This document shows positions 1 to 54,858 of a stretch of 54,858 nucleotides of DNA, one piece after another. The notes beneath the pieces are model-generated. The model was given only the letters and a program-made list of their open reading frames with translations. It searched no databases and was not told where the DNA came from. Numbering within the stretch: the first letter of the stretch is position 1; every line of letters begins with the position of its first letter. Location: positions 1 through 54,858 of the forward strand of contig JAJRUR010000076.1 of the NCBI GenBank assembly GCA_024277695.1, written 5' to 3'. Source of the DNA: Bacteroidota bacterium. GTDB lineage: Bacteria > Bacteroidota > Bacteroidia > Chitinophagales > Saprospiraceae. Position numbers and translations under genes: made by a program.

Positions 1-309
1 AATCTGACAGAAAAACTCCTTAAAAACTTGTTGAGTATTGTCAAAAAGATACAAAGTAGCCGGTAGTGATTTTGAAGATATTTGTAAATTGCATGGAGAG
101 ATGTTTTTTTGTCCACAACTACAATGCGCTGAAGTTCAGTTAATTATAGCTCATACAACTTCCTTTTTATTCTATTTTGTGACTACCGAAACTTGAGTAA
201 CTAAGCCCCCAAAGTCCAAAAAAAGTACTCCAAAACAAGCGGGCAATCTCGATACTGAGATTTTTTAGAAAAAATCCCTGAATAATTTTTTGAATTATTA
301 AAATTGAAT

Positions 310-317
310 TAGCTTTG
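310..317 (+). promoter_or_regulatory. Candidate Bacteroidota-type -7 promoter box (TAGCTTTG, fits TAnnTTTG) upstream of tRNA-Asp
   Basis: Exact match to the TAnnTTTG pattern. It lies 57 nt upstream of the mature tRNA 5' end, so a long leader would be needed. Confidence 0.3.
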
Positions 318-373
318 CAGCCGCTAGTAGCATAAAGCTGGTGTCTCTTCTAACGATAAGAGAAAATACAAAC

Positions 374-447
374 GGTCCGGTAGTTCAGTTGGTTAGAATA
401 CCTGCCTGTCACGCAGGGGGTCGCGAGTTCGAGTCTCGTCCGGACCG
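374..447 (+). tRNA. tRNA-Asp (anticodon GTC)
   Basis: Folds by hand into a 74-nt cloverleaf: acceptor GGTCCGG/CCGGACC, anticodon stem CCTGC/GCAGG with loop CTGTCAC, T-arm GCGAG-TTCGAGT-CTCGT, discriminator G. CCA is not encoded. Confidence 0.93.
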
Positions 448-592
448 CTTCATCATAGAAGCGCACATATTGTATATTTTAGAAACAATGTATAGCTACA
501 TTCTATTCTCCATATTCTTGCTCAGATATTGAACGATTAACCCAAGTACTACCTTCAAATATTGCGCATATGGATAAGTATTACTTTCTTTG

Positions 593-600
593 TATATTTG
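593..600 (+). promoter_or_regulatory. Candidate -7 promoter box (TATATTTG) for the 621-6610 gene cluster
   Basis: TAnnTTTG match 21 nt upstream of the ATG at 621, in an AT-rich spacer. Confidence 0.35.
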
Positions 601-620
601 CCCATATATCTTATTAAAGT

Positions 621-1295
621 ATGTCAGGAGTATTTAAACGTTTCAAGGATCTTTTTATCACAGATGATCCCACAGCTAAGAAAAAGGAAAATGTATCCCC
701 AAGTACATCTACGGCCCCGCCAAAAGATGCAGAACAAGACAGCCGGATGGATTCTATGGAAGATACCGGCACCACCGGCGAAGTCAATCGCAAGTTTTTA
801 GAACTCTTGTTCAATGCGCTCGAAGAAAACAACCTCGAAGGCTTTGACTATTTGGAGTACAAAAAATCTCTCCAATACCTCAAAAAGATGGACATGGACG
901 AAAAAACACGCTATCAGTCAGCTTTCGCTTCAGCTCGACCGATGGGTGCTACTACAAAAATCCTTTTAGACTCGGCTTCTTTTTATCTCGATATACTCGA
1001 AAAGGAACACCAACAGTTCAATGAAGCTTTCCAGAACCAATCAAAAAAACGAATCGAAGGAAATCAACAACTCAAGGTGGATCTCGAAAACCAAATGAGC
1101 TCAAAGAAGCAACAAATCGAACAACTGCAACAGCAAATCGAGCAAATGAGCAAACAACTCATAGATGTAGAAGAGCAAATCAAAACTGCTGCATCAAAAG
1201 TGACAAAAACCAAATCGGACTTCGTATCATCTTATGACTATCTGGTACGTCAGATAAAAACGGATATCACAAAAATCAAATCATATCTAAACTAA
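621..1295 (+). CDS. Coiled-coil protein of unknown function, with a Q/E/K-rich heptad-like C-terminal half
   Basis: 224-aa ORF. The N-terminus is disordered and low-complexity, followed by long helical, Q-rich segments (QQIEQLQQQIEQMSKQL). Its stop is 3 nt before the next start, which suggests translational coupling. Confidence 0.6.
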   Translation: MSGVFKRFKDLFITDDPTAKKKENVSPSTSTAPPKDAEQDSRMDSMEDTGTTGEVNRKFLELLFNALEENNLEGFDYLEYKKSLQYLKKMDMDEKTRYQSAFASARPMGATTKILLDSASFYLDILEKEHQQFNEAFQNQSKKRIEGNQQLKVDLENQMSSKKQQIEQLQQQIEQMSKQLIDVEEQIKTAASKVTKTKSDFVSSYDYLVRQIKTDITKIKSYLN

Positions 1296-1298
1296 CAT

Positions 1299-2315
1299 AT
1301 GGCACGTAATAAAACAAAAACATTTTGGTCAAAACCCGAAGGCAAAACCGGTTTGCTTTTTCTTATCGGACTAATAGTAGGGGGAGGCATACTCGTGACC
1401 AAAGCCCTGCCTTGGCTCATAGCAGCTACATCCAATATTATCTCCCTTTCGATTATGCTGCTCGTTTTGGGAGCACTCATCTATATGGTACTCGACCCCA
1501 AAACTAGAGCTCTTGTAGGCTATATGTACAAAAGCGTTATGCGATGGATTACCGGTCTATTCATTCAGATAGATCCCATAGGAATACTCAAGTCCTATGT
1601 CGATGATCTAAGAACCAATCTCAAAAAAATGAATAAACAGATATCTATGCTACGCGGTCAAATGCACCAACTCAAAGAGCAGATCATCAACAACCAAAAA
1701 CAAATCAAATCCAACCTGGAACTGGCCAGTCAAGCAAAAAATTCTGACAAAAGGGCTATGGTCGTACTAAAAACCCGAAAAGCAGGACGACTAAAAGAAT
1801 CCAACTTGAAGTTGGAAGATCTATATAAAAAGATGGAAATCCTCTACCGTGTATTGGGCAAAATGTATGAAAACTCTGAAATAATGCTCGAGGACATCCA
1901 AGACCAAGTTATGGTCAAAGAACAAGAACGAAAGGCCATCCATGCTTCCAATAGCGCAATGAAATCTGCCATGAACATCATCACGGGCAATAAGGACAAA
2001 CGTCAGATGTTTGATCAAGCACTCGAGGCCATCGCTGACGACGTTAGTTCCAAAGTTGGCGAAATGGAGCGTTTCATGGAGATGAGCGAAGGCTTTATGA
2101 ACTCCATCGACCTACAAAATGGTGTGTTTGAAGAAGAAGGCCTCAAAATGCTGGAAAAATGGGAAAAAGAAGGCGCCTCGCTGATACTCGGTGACGAAAA
2201 AGAAACCCTGCTGCTTCAGGCTGAGGACGATAGCAATGTACTAGATCTCGATGCCCCCATTTCTGCACCGCAGAAAGTAGGACGCACCAACCAATATGAT
2301 AACTTATTCGATTGA
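1299..2315 (+). CDS. Membrane-anchored PspA/IM30 (ESCRT-III superfamily)-like protein
   Basis: 338 aa. Two N-terminal hydrophobic helices (LLFLIGLIVGGGILV and IISLSIMLLVLGALIYMVL) are followed by about 200 aa of long amphipathic helices. The pattern after IDPIGILKSYVDDLRTNLKKMN resembles the PspA helix alpha1-alpha4 layout (EDPxKL..MI.EM...L). The family assignment is by eye only. Confidence 0.45.
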   Translation: MARNKTKTFWSKPEGKTGLLFLIGLIVGGGILVTKALPWLIAATSNIISLSIMLLVLGALIYMVLDPKTRALVGYMYKSVMRWITGLFIQIDPIGILKSYVDDLRTNLKKMNKQISMLRGQMHQLKEQIINNQKQIKSNLELASQAKNSDKRAMVVLKTRKAGRLKESNLKLEDLYKKMEILYRVLGKMYENSEIMLEDIQDQVMVKEQERKAIHASNSAMKSAMNIITGNKDKRQMFDQALEAIADDVSSKVGEMERFMEMSEGFMNSIDLQNGVFEEEGLKMLEKWEKEGASLILGDEKETLLLQAEDDSNVLDLDAPISAPQKVGRTNQYDNLFD

Positions 2316-2361
2316 TTCCTGATCAAAAATTTAAAAATATCTACTTCAAAAATAACGAATT

Positions 2362-3972
2362 ATGGCTACACGATTAACACCTTTATCAAAAATTCTCATA
2401 ACATTACTCATCTTGGGAGGTCTGTATTTTTTGGGTAACTACATCTTTAATAATACGAGATTTGGTACTGAACTCAAACAAAAAGCCGAAGAAAAAGCAG
2501 CAGAAATCGAAAAACCAAAAGATAGTAATCGAATCAAAATCGAATCCAAATCCGGAAAAATCAACAACAAGAAAGACTTTTCTGATGAAGATATCCTCAA
2601 AGTGCAAGTGTTTACTTGGGGAGGATATGCACCTGGAATATATTTTAATGAAGGCTATGAAGCTACAAAGCGTAGCAGATTTTGGAAAGATTACGGTCTG
2701 GCAGTACAGTTTGTGTTGATGGATGACTTTGATGCTTCGCGACAAGCATGGATCGCTGATGAGGTACACCTCTTGGGCAATACCGTAGATGCGATGCCTA
2801 CCGAAATGGAGCGCCTCGGCAAATACAAACCGCAGATCGTTATGCAAGTCGATTGGTCTCGTGGCGGCGATGCCGTAATAGCAAGTAGGGCAGTCAATAA
2901 TGTCAATGACCTCAAAGGCAAACAAATAGCAGTAGCTCCATCGACACCCTCTCAGACTTTTCTCTATAAGATGTTGCAAGCAGCAGGGATGAGCCTTAGA
3001 GATGTCAAAGTCGTAGAAGTACCTAGCGCCATTGATGCAGCGACAGCTTTTAAATCCGGCAAAGTAGATGCAGCCGTAGTATGGAGCCCGGATGATATTC
3101 TTGCCACGCGTGCAGTTCCGGGATCCAAAATCCTTTGGAGTACCAAAGAAGCTTCTCATATTATAGGTGATATCTTTGTAGCCAAAAAAGACTATGTCGA
3201 TGCCCATCGCGAAAAAATCCATAAATTTTATGAAGGATGGATGCGAGCCATCGCCGAAATCAACGCCAGTCCTTCCAATTACAAAAAAGCTGCCAAACTA
3301 TTTGGTGAGGGCACAGGTCTGTCACCGGCAGATGCAGAGGGTGCTATGCGTACCGTCCGCTTTACGAATCATGGAGATAATCAAAACTTCTTTGGACTTA
3401 ATCCAACGTACAAAGGAGTCACCGGAGAGGACCTCTGGACAGAGATGAGTGATGTGTTTGGCAAATTGGGATTCGCACCCAAAAATGTTCCGGCTTGGAG
3501 AAATGTAGCCTATCCCCGTACGGTTACTTCCGCAAAACTATCCGGCCCCTTACACCTCGGCGAGGGACAAAAGAAATTTACACCGGCTACAGCCAAAGTA
3601 AAATCTGCCCCGGCGATATCTACCAAACCCATCAGTATCACTTTCCCCACAGGTCAATGGACACTCGGCGAAAATGCCAAAACGCTCATCGATCTCCAGT
3701 TGGCAGATATAGCCAAGGCATTCGGCAATAGTAGGATACGCGTAGAGGGAAATACCGACAATGTAGGCGCTTATGATATGAATAAAAAACTATCGCTCAA
3801 AAGAGCCGAATCGGTAGCACACTATTTACAAAACACCTACAACATGGACAAAAACCGATTTATCATCGTTGGGAATGGACCGGACAAACCGGTCAAAGGC
3901 TGTGAACAGAACCAGTCCAATGCTTGTAAAGCCAAAAATCGAAGAACAGAGTTCCAACTTATTAACGGTTAG
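2362..3972 (+). CDS. ABC-transporter substrate-binding protein (NMT1/nitrate-sulfonate-bicarbonate-like) fused to a C-terminal OmpA-like peptidoglycan-binding domain, with an N-terminal signal anchor
   Basis: 536 aa. N-terminal TM helix with no lipobox Cys, then a K/E-rich linker, then a periplasmic-binding-protein-like core. The C-terminus carries an OmpA_C signature (RVEGNTDNVG...LSLKRAESVAHYL...NRRTEFQL). Confidence 0.75.
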   Translation: MATRLTPLSKILITLLILGGLYFLGNYIFNNTRFGTELKQKAEEKAAEIEKPKDSNRIKIESKSGKINNKKDFSDEDILKVQVFTWGGYAPGIYFNEGYEATKRSRFWKDYGLAVQFVLMDDFDASRQAWIADEVHLLGNTVDAMPTEMERLGKYKPQIVMQVDWSRGGDAVIASRAVNNVNDLKGKQIAVAPSTPSQTFLYKMLQAAGMSLRDVKVVEVPSAIDAATAFKSGKVDAAVVWSPDDILATRAVPGSKILWSTKEASHIIGDIFVAKKDYVDAHREKIHKFYEGWMRAIAEINASPSNYKKAAKLFGEGTGLSPADAEGAMRTVRFTNHGDNQNFFGLNPTYKGVTGEDLWTEMSDVFGKLGFAPKNVPAWRNVAYPRTVTSAKLSGPLHLGEGQKKFTPATAKVKSAPAISTKPISITFPTGQWTLGENAKTLIDLQLADIAKAFGNSRIRVEGNTDNVGAYDMNKKLSLKRAESVAHYLQNTYNMDKNRFIIVGNGPDKPVKGCEQNQSNACKAKNRRTEFQLING

Positions 3973-3982
3973 CTCGGTACGC

Positions 3983-5047
3983 ATGCTAGATGATCTTTTC
4001 AAATTACAATCCAAACCATCTAAAAAAACTTACTTGGTTCTGGCTATCGCCGGTTTATTGGCAAGTTTGTTACTTTGGATTGTGCTGACAGCCGGTCAAA
4101 AACCCTTCGTCAATACCAGTATCCTACCCAAACCCATCGATGTATTCAAAGCTTTTGGAACACTCTATCGAGATAACAATCTCATCCAGAATATTACCAA
4201 ATCCATCGGACTCAATCTAGCGGGATATATGGAGGCCATACTCCTAGCTGTACCTTTGGGATTCCTTATTGGACTCATTCCATTTTTTCGAGGATTTTCG
4301 CAGCGACAGGTAGATGCCATACGTTATCTACCATTAACTGCAGTGATCGGCATCTTTATCACAGCATTCGGTCTCGGTATCCCGATGAAAGTCCACTTCT
4401 TGGCATTCGGTATATTTATCTATCTGCTGCCCGTGGTAGTACAGCGTATCGATGAGGTCAAAGAAGTCTATCTCAAAACAGTATATACGCTTGGAGCTAC
4501 AGACTGGCAAACCATTAAAACCGTCTATTTTCCTTCTGTGATGTCCAGACTCTCTGATGATATCCGAGTACTTACTGCTATCTCTTGGACTTATATTATC
4601 ATCGCCGAAAGTATGGGTAATTTTGGCGGTATCGGTGCTTCTATATGGAGAGCAGGTACGCGACAGGGCAGAATGGATAAGGTCTTTGCTTTGCTCGTCA
4701 TCATCATGGTACTTGGTGTCATCCAAGACAAGTTATTTATCTATTTGGATAAAAAATTTTTTGGATTCAAATTTCTAACCAAAAACAAATATGCCAAGGA
4801 AAAACCCGTTACAAATTCAGCACTCAAGTCGCTGTGGCATTTTGTAAGCCAGATAAGTACTTGGATCTTCCTTTTAGGTTATGTATCCTTAGCGCTTTCC
4901 GAAGTCTTTTCTTTGACCGGAGATGTCAAACCGTTATATTATCTTTTCGGACCAACGATTTGGGTTATACACTTTATAGTTTTCTTAGTACTTGTATATA
5001 AAGCATATCGTTTTTGGTATCGCAAAAAATATGCCTATTCTTTTTAA
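3983..5047 (+). CDS. ABC transporter permease (NitT/TauT-type binding-protein-dependent inner membrane component) with extra C-terminal TM helices
   Basis: I moved the start to the ATG at 3983, 10 nt after the upstream stop. The track start at 3869 would overlap the OmpA domain. The protein is multi-pass hydrophobic with an EAA-like loop region (IDEVKEVYLKTVYTLGATDWQTIKTVYFP). Confidence 0.8.
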   Translation: MLDDLFKLQSKPSKKTYLVLAIAGLLASLLLWIVLTAGQKPFVNTSILPKPIDVFKAFGTLYRDNNLIQNITKSIGLNLAGYMEAILLAVPLGFLIGLIPFFRGFSQRQVDAIRYLPLTAVIGIFITAFGLGIPMKVHFLAFGIFIYLLPVVVQRIDEVKEVYLKTVYTLGATDWQTIKTVYFPSVMSRLSDDIRVLTAISWTYIIIAESMGNFGGIGASIWRAGTRQGRMDKVFALLVIIMVLGVIQDKLFIYLDKKFFGFKFLTKNKYAKEKPVTNSALKSLWHFVSQISTWIFLLGYVSLALSEVFSLTGDVKPLYYLFGPTIWVIHFIVFLVLVYKAYRFWYRKKYAYSF

Positions 5048-5101
5048 AAATCAAAAGTAAACTTGTAAGACGACTATGGTTTACTCCGAACAAAATACTT
5101 T

Positions 5102-5785
5102 ATGAATTATATATTAAGCCTAGAGAAAGAAATCAGGTCTTCGATAGATCAGATACTCAACCACCCCTTTATAAATCGGATTGCAGATGGATGGCTCAAC
5201 CAACAGCAGTTACAGTATTTTGCAAAAGAATATTTCGTCTATTGTTTTCACTTTCCGAGATTCTTATCAGCTTGTGCAGCTAATATACCCGATGACGAAA
5301 CACGACTTGCAATTATAGAAAACCTTTGGGAAGAGCATGGTGAGGGCAATCCCGATAAGTCGCACCGCAAATTATATGAGCGTTTTGCACTCGCTACCGG
5401 ACTCCGCCATGAAGATTTAACTTTTGCTAAAGCCCTTCCCTCAACTCGGATTTGTATTGAAAATCTTCTCAACCTCTGTATCCATGAACACTTTCTTGTA
5501 TCTCTGGGAGCACTCGGTCCCGGTACAGAATATTTTACCAATGACGAATACAAAAAAATAGAGTCCGGACTAAAACTTTATGATTTCCTTGAACCGGAGG
5601 ACTATACGTTTTGGACGATTCATATCGGACTGGATGACATCCATTATGCGGAGATGGTCAAACCGGTAGAGAAATGGTTGGACAAAAAAATCAATCGCGA
5701 GCGATTAAAAAAAGGAGCAGAGCGCGCTATCGAATTAGAATTGCTATTTTGGGATGGATTGGAAGAACATCTACCCGGCAAATAA
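5102..5785 (+). CDS. Heme-oxygenase-like fold iron-containing redox enzyme (PqqC/CADD/TenA-like family)
   Basis: 227 aa. Carries HPFINRIADGWLNQQQLQYFAKEY plus ENLWEEHGEGNPDKSHRKLYERF, the E..EE.G.G....H..L..F pattern typical of CADD/PqqC-like di-iron proteins. Confidence 0.6.
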   Translation: MNYILSLEKEIRSSIDQILNHPFINRIADGWLNQQQLQYFAKEYFVYCFHFPRFLSACAANIPDDETRLAIIENLWEEHGEGNPDKSHRKLYERFALATGLRHEDLTFAKALPSTRICIENLLNLCIHEHFLVSLGALGPGTEYFTNDEYKKIESGLKLYDFLEPEDYTFWTIHIGLDDIHYAEMVKPVEKWLDKKINRERLKKGAERAIELELLFWDGLEEHLPGK

Positions 5786-5794
5786 TGTATCCAT

Positions 5795-6610
5795 ATGGCT
5801 AAAGTAGACTTTACAGATCGGCAGAATAGACCAAATATCATCGAATTGAAGGATGTGTCTCAAAGTTATGATGGCGGCGAGACCTATGTACTAAAAGATG
5901 TTAATTTCTTGATTGAAGATAAACCTGAACAGGGACAGTTCGTTTGTATCTTGGGCCCTTCAGGTTCTGGAAAGTCCACCATTTTGCGCTACATAGCCAA
6001 CCTCCAAAAACCAACTTCAGGAGAGGTCCTCATCAAAGGAAAACCGGCATCGCGCGAGCACAGAGTCAGTATGGTATTTCAGCAGTACTCTTCTCTTCCT
6101 TGGATGACCGTCCTCGATAATGTCGGTCTCGCTCTCCGATATCAAGGATTTGACAAAAAAACACGCGATCAAAAAGCTATGGAGATGATCGAACTGGTCG
6201 GACTTGCTGGTCAAGAGAAAAAATTTGCTCAATATCCTACACTCTCAGGTGGACAGTTACAACGTGTGGCGATCGCACGATCGCTCCTGGCCAATTCACA
6301 AATTATATTGATGGACGAACCTTTTGGTGCTCTTGATGTCAAAACCAGACTACAGATGCAAGATCTATTAGAAGACCTCTGGATCAAATTTCAACCTACA
6401 GTCGTCTTCGTCACCCATGATATCTCAGAAGCTGTATATCTGGGGGATGATATCTATGTCCTAAAGTCTGCTCCTGCATATTTTGTAGAGCACATCAAGG
6501 TAGATCTTCCCTTCGGTCGTGATCGTACTATTAAGCGAGATCCCAAATTTATCGAAATGGTACGAAGTATAGAAGATATTATGGTGGCCCTTTCTTCGGA
6601 AAAGAAATAA
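5795..6610 (+). CDS. ABC transporter ATP-binding protein (NitT/TauT family)
   Basis: Walker A GPSGSGKST, signature LSGGQLQRVAIARSL, Walker B ILMDEPFGALD, H-loop VTHD. Confidence 0.92.
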   Translation: MAKVDFTDRQNRPNIIELKDVSQSYDGGETYVLKDVNFLIEDKPEQGQFVCILGPSGSGKSTILRYIANLQKPTSGEVLIKGKPASREHRVSMVFQQYSSLPWMTVLDNVGLALRYQGFDKKTRDQKAMEMIELVGLAGQEKKFAQYPTLSGGQLQRVAIARSLLANSQIILMDEPFGALDVKTRLQMQDLLEDLWIKFQPTVVFVTHDISEAVYLGDDIYVLKSAPAYFVEHIKVDLPFGRDRTIKRDPKFIEMVRSIEDIMVALSSEKK

Positions 6611-6925
6611 TACACCCAAAAAGTAGCCTTGCCAATATACTTCATTTTCCTTTTTGCTTCGTCTTTTCCATATCAAAACGGATTATTCAAGGAGCATTTT
6701 GCTAAAAATGTATGATAATATGCTCATAACTTCATTATTTCAACAAAAAGTATTATATTTCGTGACCCCTAGCAATATAGTTATATAATATCCATCCGAT
6801 TTTGAACGTATAAATTGGTATGTAGATAAGTATATAGACTATAAACTTGATGGAAATTACTTGAAAAGTAGGATGCCTCAAGTTGTTTTTTTTGAAATCT
6901 ATTTTTTAACAAAATTCTTACTAAA

Positions 6926-8233
6926 ATGAGAAACTATTTTACTAAACGAATACTACAAGTACTATTTGTAGTTTTTGGACTCAGTACGAGTCTTCTTGCC
7001 ACAGATGGCTATTTCTCTTTGGGTTACGGGGCAATTATGAAGAGTTTAGGAGGGACAGGAGTCGCCTACTACTACACAGCCATTATCAACGGAAATCCTG
7101 CCGGCCTCAGTATGTTGGGCAATAGCTATGAGGTCAATCTCGCCTTATTCAGTCCGGACAGACAATACAAAGTGACTGGTGCACCTTCAGGACTTCCCGG
7201 CAGATTTGGATTAACTCCGGGTACTGTAGTGAGTGATAAGAAACTGTTTTTGATACCTAATTTTGGTGCAAACTGGATGTTAGGAGAAAACAGCGCCCTC
7301 GGCATATCCGTTTATGGCAATGGTGGGATGAATACTACATATCCCACCGCTACATTCTATGATCAAAGTTCTACAACAACAGGAGTAGATTTAGCGCAGC
7401 TTTTTTCTAATATTTCTTTCTCTCATAAATTTGGTGCGAACCATAGTATCGGAGTTTCAGCCGTTTTAGCTTATCAATATTTTGAAGCAAATGGACTCGC
7501 AGCATTTGGAGGATTTAGTATGGATGGTACCAAACTAAGCGGAAATGGCAAATCTTCATCAACAGGAATAGGGTTCAAAATCGGTTATATGGGCAATCTC
7601 ACCGATGCTTTGCACCTTGGCTTGGTCTATCAGAGCCGTGTCAGTATGAGTCCTTTTGAGGAGTATGCAGGTTTATTTGCAGAAGGAGGAGACTTTGATA
7701 TCCCTTCTTATTGGCAAGCAGGACTCAAATATGATTTGAGTGATAAGTTTGCTGTATTGTTCGATGTAAAACAAATCATGTATTCGCAAGTCAATTCTAT
7801 TGCAAATCCAATGAATCTTCGAGAAAATTCGCCGGCACTGCCCGATGATAGTCCCAATCCAAATTTTCAACCCCTCGGCTCTGTAGCTGGTTGGGGTTTT
7901 GGTTGGCAAGATATGCTTAGCTTAAAGTTTGGTCTGGAGTATATGGCGAGCGAGAGCTTTACTTTTAGAGCAGGATTTTCTGCAGGAGAGCAGCCTATAC
8001 CCACGACGGAGGTATTGTTCAATATCTTGGCACCGGGTGTGATCAATAACCATTTGGCACTCGGATTTAGCAAAAAAATGGGTGATAATAGTCTCAATTT
8101 TTCTTTCAATTATGCATTTAGAAATGCTGTGACCGGAATGAATCCGTTGGAATTTGATATGACAGGAGCATTGACACAAGAAATAGAAATCAGCATGAGC
8201 CAGTTTGATGTGGCTTTGGGCTTTACTTTCTAG
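6926..8233 (+). CDS. Outer-membrane transport protein of the OMPP1/FadL/TodX family
   Basis: 435 aa with a signal peptide. The sequence is beta-strand rich and alternating, with an N-terminal GYFSLGYGAIMKSLGGTGVA hatch-like motif and a terminal aromatic residue (GFTF). Confidence 0.7.
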   Translation: MRNYFTKRILQVLFVVFGLSTSLLATDGYFSLGYGAIMKSLGGTGVAYYYTAIINGNPAGLSMLGNSYEVNLALFSPDRQYKVTGAPSGLPGRFGLTPGTVVSDKKLFLIPNFGANWMLGENSALGISVYGNGGMNTTYPTATFYDQSSTTTGVDLAQLFSNISFSHKFGANHSIGVSAVLAYQYFEANGLAAFGGFSMDGTKLSGNGKSSSTGIGFKIGYMGNLTDALHLGLVYQSRVSMSPFEEYAGLFAEGGDFDIPSYWQAGLKYDLSDKFAVLFDVKQIMYSQVNSIANPMNLRENSPALPDDSPNPNFQPLGSVAGWGFGWQDMLSLKFGLEYMASESFTFRAGFSAGEQPIPTTEVLFNILAPGVINNHLALGFSKKMGDNSLNFSFNYAFRNAVTGMNPLEFDMTGALTQEIEISMSQFDVALGFTF

Positions 8234-8271
8234 TTTTTTTTGCTAGATAATTCATATTTATTCTAATCATA

Positions 8272-8307
8272 CAGACTGCTCCGAATCGGAGCAGTCTGTT
8301 TTTTTTT
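8272..8307 (+). terminator. Rho-independent terminator after the FadL-like gene
   Basis: Perfect hairpin CAGACTGCTCC-GAAT-CGGAGCAGTCTG followed by a run of 9 T. Confidence 0.85.
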
Positions 8308-8444
8308 GTATCTCGCTATATAATGGATACCATATAACAAAATAATCAACAGAATTCGGCTTTGTAGAACTTTGTAAACTCTATAATACGTTATAAGATT
8401 ATATTCAACACGCAAACTTCTGCGGATATAACCAAAAACCAAAA

Positions 8445-9305
8445 ATGAGACAGCTAAAAATCACGAACCGAATTACGCGACGCGAAAGTATAGCCATAGA
8501 TAAGTATCTCAATGAGATCAGCAAAATACCGCTCATCGATGCAGAAAAAGAGGCTGAACTAGCCAGATTGATTAGAAATGGAGACCAAAAAGCACTCAAA
8601 GATCTCACAGAAGCTAACCTCCGTTTTGTAGTGTCCGTAGCCAAACAATATCAAAATCAAGGACTATCACTAAGTGACCTGATCAATGAGGGCAATGTAG
8701 GACTCATCAAGGCTGCCAAGCGTTTTGACGAAACTAAGGGGTTCAAGTTTATTTCTTATGCAGTTTGGTGGATACGGCAGTCCATCCTGCAAGCCATTGT
8801 CGAATATAGTCGAATGGTGCGTTTGCCTCTCAATAAGATCAACGCATACAATAAGATCAACAAAGCCTATTTGGATTTTATTCAAGAGTATGAACGAAAG
8901 CCTTCTATGAGCGAACTAGCTGTACTTGTAGATATGGATGAGGCAAAAGTTGAGCAGATTATCAGGAGTTTTAAACAACATATATCTATGGATGCACCGG
9001 TATCTCCGGACGAAGATTCAGGTACATCACTCATCGAGTTTATCGAAACGGGAGATGAAGAGTCACCTGATATCCATTTGATCAACGACTCCACCAGTTC
9101 TGATATCATAGACAGTTTGAGTAATCTTTCTCCTAGAGAGCGTGATGTGATAGTGGCTTATTATGGACTGGATGGTAATACTGAAAATGACCTCAAGCAG
9201 GTAGGAGAGATGTACGGACTCTCTACCGAAAGAGTACGACAGATCAAAAGTAGAGCGCTACGACGCTTGAGAAGCAATGTCAGGTTAAGAAAAATGAAAT
9301 ACTAA
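8445..9305 (+). CDS. rpoD: Primary RNA polymerase sigma-70 factor (Bacteroidota short RpoD/SigA type)
   Basis: 286 aa. Region 2 (FKFISYAVWWIRQSI), region 3 and region 4.2 (LSTERVRQIKSRALRRLR) are recognisable. Confidence 0.9.
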   Translation: MRQLKITNRITRRESIAIDKYLNEISKIPLIDAEKEAELARLIRNGDQKALKDLTEANLRFVVSVAKQYQNQGLSLSDLINEGNVGLIKAAKRFDETKGFKFISYAVWWIRQSILQAIVEYSRMVRLPLNKINAYNKINKAYLDFIQEYERKPSMSELAVLVDMDEAKVEQIIRSFKQHISMDAPVSPDEDSGTSLIEFIETGDEESPDIHLINDSTSSDIIDSLSNLSPRERDVIVAYYGLDGNTENDLKQVGEMYGLSTERVRQIKSRALRRLRSNVRLRKMKY

Positions 9306-9332
9306 AAAGCTATTGCAAAAACTGCTCTCGAT

Positions 9333-11336
9333 TTATCGATCAGCTAAGAAATGATTTAATATAGCTTCTGCAGTGATACCAAACTCCTCATATAATATTT
9401 GATATGGTGCAGATGCTCCAAAGCTGTTCATGCCGATAAATTTGCCTTTGTCTCCGAGGTACCGGTCCCACCCAAATCCTGATCCTGCTTCTATAGCTAC
9501 TCTATTTTTGATTCTTCGAGGTAGTACTCTTCTCTTATATGACTCGGGCTGAGCCTCAAAGACCTCCATACTCATCATGGACACGAGCATGACCTTGTGT
9601 TTTAGGGCATTGAGTTTTCTTTTTGCCTCCAATGCTATTTCTACTTCAGAACCGGAAGCAATAATGAGATAGCTGGCACCGACATCTTTTGCCAAAATAT
9701 AAGCTCCTCGTTCGGCCTTTTTGGCGGAAGCTAACTGTAGAGCTTTTCGGTCAAAAACCGGCAATTTTTGCCGCGTTAGCACAAGGCAGCTGGGGCCGGT
9801 TTTGTGTTTTAGAGCCATTTTCCAGGCTTCGATAGTCTCATTGGCATCCATAGGTCTAAGGACGCGCATATTGGGCATAGCGCGTAACGCAGCCAGCTGG
9901 GCTATGGGTTGATGCGTAGGGCCATCCTCACCCAATCCAATCGAATCATGTGTCAGCACATAGATGACCTGTAGCTTCATAAGCGCCGCCATACGCATAG
10001 CCGGTCGCATGTAGTCTGTGAAAACAAAAAATGTTCCGGCATAAGGTAGTACTGCACCGTGTAGGGCCAGACCGTTCATAATGGCGGCCATAGCATGTTC
10101 TCGGACACCATAATGTATATATCTGCCTTGGCGATGTAAGGCACTAAAGGCAGATTCGGATTTTGGAAAGGTCTTATTAGAGGGTGTGAGGTCTGCTGAT
10201 CCACCTATGAGCGCAGGTATTTTGGGAGCAAGACCATGGAGGATAGCTCCTGAAGCTGCGCGCGTAGCCTGTACTCCTCCTGATTCAAAAGCAGGGATAC
10301 GAAGAGCTGCATTGGGTATTTCGCCCGCAATGGCTTTGGTCAGTTTTTCGGAAAGGGATTTATATTTGTTGCGATAGTTTTTATAAAGGGCTTGCCAGGC
10401 TCGTTGATGCTCAGCTCCTCGTTTTGCGACGGACTTTGCAAAAGATGGAGCTTCGGGTACTATATAGAATGTTTGGTCTGTAGGTAGGCCAAGTGCTTTT
10501 TTTGTCAAGCGTATCTCTTCTACTCCCAAAGGCTCTCCATGTGCTTTGGAGGTGCCACTGCGATGAGGACTTCCGAATCCTATGATTGTCTTACAGGATA
10601 TGATGGATGGTCTGTCCTTCTCTTCTCGGGCTTGGGAGATAGCATCGTAAATAGCATCCAAATTATGTCCGTCAATGGATTGAGTATGCCACCCATAAGC
10701 ATCAAATCGCTTCATAACATCTTCCGAAAAAGCCAAATTGGCTTCACCGTCTATGGTAATATTATTATCGTCATAGAGTAATATAAGTTTGCCTAATCTT
10801 AAGTGTCCTGCCAACGATGCTGCTTCATGTGATATCCCTTCTTGGAGATCACCATCACCTGCCATAACATAGCAATAGTGATCAATCAAGGGATAAGACT
10901 TTTTGTTAAATCTTGCAGCAAGCGATGACTCTGCAATGGCAAATCCCACAGCATTGGCAAGCCCTTGGCCTAAGGGGCCTGTAGTGGTTTCTACTCCCGG
11001 AGTATCTCCATATTCCGGGTGCCCGGGTGTCTTGCTGTGCCACTGCCTAAAATGGCGTATTTCATCCAAGGATAGATCATAACCATACAGGTGCAAGAGA
11101 CTATATAACAGCATACTCCCATGTCCACCTGATAGAACAAAACGATCTCTATCAAACCAATCGGGATTGGATGGATCAAACTTTAGAAAATCAGACCAAA
11201 GGACAGCCGCGACATCAGCCATACCGAGGGGCATACCGGGATGACCACTGTTAGCCGCTTGAACGGCATCCATACTGAGACTTCTGATCGATAAAGCAAT
11301 CGCTTGGAGTTCTTTGGGGGGAGTTCGTTTTGTCAT
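9333..11336 (-). CDS. tkt: Transketolase
   Basis: 667 aa. Carries the ThDP motif [13 protein letters not shown] and the transketolase signature [16 protein letters not shown]. Confidence 0.96.
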
Positions 11337-11492
11337 ATTTTATAGTTAGGCATTGAGATGCGAATGTAATACATATCGACCAAAAAGTATAGTTTTTTAC
11401 CCTGTCTGTACGGCAGAGAGCTTCGATATTCCATTCTTGTCTGATGTATGTGTTCTATCACTGCGAGAGAACATATCGACATGGCCTTGATC

Positions 11493-12314
11493 CTATTGCT
11501 GTCGAATCAATTCCAATAGTCGATCGGGATAATCTGATGCGATTCCATCCACTCCCAAATCGATCAGACGTTGCATATCTTCAATTTTATTGACTGTCCA
11601 GGTGACTACTTGGATGTCTCGTGCTTTGGTATAAGCAATCAAAGACGGTTCTACTAGTTGATGGTACGGACTATAAATATCAGGGAGAAAACCCAAACGC
11701 TCTACGTTGGTGAGGTGTCCCGCCAAATTTTCTACCAAAAGGACGATGGTATAGCCGGGGTATTGCTTGCGCAAATATTGAAGCGTGGCTATATCAAAAC
11801 ACTGTAGACTCACTTGCTCTCTCAATCCAAACTTTTCGATTTGTGCTACTACCAAATCTACAAATGTTGCGCGATCAGGATGGAATATACCTATGTGATG
11901 CTCAACGACTTTCATCTCAATATTATAATGGATAGGAGGCGAATTATTTATATGCAGCCACCCCTCGACAGCAGCAAATGTCTCTTCAAGGCTCGGCTTG
12001 TGGCTCGCAATACAAGCTTGGTCGGGAAAAGCCGCATAGTATTTTGAACCGCAGTCGTATTGCCTGATCTGCTCATAATCCATCGCATATAGGTTGTGCA
12101 TTTTTTCGTCCACCTGCCTGATGGATTTGCCGCAAGGCAAAGTGCAAAACTGATAAGACATCCACGGTTCATGTGAGACGATTACTTGATGATCTTTACT
12201 GATCACGACATCCATTTCCAAGGTATGGACTCCCAGATCAAGGGCTTTTATAAATGCGGGGATAGTATTTTCGGGCATCAAGCCACGACAACCGCGATGT
12301 CCTTGTACGTCCAT
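11493..12314 (-). CDS. Glycerophosphodiester phosphodiesterase family protein
   Basis: The N-terminal GHRG...PENT...A...G...LE.DV motif is typical of GDPD. The start is 14 nt downstream of the adhesin stop, suggesting one operon. Confidence 0.85.
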   Translation of the reverse strand: MDVQGHRGCRGLMPENTIPAFIKALDLGVHTLEMDVVISKDHQVIVSHEPWMSYQFCTLPCGKSIRQVDEKMHNLYAMDYEQIRQYDCGSKYYAAFPDQACIASHKPSLEETFAAVEGWLHINNSPPIHYNIEMKVVEHHIGIFHPDRATFVDLVVAQIEKFGLREQVSLQCFDIATLQYLRKQYPGYTIVLLVENLAGHLTNVERLGFLPDIYSPYHQLVEPSLIAYTKARDIQVVTWTVNKIEDMQRLIDLGVDGIASDYPDRLLELIRQQ

Positions 12315-12328
12315 AATCGGATCAATAG

Positions 12329-15300
12329 TTAACGGATCAAATGTATTTCGCCTCGAAATTTTTCTATAGTTCCATTGGGGCGAGTGAGTTCTACCAAGTA
12401 GATATAAAGTTCTGTAGGAAGGTCATTTCCTTGTCGGTCTCGACCGTCCCAAGCTGCATCCGCTGCAGTACTGTTAAATACTTGCTGCCCCCACCGATTA
12501 TAGATACTCATATAATTGATGCGTAGAGACTCGGCGAGTGCGGGCTTGAATACGTCGTTTCGCCCATCACCATTTGGAGTAAAGGTATTGGGAAATTTGA
12601 TTTCATCGATAGCTTTGACGAGCAGTTGGATGCGTTTCGAAATAGTACACCCCGAAATTTGATCCGTGACGATGAGCTCTACGGTATAGTTAAAGTCTTC
12701 TGCAATGATATCCAAGGATTCGCCGGTTTGATCACTAAGCACACCATTGACATACCATTGATAATCTATGGCGTTAGCAGCTTCAGCCGTAGCGCGCAGG
12801 CTGATGGTTTGTCCTATAAAGATATCGTCAGTATTCAGCAAGATGATAGAGGCATCCACCTCGGGATAGACGATCACTTCCTGGAGCCCTACGAGTTCGC
12901 ACAAGCCGCTAAAGTCTCTGATCACATATGTTTTTGAAGCAGTAGCTTTAAAAAAAGGATTGAGACAGTTTAGACAACTTAACTCTGGCTCATCATCCCA
13001 AATTCCTTGGACAAAACGGGTGTTATCTACATCTAACTGCACAGTGGAGTCCCGGCAGGAATATAGAGTGGGGAAGATAAGGGTATCCTTGGGAGAAATA
13101 TTGACATCGACCTGTACACTGTAAGTACACTGATCCCGTTGGTAGCTCAATGTATAGATTTGGCTGTGGGTAGGACGCATCAGTGGATCTGGACAATTTG
13201 TACAGGAAAGGCCTGTACCGGGCGACCAATCAATCCGCGAAATATCTGTATCAAAGATTTGGAACCGTACGGACTGACCGGCACATATTGTAGTATCGCG
13301 AAAACCGGTGCTTATACCTTTAGGTGTGGTTAAGAGTACAAAGGTATCGACTTGTGTACAGGCTCCATTTACCGTTTGTCGCGTATAGATGCTCGAATGT
13401 TGTACCTCAAAGCGAGCAGATGGTAAAGATGGGTTACTCACCAAATTATCATCATTCGGCGACCAATTGAAACGTAAATTGGGATATTGGGGAGGAGAAA
13501 TAAACTCAGGAATCAGTTCGACTTGATCTCCTATACAAAATACTTCTTTTTGAGGTATGATACTATAACCCAAAGCAGGCAAACTATCCACATCTATTTC
13601 AATCTTTTTTTCTACAATACAAGCTCCTAAGTCTGCATAGATGCTAAACTCCGTATAGGATAACGGATATAATAGAGCAGTACTGTCTTCAATGCTTCCG
13701 AATTGCGGTGGAGAAAGGCTATAAAACACCGGCTGATGTATGGTACTTAGACGGAGTTGTACTGTGTCATCTTGGCAAATATGCACTGCATCGTTCGTTT
13801 CAATCTCAAAATACGGATCAATCACAGAGATATCAATATTTTGTGTAAAAGAACAGGCTTCAAAATCGATGGTCAATATCAAAACATCAGAATGCAGAGG
13901 AAGCACAGCATATATACTGTCGTTGAGCCGCCGAATGATCGACGGGTTAGACCAAAGCAACTGTCCTCTTATCGTATCATAGCTTACTTTGATCAAAAGA
14001 CTGTCTCCCAAGCATATATTACTGTTGTCGAGTTGCTCAAAGTTAACTGCATTATCGATGACAAATACATCTACCGAGCCGCTTCGCGTGCATAGCCCAT
14101 AGTCTATTTGGTATTGGATAGACTTCGTAGTTTGTGGATGCAATAGATAGGTAGAATCGTCTATCTGAGTTACATCTTCGGCAGGAAGCCAAGTAATCTC
14201 AGCCCGGGGGTCATTGAGCTTGAGCTGAAGGGTTACAGAAGATCCGGTACAAATCGTATCCCAACTGAGCAAACGGAGATCTATACTTGTGTCAATTACA
14301 GTAATGACTTGTTGTAGTTCACTCGTACAATCCCCGGCCGATACCTGTATGGTATAGTTTGTAGTGCTCGTCGGTCTAAAGAATAAGCTGTCGTTGCGAT
14401 AAACAATATCGGTATTAGGTGAGATAGAGATTAGGGCACCGGTATCATTGGCTATGAGGGTAGCAAGGACTTGTTCTCCGGGGCAGATGGTATCCTTATC
14501 GCTGATTTGGTATTGAAATGATGAATTCCTGACTGTAATGCTCGTTCTGCTCGTGTCGGCACATCGATGAAGTGCTCCCGTGGCGATTCGGGTATATGTC
14601 CTTGTCACTATTGGGAAGGCTAGGGGAGCTGCTATGGTCGAATCACTAAGACCGATACCCGGAGTCCAACTGTAGGATATGGTGCTATCAGATCCTACTG
14701 CTGCCAAAACTATGGTATCGCCCAAGCAAATAGTACTATCTGCAATGATTTGCGAAGGACTGATTTGTTCTATGCCGGCAAAGATGGTATCTCGGTAGCT
14801 GCAACTATCCAAAAAAGAACTTATAATAATAGGAGCAGTTTGTTCAGGAACTAACACAAAATGCAAAGAATCTCGAGATAGAAGGATAGAATCCGGAGCG
14901 ATATGGATAGAGTCTGCTTCTTGGGACATCACCAAATCAAAGATCAATGCATCACCCCGACATAGGGTGTCATCCGATCTTATAAAGATCTCAAAACTTG
15001 GGTCAAAAGTTCTTATAAAAACCGAATCCATATCTTGACAAGATACCCCTGTACCTAGCAGATACACAAATCCTGCATAACTCGTATCTATAACTACAGT
15101 ATCCATATCCAGATCTGCAAAGAGTCCTGGGGCAGTCCAGATGTAATTGGCTGCTCCAACTCCCGTAAGAAGAACACCCTTGCCGGGAATACAGTAGTCT
15201 GACTGATCGAGTTGTCGGATTCTGACATCGAGCGTATCGATAAGGCCTATCTCTAACAGGTCACAACGCATGTCCGGTGTCCCGATCCGAAAGAGTTCGA

Positions 15301-15649
15301 TGATGATACTTTCGTAGGTTTCAGATAATGTATCCGGCACTGCCTCTATATTATAGACTTTGGTCTGCTCTCCCGGTAAGAAGATGACAGTGTCCGGCAG
15401 ATTACTTATGTAGTCGATCGTATCAAGTGCTGTTCCGGATTTGTGTATCCTAAAATGTAGCGTATCCACGGCAACGGAGTCCAAACCTATCCGAATGGAA
15501 GAGACCGCAGTATTGCAGGATTCTACAAGTCTATCCGGCAGATTGTCAGAGCTAAAGGATAGGGATGCTCCGGGACTCATCGAATAGATGAGCTCAAATC
15601 CAAAGCCCATCATCAGCAAGGGTATAGCTATTATGATTGATATTCTCAT
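12329..15649 (-). CDS. Large secreted adhesin-like protein with a T9SS type B (gliding-motility-associated, CHU_C) C-terminal sorting domain
   Basis: I chose the start at internal M18 (MRISIIIAIPLLMMGF, a signal peptide), which avoids overlap with the cytochrome c gene. There is an N-terminal Calx-beta-like segment and then many Cys-containing beta domains of about 80 aa. The C-terminus FPNTFTPNGDGRNDVF...IYNRWGQQVF...WDGR matches the type B CTD. Confidence 0.8.
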   Translation of the reverse strand: MRISIIIAIPLLMMGFGFELIYSMSPGASLSFSSDNLPDRLVESCNTAVSSIRIGLDSVAVDTLHFRIHKSGTALDTIDYISNLPDTVIFLPGEQTKVYNIEAVPDTLSETYESIIIELFRIGTPDMRCDLLEIGLIDTLDVRIRQLDQSDYCIPGKGVLLTGVGAANYIWTAPGLFADLDMDTVVIDTSYAGFVYLLGTGVSCQDMDSVFIRTFDPSFEIFIRSDDTLCRGDALIFDLVMSQEADSIHIAPDSILLSRDSLHFVLVPEQTAPIIISSFLDSCSYRDTIFAGIEQISPSQIIADSTICLGDTIVLAAVGSDSTISYSWTPGIGLSDSTIAAPLAFPIVTRTYTRIATGALHRCADTSRTSITVRNSSFQYQISDKDTICPGEQVLATLIANDTGALISISPNTDIVYRNDSLFFRPTSTTNYTIQVSAGDCTSELQQVITVIDTSIDLRLLSWDTICTGSSVTLQLKLNDPRAEITWLPAEDVTQIDDSTYLLHPQTTKSIQYQIDYGLCTRSGSVDVFVIDNAVNFEQLDNSNICLGDSLLIKVSYDTIRGQLLWSNPSIIRRLNDSIYAVLPLHSDVLILTIDFEACSFTQNIDISVIDPYFEIETNDAVHICQDDTVQLRLSTIHQPVFYSLSPPQFGSIEDSTALLYPLSYTEFSIYADLGACIVEKKIEIDVDSLPALGYSIIPQKEVFCIGDQVELIPEFISPPQYPNLRFNWSPNDDNLVSNPSLPSARFEVQHSSIYTRQTVNGACTQVDTFVLLTTPKGISTGFRDTTICAGQSVRFQIFDTDISRIDWSPGTGLSCTNCPDPLMRPTHSQIYTLSYQRDQCTYSVQVDVNISPKDTLIFPTLYSCRDSTVQLDVDNTRFVQGIWDDEPELSCLNCLNPFFKATASKTYVIRDFSGLCELVGLQEVIVYPEVDASIILLNTDDIFIGQTISLRATAEAANAIDYQWYVNGVLSDQTGESLDIIAEDFNYTVELIVTDQISGCTISKRIQLLVKAIDEIKFPNTFTPNGDGRNDVFKPALAESLRINYMSIYNRWGQQVFNSTAADAAWDGRDRQGNDLPTELYIYLVELTRPNGTIEKFRGEIHLIR

Positions 15650-15666
15650 CTTGGGTCTAAAAGTAA

Positions 15667-16083
15667 CTATCTTTTGGAATTTGTACAGTTTCGCTGCCAC
15701 TTTTCAATCGTGTCTTTGGGGATATAGTTCTTTTTCTGTAAAAATTTTTTGGAGAGAAAATTGATCAGATTGGTCATTTCCTCAGGACTTATGTCCGGTA
15801 TCGGAGGCATGGGTTCAGAATATAGCTGACCATCGACAAGTATAGAATCATGCAAACCAAATAGTATGATGCACGGTAAGTCTTCAAAATGGGTAGCTAA
15901 ATAGTCGCTCCCTGCTAATGGAGGGATAAGCTTGCCCAAGCCGGTACCATCTTCCAGATGACATTGGGCACACTTGTTTTTATATATTTGCTCTCCGGAC
16001 GAATATGATTCAGTACACCCGGATAACCAATATGTTAACAATACTATGCTAATGATATTCTTTAAGTAATACATCGATATCAT
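15667..16083 (-). CDS. Class I c-type cytochrome lipoprotein
   Basis: Lipobox LSGC, a single CAQCH heme-binding motif, and a distal Met region (EPMPP). Confidence 0.75.
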   Translation of the reverse strand: MISMYYLKNIISIVLLTYWLSGCTESYSSGEQIYKNKCAQCHLEDGTGLGKLIPPLAGSDYLATHFEDLPCIILFGLHDSILVDGQLYSEPMPPIPDISPEEMTNLINFLSKKFLQKKNYIPKDTIEKWQRNCTNSKR

Positions 16084-16669
16084 TTAAGAAGTCATCTACA
16101 GATTTTGGCTCAGTGCCTTGGCAGTAGGAGCGTACGCGACCTTGCTTATCTATCAAAATGAGTCGGCCACTATGATTGATTCCTCCTGCTGCGTCTTCGT
16201 CATCTACGGCTACACTAAAATAATCTGCTGCCAGTGACCAAATACTGTCTTTGGGACCGGTCAGAAAACTCCACTTATCCGTAGATACTTCGAGCTTTTG
16301 GGCATAGTCTGCAAGTCTCCCGATACTATCACGTTTTGGGTCCAGTGTAAAGGATACGATATGCACTTGATCTACGTCCTCGTATTTGTCATAAACCCTT
16401 TTGAGCTGCGTGGTGACTTTTGGGCATATGGACGGGCAGTGCGTAAAGAAAAAATCCGCAATATAAATCTTGTCCTGTAAGCTTTCGTTATCTATAATTT
16501 GACCATCTTGGTTATAAAAAGAAAAGCTACGGATGGTATGATATGTAGTATCTCCTTGTCGGATGGTACGCTCACCTAAGATGGGAAGTACTTTGGGCTC
16601 CGGTGCACAGGATGCCAAAAAGAATAAAAGAAAGGTCACTATAAAGAAGTATGTCGTGCAGAGTCTCAT
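16049..16669 (-). CDS. SCO1/SenC family copper chaperone (thioredoxin fold)
   Basis: Lipobox LASC, the CPSICP (CxxxC) motif, and a downstream conserved His (INHSGRL). Confidence 0.85.
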   Translation of the reverse strand: MRLCTTYFFIVTFLLFFLASCAPEPKVLPILGERTIRQGDTTYHTIRSFSFYNQDGQIIDNESLQDKIYIADFFFTHCPSICPKVTTQLKRVYDKYEDVDQVHIVSFTLDPKRDSIGRLADYAQKLEVSTDKWSFLTGPKDSIWSLAADYFSVAVDDEDAAGGINHSGRLILIDKQGRVRSYCQGTEPKSVDDFLNDIDVLLKEYH

Positions 16670-16672
16670 GGC

Positions 16673-17074
16673 TTATTGGTGTGTATATTTTTTTGATTGT
16701 TCGATGGCCTTTTTCATTTGGACATGAATCTTGCGGATATCCGTAAGCTGGTCGTTGAGATATTTTTGAGCAATAGCCTCTTCTGTTGAGGCCTCCGGTT
16801 TCTTAAAATCAGCCATCCAGTTCATCATAGCTTCTTCCGCCTGATGCAACTCTTGAATATAAAAACCCAAATTATTCATTTCATCTGTGGCTTCAGCAGC
16901 ATTTTTCTGGTCGGTGAGTAATTTGCTCTGTTGATAGATATCCGACATCAATTCCATGGCTGCATCATGTTCTTCCATTACAGTATCAAATAATCGATCC
17001 ATCGAACTTTTTTTATCCGTTTTGCAAGCGGATATACTGACAAATAGCAAGGTGTAGAGTAGGAAATATCTCAT
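16673..17074 (-). CDS. Helical Met/His-rich lipoprotein of unknown function
   Basis: I chose the start at the internal Met giving MRYFLLYTLLFVSISAC (lipobox). The mature part is helical and rich in Met (VMEEHDAAMELM, EEAMMNWMADF). It ends 3 nt upstream of SCO1. Confidence 0.5.
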   Translation of the reverse strand: MRYFLLYTLLFVSISACKTDKKSSMDRLFDTVMEEHDAAMELMSDIYQQSKLLTDQKNAAEATDEMNNLGFYIQELHQAEEAMMNWMADFKKPEASTEEAIAQKYLNDQLTDIRKIHVQMKKAIEQSKKYTHQ

Positions 17075-17173
17075 AGAGATGACATTTAAAAATGAAACAT
17101 CAAAATTACGCATTTATCAGGAAAGTGCTATCGGATTTTTGACTTTATTTAGAGCATAATTTATTTTCTTTCT

Positions 17174-17923
17174 TTACGCTCCGGTTCCAAATCGCGTTTC
17201 AATATAGTGGGGCAGCATAGCGCGCCATGTAGGCCAGTCATGAGGCATGTCTTCGCCCCAGATATCCAGTTCATGTGGTATTCTTTTGGATTGGAGAAGA
17301 GCAGACATAGATCTGGATGCGTCCGGATCTTCGAAGTCCCCACTACCTGTGAGCAGATGGATATGCCGGGCATCCCTCAACCGGGGCAAGTAATAATCGT
17401 CGCTGAGGTTTTGTATATAGTGCATGGGCGAATTGAAATAGACATCTTGGTCCATATAGCCATCCGTATAGTTTGTCAGGTCATATACACCACTCATCGC
17501 TATGACCCCATCTAGATGGTCAGGGTATTTTAGATAAAGGTTCAGCGAATGTAAAGCGCCCAGAGATGCACCGCTCATAATGATCGGTGTATCTTCACTT
17601 GTTCTGGACTTGATATAAGGAATAACTTCGTGGATGATGTAGTGATTAAAATCATTATGACGTATAGCTTTATGCTTGGGTAGTATTTTTTTGTTGAGCC
17701 AACTTTCGGCATTGATACTATTGACAGAAAAGACTTTTATTTTTCCTGAAAAGATTAAAGATTCTAGTACATCGATGAGCAAAAAACGTTCGTACTCCAA
17801 ATAATCTGCTGCGGCAGTAGGAACTAATAACAATGCAAAACCGTAATGTCCGTATTCGACTATGGGCATCTCTTTTTTTAGTGACGTACTATACCAACTG
17901 TCCAAATGTCGCTTCATCTTCAT
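17174..17923 (-). CDS. Esterase family alpha/beta hydrolase
   Basis: 249 aa. Nucleophile elbow GASLGA, a putative-esterase-like layout, and C-terminal His (MPHDW). Confidence 0.65.
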   Translation of the reverse strand: MKMKRHLDSWYSTSLKKEMPIVEYGHYGFALLLVPTAAADYLEYERFLLIDVLESLIFSGKIKVFSVNSINAESWLNKKILPKHKAIRHNDFNHYIIHEVIPYIKSRTSEDTPIIMSGASLGALHSLNLYLKYPDHLDGVIAMSGVYDLTNYTDGYMDQDVYFNSPMHYIQNLSDDYYLPRLRDARHIHLLTGSGDFEDPDASRSMSALLQSKRIPHELDIWGEDMPHDWPTWRAMLPHYIETRFGTGA

Positions 17924-18031
17924 GATTATTTAGGAGTGCAAGATAGGCAATGTGTCTCGAATCCGTTTGTCTAATATAATAATTATTCATAATATGTTTG
18001 TTCTATCCGAGTAATATTGTACTTTCGCGCT

Positions 18032-18313
18032 ATGGTTCGTTTACTTTTTCTAAACTTGTGTTTTCTTTTGTTCATTTCTTGTAAGAATGAAACGAAAAAT
18101 GACGATCACTTGGCTCCTAATCAAGTGATTGTAGATCTGAAGCAAGGCGTAAGTGAGAAAAATTTGGAGGGCGCATTGAAGAGTTATGGTTTTTTGGCAG
18201 TAGAGCGAATCGATAGCAGTAAAAATATTTGGATCTACCGTTATAATGAAAAGAAAGTAAATAAAGAACGTCTGGATAACTATCTAAAAAAATCCATCCA
18301 TACTGACCATTAG
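18032..18313 (+). CDS. Small lipoprotein of unknown function
   Basis: The ATG at 18032 gives MVRLLFLNLCFLLFISC (lipobox). The mature part of about 75 aa has an alpha/beta feel that loosely recalls a protease pro-domain. It lies immediately upstream of the M14 peptidase gene. Confidence 0.4.
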   Translation: MVRLLFLNLCFLLFISCKNETKNDDHLAPNQVIVDLKQGVSEKNLEGALKSYGFLAVERIDSSKNIWIYRYNEKKVNKERLDNYLKKSIHTDH

Positions 18314-18348
18314 TTTATAGATCCTGCTTAACAAAAAAATCTATTATT

Positions 18349-20712
18349 TTGAAACTACAACATATTCTATTCCTCCTATTTTGTCTTTCAGGCAGAGCTT
18401 ATACGCAGTCAGATTATTCCAAAGTTAAAATCAATCTTATTGGTAAGGATATCAGTACATTGGCCAAAGCCGGAATCGAAGTGGATCATGGTTATTTTGC
18501 TCCCGGCAAATGCCTCATCAATGATTTTTCGAAAGAGGAGATAGCCAAGATTAGGTCTTTGGGTTATGAAATGGAGGTGCTTATAGACGATGTAGTAAGT
18601 TATTACAGCGATCCCAATAGAGCTAATCAGCAATTGGCATTGAGTTCAGGAGTAGCCTTATGTGATCAGAATGAACTCGAACTGTATCAAACACCATTAA
18701 ACTATCATTATGGATCGATGGGTGGATATTTGACTTGGGATGAGCTTTTGGTCGAATTGGATAGTATGGCTATGCTATATCCCGATTTGGTCACGGTGAA
18801 GACACCTATCGGTATTCAGTCGCTAGAAGGTAGAGAAATATATTGGTTGCGTATATCGGATAATGCTACTGTAGATGAAGACGAACCCGAAGTGCTTTAT
18901 ACCGCGCTTCACCATGCTCGGGAGCCCAATAGTCTATCACAGATGATATTCTATATGTGGTATCTTTTGGAAAATTATGCTGAAGATCCGGAGATCAAAC
19001 AATTAGTGGATGCAACGGAAATGTACTTTATCCCATGTATCAACCCCGATGGATATGTTTTTAATCAGAAAAATCAACCGGATGGCGGAGGGCTCTGGCG
19101 CAAGAATAAGCGGTTGATTGGGCCTCAACTGTTCGGTGTCGATCTAAATCGTAATTACGGCTATCTGTGGGGATTGGATGACGAGGGCTCCAGTGCGCAT
19201 CCGGGCGATCAGACTTATCGTGGTGTATCGGAATTCAGTGAGCCGGAGACGCAAGCGGTAAAGGAGTTTTGCGAAGCGCATGCATTTAAAATAGCTCTCA
19301 ACTATCACACTTACGGCAATCTGCTTATCCACCCTTGGGGCTACAACGATCAGCCTACGGAGGATAATGAAATTTTTAAAACGATCGGGCGAGAAATGAC
19401 CAAAGAAAACGATTACTTACTGGGTACAGGTAAGGAGACTGTGGGATATATCGTCAATGGAGATAGTGATGATTGGATGTATGGTGAAGAACTGTCCAAG
19501 TCAAAAATATTTTCTATGACTCCGGAAGTTGGAAATGCACAAGATGGATTTTGGCCTGCTCGGGATCGAATAGACATATTGAACAAAAGTGCGCTGCATC
19601 AAAATCTTGTAGCTGCACAAGCTCTGCATCCTTGGCTGACAATAGAAGAAAAAATAAAAAGCGAATTTATTTTTGATCGCGATGGTACTATTGTATGGGA
19701 TCTCAGCAATTTCGGACTAGAAGATGGTGATTTTACTGTTAAGTTCTATACCGAACCATCCAATGTCTTGCTACTGGTCAAAGAAGAGAGCTTTCGGCTC
19801 AATTCTATGCAGCAACGAGAGATTTCTATGCCTTTTTATATAGACGACCCAATCGTCTCCGGAAGTGAAGTGGATTTTATAGTAGAGGTAAATTCAGGAG
19901 AGTTTAGCTATAGATCTAGATTTAGAAAGACTTTGGCACTCGGTGAGCGCGTAGAAGTGTTAAATGATCGTATCAAAAACTTGGATAACTTTTTGGTCAC
20001 TACTTCGTGGGGCATATCAGACCAGATATACTTGTCGCTGCCCGGATCACTCGCAGATAGCCCGGAAGGTGATTATGCACCAAATGCTCGTGCTATAGTG
20101 ACGCTCAATACTCCAATTGATCTGTCGGATGCTATCCAGGCCCATGTCCGATTCGATGCCTTGTGGCAGATTGAAAAGGATTATGATTATGCACAAATAC
20201 TGGCATCATCCGATGGACTTAATTTTAGTCCGCTTTGCGGCTTTTTTACTAAGCCGGGGAGTGCTGATCAAGCTTTGGACGAACCACTTTACGATGGAGT
20301 GTCATTAGGTTGGGTTCAAGAAAGTATGAGTTTGGAAGATTACTTAGGCGAAAAAGAGGTCTTTTTGCGATTTGTATTTATGTCAGATCAGGCAGTAGAG
20401 CTTCGAGGAATTTATATCGACAATTTGCTCATTGAGAAAATCACCGGAAGAGTAACAGCTACAGAGGATGTCAACTCTTTATCAGGACTTCGGATATCAC
20501 CAAATCCGGTAGATAATCAATTGCTGATAGAGACAGAGAATACAGCTGTAGAATGTGTGTTGTATGATCTTACCGGCAAGCCACTCATCCGCCAGAGTAT
20601 CGCCAAAGACCAAACCCTCATAGAGACCGGTATGCTGAGTTCGGGAGTTTATATGCTACGTATTTATCTCAAAAACGGAGGAATTGTAACCAAAAAACTC
20701 ATCAAAATATAG
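18349..20712 (+). CDS. M14 family zinc carboxypeptidase with a T9SS type A C-terminal sorting domain
   Basis: TTG start with a good signal peptide. Carries the HxxE zinc motif (LHHAREPNS), NRNY and YH.YG motifs. The C-terminal 80 aa (ISPNPVDNQLLIE...GVYMLRIYLKNGGIVTKKLIKI) matches the Por secretion tail. Confidence 0.85.
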   Translation: MKLQHILFLLFCLSGRAYTQSDYSKVKINLIGKDISTLAKAGIEVDHGYFAPGKCLINDFSKEEIAKIRSLGYEMEVLIDDVVSYYSDPNRANQQLALSSGVALCDQNELELYQTPLNYHYGSMGGYLTWDELLVELDSMAMLYPDLVTVKTPIGIQSLEGREIYWLRISDNATVDEDEPEVLYTALHHAREPNSLSQMIFYMWYLLENYAEDPEIKQLVDATEMYFIPCINPDGYVFNQKNQPDGGGLWRKNKRLIGPQLFGVDLNRNYGYLWGLDDEGSSAHPGDQTYRGVSEFSEPETQAVKEFCEAHAFKIALNYHTYGNLLIHPWGYNDQPTEDNEIFKTIGREMTKENDYLLGTGKETVGYIVNGDSDDWMYGEELSKSKIFSMTPEVGNAQDGFWPARDRIDILNKSALHQNLVAAQALHPWLTIEEKIKSEFIFDRDGTIVWDLSNFGLEDGDFTVKFYTEPSNVLLLVKEESFRLNSMQQREISMPFYIDDPIVSGSEVDFIVEVNSGEFSYRSRFRKTLALGERVEVLNDRIKNLDNFLVTTSWGISDQIYLSLPGSLADSPEGDYAPNARAIVTLNTPIDLSDAIQAHVRFDALWQIEKDYDYAQILASSDGLNFSPLCGFFTKPGSADQALDEPLYDGVSLGWVQESMSLEDYLGEKEVFLRFVFMSDQAVELRGIYIDNLLIEKITGRVTATEDVNSLSGLRISPNPVDNQLLIETENTAVECVLYDLTGKPLIRQSIAKDQTLIETGMLSSGVYMLRIYLKNGGIVTKKLIKI

Positions 20713-20823
20713 TGCCGTATCTTTCTTGTCTTGCTTGATTTAAAGTATATGCCCGATTTGTGGCAAAAAAGTACTTGTTCGGCTTGTCCCCCCATATGGT
20801 AGTAGAGTAGGGTAAGCACTTAA

Positions 20824-21480
20824 CTAGTTCTCAAAAGCATACTGAAGGATATTGGCACCCATTCTTAACGCTTTTAAGTGTGCTTCCGGTGTATCATTAT
20901 GAACTTCAATATCTTCCCAGCCATCACCCAAATCCGATTCATAAGAATAAAAACATACTAAACGTCCCTCCCAAATCAAACCAAACCCTTGTGCAGGCTT
21001 TGCATCGTGTTGATGAATCTTGGGCAATCCGTTCTCAAAATCAAACTTGCTATGATAGATCGGATGGTCGAAGGGGAGCTCTACAAAATCCAATTCAGGA
21101 AAGACTTGTTTCATCGCCAATCGGACGTAGGGATCAATACCATAGTTGTCATCTATATGCAAAAAACCACCGGCTATCAAGTAAGAACGCAAATTGAGGG
21201 CTTCTGTCTGATCAAAGATAATATTGCCGTGACCCGTAATATGAACGAAAGGAAAATTATATATATTCGGGTCACCCGGTTCGACGGTTGCATAGTCTAG
21301 CGCAAGACCTGTTTTTAACTCTTGATTGGCAAAGCGGCTGAGGTTTGGAAGGGAGGTAGGATTGGCATACCAGTCTCCTCCTCCTTTATATTTTAAAAGA
21401 GCCAACTGCAATTGCCCGCTTTGTGCTAATATCCCACTCCAACAAAGTACTAGTATCAGCGTGCTGATCTTATGATACAT
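20824..21480 (-). CDS. DUF4159-like secreted protein
   Basis: 218 aa with a signal peptide. The motif LKYKGGGDWYANPTSLPNL is one I recall as characteristic of DUF4159. Confidence 0.6.
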   Translation of the reverse strand: MYHKISTLILVLCWSGILAQSGQLQLALLKYKGGGDWYANPTSLPNLSRFANQELKTGLALDYATVEPGDPNIYNFPFVHITGHGNIIFDQTEALNLRSYLIAGGFLHIDDNYGIDPYVRLAMKQVFPELDFVELPFDHPIYHSKFDFENGLPKIHQHDAKPAQGFGLIWEGRLVCFYSYESDLGDGWEDIEVHNDTPEAHLKALRMGANILQYAFEN

Positions 21481-21497
21481 ATCTTATTATTTTATCG

Positions 21498-21580
21498 TGC
21501 CGAAGGCGGGACTCGAACCCGCATGTCCTAAGGACACACGCCCCTGAAACGTGCGTGTCTACCAATTCCACCACTTCGGC
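21498..21580 (-). tRNA. tRNA-Leu (anticodon CAG), class II with a long variable arm
   Basis: The reverse complement folds: acceptor GCCGAAG/CTTCGGC, anticodon stem CACGT/GCGTG, loop TTCAGGG, a 14-nt variable arm, and T-arm GCGGG-TTCGAGT-CCCGC. Confidence 0.9.
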
Positions 21581-21696
21581 TGTTTCTCCTGCAAATAACG
21601 CTATTTTATCTCTCTTTTGTTTATTGGTCCTTTATTTTTTATATATGAACACTCTCGAACGATACTAGTCCCAAAGAGAAAATCTCCCAACCGGAC

Positions 21697-21734
21697 AAAA
21701 AAAAGAGTCAAGCGATTATAGAATCACTTGACTC
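21697..21734 (-). terminator. Orphan rho-independent terminator reading on the minus strand
   Basis: An 8-bp stem GAGTCAAG/CTTGACTC with a 14-nt loop. On the minus strand it is followed by a run of 8 U (A8 on the plus strand at 21697-21704). Confidence 0.4.
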
Positions 21735-22008
21735 AGCACCGAACCTATGACATCAACTTAGAACATTGATGCATGTAAAGATTAGTACATTATACGCTTG
21801 GTAGGTGTATTACTGTTATTTAGTTGGTTAAATGTCGTGTGGGCTACTTTTTAACTCTATATTACCTTGGGAAGAAATATAAGACAGTAGATGCAAAGAG
21901 GACTGATGTGTAGTTGTATGGGGTAGTGCTGTTTTCGTTGACAGGAATAACTACCACCAAACTAAAATAAAATATAAGTATTTCTTTTAACTTTTAACTT
22001 ATTTTGGA

Positions 22009-22016
22009 TAGTTTTG
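22009..22016 (+). promoter_or_regulatory. Candidate -7 promoter box (TAGTTTTG) for tRNA-Leu(CAA)
   Basis: TAnnTTTG match ending 12 nt before the tRNA 5' end. Confidence 0.45.
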
Positions 22017-22028
22017 CAATCCACAATT

Positions 22029-22112
22029 GCCGACGTGGTGGAATTGGTAGACACGCTGGATTCAAAATCCAGTTCTGGCAACAGAGTGGGGGTTCGATTC
22101 CCCCCGTCGGTA
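22029..22112 (+). tRNA. tRNA-Leu (anticodon CAA), class II
   Basis: Anticodon stem CTGGA/TCCAG with loop TTCAAAA, a 15-nt variable arm, T-arm GGGGG-TTCGATT-CCCCC, and acceptor GCCGACG/CGTCGGT (G1-U72 wobble). Confidence 0.9.
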
Positions 22113-22146
22113 CTACAGTTTATCGTATCTCCTCCAACCGATTTTT

Positions 22147-22659
22147 TTAATCCGTAACTCCTATATTCTCTCTTAAGCGCTCTAAGTATTTCTTCTTGAG
22201 ATAATAATCCTTTATTTGTGGTAATGATTGCTCGGGGTTCGTTGGATACCCAAGGAGAGCCGGTTTCAGTTTTTCTCTTAACTGTCGATGTATATCTTCT
22301 ATTTTTTTGCCAAAAGCAAGGACATTTTTTTTATCATTTGTATTTAATTCCATCAACTCTTCGTTGAGATCCATCATCTCCATCAAAAAATTTTGTGGCA
22401 ATGATGCACCGGAATCATCCAAGATATCATGGAGTTCCAAAATATATCTCATACGGAGATCTTCATCCTTGAGTGTCTTATATGCCTGATTATTAAAACT
22501 TGATTGTTGGAGGGCATCCATCAGTTCATTAGGGTCTGCTTCAGCATGATGGTCAGGGTGATATTTTTTGCTCATCGAGATATACTTATTGCGCAGTTCA
22601 GCTCCGTCTATTTCAAAAGATATATCCATATCATAAAACTCGAAATAATTCATATGCAA
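22147..22659 (-). CDS. hscB: J-domain co-chaperone, HscB-like
   Basis: 170 aa. N-terminal J-domain with HPD (KKYHPDHH), then a helical C-terminal domain. Confidence 0.7.
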   Translation of the reverse strand: MHMNYFEFYDMDISFEIDGAELRNKYISMSKKYHPDHHAEADPNELMDALQQSSFNNQAYKTLKDEDLRMRYILELHDILDDSGASLPQNFLMEMMDLNEELMELNTNDKKNVLAFGKKIEDIHRQLREKLKPALLGYPTNPEQSLPQIKDYYLKKKYLERLRENIGVTD

Positions 22660-22673
22660 TTTTTTCTAACACA

Positions 22674-24008
22674 TCAAAATAAGCGACTGATGTCCAATCC
22701 TATGATATATACCATCAAAAGGAGTAGTATGGCCATGCCGGCCATTGTAGCGTATTGCAGTACCTTTTCGTTAGGCTTCTTACCTGTAATCATCTCTATC
22801 AAAATAAATAGAGCATGCCCCCCATCAAGTGCAGGTATCGGCAGTAGATTCATAAATCCAAGAATCATAGAAAGGAGTGCTGTTAAGTTCCAAAACTGAA
22901 TCCAATCCCAAGTACGTGGAAAAATACGCGCAATCGTAATTGGACCACCCAGACTATCTTTTGCCTTGATCTTACCTGAAAACATCTTGCCCACAGCTTT
23001 TATTTGCATCGCCAATGTCTGGACACCTTTGGATACTCCTGCCGGTAAGGACTCAAAAAATCCATATTCTTTTTTATCAAACTTCAGAAACTTGTCCGGA
23101 CCATACATACTTATTCCGATCATCCCTTCTTCAGTCGTGGTTATACTTAATGGGATAGTATCTTGCCGATTTCTCAGAACAGTCAAATCAAGCTTTTGAG
23201 ACCTTTTTCCTCTAATGGCTTTTAAAAAATCATTTTGATAGAATGTAGGAATACCATCGAGCATGATGATACGATCATCCTTCTGAATACCGGCTTTTTC
23301 CGCAGGCTTAGCTTTGATCACATCTTGCACCTGTAAAGGAAATCTGGGACCAAACAGACTCAAGCGATTAGAACTGTTTTTCGTCAATAACTTGATCCAC
23401 TTCTCATCAATCCGCACTTTGGTCAACTCGCCTTCGCGCATAACATCGATAAACCCGGCATCATTGATTACAATCTCTTTGATAAGACTACTTTGGTCTA
23501 GAGACTTTAGTGTCCGACCGCCTACATTGACGATCTTGTCTCCATCTCGCAAACCCATGTCATACCCAAGCGAGTCAACATAAATACCGTATGTCGCATT
23601 TTCAGGACTTAAATACTGCTCACCTTGTGTGTAAAACAACATGGCATATATAAAAAATCCAAGAATAAAATTGACTGTCACTCCACCCAAAATTATTATC
23701 AAGCGCTGCCAGGCAGGCTTAGACCGAAATTCCCATGGTTCCGGTTCTTTTTCTAGTTGTTCCGTATCCATACTCTCATCTACCATTCCTGCTATTTTGA
23801 CATAACCACCCAACGGCAACCAACCGACTCCATATTCTGTTTCTCCTATTTTTTTTGAAAACAAAGAAAATTTTACATCAAAAAAAAGAAAAAACTTTTC
23901 GACTCTTGTCTTGAACCATTTGGCGGGGAGAAAATGACCCAACTCGTGCAGTATGACCAGTATGGACAGACTGAGCACAAAGAGAATCACCATAGTAACT
24001 ATTTCCAT
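22674..24008 (-). CDS. rseP: RIP (site-2) zinc metalloprotease RseP
   Basis: HELGHF in TM1, PDZ-like middle region, and a C-terminal NLLPIPALDGG motif. Confidence 0.92.
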   Translation of the reverse strand: MEIVTMVILFVLSLSILVILHELGHFLPAKWFKTRVEKFFLFFDVKFSLFSKKIGETEYGVGWLPLGGYVKIAGMVDESMDTEQLEKEPEPWEFRSKPAWQRLIIILGGVTVNFILGFFIYAMLFYTQGEQYLSPENATYGIYVDSLGYDMGLRDGDKIVNVGGRTLKSLDQSSLIKEIVINDAGFIDVMREGELTKVRIDEKWIKLLTKNSSNRLSLFGPRFPLQVQDVIKAKPAEKAGIQKDDRIIMLDGIPTFYQNDFLKAIRGKRSQKLDLTVLRNRQDTIPLSITTTEEGMIGISMYGPDKFLKFDKKEYGFFESLPAGVSKGVQTLAMQIKAVGKMFSGKIKAKDSLGGPITIARIFPRTWDWIQFWNLTALLSMILGFMNLLPIPALDGGHALFILIEMITGKKPNEKVLQYATMAGMAILLLLMVYIIGLDISRLF

Positions 24009-24232
24009 AAATTGAGATTATCGTTTATTGTTCAGTAGCTGAAGTGCATTCCGTTAAGTAGAACAAGGTCAAATCCTGACCGGCTATACCTTTGGACAAC
24101 GCTATTTTGTTTAGATTTGTTCTAAAAAGACGCAAAAGTAATATTTTTTGAAAGCTTTTCTATTTCAAAATACTATATGTTGGTATTAAAGCATTGTAAA
24201 TCCAAGTTAATATTCTAATAAAAAGGCATACA

Positions 24233-24934
24233 TTGAACTACTTTTTTTCTTACTTGATTGATGACGATGAACTCCTACTGGATGGTGATGAGGCGAGGCA
24301 TTGTATCAAGGTACTTCGCCGGCAGATAGGTGATCTGATAGAGGTACTTGATGGCAAGGGACGTGTATATCACTGCCGGATCAAAGAGATTAGGCGACAC
24401 GCTGTGCTAGCAAGTATCCAATCTGCTAACTTCTATGACTTGGGTCAGGATCCTCAGCTCACTATTGCTATCTCACCCTTAAAAAATCAAAAGCGTTTTG
24501 AGTGGTTTCTCGAAAAAAGTACTGAATTGGGCATCAGCAGGATAGTACCATTGCTCTGTCACCGTACGGAAAAAACCAGAATCAAACGCGAGCGATGGTG
24601 GCAGATAATGGTTGCTGCTATGAAGCAATCCGGACGCTACTATTTGCCTATATTGAACGATCTGACGGACTATGACAAATTTATCGCGGAGACAACAAGT
24701 AATACGGGCAAATATATAGGCTATTGTGCTGCAACTTTACCAAAATTTCAAGATTACTTGCCGGGTAAATACAAGGGGATTCGAGTACTAATAGGTCCCG
24801 AAGGAGATTTTACTCCTGATGAGTACCAACGTGCACTTGAAGCCGGTTATAAGGGCGTTAGTCTGGGTCCTAACCGATATCGCACAGAAACTGCAGGTAT
24901 GCTCGTGGCTGCTTTGGTGCATAGTTGTTTGTGA
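24233..24934 (+). CDS. rsmE: 16S rRNA (uracil1498-N3)-methyltransferase RsmE
   Basis: TTG start. PUA-like N-terminus (GDEARHCIKVLR), a SPOUT C-terminus with IGPEGDFTPDE, and a terminal RTETAG. Confidence 0.85.
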   Translation: MNYFFSYLIDDDELLLDGDEARHCIKVLRRQIGDLIEVLDGKGRVYHCRIKEIRRHAVLASIQSANFYDLGQDPQLTIAISPLKNQKRFEWFLEKSTELGISRIVPLLCHRTEKTRIKRERWWQIMVAAMKQSGRYYLPILNDLTDYDKFIAETTSNTGKYIGYCAATLPKFQDYLPGKYKGIRVLIGPEGDFTPDEYQRALEAGYKGVSLGPNRYRTETAGMLVAALVHSCL

Positions 24935-25328
24935 TCTCTTTTACTCTTAATTTTCTATCCAGATCTCTTGCAGGAGCTTAAAATGTCCTGTGAGAATTCG
25001 TCTTCCGACGTATAGATATTCTGCTATCCAAGAGCATAGCTTCAGCAGTCCGGAAAATACCTGAAGAATGTTCATTTTATTAGGATGCAATATAGAGCCG
25101 CCTAATGCAGAATAAATGGATGTTAAATAGTGCCCGGAAAAAGATAAAAATTATTATATATCTAGTTATCAATAATGTATGTATTAAGAAAAAACATAAA
25201 CCTTCTGATATTTTAAATATTTTAAAATACCCCCCCTTCCCGGCCAAAACCTAATGCGCAACACGCATTTTTGCAAAAACCATAGACTTTTTCTTTACCA
25301 ATTAATACCCCAAAAACTGAGTCGTTTA

Positions 25329-25533
25329 CCCTCACGACGAGGCAGATAACCCAAGCGACTGCGCACCCCTCTTTTTTTAAGAGAGCGGGGATGCGTAGTA
25401 CTGTTGTCCTCCCCAAACCCCCTCCAAAGGGGGACAAGGTCACTACTCGCTTATGCGCTGGACAGCTTATGCGCTTGTGATCCACGATTTAGACATCTCG
25501 GATTATCCGAGGAGGCACGACGAAGCAGTCGCA
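25329..25533 (+). repeat. Copy A of a GC-rich, hairpin-rich intergenic module (core about 205 nt)
   Basis: Aligns base-for-base with 28766-29006 apart from a few indels or substitutions and one 30-nt unit. It stands out as GC-rich within AT-rich intergenic DNA. Confidence 0.9.
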
Positions 25534-25763
25534 ATCCTACGGACACGTTTCTAACCGCAAAGGACGCAAGTGGGGGAGTGGTTTACCGTCACTACGAGGA
25601 GGAAGAATGACCTAACTAGTTTTTTTAAAAAATAACAGCACTTTTGCTAACTTAAACGTTATTTAAAAAAAATTACTATATTCGTAATTGTAAATTCATT
25701 TCGTGTTTATTATTCTGATAATAAAACGAAGTGCTTATTCTTTCACCTAAATATTTTATCATT

Positions 25764-25823
25764 ATGTTTTATCAAAAAATTTTATCCCCCCCCCCCCCTG
25801 TTAATCAAATTATTATTTTGTAA
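25764..25823 (+). other. Short upstream reading frame holding the ATG and first part of a signal peptide, cut off from the 25831 ORF by a C13 tract
   Basis: ATG at 25764 reads MFYQKILSPPPPVNQIIIL then a stop at 25821. With 12 or 15 C it would read straight into the downstream ORF. Confidence 0.6.
25786..25798 (+). repeat. Homopolymeric C13 tract (candidate slipped-strand phase-variation switch)
   Basis: Counted directly: positions 25786-25798 are all C. Confidence 0.95.
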
Positions 25824-25830
25824 CATCTTC

Positions 25831-27288
25831 TTGATGCTTAGCTTTTATTCTCATTCTCAAATTTCAAATATGAGAGGAGTACACGGCTTTGTCTTTGATG
25901 ACTGCACCGCCAACCCTATAGAAGGAATTAAGGTATGTGCCTTTAATCATTCGACCAATAGAAATGATTGTACGGTCACCGATAGCGATGGAAAGTATCA
26001 TATACCTATATACACATCAGGTATTTGGATAACTGTAACGACAAATAATCAGTCTGAAAATATTTTTAATTATCCCGGATTCGCCTTCGTTAATTTTGAT
26101 ATTGTTTCTCCTGTGGACTATATGAGAGTCGTGAATTGTGCAACCGGTGAGAGCAAGTTAATATATAGCACAGACTTTAGTACGCGACCGACTATAATTT
26201 CTTGTGAAAAATGGGATTTGAAATTTGATACAGATTATAATCAATATGGTCCTTATGATTATTTTTATACAGTTAGAAGTTTTTTCCCTTGGGGAGGAAA
26301 CACCGTTCTTCGACAATGGTCAATAGGATGTGATAATCCAAATAATCCACCGGAATCAATAAATTGTGCCGGAATCGATTTGACCGAGAAACTCCGAGGG
26401 CTACCCAATGCAGTCTATCAAATTACTCTCGTAAAAGCTTGTTGCGACCGAGGAGATGGTGACTTCCCACGCCAGATTACTTCAGGCCTCGTCACGTGGC
26501 AAAACTCCGAAAGTCCTGTTGTTGATTTTAAATTTCTTGCATCTTTTGAGATCGAAGATCTCAATGGAGAAAATGATAACAATGGAATGATCGACTTTAT
26601 CTCGGACTCAAGACCCGGTCCGTTACTCGGTGATATAAGTAGTGGATTTAACGGTTCTTTTACCACAGGTAATAATATAAGTAATTATAATGTAAAAATA
26701 GAAGGAGTGAATTGTGAGGGGCAAATTGTACTTGAGACAGTTTATAACGAAAATTTCCAACCGGATGCCACGGGAAAACTGCCGGACAATTTTCTCTTTG
26801 CCGCCAATGTAAAAGATGCAAATGGGACACCATTGTTTTTGTCCAAACGTGGGGAATGTTTCAAATTTACTCTATCTGCAACCAATGCATGTGGAACGGA
26901 TTCTAAATCGAGTTATTTTAAGATTACGGAGAGTTGTATGTACTGTATGGATGCCCCTGACAAAAACCCTATAGCGCAGCAAGTACATAAGATTTTTTCA
27001 GAATCAAATAATACTGATATAGAGTCTGCGCAGGGTATATCGCTTGAGTTCCCGACTATAAATGATCGGCAAGAGGTTCCGACGAGTATATACCCCAACC
27101 CCGCAGATGATCAGCTCTACATCCGCTCATCGGTACTCCAATCTTGGGATATCTATAATAGCAGTGGTCAGCATATCCTACAAGGCACAGATAGAAATAT
27201 ACATGTCAACTCCTTACAAAAAGGTCTCTATCTGATCGATATAAAAACTGTACAGGGCAGTAAAATATTAAAATTTGTAAAACAATAA
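25831..27288 (+). CDS. Secreted protein with a CarboxypepD_reg-like N-terminal domain and a T9SS type A C-terminal sorting domain. As sequenced, the frame lacks its own ATG and signal peptide.
   Basis: The C-terminus IYPNPADDQLYIRSS...GLYLIDIKTVQGSKILKFVKQ is a type A CTD. The listed start (TTG/ATG at 25831/25834) begins with LSFYSHSQ, which looks like the end of a signal peptide rather than a start. Confidence 0.75.
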   Translation: MMLSFYSHSQISNMRGVHGFVFDDCTANPIEGIKVCAFNHSTNRNDCTVTDSDGKYHIPIYTSGIWITVTTNNQSENIFNYPGFAFVNFDIVSPVDYMRVVNCATGESKLIYSTDFSTRPTIISCEKWDLKFDTDYNQYGPYDYFYTVRSFFPWGGNTVLRQWSIGCDNPNNPPESINCAGIDLTEKLRGLPNAVYQITLVKACCDRGDGDFPRQITSGLVTWQNSESPVVDFKFLASFEIEDLNGENDNNGMIDFISDSRPGPLLGDISSGFNGSFTTGNNISNYNVKIEGVNCEGQIVLETVYNENFQPDATGKLPDNFLFAANVKDANGTPLFLSKRGECFKFTLSATNACGTDSKSSYFKITESCMYCMDAPDKNPIAQQVHKIFSESNNTDIESAQGISLEFPTINDRQEVPTSIYPNPADDQLYIRSSVLQSWDIYNSSGQHILQGTDRNIHVNSLQKGLYLIDIKTVQGSKILKFVKQ

Positions 27289-27298
27289 CTTATGTTAG

Positions 27299-27338
27299 AG
27301 AGATGGGCATAGCTAGATGCTCATCTCTGTTTTTTTTT
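27299..27338 (+). terminator. Rho-independent terminator
   Basis: A 12-bp stem (AGAGATGGGCAT / ATGCTCATCTCT with one G-U pair), a 6-nt loop, then G and a run of 9 T. Confidence 0.85.
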
Positions 27339-27363
27339 AATATCATTTAAAATTATTTAAGGT

Positions 27364-28737
27364 ATGCGCTTACTCTGCTTCATGATATGGATAAGCACTG
27401 TTGGCATGAGCTATACTTTTGGACAGAATCTCGTGCTGAATCCAAGCTTAGAAGAGTATATTTCCTGCCCTAAGGAGGATGGTGATTTTGATGGCTTAGT
27501 TAAGGATTGGCGTAGTTATGAACTTCCAGTAACATATTTGCAATGTGATTATCGTCCTGATTGGTCATTAAGGGTTGACCCTTACGACGGTGAGGCCATG
27601 TGCGCAATGAGATATTTTGACCCCGCAGGAGTTGGTGACCCGAGAAGAGGTTATGTTCATGGTACACTGAGCTCAAAGCTCCTTCGAGGTAAGAGGTACT
27701 ATATAGAATATTTTTTACACCTTCTTTTTGGCATAAATTTGCATGATCAATTTTCTGTCTATTTTACTCAAGATCCTCTGGATCAGATAATCAAAAATGA
27801 CGACATCCCCCCATATTTTGTACTTTCGGCACAGATCAACAACCAAAAAGGTATCCTTAAAGATACGATTAATTGGATCCCAATGACCGGATGTTTTGTC
27901 GCTGATGGAGGAGAGCAGTATTTTTCCATGGGCAATTTTTTGCACGACTCGATGGTTAATTTTATAAATTTCGTTCACCATTCCGGTAGTATGGAGTTTA
28001 TAGATTATGTCCGATTATTTGAGGTGGATGACCTTGTCTATACAGACACCATTTTATGTCAGAATACCGGGTTTGTACCCAATACATATGATTTGAAAGG
28101 ACTCAAAACCATGCTCGACGGTGTGGAGATCAATCGTTTTGTAGCAGATCAAGAAGGCATCTACGAGATAGAGTATGTGCTGGATGGTTGCGGGGTCATT
28201 GGTCGTAGTATGGTCGAAGTGATTCCTTGTAGAGAATGTGCACAAAACATCACCCCCTCTTATTCAATCTGCATAGACTCCATATTGTCCTTGGAAGATC
28301 TTATGGCGGATAATCTCATCCATACTGACCCGACGACGGGAGAAATAGTTACCGAATTCTCCAGAGGGCAAGTGGGCACTTATCAGCTCGATATATTTTC
28401 TGTTGATTGTTCTGTAGTAGGCACCGCTGACATAGAAGTAGTAGATTGTTCTGCCTGTAAACTCTATTTGCCAAATGTTTTTACTCCAAACGATGATGGA
28501 ATAAATGATTTTTTTAGAGCTTTTGCTGCTTGTGATGTAGTAAGCTTTGAAATGAGTATATTCAATCGTTGGGGAGATATGGTGTTCCATTCTTCCGATA
28601 TGAATCTAGGGTGGAATGGATATCACAATAACACTCCGGCGGACAATGGCGTATATGTCTATATGATTCGATATAAGCAAAATGGATACCCTTTTAAATC
28701 TATAAAAGGAGATGTCACTTTATTGTCTTGGAGGTAG
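27364..28737 (+). CDS. Secreted protein with a T9SS type B (CHU_C) C-terminal sorting domain
   Basis: 457 aa with a signal peptide. The C-terminus LYLPNVFTPNDDGINDFF...SIFNRWGDMVFHS...GWNG...GVYVYMIRY matches the type B CTD. Confidence 0.8.
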   Translation: MRLLCFMIWISTVGMSYTFGQNLVLNPSLEEYISCPKEDGDFDGLVKDWRSYELPVTYLQCDYRPDWSLRVDPYDGEAMCAMRYFDPAGVGDPRRGYVHGTLSSKLLRGKRYYIEYFLHLLFGINLHDQFSVYFTQDPLDQIIKNDDIPPYFVLSAQINNQKGILKDTINWIPMTGCFVADGGEQYFSMGNFLHDSMVNFINFVHHSGSMEFIDYVRLFEVDDLVYTDTILCQNTGFVPNTYDLKGLKTMLDGVEINRFVADQEGIYEIEYVLDGCGVIGRSMVEVIPCRECAQNITPSYSICIDSILSLEDLMADNLIHTDPTTGEIVTEFSRGQVGTYQLDIFSVDCSVVGTADIEVVDCSACKLYLPNVFTPNDDGINDFFRAFAACDVVSFEMSIFNRWGDMVFHSSDMNLGWNGYHNNTPADNGVYVYMIRYKQNGYPFKSIKGDVTLLSWR

Positions 28738-28765
28738 ATGTCTTGTAGAATTCGATTTGAACGGC

Positions 28766-29006
28766 CCCTCACGACGCGAGGCAGAAAAACCAAGCGACTG
28801 CGCACCCCTCTTTTTTTAAGAGAGGGGTCGGGGGGCGTAGTACTGTTGTTCTCCCCCTAACCCCCTCCAAAGGGGTTGTCCTCCCCCTAACCCCCTCCAA
28901 AGGGGGACAAGGTCACTACTCGCTTATGCGCTGGACAGCTTATGCGCTTGTGATCCTCGATTTAGACATCTCGGATTATCCGAGGAGGCACGACGAAGCA
29001 GTCGCA
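28766..29006 (+). repeat. Copy B of the GC-rich structured intergenic module (241 nt)
   Basis: Same orientation as copy A and near-identical, but with an extra 30-nt unit. Confidence 0.9.
28846..28905 (+). repeat. Tandem duplication (2 x 30 nt) inside copy B
   Basis: TTGTTCTCCCCCTAACCCCCTCCAAAGGGG followed directly by TTGTCCTCCCCCTAACCCCCTCCAAAGGGG, with 1 mismatch. Copy A has a single unit. Confidence 0.95.
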
Positions 29007-29232
29007 CCACTCGATGGCAGCATAAAAAATGGTTCGTAATTAGAAATCAGTGGTTCATGCTTGTATTATATTTTAGAGAAATAGTCTGACTAGTAGCTGT
29101 TTTTTAAAATAATTCTGTTATCTTGCTCATCAATCATGGTAGGAAATGTAAGAGCAACATGACTTTAGGCAACGTTTTTGCTATAAAAGTAGTATTATAT
29201 TAATTACAAACACTCAAGAAACAAAAGATTAG

Positions 29233-32200
29233 ATGCTGCGAAATGTACTTCTTCTATTATTGGCATTTTGTACCATAAAGCAACTAAGAGCTCAGTGCGA
29301 TGTGCCGATCGTAGATGCAGGACCTGATTTGACTGTCTGCTTTAATACGGGAGGCACTGAGGTTACCCTTGAGGGTACTGTAGAAGGTCTTTTCACAAAC
29401 CCTATATGGACACCTAATATCAACATAGTTGATCGCTTTACGCTCACACCTACTGTAAGAGTCAACGGTCCTGCTACATACACACTTACCGTCACCGCAC
29501 TCAATACACTGAACCTCATTGAAAACGGTGACTTCGAAGATGGAGTAACTTTTTCTACGCAATATACAGAAAACGATACTTTGGTAGAGCCGGGCACCTT
29601 TGATCTGGTGCGTGATGCATCAAGACGTAATATCCCCGGAAATTTTTGTAGAATGGGTGATCTCTGCCCCGAACCCAATCAAGGCAGATTCCTCGCTGTC
29701 AATGGAAGTACAGTCCCACGTACTATACTTTGGTGTCAAGAAATCGACATCAAACCGATGACAGACTATGTGATCAAAATGTGTCTGATGAACATAGACG
29801 CAGAACCACCTGAGCCCAATATGCCCAGCTTGGCGGAACTCCAAGTAGTTTTTGACCAAGACCAAAATGGCGCTCCGCCTTTTGTTTTTGGTCCATCCTT
29901 CCAAGTCCCGCCCGATCCTTGTGACTGGCAGTGTTTTGAAAGAACCTTTTTCTCCAGAGACCTGACCGGGCTCGTTGCTATGTGCATCGGAGATGCCAAT
30001 GTCGATCAAGACGGAAATGATTTTGGCATCGATTGTATAGAAATGTACGAAATATGTGATGAATATACAGATGATATATTTATAGATGTAGATCCGCTGC
30101 CGGTCGTACCCTTTGATACGATTAAATGTGCAGGAGAACGAATAAATATCGGTGGTAGATTCTTTGATGATCCGGGCACTTTTGACGTATTGCTCCACGA
30201 AAATGATGATGAATGTGATACACTATTGGACATTACGATTGAAGACTTTACTTCTATGGTGGAGTACATACACGGCCCACTTGAATTGACTTGTGATGAC
30301 ACCATCGTACTATTAGGTGCTTTCTTCAGTAGCAATCTCGAGATAAATCCCGATCTGATTTCATATCACTGGACGACCTCCAATGGCAATATATTGAGCA
30401 ATCCGGATACAAGCTTTATAACTGTCAATAAAGCAGGTACTTATCGCGTAAGGGTAGATCTTAACGACCCGAGCATAGTTTGTGATGTGGATACCGCCGG
30501 GACAATCACTGTCGTGGACAAAACCAAAATACCCAAGGCTATGGCCGGACCGGACATGTTTATGGGTTGCCTCGATACGACCATTATGCTCAATGGTATT
30601 GGGTCTGATGTAGGTGACTCTATAGCTATCAAGTGGTTGACTACCAATGGCACGATCGTCAAAGATACTTTTACACTCACTCCGACAGTATCTGATTCGG
30701 GTATCTATGTCCTCGAAATACTTAATAAAGAAACCGGATGTATCGCCTATGACACTGTACAGGTCGTCATGGACAGAACACCTCCTATGATCGTAGCACC
30801 GGACTCGTTGGCATACGATTGTGCATCCACCTCACTTCTTTTAGATGCTACAGGATCCTCTAGTGGAGGACGATTCGAAATTCTATGGACAACTTCCGGT
30901 GGTAATATAGTAAGTAGAAATGACAGTTTGATCGTTTTGGTTGATGGACCGGGCATATACCACTTGCTCATCACCGATACGCTCAATCAATGTATCGCTG
31001 AAAAAGACATCAAAGTCTTTGGTAATGATCAATCACCTTCTGTAGATGTAGGTCCGGATCGTACCATCACTTGCGACTCTTCGGAATTTGACTTGATCGC
31101 TGTATTTGGAAATGTAGGCCCGAATTTTACGATCAACTGGACTACCATCGGAGGAAATATTATCGGTGCTACAGATCAAACTATGATTAGAGCAGATGCA
31201 GCAGGCATATACATCTTTACTGTCATCGACCAAGAAACTACTTGTATCGGTACGGATACTCTCAGAATCGGGGTCGATCAGAATATCCCTACCGCAGTTG
31301 CCGGAAGTGATAAAATCCTCGACTGTGACTCTTCTTCTGTAACGCTCAATGCTTCGGGAAGCTCAAGCGGACCTAATATTAGATACCAATGGACCACCCT
31401 TACGGGAAATATCATCAGCGGGGCTACTACTCGTATGCCGGTGGTCAATAGTTCGGGAGTCTATGTGATCGAAGTTATCAATATATCCAATGGATGTACA
31501 GCAAAAGATAGCGTCCGAGTAAGTACGGATGTCGGTTTCCCAAATATCAATATTCAACTTCCGGATACCATCAATTGCCTCCAAAATCAAATCATAATCG
31601 ATGCATCCCAATCAAGTAGCGGTGGTAATTTTGTACCAATGTGGACAACGGCAGACGGCACCATCGTTTCCGGAGCCAATAGCCTTACCCCTACAGTCAA
31701 TCGCGGTGGAACCTATGTGCTCACTATTGTAAATAGTGCCAATAATTGTGATAATTCGGGCACAGTTACTGTGTTTGAGTTTACCGATCAGCCGATTGCT
31801 GATGCAGGCCAAGATGCACGCATCACTTGCATAGATGACGTGCTGACACTTGACGGTTCCGGATCTACTTCGGGCAGTGAGATTATCGTAATCTGGACTA
31901 CTTCAGATGGCAATATCGTCAGCGGTGCCAATACCCCTCAACCGGTTGTCGATCGTAGCGGCAGCTATACTATACGGATCATCAATAGATTGAGCCATTG
32001 TGAGGCTACGGATATGGTTCAGGTCACTTTAGACCAAAATCCACCTAGGGCTGATGCAGGTCAATCACAGGAGATCGACTGTCAAAACCAAGATGTTACT
32101 CTGGATGGAAGTGGATCGGACTCAGGTCCCAACATCAGTTATCAATGGACGACCACAGGTGGTAATATCATCTCGGGTGCATCAAGCGCCATTGCCAGGG

Positions 32201-34068
32201 CCAATGCCACAGGATGGTACTATATCACAGTCACTAATACTATCAATGGCTGTCAGGCAATCGATAGTGTCCAGGTAACTCGAAGCGCAGATCTCCCAAC
32301 GGCAAATGCCGGGACTGATCGCGAGTTGACTTGTTTGATTAGCCAAGTACAGTTGGACGGCTCCGGCTCAGACAGCGGTCCCAATATTTCTTACCAATGG
32401 ACCACTACAGATGGTAACATCGTCTCCGGGGCTACCTCTACTACTCCTATAGTAGATCGCCCGGGTACTTATGTCATCGAAGTAACGAACTCCCTCAACA
32501 ACTGCTCAGCGGTAAGCAGCGTGCGAGTGACTGCCAATTTAGAAACACCTAATGTGCAGATCCAAACACCGGAACTCCTCTCCTGTACCAATACCTCGGT
32601 TACTTTGGATGGCTCAGCGTCGGATAGCGGACCCGGAATTACTTACGAATGGAAAACCACGAATGGAAATATCTTGTCCGGTAGATTTAGCAATCAAGCT
32701 AGGGTAGATCAGGTGGGTACCTATTTGCTAGTAGTCACAAGAGCAGATAATGGATGCAAAGACTCTTTGAGTATTTCGGTGATGCAAGATCAAAGTATCC
32801 CTCGAGTGATAATCAACCCACCGGATTCGATTACTTGTAATAATGATATGGTGACCATAGATGCTTCCGGAAGCAGTACCGGTGATGTCAACTACTTATG
32901 GACAACGACAGATGGACAGATTTTGACTGATCCTACTCAATGGATTATCACCGTAGGGCGAGTTGGAACCTATAGGCTTACTATCACGGATAATGCTACA
33001 GGATGTCCCAATGATGCGCAAGTAACTGTGGGTGCCAATACTCAACTACCTATCGTCCATGCAGGTGCTGATTTTAGCATCTTCTGTGGTCAGACAGATA
33101 TTCAACTGCTCGGTCAGATCATTAGTGCTACCGGCCCTATAGCTGCTGAATGGACTACTACAGATGGCGAAATTATCGGTAATCCATTTAGCCTCGGGAT
33201 ACAAATCGGGATGGAAGGGACATATACTTTAAATGTCCAAGACCAAAACAATGGCTGTACCTCTAGTGATCAGATTACTGTAACCCTTATTGACGAGCTT
33301 TTTGTAGAGTTAGATATCACGCAACCGGACTGTGGTATGGATCTTCCATTTATTGATATTGCTGAGGGCTTGGGTACGCCCCCATATCGCTATTCGCTCA
33401 ATGAGGGAGCTAGTTTCAAAAATTTTCCAATTACAAACTTTGAGCCAGAGACGACATACTATTTATTGATTGAAGACGATTTAGGTTGTACTACTCATGA
33501 CACTGTTGTGATCGGAGGTATAGGATCGATCAGTGTCCAAATAGAAAAACCTCCGCTGATCAACCGCGGCGAATCTGTCCAGTTGCATCCTATCTTATCT
33601 CGTCCTTTTGGAGATCTGGACACTATTATTTGGTCACCTCCGGACTTCCTAAATCACACCAATATACTTAACCCTACAGCTACTCCGGATGACGAAATTA
33701 TCTATACTATTTATGTCGAAACTTATGACCATTGCTGGGATACTTCTTCGGTGCGCGTATTCGTAAAAACACCCTTAGACTTCTATATCCCAAACATCTT
33801 TTCTCCCAATCGGGACAACATCAATGACTGGTGGACGATATATGGCAATGAACGTGTAGATCGCATACTCGACCTGAGGATTTTTGATCGATGGGGAGAA
33901 ATGCTCTTCCAACGCTTTGACTTTGCACACAGTGATGAGCGACTTGGTTGGAATGGTCGGTTCAATGGACAGCTCGTACCGGTTGGAGTTTATGTCTATA
34001 CCGCGCATGTCCGACTGACTGATGGGGAGGTGATACCTGTCACCGGGGATGTGACCGTAATTAGATAA
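29233..34068 (+). CDS. Giant (1611 aa) adhesin-like protein with 12 tandem 84-aa PKD/Ig-like repeats and a T9SS type B C-terminal sorting domain
   Basis: Signal peptide MLRNVLLLLLAFCTIKQLRAQ. The repeat consensus is C...V.LDGSGS..GPNI.Y.WTT..GNI.SGA....P.V...G.Y...V.N..N.C. The C-terminus is FYIPNIFSPNRDNINDWW...RIFDRWGEMLF...GWNGRFNG...GVYVYTAHV. Confidence 0.85.
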   Translation: MLRNVLLLLLAFCTIKQLRAQCDVPIVDAGPDLTVCFNTGGTEVTLEGTVEGLFTNPIWTPNINIVDRFTLTPTVRVNGPATYTLTVTALNTLNLIENGDFEDGVTFSTQYTENDTLVEPGTFDLVRDASRRNIPGNFCRMGDLCPEPNQGRFLAVNGSTVPRTILWCQEIDIKPMTDYVIKMCLMNIDAEPPEPNMPSLAELQVVFDQDQNGAPPFVFGPSFQVPPDPCDWQCFERTFFSRDLTGLVAMCIGDANVDQDGNDFGIDCIEMYEICDEYTDDIFIDVDPLPVVPFDTIKCAGERINIGGRFFDDPGTFDVLLHENDDECDTLLDITIEDFTSMVEYIHGPLELTCDDTIVLLGAFFSSNLEINPDLISYHWTTSNGNILSNPDTSFITVNKAGTYRVRVDLNDPSIVCDVDTAGTITVVDKTKIPKAMAGPDMFMGCLDTTIMLNGIGSDVGDSIAIKWLTTNGTIVKDTFTLTPTVSDSGIYVLEILNKETGCIAYDTVQVVMDRTPPMIVAPDSLAYDCASTSLLLDATGSSSGGRFEILWTTSGGNIVSRNDSLIVLVDGPGIYHLLITDTLNQCIAEKDIKVFGNDQSPSVDVGPDRTITCDSSEFDLIAVFGNVGPNFTINWTTIGGNIIGATDQTMIRADAAGIYIFTVIDQETTCIGTDTLRIGVDQNIPTAVAGSDKILDCDSSSVTLNASGSSSGPNIRYQWTTLTGNIISGATTRMPVVNSSGVYVIEVINISNGCTAKDSVRVSTDVGFPNINIQLPDTINCLQNQIIIDASQSSSGGNFVPMWTTADGTIVSGANSLTPTVNRGGTYVLTIVNSANNCDNSGTVTVFEFTDQPIADAGQDARITCIDDVLTLDGSGSTSGSEIIVIWTTSDGNIVSGANTPQPVVDRSGSYTIRIINRLSHCEATDMVQVTLDQNPPRADAGQSQEIDCQNQDVTLDGSGSDSGPNISYQWTTTGGNIISGASSAIARANATGWYYITVTNTINGCQAIDSVQVTRSADLPTANAGTDRELTCLISQVQLDGSGSDSGPNISYQWTTTDGNIVSGATSTTPIVDRPGTYVIEVTNSLNNCSAVSSVRVTANLETPNVQIQTPELLSCTNTSVTLDGSASDSGPGITYEWKTTNGNILSGRFSNQARVDQVGTYLLVVTRADNGCKDSLSISVMQDQSIPRVIINPPDSITCNNDMVTIDASGSSTGDVNYLWTTTDGQILTDPTQWIITVGRVGTYRLTITDNATGCPNDAQVTVGANTQLPIVHAGADFSIFCGQTDIQLLGQIISATGPIAAEWTTTDGEIIGNPFSLGIQIGMEGTYTLNVQDQNNGCTSSDQITVTLIDELFVELDITQPDCGMDLPFIDIAEGLGTPPYRYSLNEGASFKNFPITNFEPETTYYLLIEDDLGCTTHDTVVIGGIGSISVQIEKPPLINRGESVQLHPILSRPFGDLDTIIWSPPDFLNHTNILNPTATPDDEIIYTIYVETYDHCWDTSSVRVFVKTPLDFYIPNIFSPNRDNINDWWTIYGNERVDRILDLRIFDRWGEMLFQRFDFAHSDERLGWNGRFNGQLVPVGVYVYTAHVRLTDGEVIPVTGDVTVIR
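30289..33300 (+). repeat. Intragenic tandem array of about 12 x 252 nt (84-aa domain repeats)
   Basis: Consecutive repeats start exactly 252 nt apart where I checked (LDGSGS at 32101 and at 32353). The outer boundaries are approximate. Confidence 0.8.
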
Positions 34069-34201
34069 GTATAGTTGAGCGACTGCAACGAGTTTTCTGG
34101 ATTTAATAAACCCACTCAAAGGCATACATTGACGATCCATAAAGGACTTCGTCGCTGTACAATGTCAATACTGTCAGACTACGGATATATTTTATTTTGA
34201 C

Positions 34202-34209
34202 TATCTTTG
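34202..34209 (+). promoter_or_regulatory. Candidate -7 promoter box (TATCTTTG) for rnpB
   Basis: TAnnTTTG match ending 5 nt before the predicted P1 5' strand. Confidence 0.5.
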
Positions 34210-34213
34210 CTGC

Positions 34214-34575
34214 GGAATAAGACACTCTATCGCTGTAGTGAAGCTACAGAGGAAAGTCCGGACAAGGTAGAGCACTGTACCACTTAATGCGTGGGCTCCA
34301 ATAGAGTTTGGAGACAGTACTGTCACAGAAAATAACCGCTTTTCCTCAGGGAAGAGTAAGGGTGAAAACGTGTGGTAAGAGCGCACGAGATCGTTCAGTA
34401 ATGGTCGATCTGGACAGCTTGCAGCTTGCAATGCCAAGTATATCCCGATCGTTCGTAAGGACATCTGCTTGCTCGGCGGATATATCGGGAGGGGTAGGCA
34501 GCTCAGATAAATGATAGAGACTTCTTGTGGTCTTATGATCAGAGAAGTACAGAATCCGGCTTATCGTCTTATTCC
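34214..34575 (+). ncRNA. rnpB: RNase P RNA, bacterial type A
   Basis: P4 strands GAGGAAAGTCCGGAC and ACAGAATCCGGCTTATCG. P1 pairing GGAATAAGAC (34214-34223) with GTCTTATTCC (34566-34575). P2 CTCTATC/GATAGAG, P3 hairpin CTGTAG-TGAAG-CTACAG, and the conserved GGGTGAAAACGTGTGGTAAGAGCGCAC. Confidence 0.93.
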
Positions 34576-35295
34576 ATTTTTTTGTGCTATGATGACAGTC
34601 TCTTCGGATTTGAAACCATAGAGATTGTCCTTTTCTACTTCAAAGTTTTTGCTTTGGATATCGAAACCTACACTACGGAGGCGATGGACCAGTCCTGATA
34701 TGGAGTAGATTCTTACATGGTCTTTCTGCCCAAAGTGGATGAGCCGATCTTCAGGACGCGTTATTGCTGCATTTTCGTAGATGCTTCCGGACTTAAAGGG
34801 AGTTTGGATATAACATAGTCCACCGGGTTTTAAAATTCTCCATAATTCGCGCATGGCTGGTAGATCATCGGTGACATGTTCTAGTATATGATAGCAAATG
34901 ATGATATCAAAACTATTATCCTTTTCTTGGATAGATTCTATATTTAGTTGTTTATCTGCTTGAAATTCGTCGGAATAGTCCGAAGTGGTATAGTTAAGCC
35001 CTGGTATGGATAGTATTTTTGATCTAAGACATTTCGGTGGCGAAAAATGGAGAATTGTCTTATTTTGGATGTCATCCTGGATGATCGACCACAGTCGCCG
35101 TGTTCTACCCAAAGATCCGCACCGAGGACAAAGCTGATCACCATTTTTTAGGTTTACGAATCGCGACATAGAAAACAAACATATATTGCATTGAAATGTA
35201 TTGCCGTAGTAAGGTAATGCTACTATATATCTTAGGATGCTTTCATATCGTTTGAGCGCTGAAGAGGGTAGCAGACGTTTTACAAATTCATACAT
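34561..35295 (-). CDS. Class I SAM-dependent methyltransferase with an N-terminal Cys4 zinc-ribbon-like motif
   Basis: I moved the start to M20 (35295) to avoid overlap with the fumC 3' end. Carries CNIC...CPRC, and a methyltransferase core (ILHFSP..., DIIICYHILEHV, LKPGG). Confidence 0.7.
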   Translation of the reverse strand: MYEFVKRLLPSSALKRYESILRYIVALPYYGNTFQCNICLFSMSRFVNLKNGDQLCPRCGSLGRTRRLWSIIQDDIQNKTILHFSPPKCLRSKILSIPGLNYTTSDYSDEFQADKQLNIESIQEKDNSFDIIICYHILEHVTDDLPAMRELWRILKPGGLCYIQTPFKSGSIYENAAITRPEDRLIHFGQKDHVRIYSISGLVHRLRSVGFDIQSKNFEVEKDNLYGFKSEETVIIAQKNGIRR

Positions 35296-35317
35296 AGTTA
35301 TCAATAGATACTCGGTA

Positions 35318-36700
35318 TCAAACCATTTTTTCAGGTCGTACCCATTGGTCAAACTCTTTTTCGGAAAGAAAGCCCAGGGATACGGCTGCTTCCTTCAGCG
35401 TAGTACCTTCGGCATAAGCTTTTTTGGCAATTTTAGCAGCCTTGTCATATCCGATTTTTGTATTGAGTGCGGTGACGAGCATGAGCGAATTATGGAGATT
35501 TTGATCTATGCGCTTTCGGTTAGGCTCCAGGCCTGCGATACAATTTTCATCGAAACTATTACATGCATCACCGATGAGGCGCGCCGAAATCAAAAAATTA
35601 TAAATCATCACCGGTTTAAATACATTGAGCTCAAACTGACCTTGCATACCAGCTACATTTATAGTTACATCATTGCCTATGACTTGAGCCATAGCCATAG
35701 TAAGTGCTTCTGCTTGGGTGGGATTGACCTTGCCGGGCATAATGCTTGATCCGGGTTCATTGGCAGGGATGAGGATTTCACCGATTCCGGAACGGGGACC
35801 GGAGGCAAGCATACGGATATCATTGCCGATTTTCATCAAAGAGCAGGCGACGGTTTTTAGTGCACCGTGTGCCTCTACGATGGCATCATGTGCTGCGAGT
35901 GCTTCGAATTTATTCTTGGCAGTCAGGAAGGGTAGTCCTGTGTTTTGGGCTATTTTTTTGGCGACAAGTTGAGCGTACCCTTTAGGGGTATTGAGTCCGG
36001 TGCCTACAGCTGTACCACCTAAAGCGAGCTCGCGGAGATGTTTTAGACTATTTTGAATGGCTGCCATACCATGGTCGAGTTGAGATACATATCCGGAGAG
36101 TTCTTGACCAAGAGTTAGTGGAGTAGCATCCATAAAGTGGGTGCGACCGATCTTAACTATTTTACCAAAAGCCTTGGATTTTTGGTCGAGTGTGTCACGT
36201 AGTTTTTTGATTCCCGGAAGGGTAGTGTGGATCAGCATTGTATAGGCAGCTATGTGCATAGCGGTGGGAAAGGTATCGTTGGATGACTGTGATTTATTGA
36301 CATCGTCATTGGGGTGGAGCACTTTTTTGGTATCAGTAAGTTTCCCTTTTTTGAGTACATGAGCACGATGGGCGATCACTTCATTGACATTCATATTGGA
36401 CTGGGTACCGGAACCGGTTTGCCATACGACTAATGGAAATTGGTCGTCGAGCTTTCCGGCGTAGATTTCATTACATACGCGCTCGATGAGTTTGGCTTTG
36501 GACTTAGTCAAGACACCAAGTTCGGCATTGGTCTGCGCTGCGGATTTTTTGAGCACGGCAAAGGCTCGAATGATCTCCTTAGGCATCCTTTGTCCCCCGA
36601 TTTTAAAATTTTGTAGAGAGCGCTGGGTCTGTGCTCCCCAATATTTGTCTGCAGGGACTTTGACTGCGCCTATACTGTCGTATTCTGTACGGTAGTTCAT
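35318..36700 (-). CDS. fumC: Class II fumarate hydratase
   Basis: 460 aa with the signature [16 protein letters not shown]. Confidence 0.96.
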
Positions 36701-36853
36701 GGTTATAAGATTTTATGTCTGATATAAAATAAGCTCAAATCTACGGAGTTTAGAGCTATTCATCTCATTGTGTGTATAAAGTTTTGCTCTTTATAAACAA
36801 TCTTACAAATGAAGGGTTTTAAATCTATCAATCATTTAAAAAAAATCAAAATT

Positions 36854-37462
36854 ATGTCATTTGTACTACCGGATTTACCTTATGCTTTTGATGCTTTAGA
36901 GCCTCATATCGATGCTCGAACGATGGAGATTCATCACGGCAAGCATCATAATGGATATACCAACAAACTCAATGCTGCGATTGCAGGCACTGCACTCGAA
37001 GGTAAGACTATCGAAGAAATATTAGCTGGTATATCATCAGCTTCTACTGCTGTTCGGAATAATGGTGGAGGCTATTATAACCATGCACTGTTTTGGACGG
37101 TGATGTCTCCCGATGGAGGAGGTGAGCCTACAGGCGCATTAGCCCAAGCCATCCAAAATGCTTTTGGTTCTTTTGAGGACTTTAAAGAGGCTTTTTCTGC
37201 TGCTGCCAAAACACGCTTTGGATCAGGTTGGGCTTGGTTGAGCGTAGATTCTAATGGAAAACTTCAAGTGAGTTCTACACCAAACCAAGACAATCCGCTG
37301 ATGGATATCGCAGAAGTGCGTGGTACGCCGATTCTGGGATTGGATGTTTGGGAACACGCCTATTATCTCAATTACCAAAACCGAAGACCTGACTATGTCG
37401 CTGCTTTTTTTAATGTAATACATTGGGATGAAGTCGCCAAAAAATATAATGCACTAGTCTAA
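36854..37462 (+). CDS. sodA: Fe/Mn superoxide dismutase
   Basis: I chose the start at [18 protein letters not shown]. Carries the HHGKHH and DVWEHAYYL motifs. Metal specificity cannot be determined from the sequence. Confidence 0.93.
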
Positions 37463-37496
37463 GAAAGATATAGTTTAAAAAATGCTTACTTTTAAA

Positions 37497-37528
37497 GCCT
37501 CGATAAATTTTTATCGAGGCTTTTTTTT
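37497..37528 (+). terminator. Rho-independent terminator after sod
   Basis: A 10-bp perfect stem GCCTCGATAA/TTATCGAGGC with a 4-nt loop and a run of 8 T. The T-run ends at the base before the next ATG. Confidence 0.85.
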
Positions 37529-38029
37529 ATGCAATATATACTAAAAACAGAACGATTTTACTTGCGTCGGTTTATTCCTGATGATGCGAAACATATCTAT
37601 GCTCTCCATGCTGATCCGGAGATTATGTTTTTTACAGCAGACACACCCTTTGTATCTGTACAAGAAGCTCGAAATTTTATCAAGTCTTATCCCTATTACA
37701 AAAGAGATGGCTTTGGTCGATGGGCGGTCATACCTATTAGAAATCAAAATATGATCGGATGGTGTGGATTGCAATATAATGAGCTCCATCTAGTCGATCT
37801 GAGTTTTCGCTTTTTTAAGAAGTTTTGGAATCAAGGTATAGCTACCGAAGTAGCAACTGCTTGTCTGAATTATGGGCTGCATGTATTGAAACTACAAAGA
37901 ATCGTCGCTCGTGTACATGCCGATCACCTTGCATCCATTCGCGTAATCCAAAAATTGGGTATGAAATATTATACTACCGATAAATGTAGAGGAGTATCCG
38001 GATTCTTGTATTTCGAAACAACGAATTAA
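37529..38029 (+). CDS. GNAT family N-acetyltransferase (RimJ/RimL-like)
   Basis: 166 aa with an acetyl-CoA binding-like segment (FWNQGIATEVATA). Confidence 0.75.
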   Translation: MQYILKTERFYLRRFIPDDAKHIYALHADPEIMFFTADTPFVSVQEARNFIKSYPYYKRDGFGRWAVIPIRNQNMIGWCGLQYNELHLVDLSFRFFKKFWNQGIATEVATACLNYGLHVLKLQRIVARVHADHLASIRVIQKLGMKYYTTDKCRGVSGFLYFETTN

Positions 38030-38187
38030 TCTTAGAATGAGCTACTCGTCTCTTTCTAGGAGTGATAATTATTACAAATTCTTATCTGTTTTTTACGCAT
38101 ACTCATTATGCACAATACTGTATTTAATTATAATGATATTTGAGCTATTGAATTAATTTTTTTAACATCAAACAAAACAATTAACCG

Positions 38188-41100
38188 ATGACCATACGAT
38201 TTTATGTAGTACAATTTGTTTTACTCTCTATCTTGTTTTCCTCCTGCAAACGTAATATATCCAAAAAAGACAATGCATTTTTTACACAATATGTCGCTGC
38301 ATTTACCGCCGGAGAAATTGATGTCGATGACGAAATCATTGTAGAGTTTGCTACGGAGCTCAGTCCGGCACAACAAAATACCATAGCCAACTCTGCTGTC
38401 CTCCGTTTTGAGCCGCGTATCAAAGGAAAAGCTGATTTTGTCAATAGCAGAACATTCCGATTCATACCGGAAGAACACTTACTATACGGAACACAATACA
38501 CAGCATCAGTTAATCTGAAAAAAGTTTTTCCAATGATCGAAACCGACGAATATTTTCGTTTTTCATTCGGAACCAAACACCAATCATATACCTACACCAA
38601 TGAAGGATTAAAAACCTACAACGTGGACGACCCTTCTTTACAATATATAAGTTTTGAGTTCAAAACCAATGCAGCAGCGTATCCTGATCAAATCAAAAAA
38701 ATGGTGCATCTTGAGATTGATGGTCGAAAACCAAAAATAAAATGGCAGCATTTTGACAGTGAAAATAGACACCTCTTGAGGGTGGACTCTATACGAAGAA
38801 CAGCAGAACCGCAACAACTTATCATGGATATCAATGGCAAAAGAATCGGGGCAGAATCCAAGGATCGTATCCGATATCAAATACCTAAAGCTGGCGAGTT
38901 TTTTTTGGTCAACCATCAAATGGTGCGAAAAAATAATCCATATATACGACTCGTCTTTTCAGATCCTATCGACCCAAAAATGGACCTAAAAGGTCTGGTA
39001 TATATTCCTGATATAAATGCACAATACGATGTAAAGGGCAATGAGATTCTATACTATCCATCTCAAAACTTGATAGGCGATTATGATCTGTATATCGACA
39101 AAGCTATACGCAATGTACAAAACCATAGCTTACAAAATCCTCAGACCATCAAGATACATTTTCAAAAATACCATCCCGAAATAGCTCTAAAAAGTAAAGG
39201 TGTCATACTCCCAAACTCTTCCGGATTGTTCCTGCCCATCCGTGCTGTCAATCTTTCGGCCATACGTGTAAGAGTCGTCCGCATCATGGCCAAAAATATA
39301 TCTTTTTTCTTACAGAACAACAGTTATGATGGTGATGAACAGTTAAAAAGAGTCGGCCGTATAATCTATGAAGGAATCGTTCCACTCAAACTCAAAAAAG
39401 GCCAATATCGCGGTAGTTGGAGTGACTTTACCTTAGATCTGACGCAGTTTTTTGATGCAGAACCCGGAGCTATCTATCGAATATATCTCGCTATGGATTA
39501 CAATGCCTCTACCTATCCCTGTAAGCAAGAAGAAGAACAGGCAAAATCCGTCTTTGTGGATTATTCGGAGAATGACCCATTCATAAAAAATGATCAAAAC
39601 TACTGGGACTATTTTGGCTATGACATCAATAGAAATCGCTCCGAAGCTTTCAACTGGAGAGATCGTCGAAATCCTTGCAAACCTTCATACTATCTAGACA
39701 GAAGAAATGTCATCAGCCAAAATGTTTTGGCATCCAATCTTGGCTTGATGGCCAAAACGGACGATCAGGGTTTGGCAGTCACCGTAACCGACCTAATCCA
39801 TGCCAATCCACTCTCAGGTGTAGAATTGAGCATACTCAACTTTCAAGGAGGCGAAATAGCTAAGGCCAAAACCAATGATGAAGGTATGGCGCGCATCGAA
39901 TTTAAAGGCAAACCTTATTTGCTTGTAGCATCCTTAGGACATCAGCGCGGATACTTGCGACTCGCCGAAGGCGATGTGCGCTCGCTCAGTATGTTTGAAG
40001 TCGAAGGTGTAAAAGCTACGGATGGTATTAAGCTTTTTCAATATGCCGACCGAGATGTATGGCGACCGGGAGATATGATCTACCTTCAGGCAGTTATCGA
40101 AAATAAGCAAGAACAATTACCACTCGGCCACCCAATCATTTTTGAACTTTTTGACCCTAAAGACAAGCTCGTCTATAAAGACATCGTCAGTTACAACGGT
40201 AACAGTATATATCCTTTTCACATAAAAACCAATCCAAATAGCATTACGGGAGTTTGGAGATCCGTCATCAAAATCGGTAACCAATCTTTTAGCAAAAATC
40301 TAAGTGTAGAGACCATTAAGCCCAATCGTCTCAAGATCGATATCCACCCGGATAAGCCCTTTTTTGATGCATCGGACAAAAAGCTGCGTTTTGAACTTCG
40401 CGCCGCTTGGCTACATGGAGCCAAAGTTGCGTATCTTCGCACCGACGTACGCATGAAGATGCGCCCCTTGCATACCACTTTTGATGACTACGAAAACTAT
40501 AGCTTTGACGACCGAACCCGATCTTTCAAAGACAAAGAGCATCTAATCTTTGAAGGTAAACTCGATGAGGACGGTAAGAGGAATATCTACTATCCTATCA
40601 AAATACATGCACAAGTTCCCGGAAAACTTAGTTTTGACCTCACCACCAAGGTGTACGAACCGGGTGGTAATTTTAGTATTGATCGCTTTGATATACCATA
40701 TGCACCATATGACTATTACGTCGGCATAAAAATACCTAAGGGTAATGGATGGCGAAATGCACTGATGCACAACGAAACGAATATCATGCAGATCGTTTCA
40801 TTGGATCCTTCCGGAAATAAAGCAGACGAGCGAAATCTGAAGATCGAGCTCTTCAGAATAGACAGAAGCTGGTGGTGGGACTATACCGATAGCCGATCCA
40901 ACTTCATCAACAACCAATATCTCAAAAAGATCAAGACGGAAGAAGTCACCACTAGATATGGTAAGGCTCAGTATCACATACCATCAGATATAAAATGGGG
41001 GATGTATCTGATCCGTGTAGTGGATACTAAAAGTGGACATGCCACAAGTGAGCTATTCAGAATGAGCTACAACTGGGATCAGCAAAATCAAGCCGGTACT

Positions 41101-43740
41101 CCTGATGACATCAAGGAAGGCGCCAAGATGCTTCAGATGGAACCCGACAAAGATCGATACAATATCGGTGAGCGTGTCCGCATAAATTTGCCTAAAATCA
41201 AAACCGGCCGAATCCTGGTAAGCCTGGAAAAAGGATCGACCATCTTAGAGCAGTTTTGGGCAGATGCCACTTCCAAACAATCCAAAATCGAATTTATTAC
41301 TAGGCCGGAGATGGCACCCAATGTCTATGTACATGTCAGTCTGCTCCAACCACATGACCAGACTGTCAATGACCTGCCGATTAGACTCTATGGTGTCCAA
41401 TCTATTGAAGTGAATGACCAGAGCAATCGTCTGCTGCCGGATATCAAAACTCCGGACACATGGCGACCGGAGACGACACAAAAGATCACCGTTTCCGAAT
41501 CGAATGGACATGCTATGGAATATACATTGGCTATAGTGGATGAGGGTCTGCTGGCATTGACTAACTTTCAGACTCCCGACCTTCATAAACATTTTTATGC
41601 CAAAGAGGCACTTTTAGTACAGACCTGGGATATGTATGATTGGGTTATCGGTGCACAAAGTGGCGAGCTGGCAAGCTTGCTCTCCGTTGGTGGAGATGCT
41701 TCCAAACCCAATTATGGCGCGATGAAGGCCAATCGTTTTCCTCCTATGGTACGATTTATAGGTCCATTTAAACTCAAAGCAGGTGCCCACAATGAACACA
41801 CTATCGATGTGCCCAATTATGTAGGGGCAGTCCGGGTTATGGTCGTTGCAGCTGATCAAGGCAAATACGGACGAGTTGACAAAAATATTTTAGTCAAAAA
41901 ACCTCTCATGGTGCAGGCGACCCTGCCCAGAGTATTGGGACCGGGCGAAAGGCTCAGTATGCCCATCAGTGTATTTGCACTCGAAGACAAAATCAAAGAT
42001 GTGCGCATAACGCTGAAGACCAACGCTTTGATCAATACGCTGAACAAATCCCAAACTATACATTTTGATAAAACGGGTGATCAAGTCGTTTATTTTGACT
42101 TAGATATTCCGAAGCAGATCGGAATAGCGGATATCCAAATATCCGCTGTCTCAGCGGACGAACGGGCTACAGAAAATATCCAAATTGAAGTACGTGCACC
42201 CAATCCGTTGATGAGCGAAAGACTATTCTACCGCTTAGATCCCGGAGATCAATTGGATACAGTGGTGGCGGCTATCGGGATACAAGGCACCAATGAAGCA
42301 CGCATAGAGCTGACGCACCAATTGCCTATCAACTTATCGGAGCGACTCAGTTATTTGACCGGATATCCACATGGATGTATTGAGCAAACCACCTCTTCAG
42401 TATTTCCACAGCTTTATTTGGATAAAATCATTTCCATGGATACCGGCCGGATCAGTACCATCGAAGCTAATATCAAAGCCGGAATCCGGCGCATCTATAG
42501 TATGCAACTGCCTAACGGTGGCATCGGTTATTGGCCGGGAGATAGAACAGCCTCTGCCTGGGGGACCAATTACGCAGGTCATTTTATGCTAGAAGCTAAA
42601 AATAAAGGGTATCGGCTACCCGAAGCATATCTAAATTCTTGGTCAAAATACCAGACCAAAATGGCCAATCACTGGTTGCCGAGTAGTTATACTTATCGAA
42701 ATGCAGACCTGATTCAGGCCTACCGCCTTTATACTTTGGCTTTGGCCAATAAACCGGCCATCGGTGCTATGAACCGATTGCGCAATGAGGCAAATCTGTC
42801 GGATCAAGCCAAATGGAGACTGGCGCTCAGTTATGCACTGATCGGTCAACAAGCCACGGCACTCCAATTGATCAACAGAGCTCAAGTAGATCTCCCTAAG
42901 TATCGTTCACATTCTTTTACTTTTGGGTCTGCATCTCGTGATCAAGCAATGATTTTAGAAACTTTAATGGCTTTGGATGTAGGCACAACTCAAGAATCTA
43001 CTATCCAAAAACTCATAGAAATACTGAGCAACAAACTCAACTCCAAGCACTGGTACAACACACAAGAAACTGCATATATGCTTCTATCTTTGGCAAAATA
43101 TATCCAACGGACTCAAGTAGCCGGGGTATATTCTGCTGACTTGAGTGTAGGACAGGAGACTATAAAAATCGATAAGTCTGATAGGCTTTTTGCCAAAAAA
43201 ATCCATCTAAATGCAGACGATACCCGCATAAATATCAATAATACAGGATCATCTACGATCTACTTTAATCTGATCAGACAAGGCATTCCACTACGTACAA
43301 AGGATGTAAAACTGGACGATAATTTGGAGATGAAAATCCGATATCTAGACTTAAATGGCAATACACTTGACCCCAAAAGTTTGACTCAAGGTACGGACTT
43401 TCAGATTGAAGTCAAGGTAAAGAATCCGGGATTGTTAGGTGCCTATCACAATCTTGCCTTGACGCAGATATTTCCGGGAGGATGGGAGATTCATAATGAT
43501 CGTTTGGATAACAGGACAACTACAACCGGGGCTACTTATGACTATCGGGACATTCGAGATGATCGCGTACTTATGTATTTTGGCTTACAGCCCAATGAAG
43601 AAAAGCGATTTGTGACCCGTCTCAATGCGTCGTATTCCGGAGAGTATTATATGCCCTCCATCCAAGCAGAAGCAATGTATGATCGGGATATTAGGGCTGT
43701 CAGCCCGGGTGAAATGATTCGTGTAGTCGCTGCGGATTAG
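38188..43740 (+). CDS. Bacterial alpha-2-macroglobulin family lipoprotein (YfhM/ECAM-like) with an intact thioester motif
   Basis: 1850 aa. Lipobox LFSSC and a series of MG-like domains. The thioester CIEQ within GYPHGCIEQTTSS lies at nt 42376-42387, in frame. Confidence 0.9.
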   Translation: MTIRFYVVQFVLLSILFSSCKRNISKKDNAFFTQYVAAFTAGEIDVDDEIIVEFATELSPAQQNTIANSAVLRFEPRIKGKADFVNSRTFRFIPEEHLLYGTQYTASVNLKKVFPMIETDEYFRFSFGTKHQSYTYTNEGLKTYNVDDPSLQYISFEFKTNAAAYPDQIKKMVHLEIDGRKPKIKWQHFDSENRHLLRVDSIRRTAEPQQLIMDINGKRIGAESKDRIRYQIPKAGEFFLVNHQMVRKNNPYIRLVFSDPIDPKMDLKGLVYIPDINAQYDVKGNEILYYPSQNLIGDYDLYIDKAIRNVQNHSLQNPQTIKIHFQKYHPEIALKSKGVILPNSSGLFLPIRAVNLSAIRVRVVRIMAKNISFFLQNNSYDGDEQLKRVGRIIYEGIVPLKLKKGQYRGSWSDFTLDLTQFFDAEPGAIYRIYLAMDYNASTYPCKQEEEQAKSVFVDYSENDPFIKNDQNYWDYFGYDINRNRSEAFNWRDRRNPCKPSYYLDRRNVISQNVLASNLGLMAKTDDQGLAVTVTDLIHANPLSGVELSILNFQGGEIAKAKTNDEGMARIEFKGKPYLLVASLGHQRGYLRLAEGDVRSLSMFEVEGVKATDGIKLFQYADRDVWRPGDMIYLQAVIENKQEQLPLGHPIIFELFDPKDKLVYKDIVSYNGNSIYPFHIKTNPNSITGVWRSVIKIGNQSFSKNLSVETIKPNRLKIDIHPDKPFFDASDKKLRFELRAAWLHGAKVAYLRTDVRMKMRPLHTTFDDYENYSFDDRTRSFKDKEHLIFEGKLDEDGKRNIYYPIKIHAQVPGKLSFDLTTKVYEPGGNFSIDRFDIPYAPYDYYVGIKIPKGNGWRNALMHNETNIMQIVSLDPSGNKADERNLKIELFRIDRSWWWDYTDSRSNFINNQYLKKIKTEEVTTRYGKAQYHIPSDIKWGMYLIRVVDTKSGHATSELFRMSYNWDQQNQAGTPDDIKEGAKMLQMEPDKDRYNIGERVRINLPKIKTGRILVSLEKGSTILEQFWADATSKQSKIEFITRPEMAPNVYVHVSLLQPHDQTVNDLPIRLYGVQSIEVNDQSNRLLPDIKTPDTWRPETTQKITVSESNGHAMEYTLAIVDEGLLALTNFQTPDLHKHFYAKEALLVQTWDMYDWVIGAQSGELASLLSVGGDASKPNYGAMKANRFPPMVRFIGPFKLKAGAHNEHTIDVPNYVGAVRVMVVAADQGKYGRVDKNILVKKPLMVQATLPRVLGPGERLSMPISVFALEDKIKDVRITLKTNALINTLNKSQTIHFDKTGDQVVYFDLDIPKQIGIADIQISAVSADERATENIQIEVRAPNPLMSERLFYRLDPGDQLDTVVAAIGIQGTNEARIELTHQLPINLSERLSYLTGYPHGCIEQTTSSVFPQLYLDKIISMDTGRISTIEANIKAGIRRIYSMQLPNGGIGYWPGDRTASAWGTNYAGHFMLEAKNKGYRLPEAYLNSWSKYQTKMANHWLPSSYTYRNADLIQAYRLYTLALANKPAIGAMNRLRNEANLSDQAKWRLALSYALIGQQATALQLINRAQVDLPKYRSHSFTFGSASRDQAMILETLMALDVGTTQESTIQKLIEILSNKLNSKHWYNTQETAYMLLSLAKYIQRTQVAGVYSADLSVGQETIKIDKSDRLFAKKIHLNADDTRININNTGSSTIYFNLIRQGIPLRTKDVKLDDNLEMKIRYLDLNGNTLDPKSLTQGTDFQIEVKVKNPGLLGAYHNLALTQIFPGGWEIHNDRLDNRTTTTGATYDYRDIRDDRVLMYFGLQPNEEKRFVTRLNASYSGEYYMPSIQAEAMYDRDIRAVSPGEMIRVVAAD

Positions 43741-43768
43741 AGAGATATTGTAAGCAATCTACTTTTAG

Positions 43769-46132
43769 ATGAAAATAAGAAAACGATATACCTTCATCAC
43801 GCTTTTTGGCGTTCCGCTACTCATCTGGTGGCTCTTTTTTGCATTGCCCCGCCCATTGTTCGATGCACCGTATTCGACAGTTTTAGTCGATCGTTCCGGT
43901 GCATTATTATCTGCACATATTGCTTCAGATGGTCAGTGGAGATTTCCTGCAAGGGATAGTATCCCGCCGAAGTATGTACAGGCCTTGATTTGCTTTGAAG
44001 ATCGATACTTTTATAGGCATCCGGGTGTCAATCCTTTCGCCATTGTACGAGCTATGCGGCAAAACATCAAAGAGAAGCGCTTAGTGAGTGGAGCCAGTAC
44101 GATCAGTATGCAAGTGATTCGTCTTGCAGAATCCCGCAAGGGTAGGGCACTTTGGGATAAATGCAAAGAAGTACTCAAAGCCCTACGATTAGAACTGCGC
44201 TATAGCAAGCAGGAGATATTATCTTTTCACGCTGCCCATGCACCTTTTGGTGGTAATCTGGTAGGGCTTGAGGCAGCATCTTGGAGATATTTTGGTAGAA
44301 GTGCTCACCAATTATCTTGGGCGGAAACTGCTATGCTGGCAGTACTCCCTAATGCACCAAATCTGATCCACCCGGGTAAGCATCGAAAACTATTGCTAGC
44401 CAAACGCAATCGACTGCTAGCTCGTATGGTAGATGACAATATCTTGAGCACAGAAGATTACCGATTAGCACTTTTAGAGCCACTCCCTGATCGTCCGCAT
44501 CCGATACCTTCTTTAGCACCGCATTTGTTGGACAGACTCCATCGTAGAAATACCGAAAAACAATACCGTACTAGTCTGGATCTTCCATTACAAAATGGCA
44601 CACGTAACTTGGTAAAATTGCATCACAAGCGGTTATCCCAAAACGGTATCTACAATGCTTGTGCTCTGATCATCGATATCCGGTCAAATAAGGTACTCAG
44701 TTATGTAGCAAATACCCCTACATCCGATGCGCATGCCCCAAATGTGGATATCATTATCGCCCCACGAAGTACAGGTAGTATACTCAAACCTTTTTTGTAC
44801 GCTGCTGCTATGCAGTCCGGGTTGATCTTGCCCAAAAGCTTGCTGCCTGATGTGCCTACACAGATAGCAGGATATGTGCCGTATAATTTTGATCGGGATT
44901 ATGATGGTGCAGTCCCGGCAGACGAAGCCCTTAGTAGATCCCTCAATATTCCTGCTGTAAGGTTGTTGCAGGATTATGGAGTTTCCAAATTTTATGACCG
45001 ACTTAAGGAATTGGGACTTTCAGATTTGAACTATCCGGCAGATCATTATGGACTCTCTCTCATACTTGGTGGTGCCGAAGCTAGCTTATGGGACTTGGCC
45101 ACTGCATATACTATGATGGCGAGAAAACTCCATCAATATCAAATAGTACAAGGTCAGAACAAAGTATCGCCATACGATGACGCTCCTTCCCTCCTAGAAT
45201 ATAGTGAGGGAATCCATCGATTTAGATCAGACATGCTACCGGATGCTGCCAGCGTTTGGTTGACTTTCGAAGCGATGACACAACTAAAAAAACCAAGTGG
45301 ACATCGCCTGCGTGACTTTGTGAGTGGTCAGAGAAAAATAGCTTGGAAGACAGGTACGAGTTTTGGTTTTCGAGATGCTTGGTCCATAGGAGTGACACCC
45401 GACTATTTGGTAGCTGTCTGGGTGGGTAATGCAGACGGCGAGGGACGACCGGGACTTATAGGAGTAGAAGCTGCAGCTCCTTTGATGTTTGATCTTTTTG
45501 ACCAATTAGCTTTTGATGATTATTGGTTTGAAGCTCCTTATGATCAATTGCGCGATGTTGCAGTATGTCGTCAAAGTGGATACCTAGCAACTGGTTATTG
45601 TACACTTAAGGATACCATGGCCGTACACAAATCGGGACGCAAAACATCTTCCTGTCCATATCACCAACGCGTTTCGATGGACAAAACGAATAGTTATCGT
45701 GTCAGCGCGGATTGTTATCCTCCACATCAAATGGTGTATCGATCCTGTTTTGCTTTACCACCTTCTTTTGAAGTATATTATAAAAAAAATCATCCGCAAT
45801 ATGTCGGACTACCGGAGTATGACCCAAATTGTAGTCCCGGTGACGCTCCACAAATAGAACTCATTTATCCACCTAAAGGAGCTCGAATTTATCTCCCGCG
45901 AAATTTGGATGGTAGTGAAGGCAAATTTGTATTCGAAGCGGCGCACCAAAGCAGCTCTACCAAAATCTACTGGCACTTGGATGAAGAATATATCGGTAGT
46001 ACCCAAGGTGCTCACCAACTCCAATACCTACCAAAATCCGGAGCGCATATCCTCACTTTAATCGATCAAAACGGTCAAGAACTCCGACAAGCATTTTTTG
46101 TCGAGCGGAATGATACCGGCTCCGGCCTCTAG
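43769..46132 (+). CDS. pbpC: Penicillin-binding protein 1C (bifunctional glycosyltransferase/transpeptidase)
   Basis: GT51 motifs EDRYFYRHPGVNP and RLELRYSKQEIL, the transpeptidase SxxK (STGSILKPF), and a C-terminal PBP1C-specific domain. It lies 28 nt downstream of the A2M gene. Confidence 0.9.
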   Translation: MKIRKRYTFITLFGVPLLIWWLFFALPRPLFDAPYSTVLVDRSGALLSAHIASDGQWRFPARDSIPPKYVQALICFEDRYFYRHPGVNPFAIVRAMRQNIKEKRLVSGASTISMQVIRLAESRKGRALWDKCKEVLKALRLELRYSKQEILSFHAAHAPFGGNLVGLEAASWRYFGRSAHQLSWAETAMLAVLPNAPNLIHPGKHRKLLLAKRNRLLARMVDDNILSTEDYRLALLEPLPDRPHPIPSLAPHLLDRLHRRNTEKQYRTSLDLPLQNGTRNLVKLHHKRLSQNGIYNACALIIDIRSNKVLSYVANTPTSDAHAPNVDIIIAPRSTGSILKPFLYAAAMQSGLILPKSLLPDVPTQIAGYVPYNFDRDYDGAVPADEALSRSLNIPAVRLLQDYGVSKFYDRLKELGLSDLNYPADHYGLSLILGGAEASLWDLATAYTMMARKLHQYQIVQGQNKVSPYDDAPSLLEYSEGIHRFRSDMLPDAASVWLTFEAMTQLKKPSGHRLRDFVSGQRKIAWKTGTSFGFRDAWSIGVTPDYLVAVWVGNADGEGRPGLIGVEAAAPLMFDLFDQLAFDDYWFEAPYDQLRDVAVCRQSGYLATGYCTLKDTMAVHKSGRKTSSCPYHQRVSMDKTNSYRVSADCYPPHQMVYRSCFALPPSFEVYYKKNHPQYVGLPEYDPNCSPGDAPQIELIYPPKGARIYLPRNLDGSEGKFVFEAAHQSSSTKIYWHLDEEYIGSTQGAHQLQYLPKSGAHILTLIDQNGQELRQAFFVERNDTGSGL

Positions 46133-46153
46133 TCCTACTACGGTCAATATTTA

Positions 46154-47365
46154 TTACCAACTATGCCGCTGATAAGGATAACGCTTTTGGTATAGTGCCT
46201 TGACTTGTGTATCTAAATACCGGCGGAGGATATCTATATTTTCTCCGGTTTTTGCACTGACAAATAGGACATCACATTGATGGTTGTTCCGGAGTTGTTC
46301 TTTGAGATCAACCAATAGCTGCTCCCGAATCTCTTGCTCTAGATAGTCGTCAAAATATCGTTTTTTATACAGGTCTATTTTATTGCATAATAATAGGGTA
46401 GGTGTCTGGTGTGCTTGGAGTTCTAGTAATGTTTTTTGGACTACTGCTATGTGATCTTCAAAATGTGGATGTGCCAGATCTACGACATGAAGGTGAAAAT
46501 CACTTTCTTTGACTTCGTCGAGTGTTGATTTAAAACTTTCTACCAAATGATGGGGAAGCTTACGTATAAAGCCTACTGTATCAGATAGTAAGAAAGGCGT
46601 TCGATCCAAAACAACCTTGCGTACTGTAGTATCTAGTGTAGCAAAGAGTTTGTTTTCAGCAAAGACTTTGGACTTGCTGAGTACATTCATGATGGTCGAT
46701 TTGCCGGCATTGGTGTACCCAACCAGTGAGACCCGTATGCTGTCTTTTCTGTTTTTTCGCCGGATAGCGCTCTGCCTTTGTATTTTATCGAGTTGCTCTT
46801 TGAGTTTAGATATTTTATCGCGAACGATTCTGCGATCCGTTTCTATCTCTTTTTCACCGGGACCACGCATCCCTATACCACCACGCTGACGCTCCAAGTG
46901 TGTCCACAAACCACGCAACCGCGGTAGCAAATATTGAAGTTGGGCTAGCTCTACCTGTGTTTTGGCTTGAGCAGTTTGGGCTCTATTAGCAAAAATGTCC
47001 AAAATAAGCGTAGATCGGTCAATGATTTTACGCTCAAATGCCTCTTCCAAAAATGAAGTTTGCTTACCGGTGAGATCATCATCAAATATAACCATATCTA
47101 TGTCGTGCTCGTCAATATAGTTTTTGATCTCTTCTACTTTGCCTTTACGGATAAAAGAAGTCGAGTTGGGCTGATCTAGTTTTTGTACAAATACTTTTTT
47201 GGTCTTTGCCCCGGCTGTCAATGCCAAAAACTCTAATTCAGCCAAATACTCCTCGATCAGTTCGCTCGATTGGTTACGAAGGATTGCACCTACTAGTACT
47301 GCAGTTTCGACTTGCTTTTTAAGGCTTGCTTTTTTTTGTTTGCTTACATTCCAGTTTTCTTGCAT
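46154..47365 (-). CDS. hflX: GTPase HflX
   Basis: HflX N-domain plus G-domain motifs (GYTNAGKST, DTVGF, NKID). Confidence 0.92.
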   Translation of the reverse strand: MQENWNVSKQKKASLKKQVETAVLVGAILRNQSSELIEEYLAELEFLALTAGAKTKKVFVQKLDQPNSTSFIRKGKVEEIKNYIDEHDIDMVIFDDDLTGKQTSFLEEAFERKIIDRSTLILDIFANRAQTAQAKTQVELAQLQYLLPRLRGLWTHLERQRGGIGMRGPGEKEIETDRRIVRDKISKLKEQLDKIQRQSAIRRKNRKDSIRVSLVGYTNAGKSTIMNVLSKSKVFAENKLFATLDTTVRKVVLDRTPFLLSDTVGFIRKLPHHLVESFKSTLDEVKESDFHLHVVDLAHPHFEDHIAVVQKTLLELQAHQTPTLLLCNKIDLYKKRYFDDYLEQEIREQLLVDLKEQLRNNHQCDVLFVSAKTGENIDILRRYLDTQVKALYQKRYPYQRHSW

Positions 47366-47453
47366 CCACTTTTCTTTTTTTATTTTTCGCTCAAAGATAC
47401 TTCAATTTTTGTGCATCACTGCCCTTAGATCAATCTACAAACCATAAACTCCC

Positions 47454-47493
47454 AAAAAAAATCTCGGCTCATATCTGAACCGAGATTTTTTTT
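47454..47493. terminator. Bidirectional rho-independent terminator downstream of groEL
   Basis: A7-ATCTCGG-(12-nt loop)-CCGAGAT-T7. It is symmetric, so it can function for the minus-strand groESL transcript. Confidence 0.8.
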
Positions 47494-47518
47494 AATTCAA
47501 CTTATCGTGTTGCACAAA

Positions 47519-49153
<1,635 letters not shown>

Positions 49154-49207
49154 ATCTGTTTTTTTTAAAATGTTTTTTTAATAATAGTTAATTATTTCAA
49201 ATGAGTT

Positions 49208-49471
49208 TTAAAGAATGACCAAGATGTCATCTTCGCGCATGATCAAGTAATCCTGACCTTGATAGTTGATCTCTTGTCCGGCATATTTGCCGTACAAAAC
49301 AATGTCCCCTTTGGAAACCGTCATAAGGTTGCCGTCTTTGCCGGGACCCACGGCTATGATCTCACCGCGTTGAGGTTTTTCTTTGGCAGTATCCGGAATG
49401 ATTATACCACCTGCTGTCTTTTCTTCAGCCTCCATTGGCTTTACTACGACTCTGTCATTGATTGGTTTCAT
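49208..49471 (-). CDS. groS: Co-chaperonin GroES
   Basis: I chose the start at internal [12 protein letters not shown] (87 aa). The 20-aa K/N-rich extension from the track start is unlikely to be real. Confidence 0.9.
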
Positions 49472-49766
49472 ATTAGTTTTACTAGTTTTAGTGATGAACA
49501 AATTGTTATTTTTCTTACCCTTCTTGCTCATCAGTTTTTATGCCAATGAACTTTTTATGCCATTATTGCAGTCTGCTCTTGGTATTTTGTCATTTTGATG
49601 AGAGAATTTGACAGATTGGCAAGCAAAGACTTACAAAAAGTGTTAGAAGCTTACTTCTAGCTAGCTCCCGTTGCCAATATTATATTATCCCTTGATGAGT
49701 TTGACTGGTCTTTTTGTAGGATATTTATCCCAAAGAAATATACTTTTGCCGTATTAAAAGTTGACT

Positions 49767-51539
49767 ATGCGTTTTGTTATATTTTGCTTGTGTCTTTCTG
49801 TTCTTATGTCTGCTTGCAAACAAAAGGACCAAGCAGCAGGAATTGATAGTATAGAAAAGATCAACAAAGATGATGTTCGACTGATAGACCGAACCGAATT
49901 TTCTAAGCATGCCCGATCCATACCGGAAATTGCATTTTATCACAAACAATTAATAAAAGCTCTAGCTCGGACCAATAATGTCCTACTTCTGCCTCCTGAC
50001 GAAATTATAGACAGCAGCCATTATGCAGCGCAGATGATCGCTGTTGCAGATCCTGAGTTTCTTAGAGATACAAGGCATCATATTACCAAAGAACCCTTGC
50101 GAACTGAAATCATGACCGTCCGCAAAGCCTTACCTAGTGATTTGGTCCCTTCCTTGCGCTCGTGTGATGATTGTTATCGTGTAGAAATGTACAATTACTT
50201 CTATAACAAAACTACGGTAGCTACGGTAGATCTAAAACAAAAAAAACTAGTACATACTGAGCTCTTTACCGGTGCTCAAGCAGATATCAATAAAAGATTA
50301 ACGGACATTGCAACCCAGATAGCCATACACTCGCCGGAAGTCGCACTTGCATTAGGCCTAAAACCCGGCGAAGATCTCGCCACTATGTCCAATGTCAAAA
50401 CTTCTCTGCGCGGCACCAAGTGCGAACGTTCCAAACACCTCTGTGTCGCTCCGACTTTTGTCAAAGAAAATCGGGCTTTATGGACCATCGTAGATCTGAC
50501 CGATTTTACTTTAGTAGGTATCCGATGGACAGAACTCGGACAAGACCAACATCAAGTAGTCACGGAGCGTAGCCTACAAAATGACTTCATTATGACCAAT
50601 TATTGTCAGAAAGAAAATCCTTTCTCTCGAGATGGTTGGGAAGGACTCCATCGCTTAACCGGATCGGATGGATTAGAAATTATTGATGTCAGCTTCAAAG
50701 GAAAAAAAATTATCAACAGTGCAAAAATTGTCGATTGGCATGTGAGTTATTCCTTCAAAGAGGGATTTGGTTATAGTGATGCTACAGGTTGTCCTATGTT
50801 TAGCTCTGCCGCTGTGATTGCATTTGATGTGCCTTTTATCGAAGATATTCGTTCAGATTCGACTGTGATAGGATTTGCACTGGTCCAGGACTTTAGAAGT
50901 CCCGTGTGGCCTGCTCCATGCAATTATAGATACCAAAATCGTTATGAATTTTATAAAGACGGATCCTTCAGAATCGTCGGTATCAATCTGGGAAGAGGAT
51001 GCGGAGTCGATGGTTGGTATCGACCTGTCTTCCGCATGGATTTGGGACCGGATGACGAACTAAAATTCAAGTTTGAACAATATACATCTTCAGGTTGGGC
51101 AAGATGGAATAGCGAATCATATAATCTTCAAAAGCCATCTACAAAATATAGCCCCGAAGGATACTTGTATCGATTCATAGATCGGACAGGACACGGATAT
51201 TATGTCGAACCCTCCTATGGACAATTTCAAGATGGAGGACGTGGAGATTTTGCTTATAGCTATATCTCTGTTGACCACGAAGACCAAGACGAAGGAGCTA
51301 TGGATATGATTACGATCGGTGCTTGCTGCAATACGGACTATCGCCAAGGACCCAACCAGTTTATCGAACCCTCCGAGTCCATAAAAAATCAAAAGTTGAT
51401 CTACTGGTATGTCCCCCAAATGAAAAACGATAATACAAAAGGTGCTGAATATGCTTGGTGTCAAACAGAAGTAATAGATGGCAAAGCGCAGGTCAAAGTC
51501 TTTCCGGGTACAGTAGGACCCAAATTTGTACCTTTCTGA
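49767..51539 (+). CDS. Lipoprotein of unknown function whose C-terminal half resembles a copper amine oxidase catalytic fold
   Basis: Lipobox LMSAC. The segment CNYRYQNRYEFYKDGSFRIVGINLG, later YRPVFRMDLG and LIYWYVPQM, parallel the NYDY...DGTI, HxH..R.D and VVWHTFG blocks of amine oxidases as I remember them. The key residues differ. Confidence 0.35.
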   Translation: MRFVIFCLCLSVLMSACKQKDQAAGIDSIEKINKDDVRLIDRTEFSKHARSIPEIAFYHKQLIKALARTNNVLLLPPDEIIDSSHYAAQMIAVADPEFLRDTRHHITKEPLRTEIMTVRKALPSDLVPSLRSCDDCYRVEMYNYFYNKTTVATVDLKQKKLVHTELFTGAQADINKRLTDIATQIAIHSPEVALALGLKPGEDLATMSNVKTSLRGTKCERSKHLCVAPTFVKENRALWTIVDLTDFTLVGIRWTELGQDQHQVVTERSLQNDFIMTNYCQKENPFSRDGWEGLHRLTGSDGLEIIDVSFKGKKIINSAKIVDWHVSYSFKEGFGYSDATGCPMFSSAAVIAFDVPFIEDIRSDSTVIGFALVQDFRSPVWPAPCNYRYQNRYEFYKDGSFRIVGINLGRGCGVDGWYRPVFRMDLGPDDELKFKFEQYTSSGWARWNSESYNLQKPSTKYSPEGYLYRFIDRTGHGYYVEPSYGQFQDGGRGDFAYSYISVDHEDQDEGAMDMITIGACCNTDYRQGPNQFIEPSESIKNQKLIYWYVPQMKNDNTKGAEYAWCQTEVIDGKAQVKVFPGTVGPKFVPF

Positions 51540-51578
51540 TGAATACTACATAATGGAGTAGTTGTCTATATTTGTAAA

Positions 51579-52499
51579 ATGTTGTACATATCCAGAACTG
51601 CATTCTTACTCATAGTGATAGCTTTACTGTCAGGTGCTTGTACAGACGCTCCCAAACCTCTACCAAGAGGTCCTGTAAGTCACTGTGTAAAAAATCCTGC
51701 ATTTCTCAAAAAATATGGACTCAGCCCGCCGGTGTATATCGACTTGCGTCAAAAAGGACGCAAAGGCTTGGTCATCAGAGAAGCTTCAGCTAATGGAAAG
51801 GCACTCCAACTGCCCAGTTGGGATGATGCCGGTACATTAGGTGTGTATAGCGCAGATAATCAAGGCCATATATATATTAGCCCAATGCCCTTCGTCAGCC
51901 TATACGAAAGCCCTTTAAGTCTGCAAAATATCTTGTATCGAGTAGATGCTTTTACGGGCAAAATGGACTCTTTTATGATGATCCCTTACCGCAAACCACC
52001 CAGTACATCCAATCCATTTGGTGTTACAGGTTTGACCTTTGATTGCCAAACCGAACTGCTCTATGTCTCTTCTGTAGCCGGATCTTCTGCCGATCAAGAA
52101 TTAGGAGCTATTTATGCAATAGCCCCGGAGGACAAAACTGTAAAAGACAAATTACTCCAAGTGGATGCAATGGCTCTTTGTGTCTTTAATACGGGTACGC
52201 AAAAACGCCTTTATTTCGGCTTGGCTCGAAAACCTGAGGTCTATTCTATAGAACTGACTTCTGATGGTCGTTATAGGGGTACATCGCGCTTCGAATTCTC
52301 CCTGGCAAATATTAAAGGCGGTGGTTTTGATAATGCACAACATATCTCTATAGATCGAAACCACATCATGACCATCACAGGTCTCGAATTTAATTATACC
52401 CTTATGGCTGCTAGTGACCCGATGCGCAATATCTACCGCTTTCGATTTGACCCGAAAATAGAAAAATGGATAAATATCGATGTCAAAAAAGAAGGTTAG
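51579..52499 (+). CDS. Lipoprotein of unknown function (beta-rich)
   Basis: 306 aa with lipobox LSGAC. It starts 39 nt after the preceding gene. I recognised no motif. Confidence 0.5.
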   Translation: MLYISRTAFLLIVIALLSGACTDAPKPLPRGPVSHCVKNPAFLKKYGLSPPVYIDLRQKGRKGLVIREASANGKALQLPSWDDAGTLGVYSADNQGHIYISPMPFVSLYESPLSLQNILYRVDAFTGKMDSFMMIPYRKPPSTSNPFGVTGLTFDCQTELLYVSSVAGSSADQELGAIYAIAPEDKTVKDKLLQVDAMALCVFNTGTQKRLYFGLARKPEVYSIELTSDGRYRGTSRFEFSLANIKGGGFDNAQHISIDRNHIMTITGLEFNYTLMAASDPMRNIYRFRFDPKIEKWINIDVKKEG

Positions 52500-52621
52500 C
52501 TTTCTGAATATCTCTTCGGCACATGACTGGTCAAACTCTTCAAAAATAAATTGTCGACATATTCTTTAAAATGTATAACATTTTGAAACTATAATTCGGA
52601 GTTGGATTATCCAATGCATTA

Positions 52622-53644
52622 TCAATCCAAGTCCAAGGTTCCGGTCAAACTCTTTAAAAATGCTTCTATATCACAGATTTCTTGCTCCGTAAGCACTGTA
52701 TTGAGCTCAGCTTCTGCCATAATCCGAATAGCATCTTTTAATTGATCTACACTACCGTCATGAAAATATGGCCATGTCATCTCTATATTTCTTAAAGGCG
52801 AAACTTTAAACACGAACTTGTCTTGTTCTTTTTTGGTTTGTCTGTACATTCCCTTGTCCAAATGGTCACTACCCGTATAATCCCAGTAATAACCATACAC
52901 TGCAAAAGCTTGTGCCATCATACCTCCTAACAATGGACCACTATGACAGGGGATACATCCCTTATCCATAAACAATTTTAATCCCGATCGTTCTCTTTGA
53001 GTGAGAGCTTCCAAATCACCTGCTAAAAATTGATCAAAACGATCTCTGGTGACCAAAGTACGCTCAAAAGCACCAATACTCCGGGCTATGGTGGACAAGG
53101 AGATAATACTGTCATCCCTCGGAAATGCCTGCCTAAAAAGATCAGGATATTCAGCGTCAGACCATAGCCTAGCAAGTAACAAACTGTCCGAGGGCATCCC
53201 CATCTCATTTTTGCCAAAAATAGGTCGCAAAGACTGAGACTCTACTGTAGCTTCGCGAGCATCCCATAACTGAGCAAACTGTAGAAAAGCATTAAATACA
53301 GTCGGTGCATTGCGCAAACCCTTATTACCGTTATCTCCCACCGAAACTCTCTCATTATCAACACCGTATCTGTCTAGGGGGTGGCAACTATTACAAGACT
53401 TCGTCTTATTAAAAGAAAGTATAGAATCGAGGAACAATTGTCGTCCTAATTCAACCCTTAATTGCTGATATTGTCTATCTTCTCCCCATATTGGTTTTGG
53501 TAGGATATCAAAATATGCTTTTGCCTTCTCTAAGAGTACTTCATCTTCATCCAATATCTTTGGTTTTTGTTCGCAACTGATCCAAACGATACTAAGTAAT
53601 AAAGAGATAAAGTAAAAAGAAATAATATGAGACCACCAATTCAT
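52622..53644 (-). CDS. Di-heme cytochrome c peroxidase (CCP/MauG family)
   Basis: 340 aa with a signal/lipobox WISC and two CxxCH motifs (CNSCH and CIPCH) at the typical spacing. Confidence 0.88.
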   Translation of the reverse strand: MNWWSHIISFYFISLLLSIVWISCEQKPKILDEDEVLLEKAKAYFDILPKPIWGEDRQYQQLRVELGRQLFLDSILSFNKTKSCNSCHPLDRYGVDNERVSVGDNGNKGLRNAPTVFNAFLQFAQLWDAREATVESQSLRPIFGKNEMGMPSDSLLLARLWSDAEYPDLFRQAFPRDDSIISLSTIARSIGAFERTLVTRDRFDQFLAGDLEALTQRERSGLKLFMDKGCIPCHSGPLLGGMMAQAFAVYGYYWDYTGSDHLDKGMYRQTKKEQDKFVFKVSPLRNIEMTWPYFHDGSVDQLKDAIRIMAEAELNTVLTEQEICDIEAFLKSLTGTLDLD

Positions 53645-54069
53645 GATATTTTATTAGCATTCAAAGATACGTTTTCTTAGTCCAATCCAGCTATTATTAT
53701 TCGCCATGTGACTATACTTTGTCAAGCTAATATCCATACCTCGGTTATCATTTATAGGCATCGAGACAGATATTTTCAGATTTTTATCCCTTTTTATGTG
53801 GTAATAGGGGGTGAATTGCGATTTATATATAGAATAAACTTATATTGCTTAGTCATCACCCTTAAATATCAAAATTTATGTGACAAATGTTACTTTTTTT
53901 TTGATATATTTGTTATTTTTGCAGATATATATATACATTTTTCCATATTCTCAGATGGAGAGAACTAATTAATGAGTAAGTCTGACGAATAGCTACGAAC
54001 TGTTTAAATTATATTATTATGAAGTATTCCTTACCTAGGTGTCTGATGCACCATTCAGTTGATAACTTA

Positions 54070-54858
54070 ATGACAAGTTTAAAGAATAACTTGCCTTTCA
54101 AGTTAGTTGTAATCTTTTCCTTGAGCTTTGTACAAATACTATCCGCCCAAGTTGCTGGATCGTTAGATGATGATTTTACAGAAGTAGCTAACAATAATTT
54201 TAATTATAACGAAACCAATGGGTCTGCATCTAGTACCGGTTGTTTGGATTGGGGCGTCAATGGATATAATTCCAACAATGGTGGTAATATTTGGTATTGG
54301 TCCAATGGTTTTCGTACGCGAATTAATAATGATCAAGCACAAATGCGTGTAGGTGCCTATATTTCTGCAGGAGCGGACTTGTCAGACCTTGCCGGAGACA
54401 CGGTTACATTGACTTTTGATTATGGGGCAACTTCAGGTTCACCCTTGCGATTGTATTTTGATTCGTTATACGTACAACCTCCCGGAACTGGTGCTCCGGG
54501 TGGAACACCCGTATTGTTTCAGACATTCACAAGTTCAGGAACAGCTAATATAACGATACCCGATGAGTACTTAACTACAGGTTTTGGAATTCGTTTCCAA
54601 CACGGTACAAATCAAAATTTGTGGATCTCGGTCGATAACTTGTCCATTTCTACTACAAATGGCTGCCCTTACCCACCGGAGATTTGTAGCAACGGAATAG
54701 ATGACGATGGAGATGGTTTGGTGGACTGTGCTGATCCCGATTGTAGTGCGGAAATTTCTTGTGATCCCAATGCCGCTATATTTAAAGATGACTTCAGAAC
54801 AGGTACCTATGATGGCGATCAATCACAAGCCTGTGCTGCTTGGGCGCAAGACTGGCAG
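54070..54858 (+). CDS. Secreted protein, 5' partial in this window (open to the window end), with a Cys/Asp-rich CSNGIDDDGDGLVDCADPDC motif
   Basis: This ORF is absent from the track because it has no stop. I translated 54019-54858 by hand and found 280 sense codons. The ATG at 54070 gives the signal peptide MTSLKNNLPFKLVVIFSLSFVQILSAQ. An alternative ATG is at 54019. Confidence 0.7.
   Translation, partial: MTSLKNNLPFKLVVIFSLSFVQILSAQVAGSLDDDFTEVANNNFNYNETNGSASSTGCLDWGVNGYNSNNGGNIWYWSNGFRTRINNDQAQMRVGAYISAGADLSDLAGDTVTLTFDYGATSGSPLRLYFDSLYVQPPGTGAPGGTPVLFQTFTSSGTANITIPDEYLTTGFGIRFQHGTNQNLWISVDNLSISTTNGCPYPPEICSNGIDDDGDGLVDCADPDCSAEISCDPNAAIFKDDFRTGTYDGDQSQACAAWAQDWQ

Follow-up and report, generated by a model that had tools for sequence, protein, structure and literature searches.

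What kind of element can stand, almost unchanged, at nearly the same distance ahead of two different T9SS cargo genes, and is it best understood as a regulatory RNA, as a regulator-binding site or as a piece of copied DNA? This question is raised by a 54,858-nt stretch of a Bacteroidota contig (hereafter the window), in which an earlier note described a GC-rich, hairpin-dense module in two copies, termed here copy A and copy B (Table 1). The outline of that description was borne out: copy A matches copy B nearly throughout and on the same strand (blastn E=2e-70, copy A vs copy B), the boundaries and the spacings to the two ATGs are as claimed, and both copies share the + strand orientation of the genes that follow them. 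Both of these genes, moreover, encode T9SS cargo, with Por_Secre_tail (25831-27288) and CHU_C/PKD (29233-34068) domains found 3' of copies A and B, respectively; the two proteins thus differ in architecture. The module was searched for in either orientation with blastn and a two-copy nhmmer profile, and no third copy was found within the 54.9-kb window.

Table 1. Positions of the two module copies, their internal features and the neighbouring cargo genes in the window.
Feature	Position	Strand	Details
Module copy A	25329..25533	+	205 nt, 55% GC; 394 nt 3' of rsmE, 230 nt 5' of ATG 25764
Module copy B	28766..29006	+	241 nt, 57% GC; ends 226 nt 5' of ATG 29233
13-nt motif CACGACGAGGCAG	25333..25345	+	Near left edge; recurs as CACGACGAAGCAG at 25516-25528 near right edge
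5' arm of 8-bp long-range pairing, GCGACTGC	25355..25362	+	26 nt inside left edge: subterminal, not terminal
Long imperfect hairpin	25393..25450	+	Apical mini-hairpin CCCCCT-CCAA-AGGGGG; 18-nt arms, 72% complementary
Direct repeat GCTTATGCGCT-N5-GCTTATGCGCT	25449..25475	+	11-nt units starting at 25449 and 25465
Perfect 7-1-7 palindrome CTCGGATTATCCGAG	25497..25511	+	15 nt
3' arm of closing pairing, GCAGTCGC	25525..25532	+	1 nt from right edge
GC-rich tail	25534..25612	+	79 nt, 53% GC; copy A only, absent from copy B
30-nt tandem duplication	28845..28905	+	2 units, 96% identical; apex of long hairpin; copy B only
T9SS cargo gene, Por_Secre_tail	25764..27288	+	3' of copy A; own terminator at 27299-27328
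T9SS cargo gene, CHU_C	27364..28737	+	Second gene of bracketed pair
CHU_C/PKD cargo gene	29233..34068	+	1611 aa; 3' of copy B

Across 205 aligned nt, the two copies are 92-99% identical; they are set apart by 8 substitutions and by 36 gap columns, the latter falling into three indels (2+3+31 nt). The largest gap is due to the tandem duplication in copy B, which has two of the 30-nt units where copy A has one. Divergence is unevenly distributed, with 7 of 89 aligned positions changed in the left part and 1 of 116 in the right part (Fisher p=0.02), a pattern that would suit mosaic repeats or a gene-conversion tract. The GC content of the module (55-57%) exceeds that of both the surrounding intergenic DNA (20-34%) and the whole window (41.7%). 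No coding potential shared by both copies was detected, and since the indels shift the reading frame between copies, the module is not a protein-coding gene. An assembly artefact as the source of the two copies was ruled out, since they are not identical and are both spanned by the contig.

With regard to internal anatomy, the 11-nt direct repeat, the 8-bp pairing, the long imperfect hairpin and the perfect palindrome were all recovered where they had been described. The CCCCTCT/AGAGGGG hairpin was found in perfect form in copy B only, whereas copy A instead reads AGAGAGCGGGG. The direct repeat can also be read as a degenerate 8-nt periodic tract (GCTTATGC/GCTGGACA/GCTTATGC/GCTTGTGA), and this octamer-periodic GCTTATGC tract, together with the 30-nt duplication, points to slippage-prone DNA. 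Neither the palindrome nor the 11-nt repeat occurs anywhere else in the window. Because CACGACGAGGCAG recurs in the same sense as CACGACGAAGCAG, the subterminal repeats of the module are direct rather than inverted. The GC-rich tail of copy A holds a 24-nt direct repeat (25576-25599) that lies 43 nt beyond the right edge of the module and is identical at 21 of 24 positions to 25319-25342, a unit that straddles the left edge; this pair is present only at copy A, and may reflect either a longer ancestral unit or a partial second copy behind the first. The same tail contains, at 25596-25612, a Shine-Dalgarno-like GAGGAGG separated by 4 nt from a two-codon mini-ORF (ATG ACC TAA), and GAGGAGG is also present within the module at 25509-25515.

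The position of the module edges bears directly on whether only the module, or a longer upstream region, is shared. Homology 3' of the cores had been described as diverged but collinear, and this was not significant: when the 230-nt and 226-nt tails were compared by anchored and by semi-global/global alignment, they scored like dinucleotide shuffles (z=0.2-0.3), and identity on the main diagonals was 27-32%, against a background of 28.6+/-3.5%. The first 130 nt of the tails gave p~0.03 against shuffles, but among unrelated intergenic windows of this contig, 5% scored as well in the case of the copy A tail and 19% in that of the copy B tail. The upstream flanks of copies A and B likewise show no relatedness, that of copy B being the 3' end of a coding sequence, and the bases immediately 5' of the module differ as well (TTTA, also given as TTAC, at copy A vs CGGC at copy B). 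As the flanks are unalignable on both sides, the module has sharp edges. The proposal that two upstream regions are paralogous, with the core alone kept near-identical, is accordingly not supported, given that statistics show no relationship between the flanks on either side and that the orthologous 150-nt intergenic region of a relative, described below, does not contain the module.

The two copies lie in an ordinary chromosomal setting that includes genes for transketolase, sigma-70, GroEL, fumarase and SodA, as well as RNase P RNA and three tRNAs. A domain search of ORFs of at least 150 aa revealed no transposase, integrase, recombinase, reverse transcriptase or RAYT gene in the window, nor any TnpA, TnpB, IscB or IS110 gene. 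Copy B begins 28 nt past the stop codon of the CHU_C gene at 27364-28737, and no terminator was found between this stop codon (28737) and the start of copy B (28766). The module is absent upstream of three further T9SS cargo genes in the window (12329-15700, 18349-20712 and 27364-28737). The ATG at 25764, which had been taken as the start of the gene behind copy A, is correct in position and distance, but it is out of frame with the main ORF because a C13 tract (25786-25798) breaks the frame of the Por_Secre_tail gene. With 12 C instead of 13, an intact 507-aa preprotein with a hydrophobic, signal-peptide-like N-terminus would result; the tract is either a phase-variation switch of the slipped-strand type, seen in its OFF state, or an error of the assembly in a homopolymer.

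Comparison with relatives was used to place the two copies in an evolutionary context. RseP homologues place the source organism in the Saprospirales, among Saprospiraceae and Lewinellaceae at ~55% identity, and the lineage is an isolated one: GroEL, sigma-70 and transketolase are each singletons upon clustering at 90% identity, and exact look-ups of the window proteins returned none on record. The closest genome available, GCA_054018635.1 (Saprospirales; RseP 74% identical), has the order DUF4159-tRNA-HscB-RseP-RsmE-[150 nt]-CHU_C, in which the last gene encodes a 1614-aa protein that is the orthologue of the 1611-aa cargo protein (73% aa identity). At this rsmE-CHU_C site, GCA_054018635.1 has neither the module nor either of the two small cargo genes, and hence the two copies in the window bracket a lineage-specific two-gene segment. 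The site is variable in extent, spanning 4.3 kb here (24935-29232) vs 150 nt in the nearest relative (8987-9135 of its locus). In a second relative, the two small cargo genes are present as a pair (57-63% aa identity) in another context, where they are followed directly by a convergent flavin-reductase-like gene, without the module after the second gene. Judging from these gene orders, the bracketed pair has changed location during evolution, and the module is no conserved feature upstream of the 1611-aa gene. The hairpin terminator at 27299-27328 (AGAGATGGGCAT...ATGCTCATCTCT, then a T run) is conserved in recognisable form in the relative with 57-63% identity (~830-860 of its locus). In more distant relatives, different genes follow rsmE; one of them carries, beside the RseP locus and right after hscB (5710-14000 of its locus), a phage-type integrase, an unannotated gene block and an Abi_2 gene, which suggests an integrated element at that site.

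Searches for homologues of the module beyond the window were uniformly negative. At gathering score, Rfam 15 returned only RNase P and three tRNAs for the whole window, and the earlier note had not recognised the module as any named RNA family either; at E<=10, the interval 25200-25800 gave noise only, the best hit being Whalefall-1 with 19.4 bits vs a threshold of 37. Scanning of GTDB representative genomes with the exact 27-nt pattern GCTTATGCGCTN5GCTTATGCGCT yielded 7 matches and no true module copy. All 7 are (GCTTATGC)n octamer microsatellites in unrelated taxa, which the pattern, poorly chosen in this respect, also fits; if the source genome belongs to the scanned representative collection and is masked there over this window alone, the copy number of the module is low. 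Octamer arrays of the (GCTTATGC)n type (example locus among the scan matches: 5938-6250) were seen in widely differing bacteria, among them Burkholderia, Sphingomonas, Methylobacter, Elusimicrobia, Gemmatimonadota and a Lewinellaceae MAG. The last of these additionally has a long (GCTTACAC)n array. In the octamer arrays, the 8-nt periodicity is the same as in the GCTTATGCGCT repeat of the module. An exact scan of JGI metagenomes with ATCTCGGATTATCCGAGGAG produced one chance match in a GC-rich contig and no true copy, while scans of viral contigs with other 20-23-mers of the module and blastn against plasmids and phages gave no match. A six-frame pseudo-protein search of 5.8 billion proteins at E<=10 for spurious ORFs or protein remnants found nothing, an exhaustive search of 1.84 billion protein representatives gave repeat-protein noise only, and no copy was detected when the two-copy nhmmer profile was run across ~155 kb of related or fetched loci.

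The module was then compared with known classes of small non-coding elements. Classical MITEs such as Correia elements and Nezha resemble it as small, structured, intergenic elements that have no coding capacity and that a relative lacks at the orthologous site. The hallmarks of this class were looked for at both copies, and both proved absent. The left end (CCCTCACGACG...) does not match the reverse complement of the right end (TGCGACTGC...), the sole inverted repeat being the 8-bp pairing (25355/25525), whose left arm lies 26 nt inside the element; there is also no target-site duplication, copy A being flanked by GTCGTTTAC|...|ATCCTACGG and copy B by GAACGGC|...|CCACTCGAT. The module is, moreover, not AT-rich, unlike classical MITEs, and an assignment to that class was rejected for want of terminal inverted repeats and target-site duplications. 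An invertible promoter was likewise rejected, as there are no flanking inverted repeats, and so was a retron msr-msd or DGR template repeat, given that no reverse transcriptase domain is encoded in the window and that the differences between copies A and B are not adenine-specific.

A closer likeness is offered by BOX elements of Streptococcus pneumoniae, which are short non-coding intergenic units of 100-300 nt that fold tightly when transcribed (PMC3049150). BOX elements are modular, with a variable number of boxB units, lie near surface- or virulence-type genes and can alter the expression of co-transcribed genes (PMC3049150). Like BOX/ERIC/RUP-type repeats, the module is intergenic and non-coding and has extensive predicted secondary structure, and the 30-nt unit of copy B (28845-28905) is a variable internal sub-unit comparable to boxB. 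It has, however, no sequence similarity to BOX, and two copies are known vs >100 for BOX; it also differs from BOX/ERIC/RUP repeats in being GC-rich in a GC-poorer genome, in ending with direct rather than inverted 13-nt repeats and in having no known candidate for a mobilising IS. A second likeness is to putative mobile promoters, defined as highly similar non-coding sequences upstream of non-paralogous genes within one genome (Matus-Garcia, Nijveen and van Passel, 2012; PMC3575422). Their families are mostly pairs with ~92% identity, no Rfam match and no known mobility mechanism, and were sought in a window from -150 to -50 relative to the start codon (PMC3575422). The module shares the defining similarity (80% identity or more across 50 nt or more, ahead of genes that are not paralogues), but it falls outside that positional range, copy A spanning about -435 to -231 and copy B about -467 to -227, and no promoter motif was found in it.

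Taken together, these comparisons lead us to favour, with middling confidence, the reading that the module is a discrete, non-coding, GC-rich and hairpin-dense DNA repeat, confined to this Saprospirales lineage and recently copied as a unit, such that it brackets the T9SS cargo segment 25764-28737. Recent copying of a DNA unit is indicated by the sharp edges, the near-identity beside unalignable flanks, the absence of the module at orthologous sites, its foreign base composition and its variable internal sub-unit. Among the options that the earlier note had listed (leader RNA, sRNA, regulator-binding platform or MITE-like insertion), an inserted or copied DNA unit thus fits the sharp edges best, although the MITE hallmarks are absent; a T9SS leader is disfavoured. 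Recent copying of such a repeat would have left two direct copies between rsmE and the 1611-aa CHU_C gene, and the module would belong with small interspersed or "mobile upstream sequence" repeats of the BOX/ERIC or putative mobile promoter kind. Spread would have proceeded by recombination or through an unidentified trans-acting enzyme rather than by classical cut-and-paste transposition, and the similarity of copies A and B would stem from recent copying or gene conversion rather than from purifying selection on an RNA. Any present effects of the module would then be by-products. Because no terminator lies between the CHU_C gene and copy B, this copy is probably co-transcribed with that upstream gene, and if transcribed it would form a stable RNA with several hairpins (about -79 to -97 kcal/mol), by which the transcript could be attenuated or stabilised. 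As direct repeats of 205 nt, copies A and B could also serve as RecA substrates, leading to loss or amplification of the bracketed gene pair.

Several observations sit less comfortably with a recently copied repeat. The two known copies are only 3.4 kb apart, so that a dispersed family is assumed; for two copies linked in this way, an event of duplication or recombination confined to this locus is equally likely. Terminal inverted repeats and target-site duplications are absent, and the window encodes no transposase, integrase or RAYT protein. Both copies also have the same orientation and a spacing of 230/226 nt, which, if not coincidental, hints at a function or at a larger duplicated unit and leaves a low probability to the regulatory readings. 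Finally, the + strand folds better than shuffles, which is not clearly true of the - strand, even though the minimum free energies (MFEs) of the two strands are nearly equal. The predicted + strand MFE is -78.7 kcal/mol for copy A (z=-4.4) and -96.7 kcal/mol for copy B (z=-3.3), relative to shuffles, whereas the - strand of copy A reaches -78.1 kcal/mol with a z of only -1.9, because G-rich shuffles fold better.

This strand preference is one of the arguments for a cis-acting structured RNA, that is, a long 5' leader or intercistronic element that controls the T9SS adhesin-like genes behind it at the level of translation, stability or termination and is kept near-identical by selection, which we consider unlikely. 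Such a role would be consistent with the orientation of both copies like their downstream genes and their ends at 230 and 226 nt before the ATG, with the stable + strand fold (z=-4.4 for A and -3.3 for B), with four consensus G-U pairs that become A-C mismatches on the opposite strand, with the first-hairpin indel of copy A, which still allows pairing via the next G run, and with probable read-through into copy B from the upstream gene, no terminator lying between them. Among 58 predicted consensus pairs, however, 0 are compensatory and 1 shows a one-sided change, a count drawn from two near-identical copies, which carry no covariation information. There is also no Rfam family match, the 30-nt duplication of copy B changes the central hairpin, the - strand MFE is about equal (-78.1 vs -78.7 kcal/mol), and 99% identity over 116 nt beside unalignable flanks is the pattern of recent copying, not of long-term RNA constraint. 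In the nearest relative, only 150 nt precede the orthologue of the 1611-aa gene, and they do not include the module; as three cargo genes in the window and the orthologues in relatives do without the module, a conserved T9SS leader RNA is disfavoured. A regulator-binding platform acting at the DNA level, moved as a unit in the manner of a "mobile promoter" or upstream activating sequence, is decidedly unlikely as well. Here the palindrome and the two GCTTATGCGCT repeats would be operators through which one transcription factor governs both cargo genes. Both elements fall within the best-conserved right half of the module, highly similar upstream sequences before unrelated genes are a recognised phenomenon (PMC3575422), and the gene downstream of copy A looks phase-variable, as is typical of regulated surface proteins. 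On the other hand, ~230 nt separate the end of the module from the start codons, which places it far beyond the -150 to -50 window (PMC3575422), and the palindrome and repeat occur nowhere else in the window, while the GCTTATGC periodicity resembles slippage-prone simple sequence of many unrelated bacteria. The Bacteroidota-type promoter motif TAnnTTTG was not found around either copy, whether within or 3' of the module, nor is there a shared promoter-like sequence inside the module.

Two further readings would make the module part of a mobile system. An attC site consists of one imperfect hairpin of 57-141 nt whose ends carry the core sites R'' (RYYYAAC) and R' (GTTRRRY). As in integron attC/CALIN arrays, same-orientation structured repeats bound a gene set here and one of them lies just 3' of the last stop codon; the module nevertheless differs in having no R'/R'' sites, in being too long, in the lack of an IntI gene in the window and in bounding a single unit with two sites. 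An integron attC site proper was rejected: there is no GTTRRRY at the right end (GCAGTCGCA), the left candidate is unconserved (AGATAAC vs AGAAAAA), and the element has 205-241 nt and a branched fold. A broader version, likened to attC-bounded integron cassettes, pdif modules and MITE-bounded composite units, treats the module as a recombination site or homology handle of gene cassettes, a circle of module, 230 nt and two cargo genes having been integrated by module-by-module recombination, and we regard it as improbable. Direct copies bracket genes missing from the site in the nearest relative, the same gene pair occurs in another context in another relative and so has moved, copy B follows the last cassette gene's stop codon by 28 nt in an attC-like manner, and the 13-nt motif CACGACGARGCAG recurs near both edges. 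These points are set against the lack of GTTRRRY/RYYYAAC core sites, a length of 205-241 nt that exceeds the attC range, a multi-branched fold, the absence of an integrase or recombinase gene from the window and of a target-site duplication outside the copy pair, 394 + 226 nt of extra unique intergenic DNA here vs 150 nt in the relative, and the observation of a single "cassette". Extended to an undescribed Saprospirales cassette system, in which the module would be the recombination handle, a functional analogue of attC/pdif, for moving, amplifying or deleting T9SS cargo genes as module-bounded units, with the poly-C switch adding phase variation, the proposal becomes very improbable. Most doubtful of all is descent from one end of an IS lacking inverted repeats (IS200/IS605, IS110 or IS91 type), perhaps with an omega-RNA- or bridge-RNA-like scaffold, whose protein gene was lost. 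The module suits such a relic in being rich in hairpins, in lacking terminal inverted repeats and target-site duplications, in its preference for one strand and in the stem that closes it at the 3' edge, and TTAC, a known IS608-type target, precedes copy A; but CGGC precedes copy B, hence no target motif is shared, and there is no TnpA, TnpB, IscB or IS110 gene in the window, no HEARO or other Rfam match and no protein remnant in the six-frame search.

Should the recently copied repeat prove to be dispersed, Saprospirales would have their first described family of small interspersed repeats, and the repeat would mark recent rearrangement among T9SS cargo genes; should its copies turn out to be tied to cargo genes, it could show how secreted adhesin-like proteins are reshuffled or co-regulated in these bacteria. 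With two copies in a single genome, its general significance is at present limited. Two features of the surrounding DNA are recorded here in addition. At 34214-34579, directly 3' of the 1611-aa cargo gene, there is an RNase P RNA of bacterial class A (193 bits), which is overlapped by spurious ORFs of the mechanical ORF list. Further downstream (38188-46132), a gene for a bacterial alpha-2-macroglobulin of 1850 aa precedes one for a PBP1C-type penicillin-binding protein, a known paired arrangement.

Follow-up and report, generated by a model that had tools for sequence, protein, structure and literature searches.

We analysed a stretch of 54,858 bases (41.7% GC; hereafter the window) from an uncultured Saprospiraceae/Lewinellaceae-like member of the Bacteroidota. 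At the locus described here, a run of thirteen cytosines (C13) lies between an ATG and the long reading frame of a predicted T9SS cargo protein, which is followed by a second gene with a T9SS sorting domain. The features are listed below.

25764..25785, + strand: start codon and first seven codons (MFYQKIL plus the first base of a Ser codon), from the sequence and frame arithmetic.
25786..25798, + strand: C13 homopolymer with T on either side, the proposed hypermutable tract.
25799..25823, + strand: out-of-frame tail of the ATG frame (VNQIIIL); the TAA at 25821-25823 closes a 19-aa peptide.
25798..25857, + strand: rest of the predicted signal peptide in the ORF frame (ATG frame +1), LLIKLLFCNIFLMLSFYSHS, with hydrophobic core and c-region.
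25831..27288, + strand: 485-codon ORF counted from the first TTG after a stop, mature T9SS type-A cargo protein; stop codon TAA at 27286-27288.
25879-26037, + strand: CarboxypepD_reg-like domain (residues 17-69).
27088-27285, + strand: C-terminal sorting domain, Por_Secre_tail/TIGR04183 (residues 420-485).
27299..27338, + strand: terminator-like hairpin (12-bp stem, then T9) 11 nt past the stop codon, found by pattern match alone.
27364..28737, + strand: downstream partner of 457 aa with a signal peptide and a T9SS type-B (CHU_C / TIGR04131) sorting domain.

A preliminary description of this DNA had taken the 485-codon ORF for T9SS cargo, and its sorting domain bears this out, scoring 41.7 bits against PF18962 (cut-off 27) and 41.6 bits against TIGR04183 (cut-off 23), as expected of a type-A sorting domain. 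Type-A or type-B sorting domains are also present in four other proteins of the window, an indirect hint that the genome may encode T9SS machinery, although no core component of it was seen among the ORFs scanned. The AlphaFold model of the ORF is all beta (mean pLDDT 76), and on this model the mature protein is an all-beta chain of beta-sandwich domains. Searching the fold against the PDB with Foldseek for a clue to function gave only generic Ig/FN3/macroglobulin-domain matches (TM 0.27 or below), and the protein has no recognisable enzyme domain.

T9SS cargo needs a Sec signal peptide, and as sequenced the ORF has none in frame. There is no ATG, GTG or TTG in its frame upstream of 25831, and the public gene call (P0001) begins even further in, at MRGVH (25870), in agreement with the earlier remark that the ORF lacks a convincing start. 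The same description read the residues LSFYSHSQ as the tail of a signal peptide, and this reading also holds: the Kyte-Doolittle 11-residue mean peaks at 2.0-2.3 over LLIKLLFCNIFLMLSF, cleavage is predicted between SHS and the Q encoded by the CAA codon at 25858-25860, and the signal peptides of four other secreted proteins in the window likewise end just before Q. Five full-length remote homologues (P0020, P0024, P0025, P0028 and P0147) carry a complete, in-frame signal peptide at this place, directly before a conserved xSGxVxDxC motif. Around the cleavage site, CLVTNSQ followed by TISGHVYDAC in P0028 aligns with SFYSHSQ followed by ISNMRGVHGFVFDDC in the window. Judged by this comparison, the predicted signal peptide belongs in frame with the window's ORF.

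The missing first part of the signal peptide lies upstream of the tract. Read directly from the sequence, the ATG occupies 25764-25766, and bases 25764..25785, set in an AT-rich leader, encode the n-region. From this ATG the frame reads MFYQKILSPPPPVNQIIIL and stops at the TAA at 25821-25823; the coordinates previously given for ATG, tract and stop are all exact. The frame arithmetic is likewise correct: removing one C (C12) or adding two (C15) fuses the ATG to the whole ORF, giving in silico products of 507 aa and 508 aa, respectively, that begin MFYQKILSPPP(P)LLIKLLFCNIFLMLSFYSHSQISN and have a predicted signal peptide like those of the homologues. With C10, C11, C13, C14 or C16 translation would stop within 12-20 codons (19 codons for C13 and 13 for C14). 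C12 and C15 are hence the in-frame, ON lengths and C13 and C14 OFF lengths, the ORF being in frame +1 relative to the ATG, and the state captured in the window is OFF (3n+1). As in contingency loci, the repeat lies within a reading frame and its unit length is not a multiple of three, and at 13 bases it exceeds the roughly 8 or more at which G/C homopolymers become hypermutable.

How unusual is such a tract? It is the sole run of C or G longer than seven in the window. Run counts in the window drop about 5-fold for each extra base, giving an expectation of about 9e-5 for runs of 13 or more. In a background of 81 other Bacteroidota loci (1.32 Mb, including 80 located in GTDB genomes through RseP, a neighbour of the gene), G/C runs reach 8 bases at most; runs of 9 or more are absent, and so are tetranucleotide SSRs with at least five copies. 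Codon or protein needs do not account for the tract, since CCC makes up just 25.5% of the Pro codons in the window and PPP does not occur in any of its 34 long ORFs. We found no other SSR in the 54.9-kb window that would mark a further switch. It had been proposed to look for similar tracts in other T9SS cargo genes; within the window, none carries one.

A homopolymer of this length naturally raises the suspicion of a sequencing or assembly miscount, in which the real tract would be fixed in frame at C12 or C15 and the frameshift would be an error of homopolymer length. Every sequencing platform makes errors in long G/C homopolymers, and the contig is a singleton. Trouble in sequencing and assembling such tracts has also been warned of for the poly-C tract of a Gardnerella sialidase gene (bioRxiv 10.1101/2020.09.16.300947). 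Within the window, however, A8 runs at 23880, 45782, 50239 and 50702 lie inside long ORFs and are read through without a break, and the C13 break is the only apparent frameshift in 54.9 kb. Even a true length of C12 would affect the captured state and not the nature of the element, which would still be a hypermutable repeat.

To see whether tract length differs among relatives, as the preliminary description had proposed, we had to go to remote homologues. A word-indexed search of 5.8 billion proteins returned the window's own product alone, and a look-up of contigs encoding the exact product found nothing on record. The best GTDB match of the neighbouring RseP, from a Lewinellaceae MAG, is just 51% identical, so there is no close genome among the GTDB genomes. 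Scanning metagenomes with the protein brought up no match beyond an unrelated sorting domain, and a profile of the family alignment recovered only three members from the word-indexed database, adding nothing. In the remote family itself, by contrast with the window's own copy, repeat lengths differ while the flanks remain constant. The breaks found in the window and in its homologues are the following.

Window: C13.
L086/L087: C13, flanks homologous to the window's.
L083 and L088-L092: (AGAC)n.
L093-L097: poly-C.
L082: 19-nt unit, two copies.
L084/85: C5; contig reported in 11 samples.
L098: C7 plus T7, two shifts.

In 7/7 lineages with N-truncated-looking products, the ATG and the signal-peptide core are in different frames, and the break is marked by a repeat or a short homopolymer. 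This count is to be read with ascertainment bias in mind because the lineages were picked for called products that looked truncated. Several family members have ordinary signal peptides and no sign of a repeat at the protein level. GCA_041392825.1 is one example of a MAG that carries a family member. Where one locus could be compared between assemblies, the lengths vary. The AGAC repeat has 10, 10, 10, 5, 11 and 11 copies in six JGI metagenomes with otherwise identical flanks. In one Saprospiraceae lineage, C10 is in frame and yields a 574-aa product in three Logan assemblies, while an NCBI Saprospiraceae MAG and one further Logan assembly have C9, which is out of frame with an offset opposite to that of C13. 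Made in the remote family, the comparison thus supports the preliminary description: SSRs sit at the same place in several lineages and their lengths differ between independent assemblies.

These data also bear on the miscount. A remote homologue, assembled independently, also has C13, more than one assembly shows C9 and likewise C10, and differences of 5, 10 and 11 AGAC copies cannot be homopolymer miscounts. We therefore regard a miscount of a fixed, in-frame tract as improbable.

One remote homologue that also has C13 is L086 (counted once with L087, since the two are identical over 6.4 kb). Its leader and start DNA (TTTCACC..AATTATG) are conserved in alignment with the window, and it shares both the exact C13 and the +1 offset, although the two proteins are only about 25% identical overall (39% over the best-matching stretch). 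This conservation of start region and tract flanks is hard to reconcile with a decaying pseudogene, inactivated by the frameshift and out of use. The protein is an orphan at close range, and two family members do look locked or decayed (the C5 of L084/85, and L098 with its C7, T7 and two shifts). But the window gene retains 485 stop-free codons, both domains are intact and the all-beta model is confident, and neutral decay neither makes nor keeps a 13-base homopolymer. Decay is in our view very unlikely.

Another way to dispense with switching would be non-canonical initiation just past the tract. The CTG at 25798-25800 is in the ORF frame, and starting there would give MLIKLLFCNIFLMLSFYSHS, cleaved before Q, a short but complete signal peptide whose n-region contains a K and whose hydrophobic core is full. 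On this view the sequenced C13 allele would already be ON. In L086, an in-frame TTG stands immediately before the tract. However, bacteria initiate at CTG very rarely and weakly, and this explanation leaves unaccounted for the AATTATG that the window and L086 share seven to eight codons farther upstream. We give it almost no credence. Possible alternative starts do occur elsewhere in the family, namely the TTG of L086, a GTG at 2956 in L082 and TTG/GTG codons within the hydrophobic core of L083, and some apparent OFF states may be leaky or use such starts.

If the tract fluctuates freely, it is somewhat odd to find two diverged homologues at exactly C13 with the same +1 offset. The six AGAC alleles are all OFF, as are the two C13 alleles, and an in-frame allele was seen in the C9/C10 lineage only. 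One could instead suppose that the 3n+1 length is maintained, with the full protein made at a set low level by +1 ribosomal frameshifting on CCC-C while the ribosome stalls on poly-proline, or by RNA-polymerase slippage producing C12 transcripts. With tRNA-Pro, CCC-C is the classic site of +1 shifts, ribosomes stall at consecutive prolines, and transcriptional slippage occurs on long homopolymers. Since the ORF is in frame +1 relative to the ATG, a one-base skip at any point of the four CCC codons would restore the protein, and the two homologues share tract length, offset and conserved flanks despite their divergence. Yet the C9/C10 lineage has an in-frame allele in its DNA and an out-of-frame allele offset in the opposite direction, the AGAC and 19-nt repeats of other lineages are not frameshift sites, and we found no known stimulatory element (Rfam gave nothing at gathering score). 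Recoding as the sole explanation is thus unlikely, about on a par with the miscount. Leaky decoding is nevertheless compatible with a switch and may act on top of it; through +1 slippage on CCC-C, the 3n+1 (C13) state common to both homologues could amount to a third, leaky level of expression.

The surroundings of the gene were also searched for other means of control. No inverted-repeat pair of the kind that flanks an invertible promoter brackets the upstream region (24934-25764); the sole pair in the vicinity, I10 (25845-25869 / 26216-26240), falls within the ORF. A scan for sigma-70-type promoters was uninformative, its matches being no better than those in shuffled sequence, and Bacteroidota promoters differ from this type. 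By eye, the TAnnTTTG -7 box has a single one-mismatch candidate, TATATTCG, about 80 nt upstream, on which we do not rely. Rfam found nothing at gathering score in the upstream GC-rich repeat, where a whalefall-1 match of 19 bits (cut-off 37) is at chance level. Downstream, the terminator-like hairpin suggests that the switched gene would be its own transcription unit. A CHU_C gene comes after the homologue in every locus that reaches far enough, and these partner proteins are homologous along their whole length, beyond the sorting domain.

Taken together, we consider C13 to be most probably the hypermutable repeat of a slipped-strand contingency locus in a T9SS type-A cargo gene, captured OFF (a probability of roughly 0.75, judged from the sequence). 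The preliminary description had already proposed a slipped-strand ON/OFF switch; the anatomy as checked here and the length differences within the family, where both frame states were seen, lend support to this. Such repeats are known to gain and lose units by slipped-strand mispairing as DNA is replicated, and C's would be added or removed here in the same way. At C12 or C15 the ATG at 25764 would be in frame and give the 507/508-aa precursor MFYQKILSPPP(P)LLIKLLFCNIFLMLSFYSHS with Q as the first mature residue, which would be exported by Sec and then secreted or surface-anchored by the T9SS via its C-terminal sorting domain. At C13 or C14 the ATG frame would end early, and any product begun at the internal TTG or ATG (25831/25834) would have no hydrophobic core; such a product could not leave the cytoplasm, making the gene functionally OFF. 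Presumably the window's tract itself switches reversibly and at a high rate, with expression following the reading frame.

The closest analogue known to us is the nanH3 sialidase gene of Gardnerella piotii, in which a poly-C of 8-14 bases varies within colonies; the reading frame is kept with 9 or 12 C, the protein is truncated at any other length, and an out-of-frame tract leads to genome annotations without a signal peptide (bioRxiv 10.1101/2020.09.16.300947). Both genes encode a secreted, cell-surface protein and have a 5' C homopolymer by the signal-peptide coding region, and the window's gene call likewise lacks the signal peptide. The nanH3 tract, however, comes just after the signal peptide, whereas the window's lies inside the n-region, so that the OFF state splits the start codon from the hydrophobic core. 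The organisms and proteins also differ: Gardnerella is a Gram-positive, host-associated actinobacterium and nanH3 a membrane- or wall-tethered enzyme, while the window's protein, from uncultured Bacteroidota, has no enzyme domain and is predicted to be exported by the T9SS. Variation of nanH3 has been shown within colonies, whereas the window's locus is known from one sequence.

SSR contingency loci are textbook features of Neisseria, Haemophilus, Campylobacter, Helicobacter and mycoplasmas, and the Neisseria opa (CTCTT)n and pilC poly-G repeats and the tetranucleotide repeats of Haemophilus influenzae are classical examples with repeats in the signal-peptide region. The window's family resembles these in having repeat units that are not multiples of three just after the start codon of a surface gene, with copy number setting the frame and repeat types varying across the family; the AGAC homologue of the L083 cluster is similar to a Haemophilus-type tetranucleotide locus. 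The classical loci, by contrast, belong to host-restricted Proteobacteria, occur by the dozen per genome and have measured rates, while here we have one locus in 54.9 kb from organisms known only from metagenomes and MAGs. The Bacteroidota phase variation covered by a 2025 review (PMC11868660) works through DNA inversion: in Bacteroides and other Bacteroidales, site-specific invertases turn promoters around between their inverted repeats, and shufflons also occur. Those systems share with ours the phylum and the outcome, stochastic ON/OFF expression of surface structures, but unlike their invertible promoters the switch in the window would be a repeat in the coding region. Our literature search found no paper tying T9SS cargo to repeat-mediated phase variation.

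Beyond the single gene, we lean, if only slightly, towards the view that the conserved two-gene T9SS module (a beta-sandwich protein with a type-A C-terminal domain and a CHU_C partner with a type-B one) is a contingency-locus family in uncultured Saprospiraceae/Lewinellaceae-like Bacteroidota, with poly-C, AGAC and a 19-nt unit recruited repeatedly at the signal-peptide n-region. If so, SSR phase variation, usually seen as a trait of host-adapted pathogens and commensals, would extend to the T9SS cargo of Bacteroidota known only from metagenomes and MAGs. There is also a practical side: gene callers drop the signal peptide in the window gene and in at least five homologue clusters, and if our reading is right such genes are systematically truncated, so that secretome predictions from MAGs miss them. 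Repeat length, in turn, could be used as a marker of strain or population state in metagenomes.

For the bacteria themselves, this would mean that a T9SS surface-protein family of Saprospiraceae-like bacteria is under stochastic ON/OFF control. The selective agent is presumably something that recognises the surface protein, perhaps phages, grazers or a trade-off in surface attachment. Such a switch would imply strong fluctuating selection on the protein, for example as a phage receptor, and would single out both it and the conserved partner as probable targets of phage, of predators or of trade-offs in attachment, offering a concrete candidate for receptor studies.

The start of the gene is separated from its long reading frame by a poly-C tract:

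25764-25766, plus strand: ATG start codon, followed by about seven codons and then the tract
25786-25798, plus strand: C13 homopolymer, read directly from the sequence
25831-27288: long ORF, TTG (25831) to TAA (27288), 485 codons, in the ATG frame +1

As sequenced, the ATG frame reads ...SPPPPVNQIIIL and is terminated by a TAA at 25821-25823. When tracts of C10 to C16 were built in silico, only C12 (507 aa) and C15 (508 aa) joined the ATG to the ORF, all other lengths giving peptides of 12-20 residues. The coordinates, the C13 break and the C12/C15 repair in the preliminary description are thus borne out, as is its remark that the ORF has no convincing start: no ATG, GTG or TTG lies in the ORF frame 5' of 25831. 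Initiation at a CTG at 25798 is extremely unlikely. A 13-nt unit, AAATATTTTATCA, occurs in three imperfect copies from 25749 to 25786, spanning the start codon and reaching the poly-C (TRF, 72% matches).

The C13 tract is no chance feature. In the window (41.7% G+C), G/C run counts drop about 5-fold per extra base, and extrapolation from these counts gives about 9e-5 expected runs of at least 13; the second-longest run is a single C7. Across 1.32 Mb of background sequence (81 loci of other Bacteroidota genomes), the longest G/C run was 8, and no tetranucleotide repeat of at least five copies occurred. Coding needs also leave the tract unexplained, since CCC makes up only a quarter of the proline codons in the window and PPP is absent from all 34 of its long ORFs. 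A true tract of C12, miscounted in this copy, would restore the frame, but other homopolymers within genes leave their ORFs unbroken, the contig has no other apparent frameshift, and a C12 tract too would stay hypermutable; we give a miscount only a small chance.

The ORF encodes a CarboxypepD_reg-like domain (residues 17-69) and a C-terminal T9SS type-A sorting domain (PF18962 and TIGR04183 both above cut-off). Its AlphaFold model, with a 17-sequence family alignment as input, is all-beta (mean pLDDT 76) and matches only generic strings of Ig/FN3/macroglobulin-type sandwiches in the PDB, which suggests a surface protein of the stalk or adhesin type, in which no enzyme domain is recognisable. 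Since T9SS cargo first crosses the inner membrane via Sec, the product requires a signal peptide. As sequenced, the ORF begins 6-9 residues ahead of a typical cleavage site (SHS/Q, the slash marking cleavage), and the public gene call begins at MRGVH (25870), without any signal peptide. The repaired N-terminus reads MFYQKILSPPPLLIKLLFCNIFLMLSFYSHS/Q; its n-region contains lysines, and its hydrophobic core has a Kyte-Doolittle 11-residue mean of 2.0-2.3. Each of the window's four clear signal peptides of the signal-peptidase-I type (at 18349, 20824 on the minus strand, 27364 and 29233: AYT/Q, ILA/Q, TFG/Q and LRA/Q) ends directly before Gln, as does the repaired one. An N-terminal Gln, cyclised to pyroglutamate, is a habit of Bacteroidota that fits these sites.

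Window GroEL is 80-83% identical to MAG proteins of Saprospiraceae, Lewinellaceae and Phaeodactylibacter, and the best match of window RseP among GTDB representatives reaches 51%; judged by such comparisons, the source is an uncultured member of this group without a close sequenced relative. A word-indexed protein search for close relatives of the target product gave only the window's own product, no other record of the exact product was found, and the sole match in a metagenome scan with the target protein was an unrelated sorting domain. An exhaustive HMMER search recovered a remote family of 29 proteins at E <=1e-10, typically 450-530 aa long, 25-40% identical and of the same architecture, with a conserved Cys-rich motif ahead of the sorting domain (CFKxTVTVTNxCG...SYFTITExCxFCL). 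In the full-length proteins P0020, P0024, P0025, P0028 and P0147, an ordinary signal peptide directly precedes a conserved xSGxVxDxC motif; P0028 reads ...CLVTNSQ/TISGHVYDAC where the window reads ...SFYSHSQ/ISNMRGVHGFVFDDC. This comparison with full-length homologues shows that the first part of the signal peptide is truly missing from the frame of the window ORF as sequenced. The suggestion that LSFYSHSQ is a signal-peptide tail agrees both with these homologues and with the window's signal peptides, which end before Q.

Homologue 5' ends were read at the DNA level in family members chosen because they appeared N-terminally truncated. In every such lineage examined, an ATG with a short n-region is in a different frame from the hydrophobic core, and the frame changes at a repeat or short homopolymer:

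Repeats at the signal-peptide junction of homologous loci
L086 (identical to L087 over 6.4 kb and counted once), JGI 3300014202: C13 after ATG plus 8 codons; +1 offset as in the window; MKNATFYFAPPPRLIGRLFFNPRTLIALIVLISGSLATLNA/Q expected with C12
L083 and L088-L092, six JGI metagenomes: (AGAC)n after ATG AAA AAT TTT; n = 10, 10, 10, 5, 11 and 11, none of them in frame
L093-L095, three Logan assemblies: C10 after ATG plus 21 codons; in frame, with an ATG-initiated gene call of 574 aa
L096 and L097, NCBI MAG GCA_041392825.1 and another Logan assembly: C9, site as in L093-L095; out of frame, called as 486 aa that lack the signal peptide
L082, ENA ERZ1767481: 19-nt unit x2 after ATG; three copies would be in frame; alternative start an in-frame GTG
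L084/L085, Logan DRR438484/89: C5; in frame with one more C
L098, Logan ERR9669565: C7 plus T7; two shifts

Because repeats occur there in all lineages examined, a repeat at the n-region junction is, on this comparison, a family trait whose form differs by lineage; in L084/L085 and L098 it seems to have become locked or to have decayed. Repeat length varies between independent assemblies of homologues, and in-frame and out-of-frame alleles both exist. Within the AGAC lineage, all six metagenomes share the same flanking sequence, n = 6, 9 or 12 would restore the frame (MKNFRQTDRQTD...KPLLILIVLLVLLGFTPKNTFA/A), and homopolymer miscounts cannot be the cause of the copy-number differences. This lineage also carries a second variable repeat, (ATATGGAA)n, about 280-340 nt 5' of the ATG (L083 891-954, 8 copies; L089 847, 5; L090 775, 5; L092 879, 7), which may be a promoter-region SSR acting together with the coding-region repeat.

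DNA conservation between window 25740-25830 and L086 2835-2930 covers the leader, the start codon and both sides of the tract (alignment A3; TTTCACC..AATTATG..C13..TTAATC..TTATT), and the proteins share only about 25% identity overall and 39% over the best-matching stretch. An in-frame TTG directly 5' of the tract is present in L086 and absent in the window. That exactly C13 is common to these two diverged homologues, and that the shift needed is +1 on a CCC-C run inside a poly-proline stretch, would suit recoding instead of heritable DNA switching. However, DNA-level change is favoured as the main mode by the C10 allele, which is in frame, by the C9 allele with its opposite offset and by the repeats that are not homopolymers, and we hold recoding to be improbable, although leaky +1 decoding or transcriptional slippage may provide an extra low basal level in the 3n+1 state. 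A run of nine G at L086 7451-7459 (L087 6978-6986), read as C9 on the minus strand, lies within a partial minus-strand gene about 17 codons ahead of the stop, and the L086 genome may hold further G/C tracts.

The best-supported reading, with a probability of about 0.75, is that the C13 tract is a slipped-strand contingency locus captured OFF; that the gene is a pseudogene is very unlikely. Tract anatomy, statistics and family-level length polymorphism are demonstrated here; what the preliminary description observed is real, and its reading as a phase-variable switch is supported. For the window tract, we infer reversible slippage, a switching rate, an expression effect and a selective agent as parts of the proposal.

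At homologue loci extending far enough (L082-L097), the next gene after each homologue encodes a T9SS type-B (CHU_C) protein, homologous over its whole length to the window 27364-28737 product and with the N-terminal motif QNLVxNPSFExYxxCP. As this partner is always present and homologous and the surrounding genes are otherwise unrelated between loci, the type-A-CTD and type-B-CTD (CHU_C) genes are, by their gene order, a conserved module. Further features of the window are:

27299-27338: strong terminator-like hairpin plus T9 (pattern-based), between the target ORF and the 27364 gene
18349: M14 carboxypeptidase, T9SS cargo
12329 (minus strand), 27364 and 29233: CHU_C proteins, T9SS cargo

Given the hairpin between the two genes, the switch probably acts on the first of the pair only. 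Tracts in other T9SS-cargo genes, which had been raised as a check, were absent within the window: neither its M14 carboxypeptidase nor its three CHU_C genes carry a repeat.

A GC-rich intergenic repeat of about 230-260 nt (52-56% GC, vs about 30% in the flanks) has two plus-strand copies, at 25338-25590 and 28777-29040, one upstream of the switched ORF and one upstream of the 1611-aa CHU_C ORF at 29233, both T9SS cargo. The cores (25411-25533 and 28884-29006) are 98% identical, and the RNA fold z-score is -3.0. No Rfam family scored above gathering score, and the other loci compared contained no convincing copy, with one short 34-nt match in L038; candidate identities for the repeat are a MITE, an sRNA and a shared leader/regulatory element. 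The second copy contains a 30-nt tandem duplication (GTTGTCCTCCCCCTAACCCCCTCCAAAGGG x2, 28845-28905) that the first lacks. Elsewhere, a bacterial alpha-2-macroglobulin of 1850 aa, with MG, bait-region and A2M domains, is directly followed by a PBP1C-type penicillin-binding protein (Transgly, Transpeptidase and BiPBP_C; together 38188-46132), a known and ordinary A2M-PbpC pairing. Two divergent tRNA-Leu genes, CAG at 21497-21580 (minus) and CAA at 22029-22113 (plus), are separated by 448 nt; over 36 nt they match each other at 89% as an inverted repeat.

Neisseria opa/pilC and the Haemophilus tetranucleotide loci share the design of the window locus. The closest published analogue we found is Gardnerella nanH3, where a poly-C of 8-14 adjoins the sequence encoding the signal peptide, lengths of 9 or 12 C keep the frame, the tract varies within colonies and annotations drop the signal peptide, as in the window gene (bioRxiv 10.1101/2020.09.16.300947). 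In contrast, the Bacteroides species that a 2025 review covers phase-vary via invertases (PMC11868660), and no inverted-repeat-flanked promoter is present at the target locus. We found no paper describing T9SS combined with phase variation or simple-sequence repeats. Given the classical precedents, we rate the mechanism as classical; new are the taxon and secretion system involved and its recurrence across the family. Slipped-strand switching as such would not surprise a specialist; that it would extend to T9SS cargo in uncultured Saprospiraceae-like bacteria, and that several repeat types share one site within one gene family, is worth pursuing. Also of consequence is the systematic mis-annotation, by which an out-of-frame tract leads to a gene call without a signal peptide.
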